Made by a program: the position numbers and the translations under genes
The notes under the pieces: model-generated
Told to the model about the DNA's origin: nothing
Databases searched by the model: none
Seen by the model: the letters and a program-made list of their open reading frames with translations, nothing else
Shown here: positions 1 through 64,000 of the stretch, one piece after another
Numbering within the stretch: the stretch's first letter is position 1
Layout: each line of letters begins with the position of its first letter
Source of the DNA: Bilabrum cf. latius
Lineage: Eukaryota
Assembly (NCBI GenBank): GCA_965178125.1
Contig: OZ237748.1
Location: 868,001 to 932,000 of the forward strand
DNA: 64,000 bases
Direction of reading: 5' to 3'

Positions 1-753
1 ACAGTTGTTGAATTATTTCTGTCAGAAGTGATGCTGTAACATCATTGACGAATGCAGTTCACAAGTGCCGGCAACCAGCTCCATCCACAAGTTGCAACCG
101 GCCCAGAAAAACTTTCAAGAAGAAGATTAAAACTATGAGATCCGGAGTCCGGACTCGGCGGTCCGCGCTGCGCCGCTGTCTGGCCGCTGGCAGGCGGCGC
201 CGCGGCCGCGCCGAATGTCGATTTGCCGGCTAGGCGCTGGTGCCTGGTTTGGGCTGCTGCGGATAGATATCCAGCAGCTTTCCTACGTATTGCAATTTTA
301 GTGTGTTTTAAATCCCACTCAGTGCTGAAATTTGTTCTTGCGCCTGGTCTTATTGCTGGTCTGTGTTGATGCAGCTACATCGAGCTTTTGGCAGCACAAT
401 CAAAAATTTGAACTGTCACACGGTTTCCAGCATACTATACCGGCAGTCGTATATACTCGAATCGAATTGCGATACTAATTGTAAACATGCATTAAATGCT
501 CGTTTTGTCAAGATCCTGAGCATCAGGTACCACACGAGACAGGCTTACAATATGACCTGTACTACTACTAGTCCACACTTATGAATCCATTAAACTATAA
601 ATATTGTAATGGTTGACTACGTTACCGAGACCGCTCTGTAGCTAGACTTTTCGTCCGACCTCTCTGGACAAAATGTGAGGCAGGGAACTTGCGTGATACA
701 TTGCGCTGAATACGTGACAAATTGTAGATTTAATAAACATTCCCCGTGGTCGC

Positions 754-3700
754 TTAGTGCCGACCCCTCTTCGCCCCGATGGTCCCGTCGTCAGCGTACC
801 CACCGGCGCCCCCGTCATGATGGTCGTCATCGTCGTCCTCATGATTGCGTTCGTGCCAAGGGCCTCCAACATCACATGCAAATTCCACCCTGATACATGT
901 ACCACACGTCCTGCTCCTCGTCCTCCTCCTCATTCGACCCCTGCTCCTCATCCCGCCGCCCGGCAGCAACACACACATCGCAACGCACACAGTGTGTCCT
1001 TCGTCGTCATCCTCATCCTCATCGTCATCGTCGTCATCGTCATCATCGTCACTAGAATCCGAATCCACGTCAACGTCTTCAACGAATTGGAACTCCTCGT
1101 CCTGCACAGCACCGCCGGGCACTGCCTGCGCCTCGTCCTGCACAGCACCGCCGGGCACCTCCTGCTCCTCGTCCTGCACAGCACCGCCGGGCACCTCCTG
1201 CTCCTCGTCCTGCACAGCACCGCCGGGCACTGCCATCTCCTCGTCCTGCACAGCACCGCCCGGCACTGCCTGCTCCTCGTCCTGCACAGCACCGCCGGGC
1301 ACTGCCATCTCCTCGTCCTGCACAGCACCGCCGGGCACCTCCTGCCCCTCGTCCTGCGCAGCACCGCCGGGCACTACATGCTCCTCGTCCTGCACAGCAC
1401 CGCCGGGCACTGCCTGCTCCTCGTCCTGCACAGCACCGCCGGGCACTACATGCTCCTCGTCCTGCACAGCACCGCCGGGCACTGCCTGCTCCTCGTCCTG
1501 CACAGCACCGCCGGGCACTGCCATCTCCTCGTCCTGCACAGCACCGCCGGGCACTGCCTGCTCCTCGTCCTGCACAGCAACGCCGGGCACTGCCTGCTCC
1601 TCGTCCTGCATAGCACCGCCGGGCACTGCCTGCTCCTCGTCCTGCACAGCACCGCCGGGCACTGCCTGCTCCTCGTCCTGCACAGCACCGCCGGGCACTG
1701 CCATCTCCTCGTCCTGCACAGCACCGCCGGGCACTGCCTGCTCCTCGTCCTGCATAGCACCGCCGGGCACTGCCTGCTCCTCGTCCTGCGCTGCACCGCC
1801 GGGCACCTCCTGCTCCTCGTCCTGCACAGCACCGCCGGGCACCTCCTGCTCCTCGTCCTGCACAGCACCGCCGGGCACTGCCATCTCCTCGTCCTGCACA
1901 GCACCGCCGGGCACCGCCATCTCCTCGTCCTGCACAGCACCGCCGGGCACTGCCTGCTCCTCGTCCTGCACAGCACCGCCGGGCACTGCCTGCTCCTCGT
2001 CCTGCACAGCACCGCCGGGCACTGCCTGCTCCTCGTCCTGCACAGCACCGCCGGGCACTGCCATCTCCTCGTCCTGCACAGCACCGCCGGGCACCGCCTG
2101 CTCCTCGTCCTGCACAGCACCGCCGGGCACTGCCTGCTCCTCGTCCTGCACAGCAACGCCGGGCACTGCCATCTCCTCGTCCTGCACAGCACCGCCGGGC
2201 ACTGCCTGCTCCTCGTCCTGCACAGCACCGCCGGGCACTGCCATCTCCTCGTCCTGCACAGCACCGCCGGGCACCGCCTGCTCCTCGTCCTGCACAGCAC
2301 CGCCGGGCACTGCCATCTCCTCGTCCTGCACAGCACCGCCGGGCACCGCCTGCTCCTCGTCACCCTCAGCCTCGGCAACTGGCGGAGCGCCCGCGCCTCG
2401 GCTAGTGCGGCTTGGCGCAGTGCTGACATGCCGCATCGTCCCCGCTTCAAACACGCGCATGCACTCGTCACACCCCTCCACGACCGCCTTGAGCGGCACC
2501 ATCTCCCCCTCTTCGGACCACGGCGCCTTGACGTGGATCGTCAGGATGTCCCGGCTCACATTCCTCTCTCTCCTGAGGTACTCCCGGAGGTAGTCCACGT
2601 GGCCGTTGACGGTCATCTGGAACACTCGCCTGGCGTGCGTCTGCATCCGGTTCTCGATGCGCCTCATCCTCGCGGTGGACGGACACGTGGGACCAGCCCA
2701 GTGCTGGAGGTCATCGAGCTGTGCCTTCGGCAGGCGGGTCATAGCGGCTTCAACGAGGTCCAGGCCACTGTCTTTGGCGATGCAGAGGACGTCAATGATC
2801 GTGAGCCGGTCGGGACACCTCTGCTGAGCGGTTCTGAGGTCGCCCGCCTGTTGCCTTGCGAACTCGATCAGCGAGACTGGGCCGCCTTCCACTGCACCGG
2901 CGCCTGCTTCAGCTACGGCTTCATATTTTGGATGCACAGCTTCTGGCATGTCTCCAGAGGCTGCTATCGCTGGTGTTGCTGCTGCTGACGCCACGTTGCC
3001 GACTTTCGTTGCGGTGCTAGCCCCGTGCGACGCAACAATCCCGAGCGTAATGAGGCACCCACTCCGCACGGCGAGAGCCATGACGGAGTATCCGTGGTGA
3101 TCAATACCATTCTGCGATGATCCAACATTTGCTGTCGCTGGCAACACATAGTGTGGTTACAACCTAGTTGTTTGAACGCGATGATACCAACCGCAATCGG
3201 ATAGTAATACATCGATACATGTGGCGCCAAGTAGCAACGACCCAGCACGCAGTAAACTTACGGTAATCGCGGTAGTCACGGCAGCCGGACCCTCCGCTTT
3301 GGCGAGCAGCGTGAAGTTGATGTACATGCCCAGCGCAGCAGCATACTGAATCGGCTTGATACCATTCTATGGTGAACGAAACGAAATTTAACACAAGCCA
3401 TTCTATTATTTTACCGACGCGTTGCCCGGCACCAGGGTAGATGCAGGTGGCCATTCGTCACGAGGTGCGAAATTGTGCTTGCAACTGGAACCGCTCTCAC
3501 CGAATCCACCATTTGAGGATCACCTCCTGCATTTAGAAGCATCGATAGATAGTCCTGATTGTCCACTGTAGCAGCTAAGCATAACAGTGTTAGCCGGGTG
3601 CCGCTCTGCGTTGCTTTAGAATGCACGGTCTAGTTAGGTAGATTGATACATGTCACATGTGCAACATATGACCATGTCAGCCTGCGAGACTTCACACCGC

Positions 3701-4377
3701 TTACCTTAAAAAACGGGCATTTGTTAGCGATGGCGACGGTTACAGTTGACTGACGTGCACTTAACACATCTGCCTAGGCTTCAGCTGGCAGGCTTGCGAG
3801 CTGTGCCAGGCCGTCCTCAAAAGCAGGCCAGTTTTTCGTTTTCAGACCGAACTTTATCAAATTGAAAGTATTTTTCACTACGTCATAGCTGCCACGATCT
3901 CTAAACCTGCTCGTGTATTGGGGGCATTGTGATTTGAGGTAAGCATAATGTAGGCAACCTAGGGCGATGCATGGTTGTGGCGGTGGTTTTAATCTTCCTC
4001 TTGAAAGTTCAACGCGGACCTCTTGCAAACGGTGGTTGCAACTAGGTCTATCTTGATCATGTTTTCGGTCGCTAGCGTATCTTTGGCACCAAAAACCATT
4101 GGTCGATCACAAGGCTGGTGTCGGAGGACAGGGAGCCGCTGGGCAGTGGCTCTTTGGCACGAGCGCCACTGGCAGCGACTTTCATCGCGGGCAGCAGCCC
4201 GTGGCGGCAGGGCCACTGGCACGCGGCAAGACCACTGGCACCCTCTCGACCAGCCGGCTTCCATAACGCACCATGCGCAGCAGTATGTCCATTCAATATT
4301 GGCAAGCACTCACGAAGACATTCTTGTGCGGCAGGCTCCAATTTCTGACGTGTAGAAGTGAGGCAGCCAGACATCAA
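754..4377 (-). CDS. Multi-exon hypothetical protein with degenerate ankyrin repeats and a long acidic 12-aa tandem repeat; boundaries uncertain
   Basis: Ankyrin-like segments TLLCLAATVDNQDYLSMLLNAGGDP (~3500-3590) and GYSVMALAVRSGCLITLGIVASHGA (~3020-3095). GT donor (AAG|GTAAG) at ~3703. ORF 754..3147 carries AVPGGAVQDEEQ repeats and a poly-Asp tract. The 5' exons and 3' end are unresolved. Confidence 0.5.
1093..2361. repeat. 36-bp coding minisatellite, ~35 copies (AVPGGAVQDEE[Q/M] on the minus strand)
   Basis: Unit CTCCTCGTCCTGCACAGCACCGCCGGGCACTGCCTG with a few recurring variants. Confidence 0.95.
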
Positions 4378-5041
4378 CTCCTCGCTGCCACCATTCCCAA
4401 GTCAATCTGATTTCTTTAGACATTGCACTGTACATAGTATCTCGCATTTTATACTGTTAGCTACTACTCCAAAATACCAAGCTACTTTCTGTTCTGATAG
4501 AGACAATACTGATCGCATTGCTAAGATGTAGTCCTTTTGCAAGGTATAGTATCCGCAACTAGCAGTACCAGAGTTTCCTCAGCACCAGAGCGATTCTTGC
4601 GACCAATATATGCGACCTCACCAGTTCAAATGAATCCTTGCACGTAGAGCCTCACGATTGTGATGGCATCATTATATAACACATCAACCATCAAGTTTGA
4701 CGCACTCCTTGAATCTATTTCTAGGAGAGTGCAGTATTGGGATGACGTGCCCAACATCAATGCAGCACGCTTACAACAAGTCACGGATTGACCGCGTTAC
4801 CCTTGCGAACCAGTCCAAGAAGCCAAATATCCTCATTCAATATCAGTTTGTGCTCTAGGTATGCATCGTAGTTTAGTGTTACTCGCGGTGAAAACCTGGA
4901 CTGCGTCGCGCAATTCGGCACAGGCACGCGCCAACCGGCACGCGCAAATATGGATGGCGGACTATGGCGAGAAAGCTTCAGTAGTATTACTCAAAAAATG
5001 CAGCAAAGTCGTGCTGGTAGGAGTCTATTAACAGAACAAGC

Positions 5042-7802
5042 TCAAAAACCTGCACCAGTCCTGCCCATGGCACCACCTGCCGGCGGTACTCTAGGCCCGC
5101 CCATGGCACCACCTGCCAGCGGTGCTCTAGCCCCGCCCATGGCACCACCTGCCAGCGGTACTCTAGCCCCGCCCATGGCACCACCTGCCGGCGGTACTCT
5201 AGCCCCGCCCATGGCACCACCTGCCAGCGGTACTCTAGCCCCGCCCATGGCACCACCTGCCAGCGGTGCTCTAGCCCCGCCCATGGCACCACCTGCCGGC
5301 GGTACTCTAGCCCCGCCCATGGCACCACCTGCCGGCGGTACTCTAGCCCCGCCCATGGCACCACCTGCCGGCGGTACTCTAGCCCCGCCCATGGCACCAC
5401 CTGCCGGCGGTACTCTAGCCCCGCCCATGGCACCACCTGCCGGCGGTACTCTAGCCCCGCCCATGGCACCACCTGCCGGCGGTACTCTAGCCCCGCCCAT
5501 GGCACCACCTGCCGACGGTACTCTAGCCCCGCCCATGGCACCACCTGCCGGCGGTACTCTAGCCCCGCCCATGGCACCACCTGCCAGCGGTGCTCTAGCC
5601 CCGCCCATGGCACCACCTGCCGGCGGTACTCTAGCCCCGCCCATGGCACCACCTGCCGGCGGTACTCTAGCCCCGCCCATGGCACCACCTGCCGGCGGTT
5701 CTCCAGCTCTGTTGGCCTAAAGTTGCTTTCGAAGTGCCTCAACTACCTGTTGGTGGCTGGGAAGCGGAAGGCAGTCGCATCTACCAGTACCATCGCCGGC
5801 ACCTGTTCCGCCCCGCTGCTGCTGCTGCTGCCTAGCCATCGACTGCCTGATTAGGTGCAGCCTCATATCTTCGTACCCTGCTTCTACGTGTTTCTCCAGT
5901 GCCGTCGGAGGTCGTCGACCGCATCTGCTCGCGCATGCCCCCGACACTGCGCTCGCGTCACACTTCGCACAGAAGCGTCCAATGTACACCATGGGTCCCC
6001 GACATGTAGGGCAGCCCTCTACTCCTCCCTTCAAGCATTTGGTTGACCTGCCCAGCACCCGCTTGCATGACACGCAGCCCCACCTGTGGCTGTACACCAC
6101 GGGGAAGCTGGGCTTGCCTGGCTCGGCGAAGCCCCGCTCCTGATTCTCTGCTCGCCTCTTCCAATCGGACAACTCCTGTCCACGCTCCCACGATGCGGCA
6201 TCACTGATCATGCACGCGGCGGCCTGGCACATGTAATGGATGAGCACAGTCCCGAGCTGCTGCCGGGTTGTGATTCGTTTGGGACTCAGCTTTAGAGTGC
6301 CGCCAATAGCCTGGCCCAGACGCTCAGCTGCCCCAGAAGATGCGGAGGCCAGCCTCCCCGTCCCTTCGTCTTGTCTTGCCCATCGGGGCTGAAACTGCCC
6401 TGCATCCTTCTTGAGCATATTGGTCCAGTAGAGGTCGATGCACGCTTCGCTGCTACTCCTGCCGGCGTCCCTGCTCCTGCGGGTGTCCCTGCTCCTGCTT
6501 CCTACTTTTTGCCGTCTTTTCGGTTTTTGTTTTGGCATTGCTGGCGCGTACAGCAGCACGGGCAGCTGGCTGCCGAAGACGCTGCTGTTGAACTGCTGGT
6601 ACAGGTCAACCGCAAGCGTTGTCAGCTGTCTCCGGCAAGTCGGCAAGTCGGCGTGTCCAGTACCATGCCCCGTTGCAGATGATGCGATGGCTTCCGCATT
6701 CGCAGTGATCAGTGTGCTGGCCGCCGTGCCAGCACCTGCGCGACTCCCACCCTCTAGGGTGCGCAGGACTGCAGACCCAGCACCCGCGCTACTCTCGACG
6801 CTGGGTCTGATTTGACCGATTCGCCGGCGACTGGGCGTGCCTGGGCCCGCACCAGAGGATAGGGAGGGGCTCCTTCGCCGGTGACTGGGTGTGCCTGGGC
6901 CCGCACCAGAGGGTAGGGAGGGGCTTCTTCGCCGGCGACTGGGTGTGCCTGGGCCCGCACCAGAGGATAGGGAGGGGCTCCTTCGCCGGTGACTGGGTGT
7001 GCCTGGGCCCGCACCAGAGGATAGGGAGGGGCTCCTTCGCCGGCGAATCGCTAGCTGCAGTGCCGAAGGGGAGGTAGTTGATGCGCCCCCGCTCTCTAGC
7101 CTTGCTTTCTTGCCACCCCTCGTGTCCTTGCACTCGTCATCCTCCTGGTCCACCTCCTTGTGTACCCCATGCATCTTGCATTCATCGTCGTCTCCCCCCA
7201 TCCTCACTTGCTGCTGCTGCTGCTGTTGTTGCCTGGTACCATTGCCCCTCTCCCTTCGCAGTGCAGCTGCTCTGGCTGAATGATCGGGACCATCATCGAA
7301 CGCCGAGGCGTCCTCTCGCCTTCGCTTGTTGCCGATGCCGGAGTGCGGTCTGCTGGTGTCTGGCTAGATCTGGGGGTGTATGTGAGGCCAACTCGGGGCC
7401 ACTAGAAAATGAATGACCAGAGCTTGTGGAACTGCTGCTTGATTGGAGGCCCATAAGACGTCGCAGATCTCGAATGCCACGCGATTGAGCCATGTCTCCA
7501 ACGGTTTGGGTAGGTCGATCTCCTGATACTGATGCCTGGTAGCCTCGCTCGCCTGGCATGAGCATTTCGTCACCATCGCTGTCGTCATCGCTGTCGGAGT
7601 TGCTGTCTGATGACAGCTCAATCACGCTCCTCTCGGAGTTGAGCTGCACGGAATCGTCGCCAACCTCCATGTTCCGTGCGGCGCTGGTGCTTTCGCGACG
7701 GGGGCTTGCGCTAACGCTCGCGTTCTCGCTGTGCATGCTCCATATCATGCTCGGGCTCTGCTCATTGTATGATCCATCCATAGGAGCCGACATTGCGAGC
7801 AA
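5042..7802 (-). CDS. GCNA/ACRC-like protein (acidic/SIM-like region, SprT-like domain, Zn ribbon, HMG-like helix) with degenerate active site
   Basis: LYQQFNSSVFGSQLP...WTNMLKKDAG...LKLSPKRITTRQQLGTVLIHYMCQAA matches the SprT fold. CVSC...CPTC Zn ribbon follows, and VIELSSDSNSDSDDD is SIM-like. The TAG at 5717 reads through in frame into the 39-bp repeat ORF, ending at TGA 5042. A frame change (intron) is needed near 7400. Confidence 0.7.
5063..5699. repeat. 39-bp coding minisatellite, ~16 copies (PPAGGAMGGARV-type on the minus strand)
   Basis: Unit approximately GCCCATGGCACCACCTGCCGGCGGTACTCTAGCCCC, tandemly repeated; unit length judged by eye (36-39 bp). Confidence 0.9.
6820..7045. repeat. 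54-bp coding repeat, ~4 copies (RRRSPSLSSGAGPGTPS[H/R])
   Basis: Direct tandem copies inside the GCNA-like ORF. Confidence 0.85.
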
Positions 7803-8665
7803 TAGATGAAGTTATGATACTTGCCGCGAGCAGCTGCGGTCAAATGGCGAGGGAGCGTCGCAGAAAGTGAGATAGCTTGTAGCGCCACGCTACCAAAAAA
7901 GACTGCCTGCCGAATCACAGCCTAGAGTGATGCCGGCACCCGTTCAACGAGGTATATGTGATTGTTTACTATGTATAGCTTAAACATCGTTGTATCATAG
8001 ACAAAACTTACAAAGATTGTTTGTAGCTGAAGATTTGTTGTGATGTTGGAGATAATTCCTGGAAGGGCGCGCGCTTCGTGGCAAATTGGTTTACGGAAAC
8101 CACGCCGTACAAACCCACAGTTCTCACATTTTGCATTATTGAGCACACAATGCGTCCAGTGTAGGTAATTATCGACACAGGTGTCCCACCTGCTTGATGC
8201 AATGATAATTGTCTATGGGGTGTGTAGACTACTCGGGAACTATTGCCAGGATGTGCATTACGTTTTGTGTCCATGTATTGCAGTACGAATCAAGAATATC
8301 AGCATGGCAGCTGGGATTCTAAGGATCAGACAAATATCAGACTTAGTATTGTAGTAGTCAAAGGTTGCCACTGTAGATGTTGCTCTGAGCAAGCTTGCGC
8401 ACACACTTGTTTTCTAGCCAGGCTAAATCGCTTCAAGCTCCTTGCACCATTGACCTGAGCATTCTAGTAGTAATCGATACAGCTTGAAGTGAGAGGCTGA
8501 AGCTAGACAATACATTTGATTTAAATGTAGCATGCAGAACCGATGATTGGTGTCTGTTCAAGCACGTGCCAATAAACTAGCAACCTGAGACCCAACCAAT
8601 CACGCTGGATTAGTCCTATTTTACTGGCGAATAGACACAAATATATATAACTAGAAATGCGTGTA

Positions 8666-10183
8666 TCACTTCCCGAACAGCGAAAAGATCGACATAAGGC
8701 CCTACTAGTTTTTAGAGGCGGTCCCGTCCTCTACACCTTCCCCCTTGTCCTCGTCAATACCCTCGTCTTCGTCCTCGTCGTCATCCTCACCCTCGTCCTC
8801 GTCGTCACCTTCACCGTCGTCCTTGTCGTCATCCTCACCCTCGTCCTCGTCGTCACCTTCACCGTCGTCCTTGTCGTCATCCTCACCCTCGTCCTCGTCG
8901 TCACCCTCACCCTCGTCTTCGTCCTCACTAGGATCAGTAATCGAGCCATCATCGCATTCGGCCCCTGTTGGCTGGATGTACTCATCGTCACTGGTGTCCG
9001 AATAGAAGTCAGCATCGCCCTCATCGTCCGCCGCTCCTTCCCGCAATGCCGTAGGCTCTTCCCCTCCTCTTGCCATGAGCATGGCCCCTTGGTCCTATGC
9101 TATCGGTATTGAGAGGCTCTTTTTGAACCTTTGGTACACTTCGAGTGCAAGCTCGGCCTTGTGGGTCTGGGTAGATGACATCATATCGCTGCGGACTTCC
9201 ATGCATCGAGGGGCCCCTTTCGATAGCGACCCGGCCACAGGACCCGCGCCGGCACCCACCCCTCCCGCGAAGCACGCGGTGCTGCAAGTCGATGAAGCAG
9301 GACTGACCTGCATTAGTGGACGGGCATCGCCTGATAGCAAGCTTTGAGATGACCAGATGGATTTGAAGGAGCCAGATTCACTCATCTAGGAGCTACTGTC
9401 ACCGATTCTGGCCTTCTTGCTTCCCGGCATGTCCCACTCCTCCTTGCACTCTATCTTGACGTGGCAATCCCCACGTTTTATTTCTCCCGCGTACCCCCGA
9501 CGTTGTGCGCCAGGATCAACGAATGTCCCCATGAATGCACGCTTTGCCTCCATGTGTCCCTGCTTGTTACCCTTGCTCACAAAAGTGCTCTCACCGCTGC
9601 CTCCTATCTAGGCTTCCCGCATTTCCCCCCTCTTCCTCTTTGCACCCAGGATAGGCTGGCTTGGGACAGGAAGCAGAAGGGGGCGCCAGCCTACTACTGT
9701 CGGATCCAACGCGTAGCCAGTTCCGGTTCCGGCTCCGGTGTTGGCTTTCGATGCAGCAAGGACAGAGCTTGCCTACCGTACACGTGTCAAGAATGGTCGC
9801 AGACAGGCATCCTATGCACCAGCAGGCGCAGCGCTGCAAGCACAATCGTTGCCCCTGGCATACGCTTGAGACTCGTCAGGGATGCCAATGGTATGTCCAT
9901 CGTATGGATGGGCTTCGCTGCCGGTAGAGTGCCTTAGCCCGTTGGATGCAGGGCGCAACCCAGGTTTGACCAGGTACTGCGGTCCGCTCCTGAAGGTGCC
10001 GGGGCTACTCGCCTTTGCTCCGGCGTGGAAGTGCACATGAGCACCGGATAACAAAGGACCGATTCCCATGCTGGCAAGATCTGGGCTTTGGCCGTCGCGG
10101 TCATTCTGCTTGGAGTTCATTCTGGATTGTCTCGGCTGCAAGGCTCTGCAGAAAATGGGGTGAGTCGATGGATCACTCATCAT
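8666..10183 (-). CDS. Hypothetical protein (~505 aa) with acidic C-terminal repeats; contiguous only if TAG is sense
   Basis: Track ORFs 9812..10183, 9386..9580, 9095..9385 and 8705..9082 share one frame. They are separated only by TAG (7 in total), and the first TGA is at 8666. Confidence 0.6.
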
Positions 10184-10840
10184 TTAATCAGAAACGGGCT
10201 AAACCATACAACATTCGACACAGCCATACAACCATCGCCATAGCAATCATTAGGAATACTGTCAGGTCAGCCCAATACCGAGGATACCCGCGTTGCATCA
10301 GGCAGTGCAACCAAGTTCTCCTTTCGTGGCCTCCAACATGATTTTGAAAGCGTCTGGCATCATAGGATGGATTGCATCCAATCTCACTACTACTTACAAG
10401 CCCACCGGTATTGATGGTATACAGCCTTCTATTGTGGGATCGAGTTGCACTTGCAAACCAGTTTGCAACGTGGCCATAGGGAACTCTAGCGAACCTTCGC
10501 TTTCCAGGAAAGTTCCGGATAGAAATCTCCATAGACTCTATCTAGAATATGATTGGTCTAGAGGGGAGGGCAGTGCTCTTCTGAATGATGATGGAAAAGC
10601 CAACCAGGCTATAATAATCTTGCTGGAACATGGTGCATAGGCCAGTTGGGAAATTGCTGGTGGACCGGAGCTCGACGCCGGTCCCATCCCCACGATGCGG
10701 TGCCCCGGTTGTAGTCTGGATAAGTTATTCGTTACCCTGCAGGAAACGACGTCTTGATAGCGTTTCTTTTCAGTACAGCCGGGAGTTGCACGCCGAGGGG
10801 GCAGCCCATATACTCCGAGAGAACGGCAGTCGTACTTACC

Positions 10841-12544
10841 TCAATGCCAATCTTCTTCTTGATCCGAGTCCAACCCCAAGCCTTCCAACTCATCAGCCCC
10901 CCATTCTAATAGCCCATCCTCCGCCCGAATTGTCTTACTATGCTTCCCATTTTTCTTCACACTACTCCCAGATCGCCTTCCGCAATCCATTCCTGAGGGG
11001 CGCATGACTGGCTCACAGGTGTCCCCTGCTGCAGCAGCTGATTCAAGAATCTCGACACACTCGTCATGATGTCCGAGTCGCGCTGCGTCCGCCGGCAGCA
11101 TGTTAACGCATTTTCCACCAATGGTGATCTATCCTTTCCTTGTTACAGCGCCCGCCAGCCTACCAAGTGTCAGCCTCCTCGTCAGCTCCATGGGCCTTCC
11201 CTCGGCAGCTGCCCGAAATACCAATGCCGCATCTCTATATGCTTCCACTGCCCTCCTCCACCGAGCCATGTGCCTACGGTACGGACACCAAGCCCGTATC
11301 GCCCTCGTTGTTTCATTTGCGCATTTGCTAACTTCATCAGGCCTCAATCGTTTCTGCGTGTTGTTTCGGCAAAAGGAGGTGGCACACGTGGTGCTTTCAC
11401 ATGTGGATAGAAAACGAACGGCCATGCATACAACGCACTACGCAAAGCCATGACGGCGTGCCCACTTTCGTAGACCGCTAAATCATGGCCAGCACAATGT
11501 ATGCTTGGTGGGTAGATCTATTGAATCGAATGACCGACGCACCTTATTTCGAACAGTGCGATTCGCGCCACCCTCCATCAGCATGATCGCACAGTCAAGT
11601 GAGTTGGCTCGGGCTGCTAAATGTAATGCAGTGTTTCCATCCTGCCAGCAATATGAACAAGCCATATGATCGTACTAGTTCCTATCGTGTGTATGATCTA
11701 GACCGAGGGGCAAACGACCGTGTAAGAATTGAGCTACCAACGACACTAAAAACAGCAGAAATTACATGATTCCGAGAGCGTACTTAAACAGAGTGTTCTT
11801 GATCTAGCTTGGAGATTCGCTCACGTGGCTCTTGGTGCATACTTCGGCCCCGTTCTCCAATAGAATAGCCAGGCATGTCGAGTGGTTGCCTTTGGCTGCT
11901 AGCATAACGGCTGTGTTTCCCTCCTGCATTGCCACGCGCGAGCCATGATGTTTGTCACCGCGGAGCATACTTATCTCATCAAGACGACGGATCGATGCAT
12001 ATGTGTTCGGTACGGCGCCAATCATCCAGCTATAATACAGCATAGAGCGGTTCCATAGGGACTTTAGATGCGGCAATTCCCATGCACACTTAAAGATACG
12101 AGCTAGGTTACTGGATTGGGCGCCTTACTTCATCTTTGGCATTCACATCCGCCCAATTGGATACCAGCACTTCGAGGCACTCAGCGTGACCAGCGCTGGC
12201 TGCTAGTATGGACGCTGTACGACCCATCTGCAAAAGCGAGTGACTGCAAAGCCCACTCACATGCTAACATTTTTTGTTGGCATTGCGACTCTTGAATTCT
12301 TCAAAGTACACTGTGGTTACATATAGGATACTTGTTTCTTGCGTGGGCCAATTTTCTCGCCTAGGAAAGTCTAACATATCCGTGACCTTCTCGAGTTGAA
12401 GTTATGGGTACACACTTTTTATCCAAATAGGTATTATTCAGAAATCCTCACATAACCATGGTAGTTCACATCGCTACCAGCAGTGATCATTTCACGCAGT
12501 TCCGATACATCACCATTTCTAGCTGCTCGAAAAATACTGGGCCT
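10841..12544 (-). CDS. Ankyrin-repeat protein, about one repeat per exon, with the shared C-terminal domain
   Basis: Exons SIFRAARNGDVSELREMITAGSDVN, GRTASILAASAGHAECLEVLV, EGNTAVMLAAKGNHSTCLAILLENGA and DGNTALHLAARANSLDCAIMLMEGGA with GT-AG borders. The last exon has RRAVEAYRDAALVFRAAAEGRPMELTRRL, with an in-frame TAG at 11129. Confidence 0.8.
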
Positions 12545-13610
12545 GTAAAATTTTCTCTCAGAAAAAATATATTTGAAATAAACTAAAGGCTTGCCCCCTG
12601 CTATTAATATGTAGGGACCTTGTATGGGATTCGTAGGGGCACGTACAGCCCGAGCAGCATTCACTTGCATAATTCCGAGCATCTAAACTACCTTTTGCCG
12701 GATTGATGAAAAACAAGCTCACATTGGCACATACGTGAAAAGGGTCCTGACTTGCATCGAGCTACAAGGATAGATTTATGAATTTGTAGTGCTTTGCCAT
12801 GCGAGAACAGCCCCCCCCCGGATTGCCTCACGTTTGCAGAACGTTCGTTGGCAACATGATGAAATAGATCTCTTGGGCGCTTCGTTACACACGATTTCAA
12901 TTTCACCGTAGGCGTGCATTCTCAACCGATTCAACCAGCCCGGATGGCACACCACGCACCACCAGCGGCTGAACAGCATACACACCCGCGAGCTCAATCT
13001 CGTCGTACGAATCCCCCGCTCCACTCAAGCAAAAACCAGATCCCGCTGCACCTCAACAGGGACACAAGGGCATGCTGGCAGCAGCAGCATAAGCACAAGC
13101 ACCGCAACACAGCAGCCCGACTAAAGCTGCTCACCAATTATCAGATCTCACACCACCCCGCTGCCCAACAGCGAGCGCTGGAGCACACAGCCCACCACGA
13201 GCCTTTTGAACAGCCTGTGACAACCGCGCCAAATGACCCGCAACACACCCCTTGTCCCAGGATGCAGCGACCCAAAAAGATCTGTCAAAAATCAACCCAT
13301 CACCTGGGCTCCTCTGCAGAAAATTCGTCCCAACACAACCCACCCACCCCATGGCCCCACGCAGGCCGCTAGTTCACGCCCCTACCAATACCACCCACCC
13401 ACCCTATGGCCCCACCCAGGCCGTCACTTCACGACCCCCCTCCACCCCTCCCCTGCAACCCAAGCTAGTCCACAAAAAGTAGTGTCCAGGAACATCCATC
13501 CATCCAGTCCAGCCGAGGTCACTCGTCACACACCCCGAAGTATCTGCTGGCCCCCCACCCCAGTCCAAGTCCCAGTCCCTGCCGCAATCCTGCTCAAGCG
13601 GGTGCCACTG

Positions 13611-13810
13611 CTGCTGCAGCGAGCGCGTTCGCGCCGACCTGGCCCCGCCGCGACTATCCCGCCACCTCGTCCGAATTCATACTGCGCAACGCAAGAGTTG
13701 TTGTACAGTTGGTATCCTTTCGGATGTTGTTGTTGTGCGATATATGAATTCGGAGGAGGTGGCGGGTGAGTCGCGGCGGGCCAGGTCGACGGGCAATCGC
13801 CCGCTGCTGC
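13611..13810. repeat. Imperfect long inverted repeat / fold-back
   Basis: 13635-13681 is the reverse complement of 13743-13788 at ~43 of 47 positions, with weaker pairing outward and into the loop. Confidence 0.85.
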
Positions 13811-13931
13811 CGTTCCCCAGTAGCATCCTGCAAGGCTGGATTAAAGGCAAAGATCAGGGGAGGAAGAGGAACAAAAGGGGGCGCAAACGAGGGGCAGGCG
13901 CGAGCTGCTCGTCACACCGTGAAGGGACAGC

Positions 13932-15077
13932 TCAGAGAGGCCCCCACAGCCGGCCCGGCCCCACACATTTTGATACGTACCAGCGCAGAAGCACTGCCAC
14001 TTTCCACGACGAGTGCCAGCCGCACACGAGAACGCCCCGCGGGAACGCACTCGTCACATCCCCACCCCGAACACTCGTCACACCGTCGAGCTCACGGTCT
14101 TCGTAGCGCAAGACGCTCCGGTAGTGCCGAAGCCTCGTCTCGAGCAGCTGGCGCGACCACCGCTTCGCATCACGCTTGGAGACCCAAACGATGCCGGCGC
14201 GCGGAAGAGTTGACGGTTCGGGGTCACAGCAGTGCGATGCACCCGCGGATGCGGACGATCCCATGAAAAATGCACGGTTGTCGCCACTTGCCCAGTCCCG
14301 CCCAACCACGATCAGGTTACCCGCACCGCATCTGGAACCAGCACCAGCACCAGCACCAGCACCAGCACCAGCACCAGCACCAGCACCAGCACCAGCACCA
14401 GCACCAGCACCAGCACCAGCACCAGCACCAGCACCAGCACCAGCACCAGCACCAGCAGCACCAGCACCAGCGCGCTTGCGCTCGCATGGGTACCCACGGC
14501 CTGGGCAACACTTCCGTCCATTGGCTCTCTCCCACATGTCCCCGCCCTGCAAAGACCGGAACTGTTCGACGACGAAATCCGCTCGAAACATGCCGCCACA
14601 ATCACTCGTCACACCTGCATCGGGGTAGAGCAGCGCGGTCCACGCATATCCCACCGTATGGCCCCTGCGGCACTTCAGTGGCACCAGCCTGCCAAATCCA
14701 CGGGTGTATTGGCGCCACCCGGATGATTCTACTGGCCACTGCGGCCACGCGATGGGGGGTTCGGCGCGTGCAAGCGAACGTTCCTCTGTGGCCCCACCGG
14801 CCTCCTCCTCCTCCTACTCACCGCGATTCTGGCTGCACTCGTCATCGCCACACCGTCCTTGTGCACCCCCTCCGACGACCATACCTCCCCCCACGCATGT
14901 GTGCTCGGGGGCAGCTTGCGCTTCCAGCTGGGATCTCTAGGGTTCGATTCCGGGAGACGGCGTCGAGGGCGACGCAGCGCCGGCGCCAGAATGCGGCGCG
15001 ATTGCCGACATCGCAACGGTGCGCTCGGTGGCCTGCAGCGAGGGGTCGGGCGAGGAGCGAGCAGCGTGCTCACTCAT
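13932..15077 (-). CDS. Hypothetical protein (~381 aa) with an (AG)n tract
   Basis: ATG 15077 is in frame with track ORF 13932..14684 via two TAGs and ends at TGA. A (GCACCA)n microsatellite at 14337-14471 encodes poly-AG. Confidence 0.5.
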
Positions 15078-15440
15078 TCGATCGCCTTCCCCCACCGCTT
15101 TGGAACCACCTCGCGCGCCGCCCGACGGCAAATCTTTGTCTGTTTTGCTGCGATACGCATGCATAAATAAGCGAAATATGCATTTTAGTCGAATTAGCTC
15201 GGAGAGTATTCCATAAAACCCTTTTGAACGGAAATATGTCGGGTTTACACAACGCGGTCCGAACGTAGCTACAGGCGCTGCACGTACTCGGCATTGGCGA
15301 GTTGTCCAACACAAGAAAACTCACGAGTCTACCCTCAGCATATGGTTCCGTAAACCACCAAATGCAGGTAGACCCGTAGCTGTCGGCTCGACAGATACGG
15401 GAGACTGCAAGCAACGCGGTCCACGGCTGGACGCTTGTAT

Positions 15441-17264
15441 ATGCCTCACCGTCGTCAAGATCGGAGCTCATCCAAACGGAACCACACAAACGGCATTTCA
15501 AGATACCTGCCTATGATTGGCTTAGCTGCATTAGGTGCGCCCAAGGGATAGTCGTAGCTCTCGACAAGTGCTGTTCTGACTGCACTGGTCAGCCTGTTAT
15601 CGGTCATTCTCACGTTCGGGACCGACCTATCTTCAAAGGTTGACTGCTGCAACGCTCGGGCAGCATCTTTTGCGGAACCCCTCATTAACTCCATTGAACC
15701 AGCAGCAGACGCTTTCACGGAATACTGTCCGGATTTTTCGAGTGGGAGGAGCAGCTCGCAACTTGAGTTCGTCACCTCAGTGGCGAACTCGTCATCGGTT
15801 GACTCAAACGGCCCGGTCAGGATTGAGTCAAGCAGCATAGGATGCGGCTGCCTGGCCTCCCTGCTTCTGCCCACAGCAGATTCGAGACAGCATACAGCCT
15901 GGAACTCCGTTGAGCACCTGTGCCGCGCCAACATGATCGCGAGCCGGATTCGCAACTCCAGCTCCGCCGCGAGCACGGTCGTGCGCACGTGCGGCCTAGA
16001 CGGCATCAACGCCGTGAGATGTCGCTGTTTGAACGAATACCAGGACGATGTCGAGCATCTTGAGGAGTGGTGCGATGGCATCCCTTTGCTGCTGATGTTT
16101 TCGTGCGGTTTCGTCGTGCTCGTCGCAATCATCGACTGCACCCGCATCCCGATCGAGCCTCCGTTGAGCACCGGGGTCCATAAAGGCATCAAGAACGTTG
16201 TGATCCGCGTGCAGGCTGTGCGGGTGGCCTGTGTGATGGGGATCGGACTCTCAGTGATCGCACTGTTCTTCTTCAGCTAGACTGGGCTTGGCTGGGGCCG
16301 GCCGCCCCTCTACTCGCATGCAGTTTGGTGGGTGGATGGGGCGTACATCGTGCTTGCGATCTCTGGCGTAACATATCTAACCGCTTCAATGATCCAGGAT
16401 ATCACTGGATTTGACAGTGGCTATCTCGATCCAGGGCGGGAGAACCAGCTTCTGCTGCCGCAGTCAGGTGACCGCGCGACTGTCATACTGGGGGATGCAG
16501 CTCTGTATCGCGTAAGAGAGAACTGCCTATGCTTGGAGTTCTTATGCTGTTGCCACCTCAGGCCACGGATTTCGAACGTCCTAGCATCTTCTGATCGTAA
16601 TTATAGAACCGCCAGTGGAATTTTCTGGAGAGACGAAGACGTCCGGTAGAAGTGTGAGTACGGCGTCTTTGTGATCATGGAAGGCGGCGACAAGGTGATG
16701 CCTAGAATCGTACCAAGCGAGCACCAAACGAAACGAGTCAAGCTCCCGGCCATGGTCATTGAACGCCATGGCTCCGGCACCAGGTCCTACCTGAAGCTCA
16801 GTTACTGGACATTTAGGCAGGTGTCCATCCCTCCGAATGGGGACTTTCGTGACGTGCAGGTGCACGGCAGAGCACGTTCTGCAGATTTGTTCCCCGAGCT
16901 GGACGTAGAGGAGCTCAAGCGTAAGCTCAAGCAAGACTCTGAGCTCGGTGAGTTTTCTTTGCAAGCATTAACAGTCATAAGAACAAGGTTATTCTTGTTG
17001 TCGCTGTCTGGATAGGTTTTGGGCGATTCAATTGTGTTTAGAAGGCCAGAAACCGAAATTGCGGTAGCCTGCATCGGCTACCGTAGCATGAGCGAGTACT
17101 GTGAATCCAATGGAGCGACCGATCCAAGCACGCCGGAACAAGCTTGTATCTCAGCCAGCCAGCCTGAGCAGTTTGGTTCAGTCGATGCGACACGAGGGCG
17201 AGGGTCAGACGGATCGTTCGAGGTTAGTCCAGCGAGGTTTCGAAATGGTCAACAAGCAGACTGA
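15441..17264 (+). CDS. Hypothetical membrane protein; start and introns uncertain
   Basis: Track ORFs 15780, 16332, 16671 and 17019 share a frame, are broken only by TAG and end at TGA 17262. Hydrophobic segments include IPLLLMFSCGFVVLVAII and VACVMGIGLSVIALFFF. Probable GT donors lie near 16512 and 16948. Confidence 0.55.
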
Positions 17265-17712
17265 ACAAACGGCAACCAAATCCACGTATCCTTTTTGGAT
17301 CCTGATCCAGGATATGGTGCTGAAACGCATCGCAAGGTTGCACTTCAGCAACGGCCTTGCACCTGCTGGCAGGTCGGAGCTATGGGAAGGTGAAGGCGAC
17401 GCTATCACTCGTGGAAATCACGCTTGGTGGCCCCTGTGGCAGCACAGCCCCATCTAGGTTGAGTAAAGTTTTTGCGCACCTTCTCGACCCCAGACCCTTC
17501 GGTGATGAAGTGCACGTGCTTTTCGCAGCCCCGATTAGTCCGGTCAAGGGTCTCGAACTCGCCATCCCCTGTATTTTTTTTTTCAATTATTTATAGCCTT
17601 ATGACTAGGTTAGAACTAGCATGATTTTCAATGGTGTTGCTGACGGTACACAAGCTTCAGAGTTGATTTTGACCAGGCTAGACTGTGGAGCAGAGAGTCA
17701 CCTGATGGTGAC

Positions 17713-20700
17713 TCACCACAGCGCACCCCCCTCATCGTCCGAGGAGTCACCATCCCCCCCACCCCCACCACCATCCTGCAGCACCACCTCCTCCTCCATC
17801 CCCTCCATCGCCGCATCCTTCAGCGCCTGCTCCTCCCTTAGCCGCCTCCTCGTCTCCTCCTCCTTCTCCTTGTCCCTGCCAGCGGCACCCATGGACCGCC
17901 TGGCTGCCGCCGCCTCCTCGTCCACGTTCACCTTGCGCACACCAGTCAGTGAGCCGCTGCCCCCACTCGTCACACCACTACCACCACCACCGGACCCGCT
18001 TTGGCCACCCTCCGCACGGAGCCTTTCCCTCCTCTCTTTCGCGGTCTCGATCTTGATGGCCCCTCCCCCGGCACCACCGCCCCCGTACCCCCATCCGGAG
18101 CCCCACCCAGCCCCCGCGCCCGTCCCCCCCGCCCCGTCCCCACTGCTGGGCCAGTCCCCGAAGAGGTTCAGATCGGGTCTGAGGGGATCGTCAGGCGGCT
18201 GCTGCAGCATGGCCCTCTGCTTTTCGGAGAAACCGCGCTCGGGCCAGTCGAGGAGAGTGATGGTCACCTCATCCCCGCCCTCGAGATTGACCACCTGGCC
18301 AGAGTAGTCCACGGCAGGCCACAGGCTAGGTCCCAATGCAGCGGAAGGATCTGCCGTGTCTGTGCCTGTCTTCCACAGGGAGTCCGGGTCGTAAGGGTCC
18401 GGTGGCGATTTCGATTCCGAGTTGCTGCCGGGCGGTGGGTCGGTGCCGCCTGCACCACCAGGCGATGCACCCTGCTGCTGTTTCGTATCCTGTTCCGGTT
18501 TGGCTGGAAGCGGGGGCACCTCGTCCACGCCCGCGCCCAGCCCCAGCCCCAGTGTCCCGTGCCCTGGATGCCCCGGCCCCACGTCCACCCCCGAGAATGT
18601 CTTGAGCTCGCAATCGCCCTGCACGCCCAGAGTCGCCTTGGCGTTGTAAGCCGAATCAACCGAGTAGGCGAGTCGGCGCCAATCCACCCCGGCAGCCGCT
18701 GCGATCCTGCGACCGAGGGCCTCCCACCCGTCGCCTTTGACCACCCTTACCTCCCTGCGTGGCCAAAGGTGTCCCCTGCTCCGATCCCACCATCGCACCC
18801 GCACGATCGCCTGCCCGTCTTCCGCCAGTCCTGCGGAACCGGCCGGCGCCGCGCGTGTCCGCAGCGTCGCCTCGGGGTGCTCCCCCGTGGCCAGGATCGC
18901 ACTCGTCACATCCTCCTCACTCGTCACACCGTCCTCCGGCGGCCTAACCTCGAAGGAAAGCAAGGCCCCCGGGTACAGCGAGGCAGACCCCACCGCTGTG
19001 CTCACAGTCGCCCCGGCCGATTCAACGACCGCCCCCGGCTGCGTGCTGAACTTCCTGCCCCGGACCCATGCGCCCGCCGCCCAATCGCCCGGAGTGACTT
19101 CTTCAAGAAGATCGCCCACCGCGGGATCTGCCTGGGCCTCGAGCAGCTGCGCCGCAATGGGATGCATCTCGCCCCCGCGCTCGGCCGAAGCGTCGACGGC
19201 CGCCTGCGCCGCGTCTCTGGTTGCAATCAGGTGCCTGTGTTCCCTGGCACCGAGTTCCGCAAGGCGCCGCGCAACCACGGCCGCCACCGCTCGCAGTGGA
19301 ACTTCCGGCAGCAGCGGAAGGTCGGCTATCTTCATCCTCTCGATTGGCAGGTCCGTCAGGAGCGGGTGGTTCGGCTCGGGTGCCACAAAGGGGGCCGCAG
19401 GGGAGGGGCTGCCCTTGGTCTTGATCTCAGCTGTGTTCCCGGGTTGTCCATTTTCTGTGGTCTCACCTGCATTGTCCTTAGCCTCAGCTTTGCTCTTGAT
19501 CTTGTTCTCTTCCTCGCCCCAGAATACCTCTTTAAGCCGGGTCGTGTCACCCTCCTCTGGCAGGATTTGCGGCCGGCCGAGTGGACCCCACGGGGACGCA
19601 CTCGTCACATCTTTGCCCGACTGGTCACCGCCGGAGGACGCACCGGCAGCGGAAGTGGGATCTCCACTCGTCACACCACCACTCGTCACACCCGCAGCCT
19701 TGTTCCTCGCCGCCTCCGTCTCTCTCTCCTGCACCGCCATGGCAGCCCTGGCTTCCACCCTCTCCTCCTCCGTGGGGGCAGGAGGGACCCACCCTGTGAC
19801 GAGTGGACTCGGAGTCGGAACCGGTCCACCTGGGCTCGCGCCCTCGCTCTCAGCACCGGTTGCAGCAAGGGACTGCATCTCCTTCCCCTTCCCGTCCCAG
19901 TCCCCGCACGCAGTGTCAAACCAGCGCCAACCTACAGCCCACGGCGCCCGCAGCACCTGCACGGCGCAGATCTGCTCACCAGCCCGAATGTCCCTGCCGT
20001 CCCGGAGAGCCATCTTGTCCTCCCTATAGATGTGCGTGTCCAGCAGGAGGGTGGGCCGCCCACTCGTCACACCCCCGGACAGCATGGCCCGCGAGGTGTT
20101 GCCCTTGTGAGCCTGGAAATGACCCGGAGTCAGGCCTGCCGCTTTGGCCAGGGCCGCCTTCAGCTCCACCACCGGTCTCCGCACGTCGAACAGGATCACG
20201 CCTTCCCGGCGCCGCAGCGGCACTTGCTTCTCCTTCTCACTGCCGGCCTCTTTCACGTCTGCGCCCGCGCCTGCCCCAGAGCTGGCACCCGGGCTGGCTG
20301 ACCCAACCGCGGGCGAAGGCGAAGATGACGACGACGATGATGATGCCGGTGCTTCCACGGTCTTCCCGCCTTTGACCACGTCTTGTTCCCCAAGATCGCC
20401 GGTTGCAACCGCGCCCTCGTACTCCCAGGGCAGAGCCGCGGAGAACACCCGCTGCTCGATGCATCGCACTGCGGCGCTGTCCACACTCGTCACAGGGACC
20501 ATGGACCCCAGCTCCGCGCTGCTGTAGGGGCAATAGTCCTTGTCTCCAAATGCGGCTCCCCTCGCCGAACCTTCCTCCTGCTGCATTACGTCACCAAAGG
20601 GTTCGTCGGGGGCGTCGGGATCTGCCGCAGCGGCGGCGGCTGCTGATGACCTGGGATCGGATGACCCGGAGTCGGAAGTCCCGCTGCCGATCGCGGCGTC

Positions 20701-23700
20701 GACGGCAGAAGCAGCCGCCGCCGCCCCGCCATCCCCACTCGTCACACCGCTCGGGTCCTCGCCCGCCCCGTCGCCTTCCTCGTCGTCCATCGCCCCCGAC
20801 CAGGGCTTCATTCCCGCGGCAGTGTCCCCGGCGGCAGCCGCCACCCTGGGACCCTCCTCGTCCTCACTCGTCACACCATCGGGGAGCAGCTCCCCCAGCA
20901 CCTCGCCCCCCTCCCCGATCCCCATGCCGCCCAGCGCCCACGCGGTGCGTCGGACGGCCCACTCGTCACACCCGTCTCCGCCCTGACCCGCACTCGTCAC
21001 ACGGTACCTGCAGAAATCCCCCTTCTTCCGCGAGGTACCGCGGAGCCGCCACGCGCTCAGCTGCCGGCTATTTCCGGTATAGCTCAGGGCATCCTTGCTC
21101 TGGCAGCTCCAGCGGAACATGCGGAGCCTGGAATGCGCGGCGCCGGAAAGCCGGGGCGCGATCCTCGGATGTTCCGCAATGCGGCGCCGCAGCTCCTCCA
21201 GCGTCGCGCCGGGGGGGACCCTGACGATGGCGGGGTCCAGGGTGAGTGGGGGGACGAACCTTCCGAGCGAAGGTTCGCTGGCTTCCTGCCTGCTGCTAGA
21301 GTCGTCACCCGAAGCACCGCCCAGATCGCCGTCGCCATCTCCGTCACGAGCACCGGCAGCGGCACCGGCACCGGCACCGGCAGCGGCTTTGCCGTCGCCG
21401 GGCACAAACACGCGAACTTTCACGGAAATGTCCCCGTCGTCCCAGCGCACCCACGGGTGCATCGCACTGTCGCGCACCTCAAGGCATAGATAGCTGTGCC
21501 TCGATATCTTGGTGGACTGGATCCGTTTCAGCTCCGGGTCGTCTGGAACAAGCTCCACGGCCTCCTCGATCCCGTCCCCGTTTTGGTGTGACGAGTGCGG
21601 ATCGGCCGAAGAGGAGGAGGAGGAGGAGGAGAGATCAAGGGCCCTGGCCTTCGCCAGCAAGGGCACGAACTCGGAGCCGGAATCTCCCCACTCCTGCCCC
21701 ACAGGGGGGCCCATCGCACCCGTCCCCCCTCGCCACATCCGCAGCCTGATGCAGCTCAACGGATACATTTTCCGGCCCGCGGGCCCGATCCACGACTCCC
21801 GGCGGGGGTCTTCCCCGAAGGAGACCTGCCTGGCCATGCCCTCCGGTGGGGGCGCCAGAGCAGGGTGTGACGAGTGTGGGGCGGCAGCGGAATCATCGCC
21901 CTCTCCATCACCACTTTGACCACCCTCATGGTCAGAAGGTGTCCAAAGGCCGTGGGCCTCTGCCGCCCTCCGTTTGAACTCGAGCACAGTCTCGTTCCTC
22001 GAGATCGTCAGCTCGAACGTCTGGTGGGACTCTTTCAGCCGATCCACCAAGTCGGGCCCGGCCTCGGTGTGATGAGCGGACTCGGAATCGGAACCGAGGG
22101 TGCCGGCGCATGGGCGCGCCGCCCGCGGCAGCTTGGTTGACACTGGCCTGAGCCCAGCCACCTCATCGTTCGCCAGCTGACCCAGGATCGGGTCATCCAG
22201 CTCGTTCCACCGGTGGACCACATTGACCTGGATCTTGGCGGCTTCTTCGAGCCGTGCCTGTTCCGCGGCTTGTTCCGCGGCTTTGGCCGCCTCGGCCTCC
22301 CTGGTGACCCATGGGGGCACGTCCCCCTTGTTCCCCTCGGGGAGGGGTGCCCCCACCCTGACGTACGTCTGAGTCAGCGTTGAGGGGTCCGGGTCATCAT
22401 CCTTGGTGGTGGCCACTGTATCCCTGCCACCGTCACCATCCTCACCATCGTCAGCACCGTCACCAGCATCAACGGCTCCTACAGTGGATGCCTCGTCCCC
22501 TTTCCTCGGTCTGGCCGCGTCCTCTTCAGCTGCCAGCACGCCCAGCGGATCGATCCCGAGTGCAGCCGCCTGCTCAATCGTCACACCGTACGACTCAGTC
22601 ATGAAGCTCCATTCCTGCACCTACATGTCGCGTGGGTAGCCGCTCGCTCCTGCCAGGTCGTCAGCGAGCCCCTGCAGCCCAACCCTCTGGCTCTCGGTCA
22701 GGATCCCAGCGGCGGGTCTAGATACATCTTCCGGTCTGGATGGCTCTTCCGGTCTGGATGACTCGTCCTCCTCCTCATTATCCCTCTCCTTTTCCTGCTC
22801 CTATTCCCCCTCCTTGTAGTCGTCACACGAATACGCACCCGGGTCCCTCTGGATGCATCGCACTGCGGTTTCCCCCACGGTGTTACCCCTGGGACCCACC
22901 TCCACCTGCTGCCAGGAGGGGCCCGGTGAACCTGGTGTGACGAGTGATGACGAGGGCACGGCTCCGGTCCCTTCGCCTGCACCTGCAGACACTGCACCCT
23001 CTCCCCCATCGCACTCGTCACACGGGGGTGGGACACATTCCGCGCGGCGGTACACCACAAAGTAGGCGGTCCCGCTGCCGAACGCGCCGCCCTTGCTGCC
23101 TCCCAGGTTTGACCACCTGCCGCCCCAGCAACGCACCACCTCCACGTCGGTCGCACTCGTCACACTGGAATCGTTGAACTCGTGCCACCGGCCCGTGGAG
23201 ACGTCCTTGACGTACGAGTAGTAGTGGCCGGAGCCGGTCCCGCCTGCGTGTACGAGAACCGCGTACAGCTCGTACAGCGACTCGGAGCCGAAATCACCGT
23301 CGTGGCCGTTGCCGTTGCCTCCGGCTCCTTCCCCTTGGTCGTCGTCGGTCCCGCCACTTCCGGCTCCGGGTCCAGTGTCGGCCATCCTCTCGAGCTTGCT
23401 GATCTGCAGCGCGGGGTTGAGGTCGGGGTTTGGCTCTTCTCCTTCTCCTTCTCCTTTGCCCTTGTCGCCTTCATCGCCACCACCGCCCGAGAACCCCGAG
23501 GCCGCCGCGGCCGCCGGGCCCGCGGAAACCGCACTCGTCACACCTGACTCCTTCCTCCTCCGGTCCTCCTCCTATTTTTGCTCCTCCTTCTCTGTTATCT
23601 TCCTCTGCCTGTGCATCGCAACAAGCTCCCTGGGATCCGCGTCCGGCTGGTACTCGAGGGGCAGTTCCCTCCAAGCATCGAACAGATCGGCGCCCTCTGG

Positions 23701-23749
23701 CACTGGTGCATCGGGTGACGGCATCACTGCCTGACCAGGGGCATCGGGA

Positions 23750-23791
<42 letters not shown>

Positions 23792-26232
23792 GATGACGAG
23801 GGTTCACCACCTTGGCCACCACTCCCACTTTGCCCATCCCCACCCTCACCCCCACCTTCCTTCTCCTTCTCCTTCTCCTTCTCCTTCAGCTCCTTGATTG
23901 CTTGTTCCCTGGCCTGCGCCAGGCACCTCTTCGCCGCGATCCTCTCCCCCCCTTCCCCAGACCTGACCCACATCCAAAAGGGAAACCTAAGCTCGTCCAG
24001 CACCTTCTTGGACTGGAACGTGACCAAGTCCAGAGTGAACCTGTGGAGATGGAAGGCCAAGTGAGGCGAGGCAGACACCAGCAGCTCCCCCTTCACGCTC
24101 CGGGTCCGCTCCCCGCACTCGTCACATGTCACGGCGTTCCCACCCTCCATCACGGTGGCGCTTTGGGCCTTGGCCAGCGCCTTGACAAGCGTCGTGGGTC
24201 CGCTGCCCTCCTCCCCCCCCATGGGCCTGACCTCCACCCCCATGTCCGTGTGGCCCTGCACGCGCCTGCGCACCTCCCCGCACTAAGTGCACGCTACATA
24301 ATCCGACATGCGGCTCTCGAAGGCGGAGGAGAAGGGCTTCCGGCCCAGCTCCTGGGGGGGCGGCGCCAGGGTAGATTTCCATTCCGAGTCCTCGGCCTGC
24401 TCCGCAGCGCGCTGTTTGGCCATCGCTTCCTGCTGCTCTCGGTGAGCCTTGGCATCTTCATCTTCATTTTCATCGCCATCTTCATCATTCTTCCCCTCCT
24501 CTTCCTCCTCCTTGTCTCGGCCGCTGCCTTCCCCATGGTCTGTGGCTTTCTCGGGGTGAGCTGCGTCCTCGGCACTCGTCACACCCTCACTCATCACACC
24601 ACCAGCCCCCTCCGTCCCCCCCATGAGGTGGTCAAAGGCGCCCTCCTGCCCCACCCTCTCGTCAAAATTCCGGTCCATCGCGTCCAGAAGAACGTGAAAG
24701 AGCTCCTGCGCGTCTGACTGCTGAAAAACCTGCCCGTCAGTCCAATGGAACGAGTCTGTCAGCGCGCGAGTGGACGCCGCGGGGGGAGAGGCGAACAGCC
24801 CGCCGCTGTAAGTAGGCGAAGATGAAGAAGAGGAATGGGACTGCTCCTGGCCCTGCCCAAAGGCCTCCTTGAGCCCCCAGGGGTCGTTGGGGTCAGCCTC
24901 ATTGGGCCCCTGGGGGTCCGTGGGGTCACCGCCACCTGCCCCCGACAGTGCGGGGTCTTGCTCGGGTGCAGCGGACTGCGGCACATCCCCTGATTTTGAC
25001 TCCGAGTCGGTACCCTTTGCGTCAGCGTTCGGATCAGCACCATGTGCGGTCTTTCCAGCTTTCGAATTGTCTTCATCTCCCTCCTCGCCCTTCTTTTGCT
25101 TCTCTCCGTCTTGATGCTTCCCTCCATCCTCATCAGCCCCTCCATTCTTCTCCTCTTCCTCCTGGTCCTTGTCCTTGGCCTTGTCCTCGGCCTGGTTGTC
25201 CGCACGACGTGCAGCCCACGCGGCGGCATCTCGCCCCGCCACTGCCTCCACGCCCGCCCTGCCCTGGTCCTGGCCCTCCTGCAGCCTCGCGAACAGCCGC
25301 TGGCACTGCAGTAGAATGCACTCGGCCTGGTCACCGTCCACCTCCTCGCAATACCGGAACCACTCCAGCACCCTCCGGCGGAAATCCGGAGTCATAAAGA
25401 GCATCTGCAGCAGCGAGTTCAGGTAGCACGTCGCCCCCTGGTTCCCCAGTCCGCTAAAGGGGGACAGCGGAACCAGCGCGGCGCCGGGGCCGCTGCTTGG
25501 GAGGTTGCAACCGGCGCGCCGCCCGTGCCACTGCGCCTTCATCCCAAGGTCACTACCAGCACCAGCACCAGCACCAGCGCCGCCGCTTTCTTCATCTTCA
25601 TCTTCATCGGGCTGCGTGACCTTCACCCCAGGCACGCCCCCGAAGCTGAAACCGGAACCAGGGCTCGCCCACGGGTCCGAATCCGCCCCATCGGGCTGCG
25701 GTGCCGTCTGACCCCATGCATCCAAGGGGGCCGGGGCCGGGGCAGGGGCAGAGGCAGGGGCCGCACCATCGTGCGATGCACCCGTCCCGGACCCCGAGGC
25801 ACCCTCCCCCCCACCACTCCCGCTCCCGCCTTCACTCGTCACACCGCTGCCGCCCCCCTCCCCGGACTCTGTGGGTGCCCTCTCCACGGCAGGCTGCCCC
25901 CCGAATACGAAACCGCCCGAGCCGCCGTCACTCGTCACACCGGCGTCCCCTCCCGCCAGCATGTCGCCCCAAGCCTGCCCCACCAGCCCCCCCTCCTGCA
26001 CCCCGGGCGTGTCACTCGTCACACCCGATCCATCCCTGGCCATGTCGGGCAGCCCCTCGGTCCCGTAAGCGCCCTCGGCCGCCCTGGCCCTGGCCTGCGC
26101 ATCGTCCTCTTCGGCTTGCAATCGCATGGCGAGCGCTAAGCTGGCGTCCTCGTCCGATTCCGAGTTGGCTCCTCCGCCGTTGCCTCCGCCGCTGCTGCCG
26201 GTTGACTAGTCGCCGCCTGCCGTGCCGCTCAT
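17713..26232 (-). CDS. Ubiquitin-specific protease (peptidase C19, USP40/USP47-like), ~2,839 aa, apparently intronless
   Basis: Cys box GLGNQGATCYLNSLLQMLFMTPDFRR, QQSDAQELF, Zn finger CT*C...CDEC, His box YAVLVHAGGTGSGHYYSYVKD...WHEFNDSSV, and a UIM-like DASLALAMRLQAEE. One frame runs from ATG 26232 to TGA 17713 with 5 in-frame TAGs (26206, 24283, 23572, 22801, 22621). Confidence 0.9.
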
Positions 26233-26992
26233 CGCACAAGCAGCTTTTGGTTGTTTAATGCTAGGTGCTGCGCGAAGCAACGTGAAACGTGAAACGAATG
26301 AGGACGGTGTTAGATATGTACGGCTACTACACAATCCAATTCATTCCCAGAGGTGGATGATTCTGGGCGAAAAGCTCCGGCAAGTCTTGCCTGTGCCGAG
26401 GACACCACCCAAACTTGCCTACAACAGCCCACACCTCGCACATAGATAGAACATGATATTCAAACCACAATGAATGAGCGCTGGTTCGAATAATGACAGT
26501 TTTATCTGCTCAACGAGTTGTGTTCTCAGCGAATCAGGAAGCCCGTGCTGTACCTAGCCATGTGTCCAAACAAAACCATTCATTCATGATCGTCTAACAC
26601 CAAAAGGATCTCACTAGTACTTGTATCGATACAGATAGCAAACCAAAGCTATTTGCCGCGGGTAAATGCTTCAAGAAGCCTAACTATTGCATTGCAATCC
26701 GAACACACCTTGAGGCATTTTCGGTGTTTCCGATCGGATCATGCCGTGTGCATGCACAGCATGTTGCCGAGAGAGACCCCAGGGGGGAATCGCGCCTGCC
26801 TGTGTAAGTAAATAGCGTTACTCGGGCCAATTTCGTCTTTGAATGCCTCATTCAAGACAACAAGCCGCCAATCAAGATCCGATCGGAGTACTGGAACCAT
26901 CCCATCCCACATGTGCACACCACAAATCAAGGCCCCGAAGAATCCACAACCCGAGGAGAGCAAAAAGTCTTCCTAGCCCCCTTTAGCCCACA

Positions 26993-29375
26993 TCACAGCT
27001 CCTCGCCCATGAAATCCTCGTCCTCCTCACCGTCTTCCCCACCGAAGCCGCCCGCGCCGCCCGCACCTCCTGCAGCCGCGTACACCTTCTGGATGATGGG
27101 GTTGGCCACGCCCTCGAGCTCCTTCCTCTGCTCGTCCAGGTCGTCCTTGCTCGCCTCCTCGTTCTCGTCCAGCCAGTCCAGCACCTCCTGCACCTTGGAC
27201 TCGAGCTCCTCCTTCTCCTCGTCCTCGATCTTGCCGGCGAGGCCCTTCTCCTCGTCCTCCAGCTGGTTCTTGAGGTTGTACGCGTACGACTCCAGGCCAT
27301 TCCGGGCATCGATCCGGTCCTTCACCTCGGCGTCCGCGTCGGCGTTCGCCTCCGCATCGGCAACCATCTGCTCGATCTCCTCCTGGGAGAGGCGTCCTTT
27401 CTCGCTGGTGATGGTGATCTGCTCGCTCTTGCCTGTGCCCTTGTCCTCGGCGGACACCTGGAGGATTCCGTTCGCGTCGATCTCGAAGGTCACCTCGATC
27501 TGGGGGGTGCCGCGGGGGGCCGGGGGGATGTCCTTGAGCTCGAACTTGCCCAGCTAGTGGTTGTCCTTGGTCATGGCGCGCTCTCCCTCGAACACCTGGA
27601 TGAGGACGGCGGGCTGGTTGTCCTGGTACGTGGAGAAGGTCTGGGACTTCTTGGTGGGGATCACGGAGTTCCGGTTGATGAGCTTGGTCATCACTCCGCC
27701 CACGGTCTCGATGCCCATGGACAGGGGGGTCACGTCCAGCAGCAAGATGTCCTTGGTGTCATCGCCGCCTTCGCCCGAGAGGATGCCTCCCTGCACGGCA
27801 GCGCCGTAGGCCACGGCCTCGTCGGGGTTAATGCCCCTGTTGGGCTCCTTGCCGTTGAAGTAGTCCTTGATCAGCTGCTGGATCTTGGGGATGCGGGTGG
27901 ATCCTCCCACTAGCACCACCTCGTCCACCTCCTTCTTGGCCAAGCCGGCGTCGGATAGCACGCGGGTCACGGGGCCGAGCGTCTTCTTGAACAGGTCCAT
28001 GTTGATCTCCTCGAAGCGGGCCCTGGAGAGCTTGTCCACGAGGTCCTCGCCATCAAAGAGCGCCTCGATCTCCAGGCGGGCCTCGTGCTGGGAAGAAAGC
28101 ACCCGCTTGACGCGCTCCACCTCCCGGCGGAGCTTCTGCTTGGCGCGGTTGTCCTTGCTCATGTCGGCGCCCGTCTTGCGCTTGAACTTCTTGATGAAGT
28201 ACTGCATGACCCGCTGGTCGAAATCTTCTCCGCCGAGGTGGGTGTCTCCGTTGGTGGCAAGCACCTCGAACACTCCGTTGTCGATGGTCAGCGCCGTCAC
28301 ATCGAAGGTGCCCCCGCCGAGGTCGAACACCAGGATGTTCTTCTCTCCCCCCTTCTTGTCCAGGCCGTACGCGATGGCGGCGGCCGTGGGCTCGTTGATG
28401 ATGCGCCTGACGTTGAGCCCGGAGATGGTCCCGGCGTCCTTGGTGGCCTGGCGCTGGGCATCGTTGAAGTACGCGGGCACGGTCACCACGGCGTCGTTGA
28501 TCTCCTTGTCCAGGAAGCCCTCCGCGATGGTCTTCATCTTCCCGAGGACCATGGCGCTCACCTCCTCGGGAGCGAACTGCTTGTTCTCCCCCGCGAGGTC
28601 GACCTCCACGTAGGGCCTGCCGCTCTTGGAGACTACCTTGTAGGGCCAGAGCTTCATGTCCGCCTGCACGGTCTTGTCCGTGAACTTGCGGCCGATCATG
28701 CGCTTCACGTCAAAGACCGTGTTGGAGGGGTTGATGGTGGCCTGGTTCTTGGCCGCGTCTCCGATGAGCCTCTCACCAGTGGCGGGGTCCCAGGCGACGT
28801 ACGAGGGGGTGATGCGGTTTCCCTGGTCGTTGGGGATGATCTCCACGCGTCCGTTCTTGAAGACGCCCACGCAGCTGTAGGTGGTGCCCAGGTCGATCCC
28901 GATGGTCGTCCCGACTGCGGTGATGGAGCGAGTGGAGGGTTGCGAGAAGGACAATCGTTGCGATGCACACAGGGAGGGAGGGGATGCCGGCTGGCTGGCT
29001 GGCTGGCCTGAATGAAACTTCAAAACGATCACGTTCAAGCAACATGTTCCATCAAAAATACAAAGTCAAGATTAATCTGGGCTGCATGCGTGGCGTAGCA
29101 CACTAAATGCCAAGTAAATGGGCAAGGAGGCTGGTAGTGCAGCGATCCACAGAGTTTGTCTGGCCCACTACGCAAATACTCAGTCCTAGACCCCTAAGAA
29201 CCGATCAATTCAAATACGTACATATGAATCACTTAGATACTTGTCAGTTTGCGCACAAGCTGCGTGACAACAGCAGCGCCACCGACATGTTGCACTACAC
29301 GTGGAAGCCGATGCAGCAGCTCAGTTGGTCCAACTCACTTGCGTCTTCCTCATCCGCAAATGCGGGCAGTGACAA
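26993..29375 (-). CDS. BiP: ER-luminal HSP70 (BiP/GRP78)
   Basis: [22 protein letters not shown] and [12 protein letters not shown] signatures. One in-frame TAG at 27554 lies in MTKDNH*LGKFEL, and the protein ends MGEEL-TGA. The main exon starts after CACCGCAG (~28916); the upstream signal-peptide exon(s) are approximate. Confidence 0.95.
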
Positions 29376-30244
29376 ACCTGTGGAAACAGTATGGTTAGAC
29401 ATATATGACGGAGGGCTTATGGATGTTTGAGCGAATTGCACGAGCAAACACGTTGCTCGTTGATGCACGTGGAGGCCTTCCCGATCAAGGTTCTGAAACT
29501 GTACCAAAGTTGCGCAAATTTGCACTCACATGCCACTGCACCAATAAGCATCAATGCTCGGTTCAACATTGCTCCAGGTACGGCTTTGTGTGACACTAAG
29601 AACCGTATGAAGTGGCGCGGTGGGTGTTCTGCTGGATGGCAAGCACGCAATCTGGTTTGTTCGTTTGTGCAGTGTTGTTTCAATACGCATGTGCAACTCG
29701 GCGCATAGCTCAGCGTTTTGTACCGTAATCTGGTAGTATACGACAAAGACCAACGTACATTTGTAGTGTTGACTCAGTTCGGCTGATAAATTGTGTCTCC
29801 TGAAAAGCACATTGCGAATCATAAGCGCGAATAGACTTGTTTCCATTGTGTTAATCAGTTCCAAGCGTTCTAATTGTGGATTGTTGTCCATAATCGCATT
29901 TTCCATAATCACATAACACTATTCAAATTGTTCAAATGCATAGTTGATCGTGCGTACGGCACGTACCTTTTTCCGTGAAAAGCTGGCCTGTATCGGAGCA
30001 ATGTGGTCACATCTGCGTGCCACAGTGGCACGTTGGGGTACGCCGGAAGACAACCTCAACGAGATTCCCGTCCGAATAACCACCCAGCAGCCGCATAAAT
30101 CCACCAGTGCAGGCATGCCACCCTTAATCATGTCCGATAGGATATATGCCCCCCTTCCCTCCCCCTCGTCTGGGGGGGATAGCCAGCCACACCGTAGAAA
30201 ATATCAATTCTGAATAAAGTCCCGCAACTACCGCATGTCCACAA

Positions 30245-32512
30245 TCACTGGCCCACCCGGATTGCTTCCTCTAACAACTTCACGCAGTCGTCATGCCCCC
30301 CCAATCGAGCCGCCTCCAGCGGTCCCACCACCCTGCTCCCGCGCGCCCCGTCCTCCACCTCTCCAGTGATATGCAGCCCGCCCGCAAGCTTGCCCAGCCT
30401 CAGCCGTCTCTCTAGCTCCATGGGCCTACCATGGCTTGCCGCTTGGAAGACCATTCCAGCGTCCCTCTTGGCCTCTACTGCCCTCCTCCAGCACAGGGCC
30501 CTCCGAATTGGAGATGCAACGAATGATCGAATGACGGCTGCGGTCTCGGGTCTCACGAGAGTGTCTGCTAGCTCGGCAGGAGTCAAGCCATCCTGGTAAT
30601 TTCAGGGAAGGAGTGGCGGCATGATAGGGCGTGGGCGATGCAAATGGGTTGGTGGCGTCTCCGAAACTAGGTGCATGAGTGCAGATCGTGCAAGATAAGA
30701 AGACTCATGTGTGGGTGCTCACGCTATCCTTGACGTCCCTGCGGGCCCCTGCCTCCATGAGGATGGTGGCACTCGCGTTGCGGGTATAGTAAGCTGTGTA
30801 GTGGAGGGGTGTCGTGCCTCCTCGCTGCGGGCACAACGACATGGCAATACGAAACAAAGCATACGGTTGCATTTACATGTAGCCAGTTCCCTTTGTGTTT
30901 CTCCCAGTAGTGAGCCACCTTTGAAGAAGACTACAAATTCGATACGATTGCTATAGCACCTGTTGTATGTCTCACCGTAGTTGCGTGCACGTCCCCCCCA
31001 TTATCCAGTAAGATCTGCAGGCACTGAGGAGAACCCACCTGGGCTGTGAAATGCATCGGGGTATTCCATGCCTGGGAGGGAATCAGAACGGGATGTACGG
31101 TGCAGCAGCGTGCGGATCATGGCAATGTTGACGTCAAACGACACACACTACTAGTGCGAGGGGCCATATATGTGTGCCATGTCAACACCGTGTCAACAAC
31201 AACCCACAAGCATTCCGTCGGACTAATGTCGTGCTCAAGCCTTCATTGCAAAGAAATAAACTGCAAAAAATGTACAAGCTTGTCTAAATCTCGAGGTGGA
31301 GTCTAGTCTGTCGACTAATTGGACCGTCAAGCCACTTCCCCCCTTATAGTTGGGGGATCCGACCATACTCCTGCACAATCGCCCAATACGATACTCTGTG
31401 GTTTCTGTCTTACACTATCCACGGCATGTACATCCCCACCGTTGTCCAGAATTACCTAAAGGCAATCGGGTTGGCTTTCTTGTCCGGCTATGTGTGTAAG
31501 TGTGAGGCCAACCTGCATCAGGGATGGACGAAGGGGCGGCAGGTGGTGCATTAGCCAGGTACAAGTGAATTGCGCTATCACGCGTACAAGGAGCGCAGAG
31601 GAGTAATGCTACTCATGTGGCCAACGCAGTCCCCGGTTGCAACCAACCGACCAGAAAGTCCTAGTACTTTTAGGTACACAGTAGCCATTGGTTACATACA
31701 CCCTCTAGCCAGACAGTCGACTACGCCTGGTACACAGGCACCTCCGTCAATTTCCCAGACGAACGCGCAATTCCTCACGTTCTCAGCAGCTTCCACGTCG
31801 GCGCCCCTCTCGATGAGTAGCTTCAGGCAGTCGAGGTGGCCTTTACAAGCAGCCAACCATGCCGCCGTTTCACCCAGCTGCGGTGTATCAAACGGTAACG
31901 TGCAGAAAGAAGGATACACCAAAGTCGGCCTTTCAGACCGGGGAGGCTATGTGTATTTACAACGGCTAGCAAAAGCGATATATCCGGATCTGTATTGTCG
32001 ATCTCGATTGATACCAGGTTTTACAATCATTGATAGGCCTACTAGGGTCTTGGCAGTCCGTTTGCTGGAGCAGATGACTATGAGCACGAAGCGACATGGC
32101 GCTTGAATCATTGATATGTTGAGTTTACCTGCCAATAATGCCCCCGCCCCCACCGATGCCGCAAGAAGATGCAGCTGCATGGTCTCGCCGCGCTCCCTAA
32201 CTACCACGAGTTTATTCTAGTGCGTCAACTGTTCTAGATACCCAGCCAGAATGTCCGGCAGCCGGGCAATTAGTAGCTTTGCTAAGGCCATCCACGGGTG
32301 GTCGGCTATCTATCTATGAGTTCTTCGGTGATAGCTCACCCACGAAACCATGGAAAAAATGAGATGATGCACTCGAATGCTTGATTTCAATTTCATACGG
32401 TAATTGCCAATCTCACCGCATCTTTGGATTCAATGTAGGTCCCCGCATCTAGGCACAACCTTAGGTCGTCAATCTTGCCATTATCAGCAGCCTCAAGCAG
32501 TGCGTCTCCCCT
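30245..32512 (-). CDS. Ankyrin-repeat protein (~6 exons) with the shared C-terminal domain
   Basis: Exons GDALLEAADNGKIDDLRLCLDAG, LGETAAWLAACKGHLDCLKLLIERGAD, VGLTLTHIAGQESQPDCL*VILDNGGD, AWNTPMHFTAQVGSPQCLQILLDNGGD and GTTPLHYTAYY. The final exon ends at TGA 30245. Confidence 0.85.
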
Positions 32513-33115
32513 GTAACACTCAAAAAGTATATAATTGAGATGTTCAGTCCGAATGAATTGCGATATGAAGGCTTCTGTAGTGTCGCAATCTACGAATAGT
32601 CTATTGGGCAGCATAAAATGCTTCAATGAGTAGCGGAATCCGCGCAGGCATCAATTGACACGTGACGAAAACGAAGAACATTACTTAAACCTAACATTTA
32701 GAACAATCGTTCGAGCCTGTGCTTTCAAGGACGATGTAAAGATCGGTCTGAGAACGGCAGAGCTGATAACTACACGTTTCAATAAACGCTGCAGCAGAGC
32801 GATTTTGCCACCGTGCTACCCGAGGGACAAGAGGGGGAGGGGGGGTTCCCCCGGCAGCAAGCACTGGCGCCCAAGGGGGAGGCCGCCCAACCTTATCCAA
32901 GACCCGGCCGCGCCTACTTCTCCTAGAAAGACACGGCCCCGGACGCACTCGATCAAACTGGAGCCCCCAGCTCCAGCAAGATGCGGCGATGTCGCCGCCG
33001 AGGTGGGGCGTGCGTGTGCGCCGCGGACAGATGGACCTCCAACGAAGCCACTGGGCTAGGGCGGGCTGTGCCCCTGGGAGCGACCGTGCGCGCTGCAGGC
33101 GGATCATCAGCGAAG

Positions 33116-33153
33116 CGGCTAGGCTAGGCTAGGCTAGGCTAGGCTAGGCTAGG
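33116..33153. repeat. (GGCTA)n microsatellite
   Basis: About 7 perfect copies. Confidence 0.9.
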
Positions 33154-33210
33154 CAAGGGTGCGGTGGAATGCTAGAGATTCCCTCGTGGATCAGGAGCCG
33201 CAGAGCACCT

Positions 33211-33527
33211 GCTCGCCACCATCGCAACTCCTCACGCCGCTCTACGGGCAGGAAACCGAAGAAGGCCTTCCCTCGCCACCATCGCAACTCCCCACGCCGC
33301 TCTACGGGCAGGAAACCGAAGAAGGCCTTCCCTCGCCACCATCGCAACTCCTCACGCCGCTCTACAGGCAGGAAACCGAAGAAGGCCTTCCCTCGCCACC
33401 ATCGCAACTCCCCACGCCGCTCTACGGGCAGGAAACCGAAGAGGGCCTTCCCTCGCCACCATCGCAACTCCTCACGCCGCTCTACAGGCAGGAAACCGAA
33501 GAAGGCCTTCCCTCGCCACCATCGCAA
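33211..33527. repeat. 60-bp minisatellite, ~5.3 copies
   Basis: Unit CTCGCCACCATCGCAACTCCTCACGCCGCTCTACGGGCAGGAAACCGAAGAAGGCCTTCC, with no unique spacers. Confidence 0.95.
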
Positions 33528-33646
33528 CGCCCCGGGGGGAAGGTCTAGAGACAGAACCTTGTCAACACACATCCTACTATGTGCCCCAAACGTATGAATC
33601 TAGCGCAATCGTGTTCCCTCTCTACAAGTGCCTGCGCTATCATGCT

Positions 33647-35653
33647 TTACTTATCTGTGGCATCCAACAGCAGCTCCACGCACTCGTCATGTCCCCCCAA
33701 TCGAGCCGCCTCCAGCGGACCCACCACCCTGGTCCCGCCCGCCCCGTCCTCCACCTCTCCAGTGATAGCCAGCCCGCCCGCCAGCTTGCCCAGCCTCAGC
33801 CGTCTCTCTAGCTCCATAGGCCTGCCCTCTTCAGCTGCTTGAAACACTATCTCCGCGTCCTTCTTGGCCTCCACTGCCCTCCTGTAGTAGACGAGCCTTC
33901 TGATGCGCTTAACTCTCTTCGACACGAACGACCTAATAGCGGCAGCGGTTTCGGTCTATCCTTTTGCGTCTGCATTCTCGGCCGGAGTACGGTTACTCTG
34001 CTCTCGTGAAGGTTCAGGGCGAGGCATGGGAGGGCGCTTATAGGATGTGTGGGGAATGAATAATCGGATCTGGGAGTCACGAGGACAAGTACCGCGGGCT
34101 GCAGCAATCCGACTCGGGGGAATGTGCCACGGCAGCCCACTTTGTTCTTGATGTCCCTGCGGGCCCCTGCCTACATGAGGATGATCGCATTCTCGGTTTG
34201 ACCATCGGACGCTGCCAAGTGAAGAGGAGTTTCTCCGAACTGTGCGCGAGTCCATGGCGGGTAAAATGATATAAGTTTATTGCAAGAGTAAGATCACGCC
34301 TAAATGCAATCGATGGATATTTTGTACAGCTGTCTGATGCTACCAAATGTAGCTCCCAAGAAGGGCAATACAAGGACGCAATACCAGCCAATAGTCCCAA
34401 GATAGTTATAGTGGGAACCTATGGATGATAGTCAACACCGATGAGGCCCATCAAAGGGGCTGCCAACGGCTTCATCTTCTTTAGACATCTGGTCTGCGTA
34501 GCGTTGACCCTCCCTACTAGTAGTACAGCACATCCGGATCACATGCACGCGCATCCATACTGCCTCTCACATAATTCTGCGCATTTCCGTCTCCATTGTA
34601 TTCCATGGCTACCAGCAGAGTCTATCTAGAACAACGCGACGCCTGATGCACAGATGTTAGCCCATACTGTGATGGAACGAGGGTATGGCTGTGTGGGTGC
34701 GAATGTTACCATAGGCGCGTGTACGGCTCTGATCAATTCTACATCAACTCAATAAAAACGCAACAGATCTACATGTAAGGTGGAAATATGCGCTGAATGA
34801 TTCAAAACAAGACAACAAGCGACAGTATTTCAAGATTCGGATCCATCAACCCACTCCGTACCGCGAAACCATCCGGATTCGTATCGCTCTATTTACCCTT
34901 GAGGCGATGAATTCGGTGCCGAATAATGTTGTGATCATGCATGCACATTAATCATCCCATAAGAATGCAGCCAGTATGCGCATGACGACATTCGCAACCA
35001 ACTAGTCGCTCTCACATCATCTCCGGCATTCATATCGCAGCCATGAGCAGCAAGCACTTGCAGACATCCCGTGTGGTCACCTATTGCTGCATGATGTGCT
35101 GGCGCCCACCCATACTGCTATGAAAGGGAGGTAAAGTGAGCTTTAAATGCATGGTTTGGCCCCCGATTCCGTCCAAGGGGCCGCCACTGATAGCTAGATC
35201 TACTGTGTCCAGGATGTAAGCATGATGAACACAACATCAATCAAGCGTGTTTAACATACAAAAGTAGCAATCACATGCTGCGTCACCGTGTCCATGCGCC
35301 TAAAAGCTGCCTAAACACGCACACAATCAGAAGATTAGCCCACGGGTGCGGTTGAAGGAACAAATCTAATATGTAGTCTAGGCTCAATGGATGCTATGGG
35401 GGCGGGCCAGCAAACTATGTACGAGCTAGATAGGTGCTACAGAATACCCTGATCCATTGCACCAGACCATGAGAAACATATTGGCATATCTATCAGGATG
35501 ACATACATGATGGTGAGCGAGGGTCCAGTCAGGATTTGATGCTAATCAACTCACGTTGCCGGATACGCCCACGTCGGCGCCCCTCTCTAAGAGCAGCTAC
35601 AGGCACGCCGTCTACCCGTTCTTTGCAGCGATATATGCGGCCGTCTGGCCATA
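33647..35653 (-). CDS. Ankyrin-repeat protein, tandem paralog of 30245..32512
   Basis: Exons YGQTAAYIAAKNG*TACL*LLLERGAD, YGWAPAHHAAIGDHTGCLQVLAAHGCD, FGETPLHLAASDGQTENAIILM*AGARRD and SNRTPAENADAKG*TETAAAIRSF plus the shared domain. It ends at TAA 33647, and the 5' end was not found. Confidence 0.8.
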
Positions 35654-36869
35654 CTGCATATGAGATGCATGCATGCGAAAACTGACAGAGGTGCTTAAAT
35701 GGGTGCTGGACCTTCAAATTGGTTACCTGCTGGCGCTGTAGGCAACATGTGATCTACATCGCGAGTGGGAGGACCCGGGCACGTATAGTACTACCTCCAG
35801 CCGTCGGAATTACGTGATCATTACAATAATGGACGCTTCAATTTGGTTAGTTGATAACGATCAGCGTAGTCCAAGTCACGACGCAGACTGGTTGCAAGCC
35901 GTTGTCCAGTCGCATGTATAAAGCTGGCTCCGGTAGACCCTGTCAGTGAAATAGCCAATAAATTGAAAAAGATCGCAGGTTGCTGACCCGTTCCAATAAT
36001 TCTCTCACGACATCCTTGGATTCGACGTCCGTTCCCGAATCCAACCAGGAACGAAGTTCGTCCGCCTCGCCATTCTTGGCTGCTTCTAGCATAGCATCCC
36101 CCCTTCAAACAAATTTGATATAAAATACTTAATACAAATAAAATGTTGCTACGTAACTGCATTTAAGCTCATGCGCCTTGTAAAGGCAGTCGGATAAAGG
36201 GCAACTATGAGCAGCGCCCTCCACGCGACACTGAGCATACACTAAAGACCATACAGTCGTGATAAACATTACGCATTCTCACATTTTCTAAAATTTAGAG
36301 TTCGATGGTATCAAAACACTGTGATAAGACGTGCAGTGGCTGCCAGAATTCTGGCAGACGCATCATGATGGATCGTCGTCACTGTGGCACTGCGTGGCAC
36401 CTTCATCACCCTCGGGATATTCTCGCTTAGCTGCACCCATCATGGCACGCACGCAGCATAGCTCATGAGTCAAGACCGCGTTGCATCTGAATATAAGTGC
36501 CAGCATTCGCAATCAGCAGAACCCAGGGCGCAAGGACCTGCGCCACCGCCACATGTGCCGCCGGATGGAAGCACAGTTTCGTAGAAAGGTGCTTGCTTAC
36601 TTGACTGCAGAACCAGCGCCATTAGTATCCACCTGACTCGTGGGACTAATCGCGGACCCTACAATCTGTTCTGTACCGTCCGCACGACCTCTGGAGGTGG
36701 AATCGCATGGGTCCAGCTCGCGCTGTGGACAGGCACCTGCCGCCACCCAACCAACACTAGATGGTGCCAGCTCTGGCAGTGCGGGTGCTACAGGTGAGGC
36801 GGGCGACCATGTTGCCAGCGCTGGCAGTGCGGGTGCTTCAGGACACGGTTCCTAGGCATATTTCGGTCT

Positions 36870-39527
36870 ATGCCTGGCCAACTATTTCCTTGCAGGCCTT
36901 CTCAGGTCCTGACTGGCTCCGCCAGGTGGGTCTCCTGTTCAGGGGCGCGCGTTACTTCCGTCACAGTCCTCGGGTTGTATCTGGTATTGAATTGCAAGCG
37001 AAAAATATACAACATTTTTATTCTCTCTCTCAACATTTTTATTCTCTCTCTCAAATCATGCAATACACACAAGCTGCCGAACGAAATGGTCAGCTTCTTT
37101 GATTTCGACGGTGCATGCATACTCAGCAATTATGCATCTGACTTCGAGTGGTCTTGCTTCAAAGAGAGGGTCAGGGGACTAGAGGGTACTACTAGTAGAG
37201 TGGCCAGGTGCTGGATCAACACCGAAGCATTGGGACCAGACGAAATGAGAGCAATTGCGGAGGTAATACCAAAGATTCCTGCAATTGCCTGTTTTTCAAT
37301 CAGTCAGTGGGCCAAGAAACCGTCGTCGGCTGCTTTGGGGATTTTGGCGGCAGCAGCAGAACACCTCAGAGAGCTGGAGACCATTGACGCCAATGACTTT
37401 AATGTACGAGACTCGAAGTCGGCGGGATATATATCATGTATGCTTCGCAATAATGTGGTGTCGCTTAATCGTGTTTCCCTCCGCATGGGCTTCGAGCAGG
37501 GCGCTGGGATGGATCTCGTGAGGTCCCTGTCTCAGTGCAAGAACCTCTCGACCGTCCGCTTGAGCAGGCAAAGCGGTGGAAACGAGACTGAAGCGAGTTC
37601 GGCTCTAATTGAATGCACTGGTAGGCTGCCTTCGCTTCGCGTGCTGAGCTTCTACGGCGTTTCGTCAACGAGCGTAGTCGCCAGGGCAATCGCAGACTGC
37701 AGGGGCACACTCGTGGAGGTCGAGGGGAAGGAAATGACCAGGTCAAAGAAGGAGGGAAGCGCGTCCTGCTGGCGTGCACTATCGTCGTGCGCGTCACTGC
37801 TGAAGATCACGTGGCCAGCTCCCCTGGCGTCGGACCTGGAGGGGCAGACCGCCTTGGAAGCTTGCCTGAGAGTGCATGAGGGGGTCGAGGAGGTAGTGCT
37901 GGGGAGCTTTGGGAACAACGCAGGTGACAGACGCGAAGTGGTATGCTTTCAATCCGAGGTGAACGGCATTCTATCCAATCCCAGGTGCAAGCTGAAAGGC
38001 CTTACTGTGAGTTGCCGCGTGGGAGAGGGCGACCAGTAGCATCTAGGTCGACTGTTGGCTGCCGGTGTGTCGAGCCTGGTGCGACTTAAGGTAAGGCAGC
38101 TTGGAAGTGCCGGTGTTTTGGCAGTAGGTCGCGGTTTACAATCATGCGGATGCAGGTTGCGCGAGCTGGCGCTCCAGTCCTGTAGCAGTGAGATCAGCGG
38201 GTGGGCGGCGCTGGGGGTTGCACTAAGTGGTCACGAGACGTTGAAGAAGTTGGTGGTCACTGGTAGCAATATGCAAGGGGGGGGCGCGTATCATTCGGAT
38301 GACGTCTTTCAGAGATTGGCGGATAACGTGGTCTTGGAAGAGCTGGACCTGCGGGAGAATTACGAGTTGGGGCGGGAATAGTACGCTGCACTGCATGAGT
38401 CGTTGCTAGGGAATGACACCATCAGGAAGGTGTGGACCAGCGAAAGGGTGGGTGAGGATGCGTAGTCGCTCATTAACTTGCTGCAGGAGAATCATTCAAT
38501 GGAAGTTCTTGGCTTCAACATTCCCTTGGATGGTACCACACCTGCCTCTATGGGGATGGGACGCGCCCTCGAGTCTAACTAGTCCCTTCGTTAGATGGAA
38601 GTCATGGTGGCGGCGCCAAAGGGCCTGGATGCCTTACCTGCAATCCTTGCCTCCCACCCCCACATGGAGAGGCTGAGCATTGTCAAATATGATGCTGTGG
38701 AGGTGCCGCCGGCGGCCATAGCTGCGGTGATCAAGGCGATCGAAGACAGCTGCCCGGGGATGAAACATGTAGATTGGGCGACAGGCGTCCTGGATGCATC
38801 AGATTCTAGCATGGCCAAGGTCCTTGGGACAGACAGGACACACATTGTCAGGCAGTGGATGGGCCAGGAGCCCACCCCGCAGAGGGCTGCAGGTGCCCTC
38901 CGCACGCTGGGTGGCAGGTTCAGAGACAGCCTAGATTCACATGAGGTCTGCAGGTACGCTGCCGGGGCACTCAAAGGGGCATTAGTGGCGAACGATGCGG
39001 GCGGATGCATCATCGTGGCATCTGCGTGCGCGGACGGGGTGCGGGAGAATGACGATGACAAGGACGACGAGAGTCGCGGATTCTTGATCGATGTGTCAGG
39101 ATGGGAGGGGTCGGGTCTGTGGTAGGCTGGGCAAGCCGTGGTAGGCAGGCATTTGGGGTGCGAGAGGGGCGCGGAGGAAGGACAGTGGGTGGGTGCCGTG
39201 AGAAGATGCGAGGAGATGGTGCAGTATGAGGCGATGAGGAGGCAGAGGGCCATGGCCAGGTGGATGCAGGCAGTGACGGCACGTCGGGACGCGGGGTACA
39301 TCTTTAGGTGCGCAAGGGACGGGAGGCCACTGGAGCTGGGGAAGCGGCTGAGGCTGGGGGCTAAGACGGGGGCACTGGCTGTGAAGGGCGAGTTGGAGGT
39401 GCAGGTGGGTGGAATGATGGTGAGGAGGACGGTGACGCCCCTCGGGGCAGCCAAGTTGGGAGGGCATGACGAGTGCGTGAGACTGCTAGAGGATGCAATG
39501 GGGCGGATCAAGCTGCTGTAGGGGTGA
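36870..39527 (+). CDS. RNI-like leucine-rich-repeat protein fused to the shared C-terminal domain
   Basis: LRR-like segments CRLRELALQSC, LADNVVLEELDLREN and ALESN*SLR*MEV. One frame runs through 7 TAGs (38037, 38379, 38463, 38580, 38592, 39123, 39519) to TGA 39525. The true start is uncertain. Confidence 0.8.
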
Positions 39528-40377
39528 CGTGTGACGTGTGACCAGGCAATCCGATGTGGTACCGTGTGGGTGGCTAGGGTTGTTTTACATTGAGCTCACC
39601 GAGGCAGCGTGGGCAAATTTGCATTTAAGCTCGGCAGTAGAACATCCGGATTCATCAGGCTCACAAGTCACGCCCCAGTTGCTATTTGTCGGATCCCGTG
39701 CTGGCAATTCACGCCTTGTGTCGCCACCGTAGTCTTTACCACCACATGCCACCGCCTTCCGTAGCAACTTTTTTGTCTGCTGGCCCAGTAAACCCTTGCT
39801 CAGACCCCTAGGCCCTGCTTTCTCCAGTGATCCTGCACGCCGCCCAGTACCATCACCCCCCCTTCATCCCGTGTAGTCCTAGTTCCATCCTTAGGTAACC
39901 CCGCTAAACAATCTTAATACTGGGTTTATCAAATCCGACTTCCGTATCACATTCATCGCCAGGTATAGCACGACCAGCCCAAAAACCACGCGTTGATCCA
40001 CCCGTGTAGCAAGCCGAACCGATCCAGCAGAGGCACTAGAGCGGGCAATTGCTCGGCGCATCCTGAAGATGGTTCGCTCAGCAGCAACTTCAAGTCAGCC
40101 CTTATCTAGAGGTTATGGGTGAGTTCCAAGACGTAGGCCATGGTCCGCCCATGCCTTCCTCTATCTTGCCCTTCTCCTCTGAAGTTCGACTGGCCCAGTC
40201 ACCGGAGACCCACTCTGCCTGAAGATTAGGTGACTGCAGCGATGACTCTCGACGAGTCATCTCCACAGCCACCTTGTCAGTCAGCTCTGGAGTAGGGGAA
40301 CAGGAACGAGGGTAAATACCCGCACGAACACGAAGGATCAATCGTCCAATAGAGCCAAGTGATAAAATGTGTGGGGG

Positions 40378-41710
40378 TCTGATATTTTGTGGACTTACTC
40401 AAAAGCGCACGCTATCACGAAGAAACATCTGGAACGAGGGCCCGGGACCTACCAGACTTCACGCTTCAGCTGCAATGGCCTAAACCACCTAAGCTCCACC
40501 CTGAGGACCCATTTCCCCCTGGGGAGCGCCATCGTTCACGTTCCCTCCGGCGCCCGCTGCCGGCACCCCGTCCTGCTGCCCGTTCTGAGCCAACCCTGCC
40601 TTGACGTTGGCGATCGCCACGGCGAGGTTGTTGTTTTCGGCTGCCCCTACAGACAGGCTGGCAAAGTCCTCCTGGACCGCCCTTGCGAGCGCCCGTTTGG
40701 CCTTCGCTGCAGCCCTCCTCGATCCCTTCGAGACAAAATCGAGGATCCTTGAGTGGTCCTGCATGACCCGTGAGTACATAGTGTGGTACACACGCTGTTC
40801 CCCGTGCACGTGCTGGTGCTAGGCGGCGACAAGAGAGGCGAGACTTTGCCACATTAGACCACGAGAGGCGCGCGTTGGCCGGACGAGTCGAAACCCGCCG
40901 CCCTGTGTCCTCCTACCTCTTCTTCCGCAGCTTATCGAGCACATACAGGAACTCGACCTACTTCTCTCCGATTCCCCCCAACACGTCCACCACAAAGGGT
41001 ACGACCCGCGCGCCACTGCACACCGCCCCTTCCTGTGTCCTCACAGCCCCTGGACACCACTTGTCTTCTCCTGCGATCCGGACGCCGAGCGCTCCGATGT
41101 CGACGGGCCTGCCGTAGCTGATCAGCTTCGTGGCATGCGCGGCCCGCAAAGCAGACCCCTCTTGCCAGTCGCTGCCAATCCTCCACGACGAGCGGTCCCA
41201 CCGGTAAGTTGCCGCAGTGGAATCAACCACCGTGGTATCGATGAGATAAACCGTCCCCTCGTGCTCAAAGAACAGGTCGCCTCGTGGCACGAGCGGACCG
41301 CGCCGACCCGGCAGCCGGGCCACTTGGCCCTCTGGCTCCCGGATAGGGCGTCTGCCCGTGGCCTCGCGGACCACCTGCTCGAGCACGTTGAGCACCCGGA
41401 AGTGCCTGCGGCCTGGAAGGCCTCCGCAGGCTCGCTTGTCCTTGCACGTGGCACCGTGGCGAGCTGACTAGATCAGCTCGACTACCTTGCCCTGCTTCCG
41501 GCACCCCGGGCAGATCTGTGTGACGCGCTACGCCTCCTCACATGCACCGTGCGTTGCCCCAAGAGGTTGTGGGGGACAGCTGCACGGCTATGGGATGGCG
41601 AGACGCGGGCAGAACATGCCCTAGGCATCTTGAGGCTGGACTCGGCTCAGGACAGAGAGCGGCGCATGCAGCCAAGACCCGGCTCCTTGGGACCTGGCGA
41701 ATTTGTGATT
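40378..41710 (-). mobile_element. 5'-truncated non-LTR retrotransposon fragment with a restriction-like endonuclease (CRE-like), copy 1, frameshifted
   Basis: PRGDLFF...YLIDTTVVD...AAHATKLISY...VVPFVVDVLGGIG is RLE-like. It has a 1-nt insertion near 40830 relative to copy 2, and no RT domain is visible. Confidence 0.75.
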
Positions 41711-41937
41711 TATAATTAATGCAGTGTACTTTACCAGTGTACGCCCTCATAGTGCGTAGTTTATGGAATCGTGATGACAGAGCAACGTGTGCGATACTAT
41801 TTTTATTACAAACTGTTTTCACCGTTCCGTCAAGACATAGCTATCTTACGCTTGCAAGACGAACGCATTCGGCAGTTCGTAGTTGCGAACACGGACGTGA
41901 GAAATTGCTCATTGGCTTGACAATCATCCTCGCAGCC

Positions 41938-43945
41938 ATGCAATATAGTCATTAAATGTGATGTTAATTGTACCCATCTTGGGATGACCATACTTAGCGT
42001 GCCCTGTCCTACTGCATCTTGGAACTATCATCCTCGTCTTCGCACCGTGCAACCTCTGCTTCGCAGGCCTTGCTGGAAGCATTTATCCAAAAGGATTTGC
42101 CTGTGTGGTTTTGGAATATGTTGAGAGACGTTCGAGTGGACTTTACGTGCACTGTTAGTTCTTGGTCCAAGATACGTGCTCCATGCTACATCGCCCCTGC
42201 AGCCCGCAATTATATCGTGCTTAGGATTAAAACGTCATCAATATATTCGCATTTTTGCAGAAATTCGTATGGGGATTTGACAAGTGGTCACACTTTGCTA
42301 CTTCGATGCAAGTATGTCAGGCTGCTAACCTGCTACTGTCATGGGGCGTACCCCCCGTGAGTCCAATGGGAAATTTGGTTCAGTTATTGAGCAAGCAGGC
42401 ACGGGAGGCGGAGTCTTGGGTGTAAAATAGTATTCCACTCATCAAACACACAAAACAGTGATGTCTGCAAATTGCAAACTCTTTCCATAACGTGTTCAAT
42501 TGTTCGGGATGTTAACATCTATGTTTTCCCCACTGCAGGAACTGTACACTCTGCCTTTTGCTGGCTTGAGATGTCAAATTATGCACGGCGCGGATATATT
42601 CTCGAACGTCAGTTACTTGTACCGCATGTTAGCTCTGCTTTATTGCTTGGCTCCAAGACAACTTGTACAGGCACACGTTCGCTGGCATGTCTGTATGCAA
42701 ATATTAACAGTATTTGCGAGTGCCCTCCTCTGTAACAGTTGCGCATAGCGGCAATTACTGGTTTGTATGAAAATGATTATCAGTTAACCTTGAAAGAATA
42801 CACAACGCTGGGATTGTCAACGGGTCACCTTTTACATCTCCTTTCAGCTAGGTGCTTGCAACTGAAGTGTTCCGCAGCAATTCAGCCTGCTGAGATACAT
42901 ATCATCATTTGAAACTGATAGCTTGCAGCGATCTGTGAATTTGATGCTGGATGCAGGCAGCTTCGTAGACACTAGGTATACTGTAAGACAATTGCTGCTC
43001 GAAACAATATGGTGATCGCTATGCTAGGTTACAGAGTGGGATAGATCGATTCCCTCTTTTATTAATCTTTTACCCAATGCAGGTGCAAAGACAGTTGGTA
43101 TCGTACATAATCATGTGCACGGCTGCCGATCAAACATGTCCAAGCCATGCATTGCATGATGTGTTGGGTCGCGGAGGAGACCCAGACATAGTGGGAGCGG
43201 AGACAACAGTTTCCTGCAGTGTGGATGGCCATCTGCAGTAGTTACTGCGACACGGGGCGAATCCCAACTAGCTTGACCGTGTAAGAGTGTATGCACTAGG
43301 CCTGATCTGCACACTTTGAATGTCGCAACTGCGGCGTAAATCGTTAAATTTGTGTTGACTGTTATACAATGCTGTCCACAGAATGGGGTGCCGCTCATTG
43401 TTAAATTGGTATGGGACTTCCGCTTTGCTGATCTTATGCACGCGCTTGCATATGGTGCTACGATTGACGGGTTTTCCGCAAAATGGGATACCGGGGGTGT
43501 CATGGTCAAGAAGCCGCCAAAGGGCGTTAGTGCAGCACCCGTCTGGTTTAGTGAGATGCTTACGTAGTGTCGGGGAAACGAGCAGGTGCTGTTACGAAGT
43601 ATGCTTGATTTCAAGCGAATACAAGTAGATAGCCGGGGATGCGTGCGAACTGCGCTCCTGCCTGGGGACCCAAGGCAGAGAGCAAATGCCCTGCTGGTGT
43701 TTCGAAGGGCACATGAGGCGCACCGTGACGCTGCAATGCTTTTTAAAGCAGCTGCTGAAGGCAGGCCGATGGAACTCGCTAAGCGGTTTAGATTAGGGAA
43801 ATTAGCCGGCGGCTTGCAGCGGCGTGGCAGGCTTGCACTTCCTCATGGCAAAGTCCTACTGGCTACTCCACTGGAAGCAGCTCGAATGGGTGGCCATTTG
43901 GACTGCGTTGCTGTATTAGAATCTAAAATAGCACCCGGGCGCTGA
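41938..43945 (+). CDS. Multi-exon hypothetical protein with the shared C-terminal domain; exon structure partly resolved
   Basis: QALLEAFIQKDLPVWFWNMLRD at the 5' end. The last exon NGVPLIVKLV...MLT*CRGNEQ...RRAHEAHRDAAMLFKAAAEGRPMELAKRFRLGKLAGG ends at TGA. Confidence 0.6.
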
Positions 43946-44090
43946 CTTCGTCCGCAAGAGGTCATGGGCTAGCCGTACCAAAAGGATGCTTACGAATGTG
44001 ATGTTGGTATGCTCTAAGTACTAATATGTATGGATTATCCAAGGATCCGGATTGCTGGATAAACCAATCAAGCGAGAAGCTCTGTCCAAG

Positions 44091-44570
44091 TCATGCAACA
44101 ACCACGAACGAGTGCAAGTACGCATTTGCAGTACCATAGTACAGCTCCCAGTCAGCTGGCTCGGCGGCCTTTGTATTCCTCGTGAAGAGGCCAGCCATTA
44201 CTAGCCTGGGGACCACCTTTCCGATGGTGGTCAGGGCAGTAGCAGCATCTGCACACTATACCCGATCGCGATTTTCAAGCATTCGCACAGGATCTACTGG
44301 CGCTGGTATCACTGCTTTGGCCGGATCCCTGCGGAAACCTTTTAGTATGGCCCTCTCAAGTTCTTCCTAGGCGTCAACTTGACGAAGGTCAAGGTAAAAT
44401 CCTGGAAGAGATGCGGTTGCGGGGAGAAATGCTCTACCAAGTTTTGGTATTTAAGGAGACAGAGTCTGATTCGTTGTTGACGTCAAATGAGATGATAAGC
44501 GTCTGTGCGATGAGGATGGCTCTGCGAAGAAGGAGAACGCCGCAACACCTTGTCCGTAGGTGGGGGGGAA
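44091..44570 (-). pseudogene. 3' fragment of a paralog of the element-interrupted gene (48501..59014)
   Basis: IGKVVPRLVMAGLFTRNTKAAEPADWELYYGTAN is near-identical to 48539-48635. It ends at TGA 44091 and its 5' side abuts retroelement copy 2. Confidence 0.6.
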
Positions 44571-45905
44571 TCTGATATTTTGTGGACTCAACTCAAAAGC
44601 GCACGCTATCACGAAGAAACATCTGGAACGAGGGCCCGGGACCTACCAGACTTCACGCTTCAGCTGCAATGGCCTAAACCACCTAAGCTCCACCCTGGGG
44701 ACCCATTTCCCCCTGGGGAGCGTCAGCGTTCACGTTCCCTCCGGCGCCCGCTGCCGGCACCCCGTCCTGCTGCCCGTTCTGAGCCAACCCTGCCTTGACG
44801 TTGGCGATCGCCACGGCGAGGTTGTTGTTTTCGGCTGCCCCTACAGACAGGCTGGCAAAGTCCTCCCGGACCGCCCTTGCGAGCGCCCGTTTGGCCTTCG
44901 CTGCAGCCCTCCTCGATCCCTTCGAGACAAAATCGAGGATCCTTGAGTGGTCCTGCATGACCCGTGAGTACATAGTGTGGTACACACGCTGTTCCCCGTG
45001 CACGTGCTGGTGCTAGGCGGCAACGGAGAGGCGAGCCTTTGCCACAGAAGACCACGAGAGGCGTGCGTTGGCCGGACGAGTCGAAACCCGCCGCCCTTTG
45101 TCCTCCTACCTCTTCTTCCGCAGCTTATCGAGCACATACAGGAACTCGACCTACTTCTCTCCGATTCCCCCCAACACGTCCACCACAAAGGGTACGACCC
45201 GCGCGCCACTGCGTACCGCCCCTTTCTGCGTCCTCACGGTCCCAGGACACCACTTGTCTTCTCCTCCGATCCGGACGCCGAGCGCTCCGAGGTCGACGGG
45301 CCTGCCGTAGCTGGCCAGCTTCGTGGCATGCGCGGCCCGCAAAGCAGACCCCTCTTGCCAGTCGCTGCCAATCCTCCACGAGGGGCGGTCCCACCGGTAA
45401 GTTGCCGCAGTGGAATCAACCACCGTGACATCGATGAGATAAGCCGTCCCCTCGTGCTCAAAGAACAGGTCGCCTCGTGGCACGAGCGGACCGCGCCGAC
45501 CCGGCAGCCGGGCCACTTGGCCCTCTGGCTCCCGGATAGGGCGTCTGCCCGTGGCCTCGCGGACCACCTGCTCGAGCACGTTGAGCACCCGGAAGTGCCT
45601 GCGGCCTGGAAGGCCTCCGCAGACACGCTTGTCCTTGCATACGTGGCACCGTGGCGAGCTGACTAGATCAGCTCGACTACCTTGCCCTGCTTCCGGCACC
45701 CCAGGCAGGTCTGCGTGACGCGCCACGCCTCCCCACATGCACCGTGCGTTGCCCCAAGAGGTTGTGGGGGACAGCTGCACGGCTATGGGATGGCGAGACG
45801 CGGGCAGAACATGCCCCGGGCATCTTCAGGCTGGACTCGGCTCAGGACAGAGAGCGGCGCATGCAGCCTAGACTCGGCTCCTTGGGACCTGGCGAATTTG
45901 TGATT
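44571..45905 (-). mobile_element. 5'-truncated RLE non-LTR retrotransposon fragment, copy 2
   Basis: Highly similar to 40378-41710, with a Cys/His cluster CHVCKDKRVC...RH. The frame is open through 5 TAGs, including ARLSVAA*HQH, to TGA 44653. Confidence 0.8.
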
Positions 45906-46178
45906 ATTGATTTATGCAGTGTACTTTACAAAAACCTGGCCGTGTCGGTGTATGGTCGGTGGTGGTATATTTTTTAGTGTAATGAACGATCAACGCGTAC
46001 GCTAGCATCTGTACTATAAGGTATTTTCACCTTTTTGCCAAGAAGTCGCGATTGCTCGATTGCAAGACGATCGAACTCGTGATTTTGTCATTACGAACGT
46101 CGATGTGAGGTTTCAAGTTAAACGGCATGGGATAGCTCCATAATAAGGTTGGTTTGGGATAAATGATCTGATTTCGCG

Positions 46179-47963
46179 ATGCGGCCCCAGCAAAACAGAA
46201 CGTTGGCCCTGGGAAAGCACTTCGTTGCCTGTCGCATACAAGCCAAAGTTCTTTGTTGCGCCGGGAAGTCTAGTGTAGCGCAGGCCCTGCTGGCAGTTTT
46301 CATTCAAAAACCCCTCCCATTGTGGTTTTGGAGCATTCTACGGGATATCGGAGTATACTTTGACAGCATTGTGGGTGTATCGAAAGGGAATACACTTCGT
46401 CCGTTCGGATTCGCTCAGAAAGATTTTGTCACTGTGAAGAAATATATATCCTCAATGCTCGCAGAAGTTCATCATTGGTTTTCGAGAGTGGGCGCACTTT
46501 GCGTAGTTCCAAAATTTGTCTGAGACCGTGCACCTTTTGCTGTCGTGGGGGGTGCCGCCCGTGAGACGTTTGTTCTTGTAGTTCTCCTTGCTGACTGCCA
46601 TGCCGGCCATTACCGCACAACGTACATAACACAGTGTTGTTGTTTTTTTAAAAGACTATTTGGAGTAGGAGTTATACCAGCTGCCGTACGCTGGCTTACA
46701 GCACTAGCTTCGTCACGGTGCTGACATCCATTCCGGAGTAAGTAGATCTATCCAAATTACAACCGTATGCTATCCTCAGGAAATCGTACAGAGCGTGCAT
46801 CCACTTGTAACTACTTCATAATTTCTGCAGAGTTCCCAGTATGTCCGTTTCATCTCAACACACGATGAAGACCACTTGGTTGATGCCGTGGATGACCTGT
46901 TCAACTCCGGGCACTACATTGAGTTGAAGTCGGGGGTAAGCGGAACTCAACCGTGTGTTGCCGAGCAATATAATATTTCTTGAGCTGGTGCATTGCGCAG
47001 TGTTGCCTGAAACTTATGCTTGCACCGCAGAGACTTGGAACGTCTTGTATCGCGGATACAAGCTCTTGTCATGAATGGTGGCCGAAGCGTGCCTTATCTA
47101 ATGTAATCATGCGAGGGGCCGATCCTAACTCGCCTGCAAAAAGGTTTGAATTCAAATACATGAGGCAAGGTAGCATTCCTTACCTGCTCCGTCATGGCGC
47201 CGACCCATTCTAGTGCGATATGGTGAGGTAGAAGCTTGCAAGTGCGATTCCACTACAATGTGTGATACTGTCATTGCGGTGCTTCGTAGACCGCATGATA
47301 AGTTGGAAAATGCAGGTTGGTTATAGTGCCTCGTGTCTTGTCTACATCCATGCACACGTAACAGGTATTTGAGCACTTACCAACAGATCGATAACTTCGT
47401 AGAATGGAGTACCGATGATTGCACAGCTGGTACTATGCTGGAAGTTCATCGACCTCATGCATCTGCTGGCGTGGGGTGTAGCGATTGATGGCGTACTGGA
47501 GAATGGAAGGACAGTGCTTGACATGATCTAGAACCCACCCAAAAGCGCAAGGCTGCGCTCGCCGGCATGGTATGCGGACGTTCATAAGCAAGCAAGGGGT
47601 AACCCGCAGTTGCTCCTGCGAGCTCTGCTTGATAGAAAATCGCTACAATTAGATGAGCATGGCCGTAGCTTGGGCTAAGTACTACCTCCAGACCCAAGAC
47701 AGAAGACTAATACGTTGCTACTGTGGCGACGAGCGCACGAGGCACACAGGGATGCCGCGATAGTTTTTCGAGCGGCAAAGGAGGGGAGGCCTCTCGAGCT
47801 TGCAAAACGACTGCAGCTGGGCAAACTGGCGGGCGGAGTATCCATGCGTCTGAACATCGAGTTGCCAAGTTCTAAAAGAATTGTACTCGCATCCCCTCTT
47901 GAGGCTGCTCGCGTTGGCGGACATTTTGACTGTGTCAGACTGCTAGAGCAAAACTACTAGTAA
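46179..47963 (+). pseudogene. Diverged paralog of 41938..43945, possibly pseudogenised
   Basis: QALLAVFIQKPLPLWFWSILRD and NGVPMIAQLV align to the paralog, and the shared domain ends TAG-TAA. One in-frame TAA lies at 47676. Confidence 0.5.
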
Positions 47964-50299
47964 ACCAGTGTTACTGATTCTGTGGTTTTATTTTACTTTT
48001 GGCGGTATTCCCTAGGCCTACCATCACAAACGAGTAAGCTGTGACGCGGCACTCACTGACGCCTAAGCCTAGATCTAGCCAAAACCTTACTATCCGGATT
48101 GCCTGACCGTACCCGTACGGGTACAGATGTGATGGGTCTGTATCATCCGGATTCTAATAGTAATCCTTGATAGACAGCGGTGATTTCCGAAACAGCTGGG
48201 CAGTTCCAAAGACCAAGGATCCGCAGATCCCCACTTGCGCTGACTGACGAGCAGCTTAAAACTATGTTTTGGGTACAGCAAGGGCTATGGATTCTTAATA
48301 CATCGTATTGCATTACCGTATCCAGGAATTGTCGGCAGACACCAATGTCCAGAATCAGGTATACCCGGTATGCTACGTAGCCGGGTAGCTAACCTTAGTC
48401 TAGCTACACCATCCACCCCTGTCAAAAATGCTTGATATTATGTTGATCCATAAAATGCTACCCCTACAATTATGAGGTTGAGTTCACGTTAACATTGAAG
48501 TTACTCAACAATCACAAAGGAGTGGAAGTATGTGTTAGCAGTACCGTAGTACAGCTCCCAGTCAGCTGGCTCGGCGGCCTTCGTATTCCTCGTAAAGAGG
48601 CCAGCCATTACTAGCCTGGGGACCACCTTTCCGATCGTTCTTAACGATCCATCTACGCCTGCACATGGGTCTGGACGACCTGCAAAGGCATCGCCGAAAT
48701 CTGAACCAAGCGTGGATGCGCCACGCTTTACAGCTTCTTCGAACACGCGATTTTCCAAGAGTTGAAGCGTATTGTAAGGCTCTATAGACTCTCCTGGTAG
48801 CTGAACGACTTTGAGTCTTCTACATGCGGCCACGATCTCATCAACTGGTCTCTTTCCGAACAGCTCCGTCATGCCCCTGAGGGGATCTATCACTGCGAGA
48901 TTGTTTCGTCTTGGTCTACAGTCCTCGCTACGATGCTTGGCTCTCAGGGCGGTGGCGTATTGCCACCTTTGTAGACACGCGTGTGTCTAGTGACCGACCT
49001 GGCTCTATCTCCAGGTCATGTGCTAGTGGTCGGGCAGCCCTGGTATGGGCTGCCGAGTCACCATGCCTCACGGCTCTGCCAAGACTTGGATTGTCTTGGC
49101 GAAGCGGTTACAACCGCTAATAGCGCGGAGCAACAGCCCTGTATCGATTCACTGCCAGTCAGTGCTTGCCCAAGGGGGAAGGTGGGCGGGTAAAATGTGA
49201 TGAGTTACGAATGAAAAGACTGGCGATGGGATGCGATAGTAGGCACTGCTGAAGTAGCGCGGCAGTGGTAGTAACTGCGGGGATGGTGGGTGGGTTCAAA
49301 ACAACAAGCAGTGGGAATCACCTCCTCTGGAGTTGCCCCTGCCTGTCTTCCCAGTGTGTATTGCCACATAATGACAATTATTACTGAGAATATCGGGGCA
49401 CAGCTGTAGAACACAGGTGCCACCGAAATTCCGAACAAGTGAGAGCCTCACATCTGCGCTCGGACTTGCGACCAATACTACACAATCTCTCCGATCTAAA
49501 TCACTTCGTAACGTGCCTCCGTACCTACGGCACACAACTGACGGGATCTATCACTGCGAGATTGTTTCGTCTTGGTCTACAGTCCTCGCTACGATGCTTG
49601 GCTCTCAGGGCGGTGGCGTATTGCCACCTTTGTAGACACGCGTGTGTCTAGTGACCGACCTGGCTCTATCTCCAGGTCATGTGCTAGTGGTCGGGCAGCC
49701 CTGGTATGGGCTGCCGAGTCACCATGCCTCACGGCTCTGCCAAGACTTGGATTGTCTTGGCGAAGCGGTTACAACCGCTAATAGCGCGGAGCAACAGCCC
49801 TGTATCGATTCACTGCCAGTCAGTGCTTGCCCCGCCGTTACCCACATGCGGGGTATTGCACTGACGTGGTATTGCCCTTTGCCGTATGTAATGCCACGTC
49901 GAAAGCGTGTGTATGGCCAGGTATCAAAGTGAACTCCCAGTGCTGTGCACGGCCACTCAATGCATTGGTAGGTAAACCGATGCAAAGTTGTGTCACGAAA
50001 TCCCAAGCTGTATTCCGAAATGCTACTTCTTCCCTCCATCCAAAACGATTGCATTCAAACTCCCAAAACGATTGCACTCAAACCTAGAAGAACTTCTCAT
50101 TCAAACTCCCAATATGAATCTCCCACAATCGTCTAGGATGGCATAGACTATTGCAAAACCTGTATCACTACGAAATGTCCATTAAACTATAGACACTAAC
50201 CAACAAAACTCCCATAATAACAAAGACCAGATGGTCAACGCCAATTGCAGATCTTGGCCAATGCCACAATGCCAGGGCCAACAACACGATGGTGGCCCC

Positions 50300-53200
50300 G
50301 CGTAAGTGGCGAAGCACACCACGGACGGCGCTGCCGCGATCAACTGCATATCCGAAGCCCTTACGTGGGCAGGATTCAGCTCGGGCAGATGCGATCATGC
50401 CCAAGCTAATTGAACCATGGCGGCCAAGAGCAAGTGGATAAGCATACCACGAAAGGCGCTGCCACGAGCAACTGTATATCCGAAGCCCTTACGTGGGCAG
50501 GAATCAGCTTGGTCAAATGCGATCATGCCCAGGCCAATTGAGCGATGCCGGACAAGAGGAAGCGGTTAAGCACACCACGGACATCGCTGCCACAAACAAC
50601 TACTTATCCGTAGCCCATATGCGGGCAGGGAGCAGCTCGAGCAAGTGCGAGCACGACCGGGCCAACTCACAGAGGGCGGCCCAGAGCAAGTGCCGAAGCA
50701 CACCACGAACATCGCTGCCACGAGCAACTGTATTGCCGAAGCCCAAACGTGGGCAGGGAGCAGCTCGGGCAGATGCGACAATGTTCAGGCCAACTGAGCT
50801 ATGGCAGCCCAGACCAAAAGCCGAAGCACACCACTGACGGCGCTGCTACGAGCAACTGCATATCCGAAGCCCTTACGTGGGCAGGATGCAGCTCGGGCAG
50901 ATGCGATCATGCCCAAGCTAATTGAGCCATGACGGCCAAGAGCAAGTGGATAAGCACACCACGAAAGGCGCTGCCACGAGCAACTGTATATCCGAAGCCC
51001 TTACGTGGGCCGGGAGCAGCTCGGGCTAATGCGACCATGTCCAGGCCAACTGAGCCATGGCGGCCAAGAGCAAGTGCCGAAGCACACCACGAAAGGCGCT
51101 GCCACGAGTAAATGCATCTCTGAAGCCCTTACGTAGACAGGAATCAGCTTGGTCAAATGCGATCATGCCCAGGCCAATTGAGCGATGCCGGACAAGAGGA
51201 AGCGGTTAAGCACACCACGGACATCGCTGCCACAAGACACTGTATATCCGAAGCCCAGACGTGGGCAGGGAGCAGCTTGGGCAGATGCGACAATGTTCAG
51301 GCCAACTGAGCTATGGCAGCCCAGAGCAAGTGCCGAAGCACACCACGGACGGCGCTGCCGCGATCAACTGCAAATCCGAAGCCCTTACGTGGGCAGGATG
51401 CAGCTCGGGCAGATGCGATCATGCCCAAGCTAATTGAGCCATGACGGCCAAGAGCAAGTGGATAAGCGCACCACGAAAGGCGCTGCCACGAGCAACTGTA
51501 TATCCGAAGCCCTTACGTGGGCCGGGAGCAGCTCGGGCTATTGCGACCATGTCCAGGCCAACTGAGTGATGGCGGCCAAGAGCAAGTGGATAAGCATACC
51601 ACGAAAGGCGCTGCCACGAGCAACTGTATATCCGAAGCCCTTACGTGGGCAGGAATCAGCTTGGTCAAATGCGATCATGCCCAGGCCAATTGAGCGATGT
51701 CGGACAAGAGGAAGCGGTTAAGCACACCACGGACATCGCTGCCACAAACAACTACTTATCCGTAGCCCATATGCGGGCAGGGAGCCGCTCGAGCAAGTGC
51801 GAGCACGACCGGGCCAACTCACAGAGGGCGGCCCAGAGCAAGTGCCGAAGCACACCACGAACGTCGCAGTCATAAGACACTGTATATCCGAAGCCCAGAC
51901 GTGGGCAGCGAGCAGCTCGGGCAGATGCGACTATGTTCAAGCCAACTACGCAATGGTGGCCGCGAGCAAGTGCCGAAGCACACCAGGGACGTCGCTGCTA
52001 CGAGCAACTGCATATCCGAAGCCCATTATGGACAAGGAGCAGCTCGGGCAAGTGCGACCATGTCCAATCAGAATGACCGATGGCGGCAGCGAGCAGGAGG
52101 CGAAGCACACCAGGGACGTCGCTGCCACGAGCAACTGCATATTTAAAGCCCATTCATGGGCAAGGAGCAGCTCGGGCAAGTGCGACCATGTCCAATCAGA
52201 ATGACCGATGGCGGCCGCGAGCAGGAGGCGAAGCACACCAGGGACGTCGCTGCCACGAGCAACTGCATATTTAAAGCCCATTCATGGCCAAGGAGCAGCT
52301 CGGGCAAGTGCGACCATGTCCAATCAGAATGACCGATGGCGGCCGCGAGCAGGAGGCGAAGCACACCAGGGACGTCGCTGCCACGAGCAACTGCATATTT
52401 AAAGCCCATTCATGGGCAAGGAGCAGCTCGGGCAAGTGCGACCATGTCCAATCAGAATGACCGATGGCGGCCGCGAGCAGGAGGCGAAGCACACCAGGGA
52501 CGTCGCTGCCACGAGCAACTGCATATTTAAAGCCCATTCATGGCCAAGGAGCAGCTCGGGCAAGTGCGACCATGTCCAATCAGAATGACCGATGGCAGCC
52601 GCGAGCAGGAGGCGAAGCACACCAGGGACGTCGCTGCCACGAGCAACTGCATATTTAAAGCCCATTCATGGCCAAGGAGCAGCTCGGGCAAGTGCGACCA
52701 TGTCCAATCAAAATGACCGATGGCGGCCGCGAGCAGGAGGCGAAGCACACCAGGGACGTCACTGCCACGAGCAACTGCATATTTAAAGCCCATTCATGGA
52801 CAAGGAGCAGCTCGGGCAAGTGCGACCATGGCCAATCAGAATGACCGATGGCGGCCCGGAGCAAGAGGCCAGGCACACCAGGGACGTCGCTGCCACGAGC
52901 AACTGCATATTCGAAGCCCATTCATGGGCAAGGAGCAGCTCGGGCAAGTGCGACCATGTCCAGGCCGACGGCGCGATGGCGGCCCGGAGCAAGAGGCCAG
53001 GCACACCAGGGACGTCGCTGCCACGAGCAACTGCATATTTAAAGCCCATTCATGGGCAAGGAGCAGCTCGTGCAATTGCGACCATATCCAAGCCGAGTAA
53101 CCGATGGCGGCCCAGAGCAAGAGGCCAGGCACACCAGGGACGTCGCTGCCACGAGCAACTGCATATCCGAAGCCCATTCATGGGCAAGGAGCAGCTCGGG

Positions 53201-54110
53201 CAATTGCGACCATGTCCAATCAGAATGACCGATGGCGGCCGCGAGCAGGAGGCGAAGCACACCAGGGACGTCGCTGCCACGAGCAACTGCATATTTAAAG
53301 CCCATTCATGGGCAAGGAGCAGCTCGGGCAATTGCGACCATGTCCAATCAGAATGACCGATGGCGGCCGCGAGCAGGAGGCGAAGCACACCAGGGACGTC
53401 GCTGCCACGAGCAACTGCATATTTAAAGCCCATTCATGGGCAAGGAGCAGCTCGGGCAAGTGCGACCATGTCCAGGCCGACGGCGCAATGGCGGCCCGGA
53501 GCAAGTGCCGAAGCACACCAGGGACGTCGCTGCCACGAGCAACTGCATATTTAAAGCCCATTCATGGGCAAGGAGCAGTTCGGGCAAGTGCGACCATGTC
53601 CAGGCCGACGGCGCGATGGCGGCCCAGAGCAAGAGGCCAGGCACACCAGGGACGTCGCTGCCACGAGCAACTGCATATTTAAAGCCCATTCATGGGCAAG
53701 GAGCAGCTCGGGCAAGTGCGACCATGTCCAGGCCGACGGCGCGATGGCGGCCCAGAGCAAGTGCCGAAGCACACCAGGGACGTCGCTGCCACGAGCAACT
53801 GCATATCCGAAGCCCATTCATGGGCAAGGAGCAGCTCGGGCAATTGCGACCATGTCCAGGCCGACGGCGCGATGGCGGCCCAGAGCAAGAGGCCAGGCAC
53901 ACCAGGGACGTCGCTGCCACGAGCAACTGCATATCCGAAGCCCATTCATGGGCAAGGAGCAGCTCGGGCAATTGCGACCATGTCCAAGCCGACTGAACGA
54001 TGGCGGGCCCGAGTAAGAGGCCAGGCACAGCACGGACGTCGCTGCCACAAGTAACTGCATATCCGAAGTCCGTACGTGGGCAAGGAGCTGGTCGGGCAAA
54101 TGCGACCATG
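50300..54110. repeat. 128-bp satellite, ~30 units
   Basis: Period 128 (e.g. 52080, 52208, 52336). The array is homogeneous at 51980-53990, and the left part is diverged with multi-unit duplications. Confidence 0.95.
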
Positions 54111-54919
54111 GCAACCTGTAGCGAAGCCCGGACGAACTGGAGCAATTTGAATGCGAAGGCAGCTGCAAACACTAGATGGAGGCTACGGAAAAAGGTACAC
54201 ATTTATAGAACATGCCTGCTATTGTCGCAAGATGCGAACAGGTCAAGCCGCCGTGATATGGCGGACTGTGCGATGTACGGCGCTACCTGGCGGCGGCGGG
54301 AGCACATCGATGTAGATAGGGCACAGCTCCCTAAAGCGTGTTGTGAGGCCATTAGTAATAGACAAAATGTCTAGATGAACCTCCCCAGCAGCTCACGCTG
54401 TCGAATTGTGCAGGCTCTGATGAGGGCAGAACGCGCAAGAGGTGGGCAAATTCGAAGTGCCCCTGTTGTCGCCGAGATAGGAAGACGGCGGCAAGCACGG
54501 ATTTATCAGTCTGGCCAATGAGAGCTAGTATAGCTGACTGTGGAAGTGAACCACATGTAGTATTGTGTACGCCTGAGGCGGAAGCGATCCGCAGCTGCAC
54601 ACGAGGACCAGAATCGTCTCTCGGTGTCAGGGTTGAGGCCCTACAAGCCCTCAGGGAATCATGATAATAGCCAGAACCGTCGGTGGCTAGGAAAGGGAGT
54701 CTCGTGGAGTACGGCCAAGCAAACTAGAAGCCGCGAAAATAGACAGCAGCTGTGGGCTGAAAATTTTGGCCGGTTGAACGGTACATAAGACAGGCTGCTA
54801 TGAGCTCATTCAGAGAAACGGAAAAAGCACCGTCAATAATAACAGGCAGTGCTGCCAAGACCATGATCCCTTGGAACCGGGTTCCCAAAGGAGCTGTGCC
54901 GATCAAACGGTGCAGTTTC

Positions 54920-56877
54920 CACCAACACACGGGCAGAGACTGGCTCGACGAGCGAGACCAGCTAATCATACCCATAGAAATGCAAAATCACTCATGCACA
55001 GCGGACATCAGGACTGGCAGGGCTCCAAAATGGCATGCGACCACGTCCTGGCATCGAATCCATGATCGGCAGTAGGAGGCCACGGGGCCAACTACAAGAT
55101 CACGTGCCATGGCGTCTGACGAAGCAGGCTCCAATGACAATCGAATGCAATATGTACCAAATCTATGCAATCTGTGCAGCTGGTCCGAACGGGCTCCCTA
55201 AGCGGGCATGCGAACGGAAACCGGCTGTGCAAATCCGAGGTGTTCACCAATTCACGGGCAAAGGCTGGCTCGACGAGCGAGACCAGCTAATCATACCCAT
55301 AGAAATGCAAAATCACTCATGCACAGCGGACATCAGGACTGGCAGGGCTCCAAAATGGCATGCGACCACGTCCTGGCATCGAATCCATGATCGGCAGTAG
55401 GAGGCCACGGGGCCAACTACAAGATCACGTGCCATGGCGTCTGACGAAGCAGGCTCCAATGACAATCGAATGCAATATGTACCAAATCTATGCAATCTGT
55501 GCAGCTGGTCCGAACGGGCTCCCTAAGCGGGCATGCGAACGGAAACCGGCTGTGCAAATCCGAGAAATGCGGTGTTCACCAATTCACGGGCAAAGGCTGG
55601 CTCGACGAGCGAGACCAGCTAATCATACCCATAGAAATGCAAAATCACTCATGCACAGCGGACATCAGGACTGGCAGGGCTCCAAAATGGCATGCGACCA
55701 CGTCCTGGCATCGAATCCATGATCGGCAGTAGGAGGCCACGGGGCCAACTACAAGATCACGTGTCATGGCGTCTGACGAAGCAGGCGCCAATGACAATCG
55801 AATGCAATATGTACCAAATCTATGCAATCTGTGCAGCTGGTCCGAACGGGCTCCCTAAGCGGGCATGCGAACGGAAACCGGCTGTGCAAATCCGAGGTGT
55901 TCACCAATTCACGGGCAAAGGCTGGCTCGACGAGCGAGACCAGCTAATCATACCCATAGAAATGCAAAATCACTCATGCACAACGGACATCAGGACTGGC
56001 AGGGCTCCAAAATGGCATGCGACCACGTCCTGGCATCGAATCCATGATCGGCAGTAGGAGGCCACGGGGCCAACTACAAGATCACGTGTCATGGCGTCCA
56101 GACGAAGCAGGCTCCAATGACAATCGAATGCAATATGTACCAAATCTATGCAATCTGTGCAGCTGGTCCGAACGGGCTCCCTAAGCGGGCATGCGAACGG
56201 AAACCGGCTGTGCAAATCCGAGAAATGCGGTGTTCACCAATTCACGGGCAAAGGCTGGCTCGACGAGCGAGACCAGCTAATCATACCCATAGAAATGCAA
56301 AATCACTCATGCACAACGGACATCAGGACTGGCAGGGCTCCAAAATGGCATGCGACCACGTCCTGGCATCGAATCCATGATCGGCAGTAGGAGGCCACGG
56401 GGCCAACTACAAGATCACGTGTCATGGCGTCTGACGAAGCAGGCGCCAATGACAATCGAATGCAATATGTACCAAATCTATGCAATCTGTGCAGCTGGTC
56501 CGAACGGGCTCCCTAAGCGGGCATGCGAACGGAAACCGGCTGTGCAAATCCGAGGTGTTCACCAATTCACGGGCAAAGGCTGGCTCGACGAGCGAGACCA
56601 GCTAATCATACCCATAGAAATGCAAAATCACTCATGCACAACGGACATCAGGACTGGCAGGGCTCCAAAATTGGCATGCAACCACGTCCTGGCATCGAAT
56701 TCGCGGTCGGCAGCGTGAGGCCACGAGGCCAACTACAAGATCACGTGTCATGGCGGCCTGACGAAGCAGGCTCCAATGACAATCGAATGCAATATGTACC
56801 AAATCTATGCAATCTGTGCAGCTGGTCCGAACGGGCTCCCTAAGCGGGCATGCGAACGGGAACCGGCTGTGCAAATC
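54920..56877. repeat. ~325/332-bp tandem repeat, ~6 units
   Basis: Equivalent positions 54988, 55313, 55645, 55970 and 56303, with a 7-bp indel present in alternate units. Confidence 0.95.
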
Positions 56878-59800
56878 AGCTCCTGTTCAAAACAACAAGC
56901 AGTGGGAATCACCTCCTCTGGAGTTGCCCCTGCCTGTCTTCCCAGTGTGTATTGCCACATAATGACAATTATTACTGAGAATATCGGGGCACAGCTGTAG
57001 AACACAGGTGCCACCGAAATTCCGAACAAGTGAGAGCCTCACATCTGCGCTCGGACTTGCGACCAATACTACACAATCTCTCCGATCTAAATCACTTCGT
57101 AACGTGCCTCCGTACCTACGGCACACAACTGACGGGGTCTGGCTGCCTCAGCTTGAACATGGCAGGCAGCTTCTCAAGTCCCAGCATCACCAGCCAGCGG
57201 TGCATCTCTCCCTCAAGCCCAAGGATAGACACGTAAGACCGGGTGATGTCGTAGTCTGAACCGTATCTAGAGACGTCAGCTGTGTCGATCGGGCTGGAGG
57301 TCTCACACGATTGGAACTAGGTTATCGATGCAGCTGGATTTGTTTGTTCCATCCTCGGCCGCTAAGACTGGCGTTCTAACGATGGAGACGAGCTCACATC
57401 CTGCTCTCTACCGCGCTTGCCTCCTGCACGAGCACCTGCGCTTGATCCATGCACCGAGCGTTTTGTTCGCCCTCGGCCTCGCATAGAGGCGCCCCGAGTG
57501 GATGCATGTGATTCAATACCCTTCGCTCTCGGCCGCTTAGTTCCCTTCGACTTGGATCTGCTGCCATAATCTTCTGTCCCGCCATTGACCTCAACCATCT
57601 TGTACATGCCGATGTCCTCGCATGAGTCCTAGGCATGTTTGATCTCAGGACGACGATCGAGACTCGAGCACCGCTGGCTTGGCGGCTTCGCAACTCCTTC
57701 TGATCGCCGGGCTGCCTTCCACCGGGACTTCTCGTGTCCTGTGCATTTTGGCACAAGCGATACTCTCGTCATGATCTGCACGTTGGAAGGGTCGTGGTGG
57801 CTGGCGTACTGCATCAGGAGTTCTGTCCAGTTCGGGGGCGGGCCTTCTAATGACTTATCGTGAGCGGATAGTAGCCCCGCAGGCCCTTCTATAGCTTTCC
57901 CGGCCTCAGGCGCCCCTCCGCTAGTCTTGTGAGTTTGAGAGCCACGGTGAGATGCGATCCCCCCTACTTCTGTAACTGCACCAACCTCCTTCCCTGTGTT
58001 TTCATCCTCTTCTTCCAACTCGCCATCCTCTCCCTCCTCCTTGTCAATGTGCCCAGCCTATCCTTGTTCGGTCGTACTCTTTCCATGTCCCTCTTTTCCA
58101 TCTCCTCTCTGAGCTGCGTCTTGCGCCTAGAGTGCAACTCCCTGCTGACCACCCTCATGCTCGTCAACGAGGGTAGCGTGCTGCTTTATGCTTAGCTTCA
58201 CCATGGTGCAGATCTCGTTCTATCTGCGAAGGAATCCAGTGTACAACATGTCCTCCAGCAGGTCGATCTACAAAGTCTGAGGAAGCGAGACGTCTTGCTC
58301 CGGTGCTGCTGCGTCAGCTGCAACAGCAGCAGCACTCGACGAAGACGACGAAGAAGCTGAGGATGGTGTCTTCGTAAATGGAGTAAGTGGAGGCTAGCTG
58401 GTCGATTCCATGGCAGGTTGAAACATCGACCCCGCTTGATGCGCACGTTGTAGCGGGGACATGCCCCTAGCGCCGCCATCTCGTTTGGCTTGATCCGGAT
58501 GCAAGGAGAGACCCGACAGAGAGCCCCCCTCTTGGGCTGGAGGCTGGAAAGGGGTGATTCCACCGGAGACTGAGCTCCCCGGTGCTCCTTTGATTTGAGG
58601 CGGCAATGATTCCACGAGTAGGCCGCCTTGTCCCGCCCCTGCCCCACTCGTTGCCCCCCACCCGAACAAGATCCGCTTGTCCCGCCCCTGCCCCACTCGC
58701 TGCCCCCCACCCGAACAAGATCCGCTTGCAGCAATTGGTGCGCGCAGCGACATGAATTGGACTCGAGGATGCGGGATTACACCCGGTTGCTGTACTGCAC
58801 GATTTGCCCCTGCAGCTGTTGCTGTTGCTGGATCGACATCACGTGCTTCAGATGTACGTTTCTCATGATCGATAGAATCGCTATCGCTGTCATGCATGTC
58901 TTCTTCGCCAGCACGCTCCTCTTCACCACCCCAATCTCGACCAACGACGCCTCCTGCGGATGAGGAAGGGTTCATATGTAGGGTTACGTAATGATTGTCA
59001 AATACATCGCCCATTCAACAATGATATAAGCGATACTTCACGCGCGCCGCGCTGGCATGAAGCCCGCTAGGGCAGACAAGGACAAGGCTCTATTAGATCT
59101 GATCAATCCGTGAAAACACAACATTTCTCAATAATTCACTTGTACTTGTACAACAAATTTAGCTCACTTGTTTGTAATTGCATGTTACCCCACGAGAATC
59201 CGCGAAGCTCGTCCGGAACGTCGCACAAAAACTTGCGATTGTCGTCGCGCAACTCTCCGCGAAACGCGAATGATTGCACAAAGTATCCATCCTTCAGGAA
59301 AAACTCACCTCCAATGTCAACGATGTAGGTATACAGTCCCTCAAATCGCATCGAGTACAGATACCCTCGGCCGACTGCCTGGTCGGCTGGGCGCAGCAGA
59401 CCGGGACAGTTTTGCCTCATAGAAGGGACCGTAATCGACGTTTGAACCAAGCTTGAGACGCTTGCATTTGAAAAATGTGGAGTACGATATTCGGTGTTCG
59501 GCCCACTTGCAGCTGTATTGTCATGAATACGGACCCTCCGGTGGATGCGGCGAATGTTTGCATCAGTTGTATCTTTCTCGCTCAAAGCAGACATGTGACC
59601 AGTAAACGCCATACGAACTGCGAATGATTTGCTTACTATTATGGCTAAAACAAGTGTCATGAGCCCGCACTTGTTGTAGAGCTCCATAATTTCCGCCAGA
59701 ACAGTTCTGACAGCACGCGGTCCCTGCCCCGTATCTGCACCCGCACCCGAAGCCATGAGACCACAACAAAAAGAATTCAAGACGATCTGTCAGTCCTGAG

Positions 59801-60298
59801 CTCTTCCACCCCGAATGGAGGCGATTGACTGGAGAAATGCCAACCTCCACTCTTCGTGGCCTGCCTCTTCCGTTAATCAGATTACGATGTCTAACGCTAC
59901 AATTCCTCTTCCCACCTACGGACAAGGTGTTGCGGCGTTCTCCTTCTTCGCAGAGCCATTCTCATCGCACAGACGCTTATCATCTCATTTGACGTCAACA
60001 ACGAATCAGACTCTGTCTCCTTAATACCACCATGCAGTCGTGGTTGCGACCGCAATTGGGGCCACGTCGTAGATCAAAGTTAATGGCACCTTCTCCTAGG
60101 GTATCATGCATGGCTCATCTCTTTGACCCGACCCATGACTGGAATCGAACGCTTGAAGTCTTTGCTACGCCAGGTCAATAGAATACTATGGAAAGCTTTG
60201 AACAAGGCTCATTTCACGAAGAGAGCTCCATAATAGACAGGTGATCCGGCCTAATTCCCGGATTCAAAAACACGCTACTTGCATTACTTAATATACAC

Positions 60299-61354
60299 TC
60301 AAGCTCTCGTGTCCCTCCCAGCCGATTCCCCTTCCCCCTGGCTTCGACCATCCCCCGCGGCCTCCCTCCCTACACCTGCAGCGCGTGCCTGCACCCTGGG
60401 TCCATAGTCCTCCTGCATGTACGCCCACACAGCCAAACCCATTGACACGATCACCACCACCGCCTGCAGCGGAAGAGATCCCACGCAGGCACCTTGCCCT
60501 GCCCCGTTCATCAGCGACACAAGGCTTGCGATCAGGTGCAGCACCACCACCGCAACCAGCCTGACCCATCCACCCGTAGCACCACCATGCGATGCAGCCA
60601 TGCCCCACACCCTCCGTGCACCGTCAAACGCCACCACCGACAGCGCCACGTGCAGCGGGAACCCAATGGCCGCCTGCCCCGCAGCCAGAGAGGACAGGGA
60701 AATCTCGTCACACCCCTCTCCGTACCTGGCCTCCTGCCTCCACGACTCTCCCACCATCTTGCCGTGGGTTACAACCGCCGCCATGAGGGCGAACCCAGCG
60801 CCCGCCGCGAGCGAGGCCCCCAGGTCGTTGAGCACCATAGGGTCATCTCTCCTTAGCATCCGAAGGAGGAATGGCTCCACCCGGAGGTACAGCCAGGCGA
60901 AGGAAACGCGAGCTATCTCCACCAGGATGGTGAATAGGGGCAAGAAGAAAGCGCCTGACTATGCGAGGAAGAGGAGAATGATGAAAACAAGATGAGCGAC
61001 GTTGGGCATCAATTGACGACGGTATTGCACGATGGTGATCCAGGGTCCGGTAAAACGTGATCGATGTCCAGTGCGAATGATTTTATTCGCAGTGCTTGAT
61101 GCAACCCCTTTTGTGTTTGTGATGCGTACGAGGTGTTTGTCCCGATTCGCATCGCTCGACCATTTGCTCACGTCTTGCAGCGGTCTAGCGGCTGCCCAGA
61201 CCGTCCCAGCTAACAGTGCAGCAGCAATCCATGCAAATGCAGCTGCTGTTGCAAACAGCAACAGCAAAGCCCTTCTAGATACGTATCCAACTATAAACGT
61301 GACGGGCATTCCGTACGCCAAAAGCACTGAGCCGAAAAATGCGAGCAATGACAT
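60299..61354 (-). CDS. APH1: Gamma-secretase subunit Aph-1 homolog (2 exons)
   Basis: The N-terminus MSLLAFFGSVLLAYG...AFAWIAAALL and the intramembrane His motifs PLHVALSVVAFDG and VVLHLIASLVSL fit Aph-1. Intron 60959-61171 is GT-AG, and the stop is TGA. Confidence 0.8.
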
Positions 61355-61976
61355 CGTCCAGGGATGGCACCTCAGGAAGACCGAATATCGAAATAATGCT
61401 TATGTTGATAACCGAATTTCCCTGCGCGGTTTCAACGAATTTCCGCTAAGAATAGCCAGAAGAAAGACATTGTTACAGTGCAATGAATTCGGTAAAATGT
61501 GGTTGTAGGGTGTTATTTATATCGAAACAGAAACAAGGTCAATCAGGCCGTACAAAAGTAGCTGCGGTCATTTGATTGCAGATGTCTGGGCGTAAGTTGA
61601 CCGATATGATATTCTACGGTGATTTTCGTGCTATGATAAAAGTTGTGGTGCTCTCGAATGACAGTTGCACTTGCTGATGCTAATCCACGAGTCGGAAGAT
61701 TCATGGCTGGCTGTTAATGCCGGCATTGCCTGCATTTAATGCGCACTCTGCATCATCACATAGGCTAGTGACTTGTTTGGGGCCGCTGCGAGGCTCTGAT
61801 CCGTGTCTGCCAGGTGCTGCTGTCATGTTGAAGTCTATGCGCCGAATTTGGTGTGCTTCGTCGCGGAGACGGCGCTGCAATAAGACAAACTGCAGCTACA
61901 AACACTCTAATATGTTACATATGACACGTTTACACTTCACACCGTCGGCATGTCGTATCTCTCGCGATCTTCGCAG

Positions 61977-64000
61977 AAGCGCCCGACGAACGCGAAGAGA
62001 TCGACGGGACAGCACCCCACTCCGATGGTACTGCAGTCGAGCAGCATGAGGAGTAGGAAGAGGGTCAATAGCAATCACCACCGGTCGGGGCAGAAGAACC
62101 CGGGGAACAAAGCAAAGCATCAGGCATCAGCAGCAGCAGTAGCACCGGCAGCCCCAGCCCCAGCCCCAGTGGCTAGACCCCCCCCCCGACGGCAGGGAGC
62201 ACCCACGCACCATTAAGCAGCAGAGGTGTAAGCAGCGCGGGTCCTACACCAGAGCAAGGTGGTGGTGGCGATGACGGCGAAGGGGAGGGGGAAGGGGATG
62301 GTGCAGCCGCAGTCGCTTCGATGGCAAAGCCAATCGGCATTGTCAGCCAGGGCACGGCACCTGAGGCAAGCGATGCATTGCATGGTGATGCCCCCGCAGT
62401 GCCGGCTCTCACGCCAGGATCTAGCAAAGGCAAAAGCAGGGGCACAATCATGGGCAAAGGCACGCCACCAGCAAAGGCACCGCCCAGCGCGCGCTCCCAG
62501 GAATCCAAGGGGTCCAAGGAATCAGCAGGATCTTCATCTTCCAAATTGGCGCTCTCCCCGGAAGCGAAGGCAAGGGAGGCACGGGCCCAGGCTGCTGCCG
62601 AACGGCTCTACGGTGCCGCCCAGACTAAGCGGCAGCAGCAGCTGGCCAGGGCCGCTGCCAGGGACCCCGCCTGCACCTTCAGCCCGAAAATCCTGGCCTC
62701 TTCGAAGAGGCTCGTGTCCAGGTCCTCGCCCGGTGTGACGAGTGGGAGTGGGGCCAACGGTGTGACGAGTGCTAGCGGGTCCTCCCCTGGGGACCGCCTG
62801 TACGAGCAAGCCAAATCCAGGAGGGCGCGCTTGGAGGCGAGGCAGGCCAGCGAGGAGGCGGCGCTCACCTTCAAGCCCAAGATCTCGGCCATGTCCCGGA
62901 GGATGGGGGAGCAGCGGAGGAGGCAATCCGGCGGTGGTGGTGGCGGTGGTGGGGGAGAGGGCAAGGAAGGAGGGGGTGGTCAAACCAGCACGGGGGACCG
63001 CCTGTTTGCCCACGCCAAGCGGTAGGAGGAGAAGAGGAAGAAGGAAGCGGAGGCGGTTGCAACCCAAGGATGCACCTTCAAACCTGAAATATCCAGAAAG
63101 GCCAGGGCGGTGGCGGCCTCGAGGGCCAAGAACCCCGACGGCAGTGTGACGAGTGCGGGGGACAGGCTGTACAAGGCGGCCAAGGCGCAGGAAGCCCGGA
63201 AGCAGAAGGCCGTCCGGGAGCAAAAGGAAGCCGAGGAACGTTCGCTGACGTTCCGGCCGCAGACCAACGCCGGAAAGCGCAGGAAGCGGCAGGCCGGGTC
63301 ACCCGATGAGTCGGAAGGCGGTGTGACGAGTGCTCCCGGGGCGGGCGGGAGCCCGTTCGACCGCCTGCACGCCAGCGCCGTGGCCAGCCAGAGGAGGAAG
63401 AGGGAGGCATTCCGGAGGAAAGAGGAGGAGGAGCAATCGGCCAGCCCCTTCAAGCCAACCATCAACGCCACGTCCCGCAGAATGGCGGCGGCGCGATCCG
63501 TTGGCGGGGGAGATGCCGGCGGGTCCAGCGGAACCGGCGCCGCGCGTCCCGCCCACGAGCGGCTCTACAGCCCCGAGACCCTGCGGCGCCGCGCAGCCCC
63601 GGAGCGGAACCAGGGCGGCCTGCTGTCGGAGCTGGAGCAGTGCACCTTTAGGCCCCAGATCGACTCGAGCTCGAGGGTCATCGCGGGGGCCTCCGAGGCC
63701 GTGGGGGGGGGCGACCTCGATGGTGTGACGAGTGCTAGGGGTAGGAGGGGGGCGGGGGGCGGTCCTGGGAGGCACGAGAGGCTGTACCAGCAGGGCCTGG
63801 CGAGCACGCTGAGGAGGAGGCAAGCGGCCTCGAATGTCGGGGGGGAGGGGGGGGAAGAGGCCATGAGGGAGTGCACCTTCCGGCCAAGGGTGACCTACAG
63901 GGGTGTGACGAGTGAGGATGGTGTGACGAGTGCCCTCAGCGCGCACGAGCGGCTGCACTACCACGCCCAGGCGCGGTCGGCCGCCAGGGATGCCCTTGAA
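61977..64000 (+). CDS. Partial protein with repeated (C/L)TFxPxI ... (D/E)RL(Y/F/H) modules; runs off the window
   Basis: The exon starts after TTCGCAG at 61976, and one frame is open to the window end through 4 TAGs (e.g. GQ*QS, AKR*EEK). Repeats include CTFSPKI, LTFKPKI, CTFKPEI and CTFRPQI. Confidence 0.7.

Follow-up and report, generated by a model that had tools for sequence, protein, structure and literature searches.

Genes of the window and their in-frame TAG codons

We analyzed a stretch of 64,000 nucleotides (the window) in which three genes of recognizable family, encoding an endoplasmic reticulum (ER) Hsp70 (BiP), a USP-type deubiquitinase and a leucine-rich-repeat (LRR) protein, are open except for TAG. 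An initial annotation, made from the letters alone, had named these genes and quoted short peptides from them and their neighbors; the three identities were borne out by profile matches, and every quoted peptide was found in its place.

The BiP gene lies on the minus strand at 26993..29065 and terminates in TGA. In a Pfam search it matched HSP70 (PF00012, E 7.1e-255) over profile positions 2-598 of 599, its top solved match was human BiP (E 3.7e-274), and its C-terminus is GEEL, where relatives carry xEEL or xDEL. The full-length domain, the proximity to BiP and the C-terminal tetrapeptide of ER-retrieval type together identify the ER form of Hsp70. A single in-frame TAG, codon 504 of the ORF (27554-27556, minus strand), falls within the peptide KDNH*LGKF (27542-27568, minus strand; the asterisk marks TAG). 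Because the alignment with human BiP is gap-free through this codon, the TAG is not an intron. The earlier description of the gene as intact was not confirmed: no ATG precedes the conserved N-terminus in the ORF and neither a start nor a signal-peptide exon was identified there, which places a 5' exon outside our view.

The deubiquitinase gene (17713..26232, minus strand; 2,839 codons from the ATG, terminator TGA) matches UCH (PF00443, E 1.3e-35), with residues 297-1066 aligned to profile positions 2-241 of 254 and the UCH Cys-box and His-box in a single reading frame. It contains five in-frame TAGs, at 26206-26208, 24283-24285, 23572-23574, 22801-22803 and 22621-22623, and the extent of the UCH match means that two of them are bracketed by it; the motif CT*C is found at 24280-24291 (minus strand). 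The RNI-like LRR gene (37086..39527, plus strand), which lies inside the ORF 36798-39527 and ends in TAG GGG TGA, is of the ribonuclease inhibitor type (E 1.7e-10). Its seven in-frame TAGs have their first bases at 38037, 38379, 38463, 38580, 38592, 39123 and 39519; the first is located within the aligned repeats, and N*SLR*M is at 38577-38597 (plus strand). The initial annotation had put the number of TAGs interrupting intact genes at over 40. With one in BiP, five in USP and seven in the LRR ORF, 13 are in verified genes within the coordinates it covered, whereas the rest are reached only through long ORFs without a recognized family.

One ORF of this kind, open-ended and built of repeated FxPxI units (61925..64000, plus strand), has no assigned family and the fourth highest coding score (193). 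It has one TAG (63023-63025) 3' of its first ATG and three 5' of it, in a putative coding stretch; GQ*QS is at 62063-62077 (plus strand). A repeat-rich ORF of 800 codons (754..3156, minus strand; coding score 392, third highest) contains no TAG and ends in TAA. The peptide RLSVAA*H, at 45010-45033 (minus strand), had been attributed to a retroelement. This label was not upheld: the minus-strand ORFs at 40466-41746 and 44653-45825 showed no retroelement domain and no other Pfam family at E <=0.01, and the three plus frames of 39600-49501 showed no Pfam family at E <=0.001. Several TAGs of the window fall within Glu/Lys-rich runs. In addition, an exact 11-base word is scattered through the coding sequence of the window species on the sense strand and is absent from the sister species described below.

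The sister species and the amino acid at TAG

The sister species is known only from metagenome contigs, L001 and L032, which come from two metagenomes. On L001, the BiP gene is 85% identical to that of the window at the DNA level and is followed by a USP gene, as in the window. BiP dS between the two species is 0.77, and most synonymous sites differ. The L001 USP sequence has six in-frame stops in 590 codons, all six of them TAG, and among solved structures USP47 and USP7 are closest to it; in the protein library, the sister USP is represented by fragments that start or end at its TAG sites.

We tallied seven coding sequences, five from the window and two from L001, with 6,893 codons in total. 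Their in-frame interruptions comprise 20 TAG, 0 TAA and 0 TGA, while the same DNA read off-frame yields 55 TAG, 30 TAA and 312 TGA; under the off-frame frequencies, a result in which all 20 of 20 are TAG has a probability of about 7e-18. The TAG pattern thus exceeds chance. In the checked genes, glutamine is encoded by 262 CAG and 38 CAA (CAA being 12.7% of CAR), so that TAG would make up about 6% of the glutamine codons (20 TAG versus 262 CAG and 38 CAA). Four studies contributed nine sequencing runs that contain the stretch 19600-29500, and in eight of these runs half or more of the sampled words were present; the sequence is therefore not specific to one assembly.

Selection at the protein level continues past the TAGs. 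For BiP, the overall omega between window and sister is 0.047, and the 179 codons 3' of the TAG give 0.022; for USP, pN is 0.27 against a pS of 0.69 over 344 aligned codons 3' of the first TAG of the sister; downstream of TAGs, omega ranges from 0.02 to 0.17. This low dN/dS, the gap-free BiP alignment and the existence of a TAG-bearing USP ortholog in the sister species lead us to regard TAG as a sense codon that translation must pass.

The TAG codon of the window BiP is CAG in both L001 and L032. One of the six TAGs in the sister USP is common to both species (TAG/TAG) and five are located elsewhere; three of these are opposite CAG of the window in conserved context (LLQC[.]RLF, G[.]VF and VF[.]QSDAQEL, with the TAG position in brackets), and two, in poorly conserved stretches, are opposite GAG and GGG. 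At LLQC*RLF, the TAG was seen again in L032, from the second metagenome. Hence the other species has CAG at every one of the four unshared TAGs with conserved surroundings, one in BiP and three in USP.

We also counted residues in alignment columns, using for USP the 150 best homologs and tallying residues where aligned. The LLQC[.]RLF column, occupied by TAG in the sister, is glutamine in 123 of 128 homologs and also in USP47 and USP7, and the VF[.]QSDAQEL column, also a sister TAG, is glutamine in 58 of 111. Other columns lean differently: G[.]VF, again a sister TAG, has Glu 57, Asp 39, Gln 13 and His 2 among 111, and CT[.]C, the TAG common to both species, has Glu 58, Thr 12, Ser 10, Val 10, Lys 9, Asp 9, Gly 6, Gln 6 and 12 others among 132. 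At the BiP site, 120 homologs show Leu 82, Ile 17, Gln 10, Val 6, Ala 3 and Met 2, with Leu in human BiP and Gln in the closest homolog (94% identity). The TAG columns of the window itself are less clear from distant homologs, being Leu-dominant in BiP and Glu-dominant at CT[.]C.

Paralogs within the window provide further comparisons. Two ankyrin-repeat exons (30982..31467, minus strand; Ank match of 20.7 bits, just below the 21.1 cut-off) align DCL*VILDNGGDVHA (31423-31467, minus strand) with QCLQILLDNGGDVHA (30982-31026, minus strand), which sets the TAG of the upstream exon against Gln in the downstream one (DCL*VIL versus QCLQIL). In a second family, the C-terminal part of one member (43556..43945, plus strand, with a TGA end at 43943) includes MLT*CRGNEQ (43556-43585, plus strand), whose TAG at 43565-43567 is opposite the Gln of VHKQARGNPQ (47580-47609, plus strand) in the other copy. 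Both pairs had been read as pointing to glutamine, and both agree with this. The second copy (47529..47963, plus strand) has a TAG at 47529 opposite Lys and an in-frame TAA at 47676-47678 opposite Ala of the first, and ends in TAG TAA at 47958-47963; it may be a decayed copy. One further TAG, at 34171..34173 (minus strand) in the ankyrin repeat AIILM*AGARRD, had been noted as aligning with Glu, and it does occupy what we take to be the usual Glu position of the ankyrin consensus.

The CAG partners at four of four sites, the glutamine column of LLQC[.]RLF and the two paralog pairs thus agree with the glutamine proposed at the outset, and at the sequence level glutamine is well supported as the predicted meaning of TAG, although the deciding sites are few, namely the four TAG/CAG pairs not shared between the species and a single column of strong conservation. 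That TAG encodes some other residue, such as Glu or Leu, is highly improbable. This reading could draw on the Leu majority in BiP, on the Glu-dominant CT[.]C column, on the Glu or Asp found in 96 of 111 homologs at G[.]VF and on the TAGs in Glu-rich runs, but these columns are variable, the one near-invariant column is glutamine, the nearest ortholog has CAG at every unshared conserved site, and even the BiP site is glutamine in 10 of 120 homologs, the closest included. It is extremely improbable that TAG is an ordinary stop and that the genes are pseudogenes, contain assembly errors or are corrected in the RNA by editing or splicing: TAG is the sole interrupter, constraint persists downstream, the BiP site sits in a gap-free alignment, the pattern is common to both species and recurs in two independently assembled metagenomes, and the stretch recurs across runs and studies. 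One would expect U-to-C editing, moreover, to rescue TAA and TGA codons too.

Termination codons

TGA still terminates. It ends the BiP, USP and 43.9 kb paralog ORFs and BiP of L001, in BiP of both species it immediately follows the C-terminal xEEL motif, and it is the commonest terminator seen. TAA probably terminates as well: it ends the ORF 754-3156, which is the clearest example, and the second paralog (47.9 kb). The number of ORFs of at least 500 codons is 8 whether TAA is read as sense or as stop. A search for tRNA genes found none in the window, in L001 or L032, or in L002, a contig of a relative, and the window yielded no gene for eRF1.

Two of seven ORF ends have a TAG one or two codons ahead of the last stop, namely TAG GGG TGA in the LRR gene and TAG TAA in the 47.9 kb paralog, and at these two ends TAG could still terminate. 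We therefore considered that TAG might be ambiguous, specifying glutamine inside genes and acting as a terminator near the mRNA 3' end, as in context-dependent codes. We judge this unlikely; mere read-through of former TAG terminators to the next stop should produce such ends too, and in four other window ORFs and in the L001 BiP the terminal TGA or TAA has no TAG close by. A code in which UAA and UAG both specify glutamine, as in the ciliate, Hexamita and ulvophyte type (table 6), with TAA scarce because the genes are GC-rich, is very unlikely. The absence of TAA beside 20 in-frame TAGs is a weak test of this code, since CAA is so small a share of CAR that zero TAA has P = 0.067 if TAA is used like CAA, which is not significant, and the in-frame TAA of the 47.9 kb paralog would suit it. 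Against it, this paralog may be decayed, none of the 6,893 codons is TAA, two ORFs stop at TAA, and reading TAA as sense extends almost no ORF.

Placement of the host and known nuclear codes

By BiP, which had been proposed as a means of placing the organism, the nearest named relatives of the window species are bicosoecid stramenopiles. The DNA has a GC content of 57% overall, with a coding GC3 of 0.73-0.90. A Cafeteria-like relative, represented by contig L002 from the same metagenome as L001, falls with the window species into one BiP clade, with a BiP 78% identical. Its BiP, PfkB/SIS and EDR2_C ORFs have no in-frame TAG, and two convergent ORFs have their first TAGs 215 nt apart, one of them directly after a GNAT domain. 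This gene layout suggests that TAGs act as terminators there and fits the standard code.

Nuclear code changes are rare. Among them, a change of UAG without UAA is rarer still. UAG alone is reassigned to glutamine (NCBI table 15 type) in Iotanema spirale (Fornicata) and in the ciliates Protocruzia tuzeti, Hartmannula sinica and Trochilia petrani (PMC5304391, PMC11687900); Iotanema, Protocruzia and two phyllopharyngean ciliate groups are listed for it (PMC11687900). UAR is glutamine (table 6) in many ciliates, Hexamita, Streblomastix, ulvophytes and Amoeboaphelidium (PMC11687900), and UAG is Leu in the rhizarian exLh and some phyllopharyngean ciliates and Ser in Scotinosphaera (PMC11687900, PMC5304391).

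The table 15 type is matched here by a sense UAG consistent with glutamine, by UGA and apparently UAA as stops, and by the decoupling of UAG from UAA. Our case differs from those of Iotanema and the ciliates in being bicosoecid-related and GC-rich and in having TGA as its commonest terminator, UAA being the primary termination codon of I. spirale (PMC5304391). It shares with the table 6 codes the amino acid assigned to UAG and is unlike them in its lack of in-frame TAA among the 6,893 checked codons and its two TAA ORF ends, with the reservation that the former has P 0.067. With the Leu and Ser codes it has in common that UAG is reassigned alone; in contrast to them, the TAGs pair here with CAG in the ortholog and the conserved column is glutamine, Leu holding the majority only in one variable BiP column.

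The window species and its sister thus very probably use a nuclear code in which UAG specifies glutamine and UGA, probably together with UAA, terminates, in a GC-rich protist near bicosoecid stramenopiles. A further lineage is thereby added to a code type already known, in line with the earlier suggestion of an unreported lineage; a full-text literature search turned up no report of a reassigned nuclear UAG among stramenopiles or bicosoecids. Decoding would involve a tRNA-Gln with a CUA anticodon, one base away from the CUG isoacceptor, and an eRF1 in which recognition of UAG was lost or weakened and that of UAA and UGA kept, as in other UAG-only codes. Translation would now run past old TAG terminators as far as the following TGA or TAA. 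There is, in our estimation, about an even chance that an undescribed near-bicosoecid clade of at least two species is the first among stramenopiles to have altered its nuclear code (UAG as glutamine, UGA and UAA as stops, in a GC-rich genome). The change would then postdate the divergence from the TAG-ending Cafeteria-like relatives, and the ends with TAG followed by a stop would be its relics.

If the origin is independent, it would add a stramenopile, GC-rich case with a standard-code close relative for comparison. Gene models built under the standard code, for this genome or for metagenome contigs related to it, would be split at TAG. If true, the reassignment would be a natural experiment on how eRF1 distinguishes the two UAR codons and how a tRNA-Gln(CUA) becomes established.

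In-frame TAG codons in the genes of the window

Under the standard code the largest genes of the window are broken, and they become single frames once TAG is read as sense. The USP gene, which encodes a UCH-type deubiquitinase, lies at 17713-26340 on the minus strand (2,875 codons, 5 TAGs). Its UCH match (PF00443, E 1.3e-35) spans residues 297-1066, so that catalytic boxes flank two of the TAGs, one on each side. BiP, the ER Hsp70 gene, occupies 26993-29065 on the minus strand (690 codons, 1 TAG; Hsp70 PF00012, E 7.1e-255), with human BiP as its best solved match (E 3.7e-274). The TAG of this gene falls inside an ungapped alignment to human BiP and is thus not in an intron. In the RNI-like LRR gene at 36798-39527 on the plus strand (909 codons, 7 TAGs; ribonuclease-inhibitor-type leucine-rich repeats, E 1.7e-10), the first TAG falls within the aligned repeats. 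The peptides quoted in the initial annotation, which had proposed that TAG is read as glutamine in these nuclear genes, were all found where it had placed them. Its description of BiP as an intact gene holds in part: the frame is open apart from the TAG, but no ATG precedes the conserved N-terminus, either in the window (28916-29065, minus strand) or in L001, a metagenome contig from a sister species (1-777). The start and the signal-peptide exon would therefore lie elsewhere, beyond an intron, and this genome is thus not intron-free.

The BiP C-terminus reads GEEL (26993-27010, minus strand); among the matches listed, HEEL is the ending of Cafeteria-type proteins and SEEL that of another related group, and several others have xDEL, suggesting that the ER-retrieval signal may have shifted in the BiP clade of the window. 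Seventeen of 20 window ORF translations had no accepted Pfam family, the exceptions being HSP70, UCH and a sub-threshold Ank match, and no family was found in the three plus-strand frames of 39600-49501. A Drf_FH1 match in the same scan, which scored 20.4 bits where the cut-off was 40, was dismissed as low-complexity noise.

Using the closest BiP match in the protein library (P0004, 94% identical) to scan metagenome contigs, we obtained 49 loci. Two of them, L001 (5,386 nt) and L032 (2,567 nt, from a different metagenome), carry BiP with 85% DNA identity to the window gene, followed by the USP ortholog in the same order. The USP frame of L001 contains six in-frame stops in the 590 codons up to the contig end, and all six are TAG. 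In the protein library the sister USP is present as fragments: one piece, of 224 residues, breaks off immediately ahead of the first TAG, and another, of 101 residues, sits between two TAG sites, which is the expected output of a standard-code gene caller. When the library was queried with the window's own BiP fragment, no identical protein was found; the best match was the sister protein, at 95%.

Seven coding sequences were counted, five of the window and two of the sister contig (6,893 codons in total), and their interruptions are confined to one triplet. In-frame stops comprised 20 TAG, no TAA and no TGA, against 55 TAG, 30 TAA and 312 TGA when this DNA is read in its two other frames. Simple arithmetic on these counts gives P ~7e-18 for all 20 interruptions being TAG at the off-frame frequencies. 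Omega (dN/dS) between window and sister BiP is 0.047 overall and 0.022 over the 179 codons past the TAG; for USP, the 344 aligned codons beyond the first TAG of the sister give pN 0.27 against pS 0.69. Sequence downstream of the TAGs is thus under protein-level selection, and UAG occurs in frame within genes under selection. A control based on ORF length did not discriminate between stop codons: 14 ORFs of at least 500 codons resulted with TGA as sense and 16 with TAG as sense, since TGA outnumbers each of the other stop triplets in the GC-rich DNA of the window, which has a G+C content of 57% and stretches of 0.64-0.68 between 18 and 26 kb. The sequence of 19600-29500 is present in nine sequencing runs from four studies, eight of which contain 50% or more of the words sampled; it is reproducible at the level of DNA, RNA being a separate matter, as none of the runs listed is of RNA.

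The probable amino acid at TAG, and the roles of TAA and TGA

Given that TAG is a sense codon, comparison with orthologs and paralogs makes glutamine its very probable meaning. Three of the L001 USP TAGs stand opposite CAG of the window in conserved blocks, LLQC[.]RLF, G[.]VF and VF[.]QSDAQEL ([.] marks the TAG site). One is common to both species, at CT[.]C, and the remaining two lie in poorly conserved stretches where the window has GAG and GGG. L032 also has the TAG at LLQC[.]RLF, so the same TAG was assembled twice independently. Conversely, the BiP TAG of the window is CAG in both L001 and L032, and all four unshared sites in conserved context have a CAG partner. A search of 1.84 billion representatives gave the 150 best USP homologs, in which glutamine occupies the LLQC[.]RLF column in 123 of 128 aligned sequences and the VF[.]QSDAQEL column in 58 of 111. 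USP47 and USP7 also have glutamine at the LLQC[.]RLF site. Within the window, two paralog pairs have glutamine facing TAG, in agreement with the earlier claim that paralog alignments point to this residue. TAG sites and glutamine were thus found to correspond.

Several columns are dominated by other residues. At the BiP site, 120 homologs have Leu (82), Ile (17), Gln (10), Val (6), Ala (3) and Met (2), and human BiP has Leu. In the same set of 150 USP homologs, the shared CT[.]C column has Glu in 58 of 132 and Gln in 6 of 132, and G[.]VF (n=111) has Glu 57, Asp 39, Gln 13 and His 2. One TAG faces Lys in a paralog, another occupies the ankyrin-repeat position at which Glu is usual, and several fall within Glu/Lys-rich runs. 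These columns are variable and accept glutamine. The closest orthologs all point to glutamine, as does the sole column that is nearly invariant.

UGA is a stop codon in this genome: the 43.9 kb paralog, USP and the BiP genes of window and sister all finish with TGA. ORF 754-3156 ends in TAA. CAA makes up only 12.7% of CAR codons, so that the absence of TAA beside 20 TAGs would have a probability of 0.067 if TAA also encoded glutamine. There is one in-frame TAA, at 47676-47678 on the plus strand in the 47.6 kb paralog, where the 43.6 kb copy of the same family has Ala; the TAA-bearing copy may be decayed, or it may hint that TAA is read as sense. Two ORFs end in TAG GGG TGA and TAG TAA. The TAGs ahead of these final stops could be relics of former terminators that are now read through, or TAG could still terminate near 3' ends.

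For UAG read as glutamine, by analogy with other reassigned codes, decoding would involve a tRNA-Gln with a CUA anticodon, and eRF1 would no longer recognise UAG. tRNA scans of the window, L001, L032 and L002 (the contig of a Cafeteria-like relative in the L001 metagenome) found no tRNA gene, and an Rfam scan was empty.

Repeated sequences of the window

The window contains two tandem arrays, at 50253-54112 (self-matches at an offset of ~128 nt, 78-87% identity) and at 54911-56877 (offsets of ~325-330 nt, 96-98% identity), in a region where the AT skew is strongly positive (0.25-0.35). A 1.37 kb duplicate at 40369-41734 and 44560-45929 (96% identity) carries long minus-strand ORFs with TAGs at the same positions. 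Since these ORFs have no Pfam family, the retroelement label given in the initial annotation is unsupported. Coding tandem repeats with 72-nt offsets occur at 1093-2361 and 5051-5707; the repeat unit is AVPGGAVQDEE(Q/M) within ORF 754-3156 and PPAGGAMGGARV at the end of ORF 5042-7621.

The exact 11-mer TGTGACGAGTG is present in 36 copies, at 2462-26023 and 62734-63932, together with three one-mismatch copies (chance expectation at one mismatch or fewer, ~1.3). Thirty-one copies are in sense orientation in four ORFs, four are antisense and one is outside the gene models. It reads as Val-Thr-Ser, mostly preceded by Gly ((G)VTS), in 27 copies and as Cys-Asp-Glu, CDE(C/W), in four, including the CDEC of the USP zinc finger. 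BiP, the LRR gene and sister contigs L001 and L032 contain no copy. Four VTS sites fall in the part of USP aligned with L001, three in alignment gaps and one opposite non-matching residues. Exact copies outnumber degenerate ones and one strand is favoured, both of which argue against simple decay of old insertions. The idea that the GVTS motif encodes the palindrome TGACGTCA was checked and found to be wrong, and a full-text literature search on the 9-mer in either orientation and on 'GVTS' yielded nothing but primers and papers on MUC1. A scan for two nearby copies, which was targeted at this word and so provides no ranking against other repeats, found matches in prokaryote genomes (77 stretches) and in viral contigs (8), numbered L050-L134, with spacings mostly of 12-28 nt over the full list. 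All 16 loci inspected were short tandem repeats of GTGACGA-like units, and the prokaryote and viral loci are probably unrelated to the window organism.

Placement of the organism and of the proposed code change

Reassignment of UAG alone to glutamine is already a known type of code: PMC11687900 names Iotanema spirale, Protocruzia tuzeti, Hartmannula sinica and Trochilia petrani, and the change in Iotanema is also treated in PMC5304391. For stramenopiles or bicosoecids, nuclear UAG reassignment did not turn up in the full-text literature searched, which covered few subscription journals and no supplements, so that a recent report may have been missed.

The named BiP matches are Cafeteria roenbergensis (81%), Bicosoecida sp. 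ms1 (80%) and Florenciella (77%); Incisomonas marina BiP belongs to the 77% cluster of another library match, P0081. In a FastTree analysis of 62 BiP rows (the window and 61 library matches, comprising the top-ranked and six further ones, with a fused Brassica entry excluded), the window and L001 were paired with a support of 100. The pair fell within a 26-row clade (support 97) that contains Cafeteria and Bicosoecida sp. ms1, with Incisomonas and Florenciella outside. We provisionally regard the window organism as a bicosoecid-related stramenopile, since this placement rests on one gene and few named anchors.

The gene layout of the relative L002 bears on where the code would have changed. 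At 3689-3909 of this contig, two ORFs converge with their first TAGs 215 nt apart, and one of these TAGs directly follows a GNAT domain. The recognised genes of L002 have no in-frame TAG, and we saw no sign of TAG as sense in this contig. This arrangement fits a relative that keeps the standard code, with TAG as a terminator, and would be consistent with a code change on the branch leading to the window organism and its sister species L001, after L002 had split off.

Follow-up and report, generated by a model that had tools for sequence, protein, structure and literature searches.

Bacteria are known to carry exact words that overwrite coding sequence, and these have exposed machineries of DNA uptake, repair or methylation. 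The uptake sequences USS and DUS occur genome-wide and are common outside genes as well; their explanation lies in the biased uptake of DNA by bacteria with natural competence. HIP1 of cyanobacteria, an 8-base palindrome recognised by methyltransferases, is also genome-wide, as are words of the Chi and KOPS type, which are G-rich, oriented, 8 bases long, over-represented on coding strands and recognised by a machine that translocates. The DSR hexamers of Mmi1 in fission-yeast meiotic mRNAs and the sites of PUF proteins, which start UGUR, are gene-specific and sense-oriented, with additive copies tolerated inside ORFs; these elements are degenerate, 6–10 bases long, present in few to about a dozen copies and without antisense enrichment. 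Finally, genes of Eimeria carry in-frame repeats (CAG, telomere-like heptamers) as tandem arrays of 3- or 7-base units.

In Findlay and Redfield (PMC2817400), USS of Pasteurellaceae and DUS of Neisseria are described as exact 9–12-base words found about once per kb, substituted into coding sequence with certain frames preferred; they change tripeptide frequencies, and their copies sit in poorly conserved genes and positions. For HIP1 (GCGATCGC), PMC13756078 speaks of a hyper-abundant exact genic word whose maintenance is unexplained and which is linked to specific recognition proteins. Our data concern an exact word, TGTGACGAGTG, in a 64-kb stretch of DNA from a microbial eukaryote, which we call the window.

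Abundance, exactness and position of the word

The word occurs in 36 exact copies in the window versus 0.04 expected (100 dinucleotide shuffles, largest 1), and frame-wise composition models predict only about 0.001–0.002 copies per frame. The copy counts of the first-pass annotation hold, with 24 copies at 17964–26023, seven at 62734–63932, four at 13520–14613 and one at 2462. In the USP47-like gene 20 copies are sense (minus strand) and four antisense (plus strand). The copies, the three main ORFs that carry them and the near-copies are the following.

17713–26340, minus strand: USP47-like gene, one stop-free frame, 2875 codons if TAG is sense, 24 copies
17964–17974, minus strand: sense, GVTS
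18900–18910, minus strand: sense, DVTS
18918–18928, minus strand: sense, GVTS, 18 nt from the 18900 copy
19599–19609, minus strand: sense, DVTS
19665–19675, minus strand: sense, GVTS
19680–19690, minus strand: sense, GVTS, 15 nt from the 19665 copy
19795–19805, plus strand: antisense to the gene, LVT
20061–20071, minus strand: sense, GVTS
20484–20494, minus strand: sense, PVTS
20736–20746, minus strand: sense, GVTS
20865–20875, minus strand: sense, GVTS
20960–20970, minus strand: sense, CDEW
20991–21001, minus strand: sense, RVTS
21587–21597, plus strand: antisense, HSSH
21866–21876, plus strand: antisense, HSSH
22936–22946, plus strand: antisense, LVT
23012–23022, minus strand: sense, CDEC, directly past the USP domain
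23154–23164, minus strand: sense, SVTS, in the USP core
23532–23542, minus strand: sense, GVTS
24116–24126, minus strand: sense, CDEC, in the USP zinc ribbon
24573–24583, minus strand: sense, GVTS
25833–25843, minus strand: sense, GVTS
25929–25939, minus strand: sense, GVTS
26013–26023, minus strand: sense, GVTS
22575–22585, minus strand: one-mismatch copy TGTGACGATTG in the USP47-like gene
24588–24598, minus strand: one-mismatch copy TGTGATGAGTG in the USP47-like gene, C to T at a CpG, exact copy 15 nt away
39530: third and last one-mismatch copy in the window
13932–15320, minus strand: ORF of 462 codons with TAG as sense, no Pfam family, 3 copies
14048–14058, minus strand: sense, DVTS
14072–14082, minus strand: sense, GVTS, 24 nt from the 14048 copy
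14603–14613, minus strand: sense, GVTS
61925–64000, plus strand: repeat-protein ORF of at least 691 codons with TAG as sense, running past the window end, 7 copies
62734–62744, plus strand: sense, GVTS
62761–62771, plus strand: sense, GVTS, 27 nt from the 62734 copy
63145–63155, plus strand: sense, SVTS
63322–63332, plus strand: sense, GVTS
63724–63734, plus strand: sense, GVTS
63904–63914, plus strand: sense, GVTS
63922–63932, plus strand: sense, GVTS, 18 nt from the 63904 copy
2462–2472, minus strand: sense, CDEC, in ORF 754–3156
13520–13530, minus strand: CDE frame, in a 24-codon frame ending ...GVCDE, whose TGA stop is the last two bases of the word plus A

The mismatch spectrum is sharply peaked: beside 36 exact copies, one-mismatch sites number 3 (about 1.2–1.26 expected), two-mismatch sites 22 (15 expected) and three-mismatch sites 118 (140 expected). 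Directly 5' of the word stands GG in 28–30 of the 36 copies; the 11 bases themselves are invariant, and the sequence further out is background. This prefix is independent of the reading frame, being present in 5 of 8 non-VTS copies (P = 0.003). The 11 bases are recognised or copied all-or-none, and the GG in front is softer.

Earlier reading of this DNA held that the word is no tandem repeat and that its flanks differ, and our analysis agrees. TRF found 14 arrays in the window, none of them built on the word (all other top k-mers of the window are parts of such arrays), and the flanks of the copies are unrelated, with no conserved flank beyond GG and no target-site duplication. Close pairs number 6 versus 2.6 expected (P = 0.04), and their spacings (15, 18, 18, 24, 27 and 31 nt) take five different values, so we reject a tandem repeat or minisatellite. 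A HIP1-type palindrome is rejected as well, since the word is not identical to its reverse complement, CACTCGTCACA. Chance, low-complexity composition or an assembly artefact could draw on nothing but the G-rich composition of the host ORFs, and deserves practically no credence in view of the shuffles and the frame-wise models. Moreover, contigs from four sequencing runs of four studies cover the sites with 0 differences (one run may be the source of the window), and metagenome contigs assembled elsewhere carry the same word.

Reading frames and the making of copies

In the longest spanning ORFs the word is read 27 times as xVTSx, four times as CDEC or CDEW and, antisense, twice each as HSSH and LVT, the remaining copy being that at 13520; all peptides named previously (GVTS, DVTS, SVTS, CDEC, CDEW, HSSH, LVT) are thus observed. 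Every one of the 27 VTS tripeptides in the three word-rich ORFs is encoded by GTGACGAGT (GTG-ACG-AGT), one of 96 possible codon triplets, without any synonymous variant, and its Ser codon AGT is rare (in the USP frame it accounts for 30 out of 252 serines). Under synonymous-codon shuffling (n = 1000) the USP ORF holds on average 0.49 copies and at most 4, ORF 61925–64000 0.05 and ORF 13932–15320 0.03, versus 24, 7 and 3 observed, and the enrichment therefore persists beyond codon and amino-acid usage. The word is real and is kept at the nucleotide level. One codon triplet in all VTS tripeptides, four other readings and a GG that ignores frame bear out the proposal of the first-pass annotation that it is maintained as nucleic acid and shapes the protein, and dense exact copies in several frames and both orientations suggest a signal that is preserved as DNA or as RNA.

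Selection on the peptide, for a short linear motif xVTSx whose codon identity comes from recent duplication, might be suggested by the 27 of 36 copies that are read as VTS, in most cases G-VTS-(A/G/E/D) within stretches of low complexity. However, it is very improbable and is contradicted by the frame and codon data: the tripeptides show no synonymous variation, nine copies are read otherwise (four of them antisense), and the GG prefix is found outside the VTS frame as well, between unrelated flanks.

It should be noted that 'frame-independent', as the word was first called, is too strong. Several readings do occur, and two copies of the USP47-like gene (CDEW at 20960, RVTS at 20991) lie 31 nt apart and hence in different frames, but 27 of the 30 sense copies in the three ORFs share one frame, where composition predicts about half, and composition does not explain the 27:3 ratio of VTS to CDE. 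The TGA-containing frame is used once, in metagenome locus L055, where the TGA of the word ends an ORF. Protein constraint sets the position and frame of surviving copies, with VTS far ahead of CDEC, followed by antisense HSSH, LVT and TRH.

Two copies allow their origin to be followed against USP47. The copy at 24116 forms the second CxxC of the USP zinc ribbon and aligns without gaps to CENC of USP47, so that the word is indeed the source of the CDEC of this finger, as had been claimed. The copy at 23154 lies within the conserved FND...AT block of the USP core, ungapped against RVDF. Since both are in ungapped conserved blocks, they were made by substitution and not by insertion. Base substitution in situ accounts for at least some copies, and small duplications nearby for some. 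A mobile unit or its footprint is rejected, for copies in conserved sequence on account of these two blocks, and for the word in general on account of flanks that share nothing beyond GG.

Exact copies could also arise because they are copied from a template, with a fixed RNA and a reverse transcriptase, or an abundant oligonucleotide in patch repair, overwriting or inserting 11–13 bases. The sharp edges of the copies would be expected from such writing, as would the local amplification seen in the excess of close pairs and in metagenome locus L003, where a 15-nt unit is repeated four times. We nevertheless consider it improbable, since simple insertion is excluded at the two USP copies, neither target-site duplications nor a longer common flank are present, and we know of no mechanism of overwriting that dispenses with flanking homology.

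Restriction to a few genes, and other genomes

The host is a eukaryote, having an intron, BiP and the USP gene, and it reads TAG as a sense codon. For a comparison of the word with 5' splice-site-like (U1) sites in gene bodies, the sole intron seen (n = 1) starts GTGAGA, from which GTGACG or GTGTGA of the word departs at +5 or +4. Within the window 34 of the 36 copies are in three ORFs (USP47-like 24, repeat protein 7, ORF 13932–15320 3), at 2.81 per kb, while the other 51.9 kb hold 2 copies versus 146 expected at this density. The repeat protein consists of (D/E)RL(Y/H/F) ... TF(K/R/S)P modules, and its seven copies are in five linkers ahead of modules. The suggestion that enrichment goes with long exons, few introns and high GC is too general, as three other ORFs of 63–66% GC (754–3156, 5042–7621 and BiP; 7.0 kb) contain 1 copy versus 19.8 expected at the density of the word-rich ORFs (P = 5e-8). 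BiP (26993–29065) has 0 exact copies, as noticed before. Sites with 3–4 mismatches are equally dense in word-free ORFs. On the basis of about ten ORFs in one 64-kb window, the word is limited to few genes or gene neighbourhoods and is not a property of the genome at large.

This distribution bears on the main rival to a functional signal, a molecular drive in which mismatch-repair or gene-conversion bias favours the exact word and substitutions accumulate where proteins tolerate them, which would be to eukaryotes what uptake sequences or HIP1 are to bacteria. Copies made in place by substitution, enrichment of both orientations, the near absence of one-mismatch copies and a choice of frames with tolerable peptides, exceeding composition in the VTS to CDE ratio, are all in its favour, and Findlay and Redfield (PMC2817400) describe the same pattern for uptake sequences. 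Yet a drive acting on DNA generally should fill non-coding DNA and other tolerant ORFs, which it has not done despite a similar density of near-matches there. Conserved USP blocks, with 2 copies in 0.94 kb, are not clearly sparser than the rest of the gene, and BiP has none. To our knowledge no eukaryotic mechanism has exact 11-bp specificity, and we regard such a drive as rather unlikely, though less so than the other rivals.

Orientation tracks the gene in the minus-strand and plus-strand clusters alike. In the three word-rich ORFs sense and antisense copies stand at 30:4, where composition predicts about 3:1; the excess is marginal (P = 0.052), which counts against the cis signal that we prefer below. 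The four antisense copies of the USP gene compare with about 0.02 expected for one orientation over the whole window.

The same dispersed word is found in eight contigs of one metagenome and in L079, which also have long ORFs with in-frame TAG. Nine metagenome loci hold 29 exact copies and 4 with one mismatch. Three pairs of the word lie there outside ORFs, beside a gene and sense-oriented: at and past the stop in L055, about 100 nt past a stop in L006, and about 135 nt upstream in L051. Antisense copies also occur in Pfam-supported metagenome ORFs, for example in L076 (abhydrolase) and L027 (DUF5054). A rumen MAG contig, C79, carries an inverted array of five copies at 18-nt spacing between divergent ORFs, an arrangement resembling a promoter.

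The array in C79 and the enrichment of both orientations would suit a sequence-specific protein that binds the word in double-stranded DNA, within gene bodies or a chromosomal neighbourhood, where the sites might serve chromatin marking or replication or be a recombination hot or cold spot. A regional effect might also be seen in the two word-rich ORFs that adjoin at 13.9–26.3 kb, but the 15.3–17.7 kb interval between them has no copy. Contig C79, which may come from no relative of the host, has a 2728-codon ORF without in-frame TAG, and the genome of its MAG holds only one further copy; moreover, a contiguous exact specificity of 11 bp without degenerate positions is unusual among DNA-binding proteins. 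Such sites therefore seem unlikely to us.

A possible multi-copy signal and its relation to described systems

The explanation we prefer, while holding it at somewhat less than even strength, is that copies were created and kept by selection for a multi-copy, additive cis signal that only some of the transcribed genes carry. Its reader, acting either on the sense transcript or on the gene body under transcription, would be a factor whose specificity is long and exact, most plausibly a short guide RNA pairing with 11–13 bases or a modular repeat protein, and the signal might serve stability, export, localisation, translation or chromatin marking. We count the sense excess and the sense-oriented pairs beside metagenome genes as a link to transcription. 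Antisense copies are far above chance and so are not predicted by a signal read on sense RNA alone; they may be by-products of local inverted duplication, or may have their effect on duplex DNA. A guide RNA might tolerate G-U wobble variants, but these show no enrichment in the window, where only TGTGATGAGTG occurs, once. Predicted RNA accessibility of the word does not exceed that of control sites (0.43 versus 0.39, P = 0.15; flank-shuffle z 0.08), Rfam and tRNA scans of the window were empty, and neither a candidate guide RNA nor a candidate binding protein emerged.

Our literature search found no described counterpart of the word in eukaryotic nuclear genes. Still more tentatively, we may be dealing with an exact 13-base address word of a eukaryotic nuclear genome, placed by substitution in the coding sequence of selected genes at a density near three per kb, read by a dedicated small RNA via base pairing or spread by sequence-specific conversion, that marks genes or transcripts and is possibly common to a protist lineage with TAG as sense. 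As a signal it would represent a new cis-regulatory code, strong enough to determine residues of a catalytic domain and to keep rare codons fixed; as drive it would show that conversion in a eukaryote can be biased towards a particular sequence. In either case the word offers a precise handle for experiments, and contigs of this lineage can be recognised by it in metagenomes.

Compared with USS and DUS, the word shares the strong over-representation of a short exact sequence (here 36 versus 0.04) but differs in its eukaryotic host, its few genes, its 30:4 sense bias and, within one window, its 2 copies in the other 51.9 kb. With HIP1 it shares hyper-abundance as an exact word within genes, but it is 11–13 bases long, non-palindromic and gene-restricted. 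It is G-rich and oriented as Chi and KOPS are; whereas their orientation follows replication, here it follows the gene in both clusters, though this may still coincide with the direction of replication. The word starts UGUG, in keeping with the UGUR of PUF sites, but it is longer than these and the Mmi1 elements, exact, and enriched antisense as well. With the repeats of Eimeria it has in common a DNA word running through eukaryotic coding sequence in several frames, here as single copies between unrelated flanks.

Copies of the word and their distribution among genes

The exact 11-mer TGTGACGAGTG occurs 36 times in the 64-kb window, while 100 dinucleotide-preserving shuffles gave a mean of 0.04 copies and a maximum of 1. 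Twenty-four copies lie at 17964–26023 (20 on the minus strand and 4 on the plus strand), seven at 62734–63932 (all plus), four at 13520–14613 and one at 2462; by exact search of the window, the BiP gene has none. Counts and positions agree with those of the first-pass annotation. The word is the sole dispersed repeat here, all other highly repeated k-mers of the window belonging to tandem arrays. Just three additional sites differ from it by one mismatch (1.26 expected), and the full mismatch spectrum (36 exact, 3 one-, 22 two- and 118 three-mismatch sites, with 1.2, 15 and 140 expected for the last three classes) means that no halo of decayed or nearly matching copies surrounds the word. Of the 36 copies, 30 have G at position –1 and 28 at –2, and flanks further out are at background. 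Decay by CpG methylation was rejected, as CpG observed/expected ratios are 0.70–1.05 across twelve ORFs and 0.78–1.05 in the word-rich ones.

Open reading frames with word copies (codon numbers assume TAG as a sense codon)
17713–26340, minus strand: USP47-like gene, 2875 codons, 24 copies
61925–64000, plus strand: repeat-protein ORF, at least 691 codons, 7 copies
13932–15320, minus strand: ORF, 462 codons, 3 copies
754–3156, minus strand: ORF, 1 copy

The three word-rich ORFs (12.1 kb) together contain 34 copies, a density of 2.81 per kb. One copy, versus 19.8 expected (P = 5e–8), lies in three further ORFs of 63–66% GC (754–3156, 5042–7621 and BiP; 7.0 kb), and the 51.9 kb of the window outside the word-rich ORFs, two satellite arrays included, has 2. 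Sites with three or four mismatches are about as dense in word-free ORFs, so composition does not explain the gene restriction and was rejected as its cause. The copy at 13520 ends a 24-codon frame, which is stopped by the last two bases of the word plus A. ORF 61925–64000 encodes at least seven diverged modules of the form (D/E)RL(Y/H/F) ... (C/L/P)TF(K/R/S)P.I, with no Pfam match; copies of the word stand in five linkers ahead of modules despite module divergence.

Tandem repeats of several kinds are present as well. An (ACCAGC)23 array (14337–14471) inside ORF 13932–15320 codes on the minus strand for a long (AG)n dipeptide run. Tandem arrays of a 36-base unit, in frame and with 93–97% matches, lie at 1093–2361 (35 copies) and 5063–5707 (18 copies); they code for 12-residue repeats inside ORFs 754–3156 and 5042–7621, and the word is absent from both arrays. 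Satellite arrays at 50287–54110 and 54920–56877 (128 bases × 30 and 325 bases × 6) are both strongly skewed towards A over T on the plus strand.

Frame, strand and origin of the copies

Translated in the longest frame spanning each copy, the word yields xVTSx 27 times, CDEC or CDEW four times, and in antisense two HSSH and two LVT. GTG-ACG-AGT encodes every one of the 27 VTS tripeptides in the three word-rich ORFs. AGT and TGT are rare in the USP frame, serving for 30 of 252 Ser codons and 5 of 27 Cys codons. Amino-acid shuffles predict 0.64, 0.17 and 0.07 VTS per word-rich ORF, and synonymous-codon shuffles give 0.49 (maximum 4 in 1000 shuffles), 0.05 and 0.03 occurrences of the word, whereas 24, 7 and 3 are observed. 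The enrichment thus persists under amino-acid and codon control, and synonymous variants of VTS are not equally common, both in line with the earlier proposal that the word is maintained at the nucleic-acid level. Of the 8 copies outside the VTS frame, 5 follow GG, 3 of the 4 antisense ones among them (P = 0.003), so the prefix is not simply a glycine codon. Selection on the peptide is contradicted by the single VTS codon triplet, by the other frames and by the antisense copies. Hidden stops in the +1 frame were rejected as the purpose of the word, since 11 fixed bases are more than a TGA calls for and no stop is present in the antisense copies. What is kept is the DNA sequence itself, an exact 11 bases, or 13 with the soft GG.

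A codon-position composition model built from masked ORFs predicts a sense:antisense ratio of about 3:1 and a VTS:CDE ratio of about 1:1. We observed 30:4 (P = 0.052) and 27:3 (P = 1e–5); composition largely accounts for the strand bias and leaves the frame bias unexplained. The latter is compatible with a peptide filter acting on copies, as VTS is benign and the Cys-containing CDEC less so. Inside ORFs of the window no copies occupy the third sense frame, which contains TGA.

Position-by-position comparison was made with USP47 from PDB alone. CDEC of the copy at 24116 and S-VTS-A of that at 23154 both align gap-free with the sequence of the solved USP47 structure, the former with CENC of the zinc ribbon and the latter with R-VDF-A, which comes right behind the FND motif in the catalytic core. 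Given the lack of gaps, these two copies took the place of existing residues by substitution and not by insertion; the evidence comes from these two conserved-block copies. Aligned USP blocks (∼0.94 kb) with their 2 copies are not clearly under the gene-wide 2.8 per kb. An orthologue search with a 1635-residue ORF gave no match. Exhaustive search with the residues of 22804–23571 returned 2775 USP hits, the best of which (P0002) was rejected as an orthologue, being a tenfold tandem USP17-like array. The word is made at least partly by substitution, is sited where proteins tolerate it and is limited to some genes.

Host, genetic code and occurrence in other data

The window is of eukaryotic DNA, with genes for a BiP ending in EEL, a USP47-like deubiquitinase and an Aph-1 homologue. 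A 347-base GT..AG intron (GTGAGA...GCGCAG; 26268–26614, minus strand) lies upstream of the USP frame. Assembled contigs of four sequencing runs from four studies, one of them possibly the source of the window itself, cover kilobases of the USP sites with 0 differences; one contig of run X5 is joined across this intron, and the 8.6-kb USP frame has no joint in any of the four. Word positions are also joining points of many short contigs from other places.

The USP reading frame (26340 to 17713) is broken by TAG codons alone (n = 5). A single in-frame TAG is present in BiP, at the place where human BiP has the conserved Leu of KDNH-L-LG.

In-frame TAG codons
27554–27556: BiP
24283–24285, 23572–23574, 22801–22803 and 22621–22623: USP47-like gene

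Judging by these in-frame codons in both genes and by the conserved Leu position in BiP, TAG is a sense codon in this organism, probably decoded as Leu. To date, a nuclear code with TAG as Leu has been described in print for one sainouroid rhizarian (PMC5304391). Five of the six ORFs read terminate with TGA and one with TAA, none with TAG. Alignment at two more TAG positions (Aph-1 and an SMC-like ORF of metagenome locus L027) gave no residue information.

Public metagenome contigs were scanned for two copies of the word at most 31 bases apart. The resulting total of 121 stretches is uninformative alone, and ∼110 of the 120 inspected are unrelated tandem or near-tandem arrays of 30–75% GC. Eight contigs of one metagenome, together with locus L079, follow the pattern of the window: copies stand singly, their flanks are unrelated, GG mostly comes before them, and they read as VTS in long ORFs and as antisense HSSH and TRH in Pfam-supported ORFs. 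In-frame TAG codons are present too. Over the 27.3 kb of these loci, the word is exact at 29 sites and has one mismatch at 4. Presence of the same word on independent contigs contradicts an artefact. Neither blastn nor tblastn found a homologous gene shared with the window, so the contigs may be of the same species or of another. Local amplification occurred in locus L003 (a 15-base unit × 4). Three word pairs outside ORFs of the metagenome contigs are oriented as sense with respect to the gene next to them. At L055 (2001–2025, minus strand) the word, in its TGA frame, supplies the stop codon of ORF 2024–2899, and a second copy follows 3 bases on in the presumed 3′ UTR.

A viral scan gave 5 loci, all unrelated. 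The GTDB scan also gave 5, of which only L126 is pattern-like, its genome having one further copy. Locus L137 has 5 copies in two facing arrays with 18-base spacing between divergent ORFs (14445–14557 of contig C79). This 16-kb contig, with a 2728-codon ORF without Pfam family and a LeuRS gene, is binned in a 4.1-Mb rumen MAG, which has one word copy elsewhere.

Possible functions of the word and known systems

Our evidence base is one 64-kb window and ∼27 kb of related contigs. We tentatively favor a multi-copy cis signal, which would act in the bodies of transcribed genes or in their sense transcripts, because of the gene restriction, the near-absence from the rest of the window, the sense copies outside ORFs and the modest sense excess. 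Since the word has no degenerate position, it might be read by base pairing or by a long modular reader; in the former case an RNA carrying CACUCGUCACA(CC) would pair with it. Scanning the window with Rfam and for tRNAs gave no match. Several observations count against a cis signal: antisense copies are present, wobble variants are all but absent among the one-mismatch sites of the window, and RNA accessibility of the word does not differ from controls. Antisense copies are accounted for by the main rival, a sequence-specific conversion or repair drive, which we consider rather improbable. It is modelled on the inference for bacterial uptake sequences (PMC2817400). Such a drive also accounts for exactness and substitution, but not for the restriction to few genes. 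These data cannot separate selection from drive. Protein sites on duplex DNA are still less probable, and templated writing of the word is less probable again.

Searches for the word and its complement in the literature, main texts being covered, found solely parts of primers among the matches listed; searches for the concept, of the same scope, found bacterial cases only and no eukaryotic one. Eukaryotic multi-copy RNA elements differ from the word in length or degeneracy, and the in-frame repeats of Eimeria in their tandem structure. The nearest known kinds are bacterial, namely uptake sequences, HIP1 and words of the Chi or KOPS type. Uptake sequences are genome-wide and orientation-symmetric, while the word, as seen in one 64-kb window, is neither; HIP1 is a palindrome, unlike the word described here.

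What the first reader, a model, noticed from the sequence alone, without database searches (positions are those of the whole stretch)
33647..48503. UAA appears to remain a stop, so UAG and UAA are uncoupled
Seen: TAA ends one paralog (HSFVIVE-TAA, 48501) at the exact position where the other has TGA (HSFVVVA-TGA, 44091). TAA also closes shared-domain genes at 33647 and 47961, where relatives end in TGA. Long AT-richer ORFs use CAA and many TAGs but no TAA. Counter-example: one in-frame TAA at 47676, perhaps a nonsense mutation. Established: UAA and UAG almost always change meaning together; Iotanema spirale (UAG=Gln) and the rhizarian exLh (UAG=Leu) are rare exceptions.
Basis: partly seen in the sequence, partly recalled or inferred. 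Interest (0 to 1): 0.8.

Follow-up and report, generated by a model that had tools for sequence, protein, structure and literature searches.

The report
UAG coding, UAA still a stop
This protist genome reads the stop codon UAG as an amino acid, probably glutamine, yet still ends genes with UAA and UGA, a rare split between two codons that normally change meaning together.

Summary
The window is eukaryotic nuclear DNA with GT-AG introns. Its BiP groups with bicosoecid stramenopiles.

TAG is a sense codon:
- It sits in an unbroken, conserved stretch of BiP.
- It occurs 47 times in 9,150 codons of 11 long ORFs.
- It occurs 5 times in a spliced, expressed ORF.

TAA and TGA never occur in those ORFs. 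About 11 TAA would be expected from the CAA:CAG ratio (P about 4e-6).

TAA also behaves as a terminator. A lineage-specific C-terminal domain has 6 copies in the window and 72 usable copies in metagenome loci. TAA ends 2 of the 6 window copies and 20 of 71 metagenome copies. TAA tails are as short as TGA tails (median 12 against 9 codons). Reading through TAA to the next TGA would give a median of 72.5 codons.

One paralogue pair loses DNA similarity exactly at TGA in one copy and TAA in the other.

One exception is real: TAA at 47676 is in frame in a spliced transcript, and 94 open codons follow it.

Glutamine is the best fit for TAG but is not proven. New here: TAG is 6 to 10 times enriched just upstream of terminators.

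No tRNA or eRF1 gene could be examined. This is a new lineage for a known rare code type.

The parts
27554..27556 (-). In-frame TAG in BiP/HSP70 (gene 26993..29065, ends GEEL-TGA)
   Evidence: Pfam HSP70 E=5e-255. The TAG sits in DNH-TAG-LGKF with no gap in the alignment. The closest relative P0001 has Q there. Among 120 homologues the column reads L 83, I 17, Q 10, V 5, A 3, M 2.
33647..33919 (-). Family copy c33: C-terminal domain 33650-33919, TAA terminator at 33647-33649
   Evidence: HMM hit iE 1.5e-44. The tail is LLLDATDK-TAA. No TGA follows within the 50 in-frame codons shown after the TAA.
30245..30508 (-). Family copy c30, TGA terminator at 30245-30247
   Evidence: It is 88% identical in DNA to c33 over 215 nt.
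10841..11278 (-). Family copy c11 with a TAG inside the domain, a 60-codon tail and a TGA terminator
36798..39527 (+). 909-codon ORF with 7 in-frame TAG and no TAA. Family domain at 39228-39512. It ends TAG-GGC-TGA.
   Evidence: One X6 contig covers 37106-39042 without a difference.
43340..45825 (.). Three features: last exon of paralogue a43 (plus strand, TGA 43943-43945); o44 (minus strand, 44091..44450, TGA); repeat ORF p44 (minus strand, 44653..45825, TGA, 5 TAG)
   Evidence: An X6 contig runs 43382-43984 across the a43 TGA.
45952..47963 (+). Expressed, spliced gene a47. Introns: 46105-46283, 46371-46464, 46561-46668, 46738-46830, 46935-47029, 47222-47401. It has 325 codons with 5 TAG, then TAA at 47676-47678, then 94 open codons holding the family domain, and ends TAG-TAA at 47958-47963.
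   Evidence: GT..AG joints in X6, X7 and X8 and none in X5. Spliced frame. The 5' limit of exon 1 is my guess.
48501..48878 (-). o48: shares its last 46 codons with o44 and ends in TAA where o44 has TGA
   Evidence: Its only database relative, P0121, ends at the same residue.
754..3156 (-). 800-codon repeat-rich ORF with no TAG. It ends in TAA at 754-756, and two more TAA and several TAG follow soon after.
17713..26340 (-). 2,875-codon ubiquitin hydrolase ORF with 5 TAG and no TAA, bounded by TGA on both sides
   Evidence: Pfam UCH E=6.7e-36.

Best explanation
The organism uses a nuclear code in which UAG is a sense codon, most likely glutamine, while UAA and UGA remain terminators. UGA is the commoner of the two. 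This matches NCBI table 15 and the code of Iotanema spirale.

The mechanism is inferred, not shown. I infer a tRNA with anticodon CUA, which pairs with UAG but not UAA, probably derived from tRNA-Gln(CUG). I also infer an eRF1 that has lost or weakened its recognition of UAG but still recognises UAA and UGA.

The TAA at 47676 is most simply a recent nonsense mutation in the last exon of one member of a large gene family. A stop in the last exon would not be expected to trigger mRNA decay.

The excess of TAG just upstream of terminators is most simply left over from former TAG stops, with genes now ending at the next TGA or TAA.
For: Shown, UAG is sense:
- TAG lies in a conserved, gap-free part of BiP.
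- 39 TAG lie in 8 ORFs that are TGA-bounded on both sides, and 47 in 11 ORFs.
- 5 TAG lie in a 325-codon frame that exists only after six GT-AG introns are removed. Contigs of three runs show the joints and carry these letters unchanged.
- 19 TAG lie in 5,166 domain-core codons of 72 metagenome relatives.

Shown, UAA is not used as sense:
- TAA is 0 of 9,150 codons in the window ORFs, where CAA/(CAA+CAG)=0.233. P(0 TAA among 47 TAR codons)=4e-6.
- TAA is 0 of 5,166 codons in the relatives' cores.
- The same frames carry 46 TAA in the 4,088 codons after the terminator.
- TAA is not rare in the window as a whole: 386 and 351 on the two strands.

Shown, UAA terminates:
- In the domain family the first TAA-or-TGA after the anchor Cys is TGA in 51 loci, TAA in 20 and absent in 1, out of 72.
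- Median tails are 9 and 12 codons, Mann-Whitney p=0.81. The TAA loci read on to TGA give a median of 72.5, p=1.7e-6.
- HMM scores of TAA-ended and TGA-ended copies are equal, 91.9 against 91.7.
- Terminator contexts are not splice donors.
- Window copies end TAA 2, TGA 4.
- In o44 and o48, similarity ends at TGA in one and TAA in the other.

Glutamine:
- The closest BiP relative has Q at the TAG column. Q is seen in 10 of 120 homologues and E in none.
- Two TAG sit in a family column that is Q in 72 of 80 sequences.
- The paralogue endings Cq** and CQ** correspond.

Mechanism: the reasoning on the CUA anticodon and on eRF1 comes from Panek et al. 2017, section 9, which I read.
Against: - One in-frame TAA (47676) sits in an otherwise intact, spliced, expressed ORF. 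Behind it come 94 open codons encoding a well-conserved domain. The paralogue has GCG at that place, so this was not a simple CAA-to-TAA change.
- In two metagenome copies (L036, L069) TAA lines up with the Q that comes one codon before the usual TGA.
- The amino acid is not settled. Without the first ten alignment columns the family log-odds favour E (+19.5) over Q (+3.3). The commonest residue at the BiP column is L.
- TAG sits at the conserved-Q column only 2 times out of 19 core TAG, fewer than expected for a plain synonym of CAG (my arithmetic).
- TAG is strongly enriched next to terminators, so some TAG may still terminate.
- The terminator statistics rest on one gene family, mostly from metagenome relatives that need not be the same species.
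- No tRNA or eRF1 gene was seen.
- Whether X6-X8 are RNA runs is the tool's guess, supported only by the splice joints.
Confidence: 0.8

Rival explanations
1. Ordinary UAR=Gln code (NCBI table 6). On this reading both UAA and UAG encode glutamine, UGA is the only stop, and TAA is merely rare because the genome is GC-rich.
For: One in-frame TAA in an expressed ORF. TAA aligns with Q one codon before the usual stop in L036 and L069.
Against: TAA is 0 against 47 TAG in the window although CAA makes up 23% of CAR codons (P=4e-6). It is 0 against 19 in relatives. The 20 TAA-first family copies would gain tails with a median of 72.5 codons against 9 for TGA copies (p=1.7e-6). In o48, similarity to its paralogue ends at the TAA.
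Confidence: 0.04
2. UAA has two uses. It is the usual terminator near the 3' end but is sometimes translated or read through inside a gene, as at 47676, so that a47 still makes its C-terminal domain.
For: The 94 codons after TAA 47676 are open and score as a full domain (iE 1.1e-44). The transcript is spliced and present in three runs. Dual UAA use is reported for Blastocrithidia nonstop (abstracts seen in the listing).
Against: This is the only such site in about 14,700 coding codons examined. A young nonsense mutation in a last exon would look identical. A tRNA(CUA) could not read UAA.
Confidence: 0.08
3. UAG has two uses. It is sense inside genes but still a terminator, perhaps a leaky one, close to the 3' end. 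On this reading some of the TGA and TAA terminators counted here are really backup stops.
For: TAG density is 18 of 676 in family tails against 19 of 5,166 in cores (Fisher 2e-8). In the window it is 6 of 204 in the last 12 codons against 43 of 9,229 elsewhere (p=6e-4). At positions -1 and -2 it is 7 of 176 against a background of 0.43% (p=1.3e-5). Examples in the window: TAG-TAA at 47958 and TAG-GGC-TGA at 39519.
Against: Where a subfamily has a fixed stop position, TAG replaces Q or D upstream and the TGA stays in its usual place, as in Cq** against CQ** and IDqSCQ* against IDDTCQ*. Relics of former TAG stops predict the same enrichment. The data here cannot separate the two.
Confidence: 0.15
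4. UAG is sense but encodes leucine or glutamate, not glutamine. The split from UAA would still hold.
For: The BiP column is L in 83 of 120 homologues. Family TAGs often fall in columns rich in E or D, and without the first columns the log-odds favour E. UAG=Leu is known in the rhizarian exLh and in some ciliates.
Against: L is not among the five best-scoring residues in any run of the family analysis, where TAG sits in polar columns. E is absent from the BiP column. Q is the only residue compatible with both data sets. Two TAG fall in the conserved-Q column.
Confidence: 0.2
5. The code is standard, and the TAG-bearing frames are pseudogenes, introns or assembly errors.
For: The region 30-50 kb is rich in repeats and paralogues, and one family member carries a premature TAA.
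Against: BiP has a TAG in an otherwise perfect 640-residue alignment. TAG occurs in frames that contain no TGA or TAA over thousands of codons. Contigs from four runs carry the same letters. Independent metagenome relatives show the same pattern.
Confidence: 0.01

Closest known systems
Iotanema spirale (Fornicata) nuclear code: UAG=Gln, UAA and UGA stop (Panek et al. 2017, PMC5304391; abstract and section 9 read)
   Same: UAG is sense, probably Gln, and UAA is kept as a terminator, so the two codons have different meanings. The inferred mechanism is also the same: a tRNA with anticodon CUA and an altered eRF1.
   Different: In I. spirale UAA is the primary terminator (abstract). Here UGA dominates, at about 70-75% of terminators. 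The lineage is unrelated, since BiP groups with bicosoecid stramenopiles, and this genome is GC-rich with introns. The eRF1 and tRNA could not be compared.
UAG-only reassignments in ciliates: Protocruzia tuzeti and two phyllopharyngean lineages (UAG=Gln), others UAG=Leu (McGowan et al. 2024, PMC11687900; two Discussion passages read)
   Same: UAG is reassigned while UAA is retained as a stop, and this has arisen independently several times.
   Different: The window is not a ciliate by its BiP affinity and its ordinary GT-AG introns of 93-355 nt.
Rhizarian exLh (UAG=Leu) and Scotinosphaera (UAG=Ser)
   Same: UAG is sense and UAA is a stop.
   Different: The amino acid differs. Leu and Ser fit the polar family columns poorly.
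UAR=Gln codes (NCBI table 6: many ciliates, hexamitin diplomonads, some ulvophytes, oxymonads, Amoeboaphelidium)
   Same: UAG is read as Gln.
   Different: In those codes UAA is also Gln. Here TAA is absent from coding frames and ends genes.
Context-dependent codes (Condylostoma, Parduczia, Blastocrithidia nonstop)
   Same: Possibly the TAG excess near 3' ends and the single internal TAA.
   Different: TGA is never in frame here, at 0 of 14,316 codons. TAA is in frame only once. There is no evidence that position decides the meaning of a codon.

Membership tests
UAG=Gln / UAA,UGA=stop code (NCBI table 15 type; Iotanema-type) | UAG occurs in frame in conserved and expressed genes | tested here: met
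   TAG lies in a conserved, gap-free part of BiP. There are 47 TAG in 9,150 ORF codons, 5 in the spliced a47 frame and 19 in 5,166 core codons of relatives.
UAG=Gln / UAA,UGA=stop code (NCBI table 15 type; Iotanema-type) | UAG is translated as glutamine | tested here: inconclusive
   For Gln: Q in the nearest BiP relative and in 10 of 120 homologues with no E, two TAG in a conserved-Q family column, and Cq** against CQ**. Against: the family log-odds switch to E when the first columns are left out, and L is commonest at the BiP column.
UAG=Gln / UAA,UGA=stop code (NCBI table 15 type; Iotanema-type) | UAA terminates translation and is not used as a sense codon | tested here: met
   TAA is 0 in 9,150 plus 5,166 coding codons. 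It is the first stop in 20 of 71 family copies, with tails like those of TGA copies (p=0.81) and unlike read-through tails (p=1.7e-6). It ends 2 of 6 window copies, and o48 ends in TAA where o44 has TGA. One exception at 47676.
UAG=Gln / UAA,UGA=stop code (NCBI table 15 type; Iotanema-type) | UGA terminates translation | tested here: met
   BiP ends GEEL-TGA in line with its homologues. TGA is never in frame in 14,316 codons. It is the first stop in 51 of 71 family copies.
UAG=Gln / UAA,UGA=stop code (NCBI table 15 type; Iotanema-type) | A tRNA with anticodon CUA is present and none with UUA | not testable with these tools
   No tRNA was found in the window (ARAGORN, Rfam). The 80 loci gave only one, doubtful call: a tRNA-Lys (ttt) in L048 with a 312-nt intron, which I take to be spurious. 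No genome is held for the window.
UAG=Gln / UAA,UGA=stop code (NCBI table 15 type; Iotanema-type) | eRF1 is altered in its stop-codon recognition motifs (GTS, NIKS, YxCxxxF) | not testable with these tools
   eRF1 is not in the window, and the genome is not available.
UAR=Gln code (NCBI table 6) | UAA occurs in frame opposite Gln in conserved genes | tested here: not met
   No TAA in BiP, the ubiquitin hydrolase, the Aph-1 ORF or the other ORFs. None in the family cores.
Context-dependent stop/sense codes (Condylostoma or Blastocrithidia type) | All or several stop codons, UGA included, are used as sense inside genes | tested here: not met
   TGA is 0 of 14,316 codons, and TAA is 0 in these counts plus 1 in a47.

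The most novel reading that the evidence does not exclude
The code is caught part-way through a change. UAG would be decoded as an amino acid inside genes but would still act, or acted until recently, as a terminator at gene ends. That would explain why it piles up at positions -1 to -12 before TGA and TAA, and why TGA-TGA tandems are common. UAA, normally a stop, would be read through at 47676 to produce the C-terminal domain of a47. This would be position-dependent decoding of two codons in a stramenopile-like lineage in which I found no variant code reported.
Probability: 0.15. Interest if true: 0.85.

Novelty: new member of a known kind. Interest (0 to 1): 0.66.

Why it matters
UAG and UAA almost always change meaning together. 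Each independent case where they split shows that the translation machinery can tell them apart, and narrows down how: a CUA-anticodon tRNA together with an eRF1 that drops only UAG.

The papers I read list a handful of such cases, in a fornicate, a rhizarian, a green alga and several ciliates. My three searches found none in stramenopiles. A GC-rich, intron-bearing genome with public DNA and apparently RNA data would be a useful new system.

There is also a practical point. Gene callers using the standard code will truncate or split many of this organism's genes at TAG. Callers using table 6 will run through real TAA stops.

The TAG excess just before terminators, if it marks former stops, records how genes survive a stop-codon reassignment.

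Tried and rejected
- No whole genome is held for the window, so genome-wide counts, tRNA genes and eRF1 could not be reached.
I then scanned chosen ORFs instead.
- No RNA holder is listed for the window. Three runs that the tool guessed to be RNA did show splice joints when laid. Parts without contig cover say nothing.
- tRNA searches gave nothing usable. The only ARAGORN call in the loci has a 312-nt intron and is probably spurious.
- Counting TAA in TGA-bounded ORFs of the metagenome loci was not clean. Those frames run through introns and past TAA terminators, and gave 104 TAA and 240 TAG in 58 ORFs of at least 300 codons. I draw nothing from it.
- Walking upstream from the domain meets TAA and TGA about equally, 21 against 22 within 80 codons, with 29 loci meeting neither. 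The examples inspected look like intron ends. This was not informative.
- I tested whether TAA or TGA after the domain might be part of a splice donor (GTAAG or GTGAG), and rejected it. Base -1 is G in only 5 of 15 TAA and 14 of 46 TGA cases, and the following bases do not fit.
- A homologue search with o48 found one protein. A search with the family profile found 24 proteins, none named. Neither gives a function or an organism name.
- Pfam finds nothing in the family domain, o44, o48, p40 or p44.
- The amino acid for TAG could not be settled from the family alignment.
- The TAG in the Aph-1 ORF (window 60959-60961, codon 147) may be an intron's 3' end, so I gave it no weight in the argument, although that ORF is one of the 11 counted.
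- Searching papers for the 11-nt motif as a string found only unrelated primer matches.


Full report
**What the window is.** No genome is held for it. It is 64 kb at about 57% G+C and contains no tRNA or Rfam match. Pfam recognises three genes: an HSP70 of the BiP type at 26993..29065 on the minus strand (E=5e-255), a ubiquitin C-terminal hydrolase at 17713..26340 on the minus strand, and an Aph-1 ORF at 60299..61399 on the minus strand. The BiP frame has no start codon or signal peptide ahead of the conserved N-terminus, so a 5' intron is likely. Contigs of three public runs show canonical GT..AG joints. This is therefore eukaryotic nuclear DNA with introns. The closest BiP is an unnamed metagenome protein, P0001, at 94% identity. 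The next are at about 81%, among them Cafeteria roenbergensis and Bicosoecida sp. ms1. In a quick single-gene tree the window and P0001 fall in an 18-row clade (SH-aLRT 97) with those two bicosoecids. Florenciella, Gloeochaete and Brassica fall outside it. The careful search did not finish, and few rows carry names. The lineage is therefore 'bicosoecid-like stramenopile', held loosely.

**Checking the observation.** All coordinates are right. ...HSFVIVE-TAA ends at 48501. ...HSFVVVA-TGA ends at 44091. TAA stands at 33647 and 47961. TAA at 47676 is in frame with the ORF that follows it. The two 'HSF' ORFs share 141 nt at 89% identity. Their differences are mostly at third codon positions, and the similarity ends 3 nt after the stop codon, which is TGA in one and TAA in the other. 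The only database relative, P0121, ends at the same residue.

**UAG is a sense codon.** BiP has TAG at 27554-27556, inside DNH-TAG-LGKF, in an alignment without gaps. Across 11 ORFs (9,150 codons) the counts are TAG 47, TAA 0 and TGA 0. Three of these ORFs are bounded upstream by TAA. Window-wide counts on the two strands are TAA 386 and 351, TAG 576 and 580, and TGA 815 and 978. At those rates, chance would put about 53 TAA and 128 TGA into that many codons (my arithmetic).

The gene at 45952..47963 gives independent proof. Runs X6, X7 and X8 join six GT-AG introns, and X5 does not. The spliced sequence has one frame of 325 codons carrying 5 TAG. The contigs carry these letters unchanged.

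**UAA is not used as sense.** In the 11 ORFs CAA is 23% of CAR codons, and the A-ending share is 24-25% for Lys and Glu codons. If TAA were used like CAA, about 11 of 47 TAR codons would be TAA. The chance of seeing none is 4e-6.

**UAA terminates.** A lineage-specific domain of about 85 residues recurs six times in the window. Its motifs are ...RRAxEAxRDA..F.AA.EGRP.EL...GKLAGG...PLEAAR.GGH..C..LLE. Five copies end 5 to 12 codons after the 'CVxLL' motif: two at TAA (33647, 47961) and three at TGA (30245, 39525, 43943). The sixth has a 60-codon tail that ends in TGA.

A scan of metagenome contigs with this alignment matched 593 stretches. Of these, 116 encode a relative and 80 loci were kept, totalling 197,546 nt. 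After near-duplicates were removed, 75 remained, and 72 of those have the anchor Cys (L057, L065 and L080 were dropped). The results from these 72 are:
- From domain start to anchor (5,166 codons) there are 19 TAG, no TAA and no TGA.
- The first TAA-or-TGA after the anchor is TGA in 51 loci, TAA in 20 and absent in 1.
- Tails are equally short: median 9 codons for TGA and 12 for TAA. 39 of 51 and 15 of 20 are at most 16 codons. Mann-Whitney p=0.81.
- If the 20 TAA loci are read on to the next TGA, the median is 72.5 codons, only 3 of 20 are at most 16, and p=1.7e-6.
- TAA-ended copies are not degraded. Median HMM scores are 91.9 against 91.7.
- After the terminator the same frame fills with stops: TAA 46, TGA 93 and TAG 52 in 4,088 codons.
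- The terminators are not hidden splice donors.
- Close paralogues put TAA where others have TGA. L006 reads CQ-TAA-QEQASLT, and L008 reads CQ-TGA-RE..ASLT.

**The exception.** TAA at 47676-47678 lies in the last exon of the spliced gene, in frame. It is followed by 94 open codons that form a full family domain (iE 1.1e-44) and end TAG-TAA. Contigs of X6, X7, X8 and X5 carry it unchanged. The paralogue a43 has GCG there, in a poorly conserved linker. A recent nonsense mutation in one member of a family of more than a hundred is the simplest reading. A stop in a last exon would not be expected to trigger decay, though that is general knowledge and was not tested here. Read-through or rare sense use is not excluded. 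In two metagenome copies (L036, L069) TAA aligns with the Q one codon before the usual TGA. That fits either a harmless loss of one residue or sense use.

**Which amino acid.** Among 120 BiP homologues the TAG column reads L 83, I 17, Q 10, V 5, A 3, M 2 and no E. The nearest relative has Q. In the family, 34 TAG positions give Q the best log-odds (+19.7 bits, with R next at -18.0). Leaving out the first ten alignment columns gives E +19.5 and Q +3.3. Those early TAGs are genuine coding positions and not splice acceptors. Two TAG fall in a column that is Q in 72 of 80 sequences, and Cq** matches CQ**. Gln is the only residue that fits both data sets. I put it at about 0.75.

**A further pattern.** TAG is concentrated just upstream of terminators:
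- In family tails of at most 25 codons, TAG is 18 of 676 against 19 of 5,166 in cores (Fisher 2e-8).
- In the window, TAG is 6 of 204 in the last 12 codons of 17 ORFs against 43 of 9,229 elsewhere (p=6e-4).
- At positions -1 and -2 before the terminator, TAG is 7 of 176 against a background of 0.43% (p=1.3e-5).
- 10 of 46 short-tailed TGA terminators are TGA-TGA tandems.

The simplest reading is that former TAG stops survive as sense codons in front of the next stop. The alternative is that TAG still terminates near 3' ends. The sequence alone cannot tell these apart.

**Mechanism (inferred).** Following Panek et al. 2017 (abstract and section 9 read), a sense UAG beside a stop UAA requires a tRNA with anticodon CUA. 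That tRNA is one mutation away from tRNA-Gln(CUG). It also requires an eRF1 with weaker recognition of UAG. Neither gene could be examined.

**Comparison and novelty.** The code type is known. UAG=Gln with UAA kept as a stop is reported for Iotanema spirale, Protocruzia tuzeti and two phyllopharyngean lineages. UAG=Leu is reported in the rhizarian exLh and some ciliates, and UAG=Ser in Scotinosphaera (Discussion passages of McGowan et al. 2024; abstract). Three full-text searches turned up no stramenopile case. I did not see the organism's name, so I cannot say whether its sequencers have reported this code. I file it as a new member of a known kind. Unlike I. spirale, where UAA is the main stop, UGA dominates here.

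**Verdict.** The main gaps are genome-wide counts, tRNA and eRF1 genes, and protein-level evidence.

Noticed in passing
36 sites, e.g. 17964-26013 (minus strand, 21 sites), 19795-22936 (plus strand, 4 sites), 62734-63922 (plus strand, 7 sites), 2462, 13520-14603: The 11-nt word TGTGACGAGTG, usually preceded by GG, occurs 36 times in the window. Composition predicts 0.024. It also occurs 13 times in the 197 kb of metagenome loci. In ORFs it is mostly in the sense orientation and is read as G-V-T-S, 17 times in the ubiquitin hydrolase and 7 times in the ORF at 61925. Four times it is read as C-D-E, including a conserved CxxC. It is never in the frame that would give TGA. The synonymous positions never vary, so the constraint acts on DNA or RNA and not on the protein. 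There is none between 26013 and 62734. A string search of papers found nothing relevant.
   Followed up: partly
last 1-12 codons before terminators, e.g. 47958-47960, 39519-21, and loci L019, L028, L040, L041: TAG is 6 to 10 times enriched just upstream of TGA and TAA terminators, and TGA-TGA tandems are frequent (10 of 46). These could be former TAG stops or TAG that still terminates.
   Followed up: partly
40369-41734 and 44560-45929: A 1.37-kb repeat at 96% identity carries a 390-426-codon ORF with TAG conserved at the same positions in both copies. It has no Pfam match. A 'D...IDVTVV...K' stretch reminds me of restriction-like endonucleases of retroelements. That resemblance is recalled and was not tested.
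   Followed up: no
50253-54110: A tandem satellite with a period of about 128 bp, copies 75-82% alike, and a strong A-over-T skew.
   Followed up: no
48877-49171 = 49538-49832; 49294-49549 = 56885-57140; 44445-44564 = 60029-59911: Short dispersed repeats at 98-99.7% identity surround the finding. The region 30-57 kb is rich in repeats and paralogues.
   Followed up: no
26993-29065 (minus strand): The BiP frame has no Met or signal peptide before the conserved GIDLGTTYS start, so a 5' exon must lie upstream. The protein ends GEEL rather than the more familiar KDEL or HDEL, and so do its closest relatives.
   Followed up: no
35654-36008 and 36102-36281: Two joints with CT..AC ends in X6-X8 point to a spliced minus-strand gene between the family copy at 33.6 kb and the 909-codon ORF. 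I did not model it.
   Followed up: no
754-3156, 5042-7621, 33212-33533: Long, perfect in-frame tandem peptide repeats: AVPGGAVQDEEQ about 40 times, GGAMGGARVPPA about 20 times, and a 60-nt repeat. All lie inside open frames.
   Followed up: no
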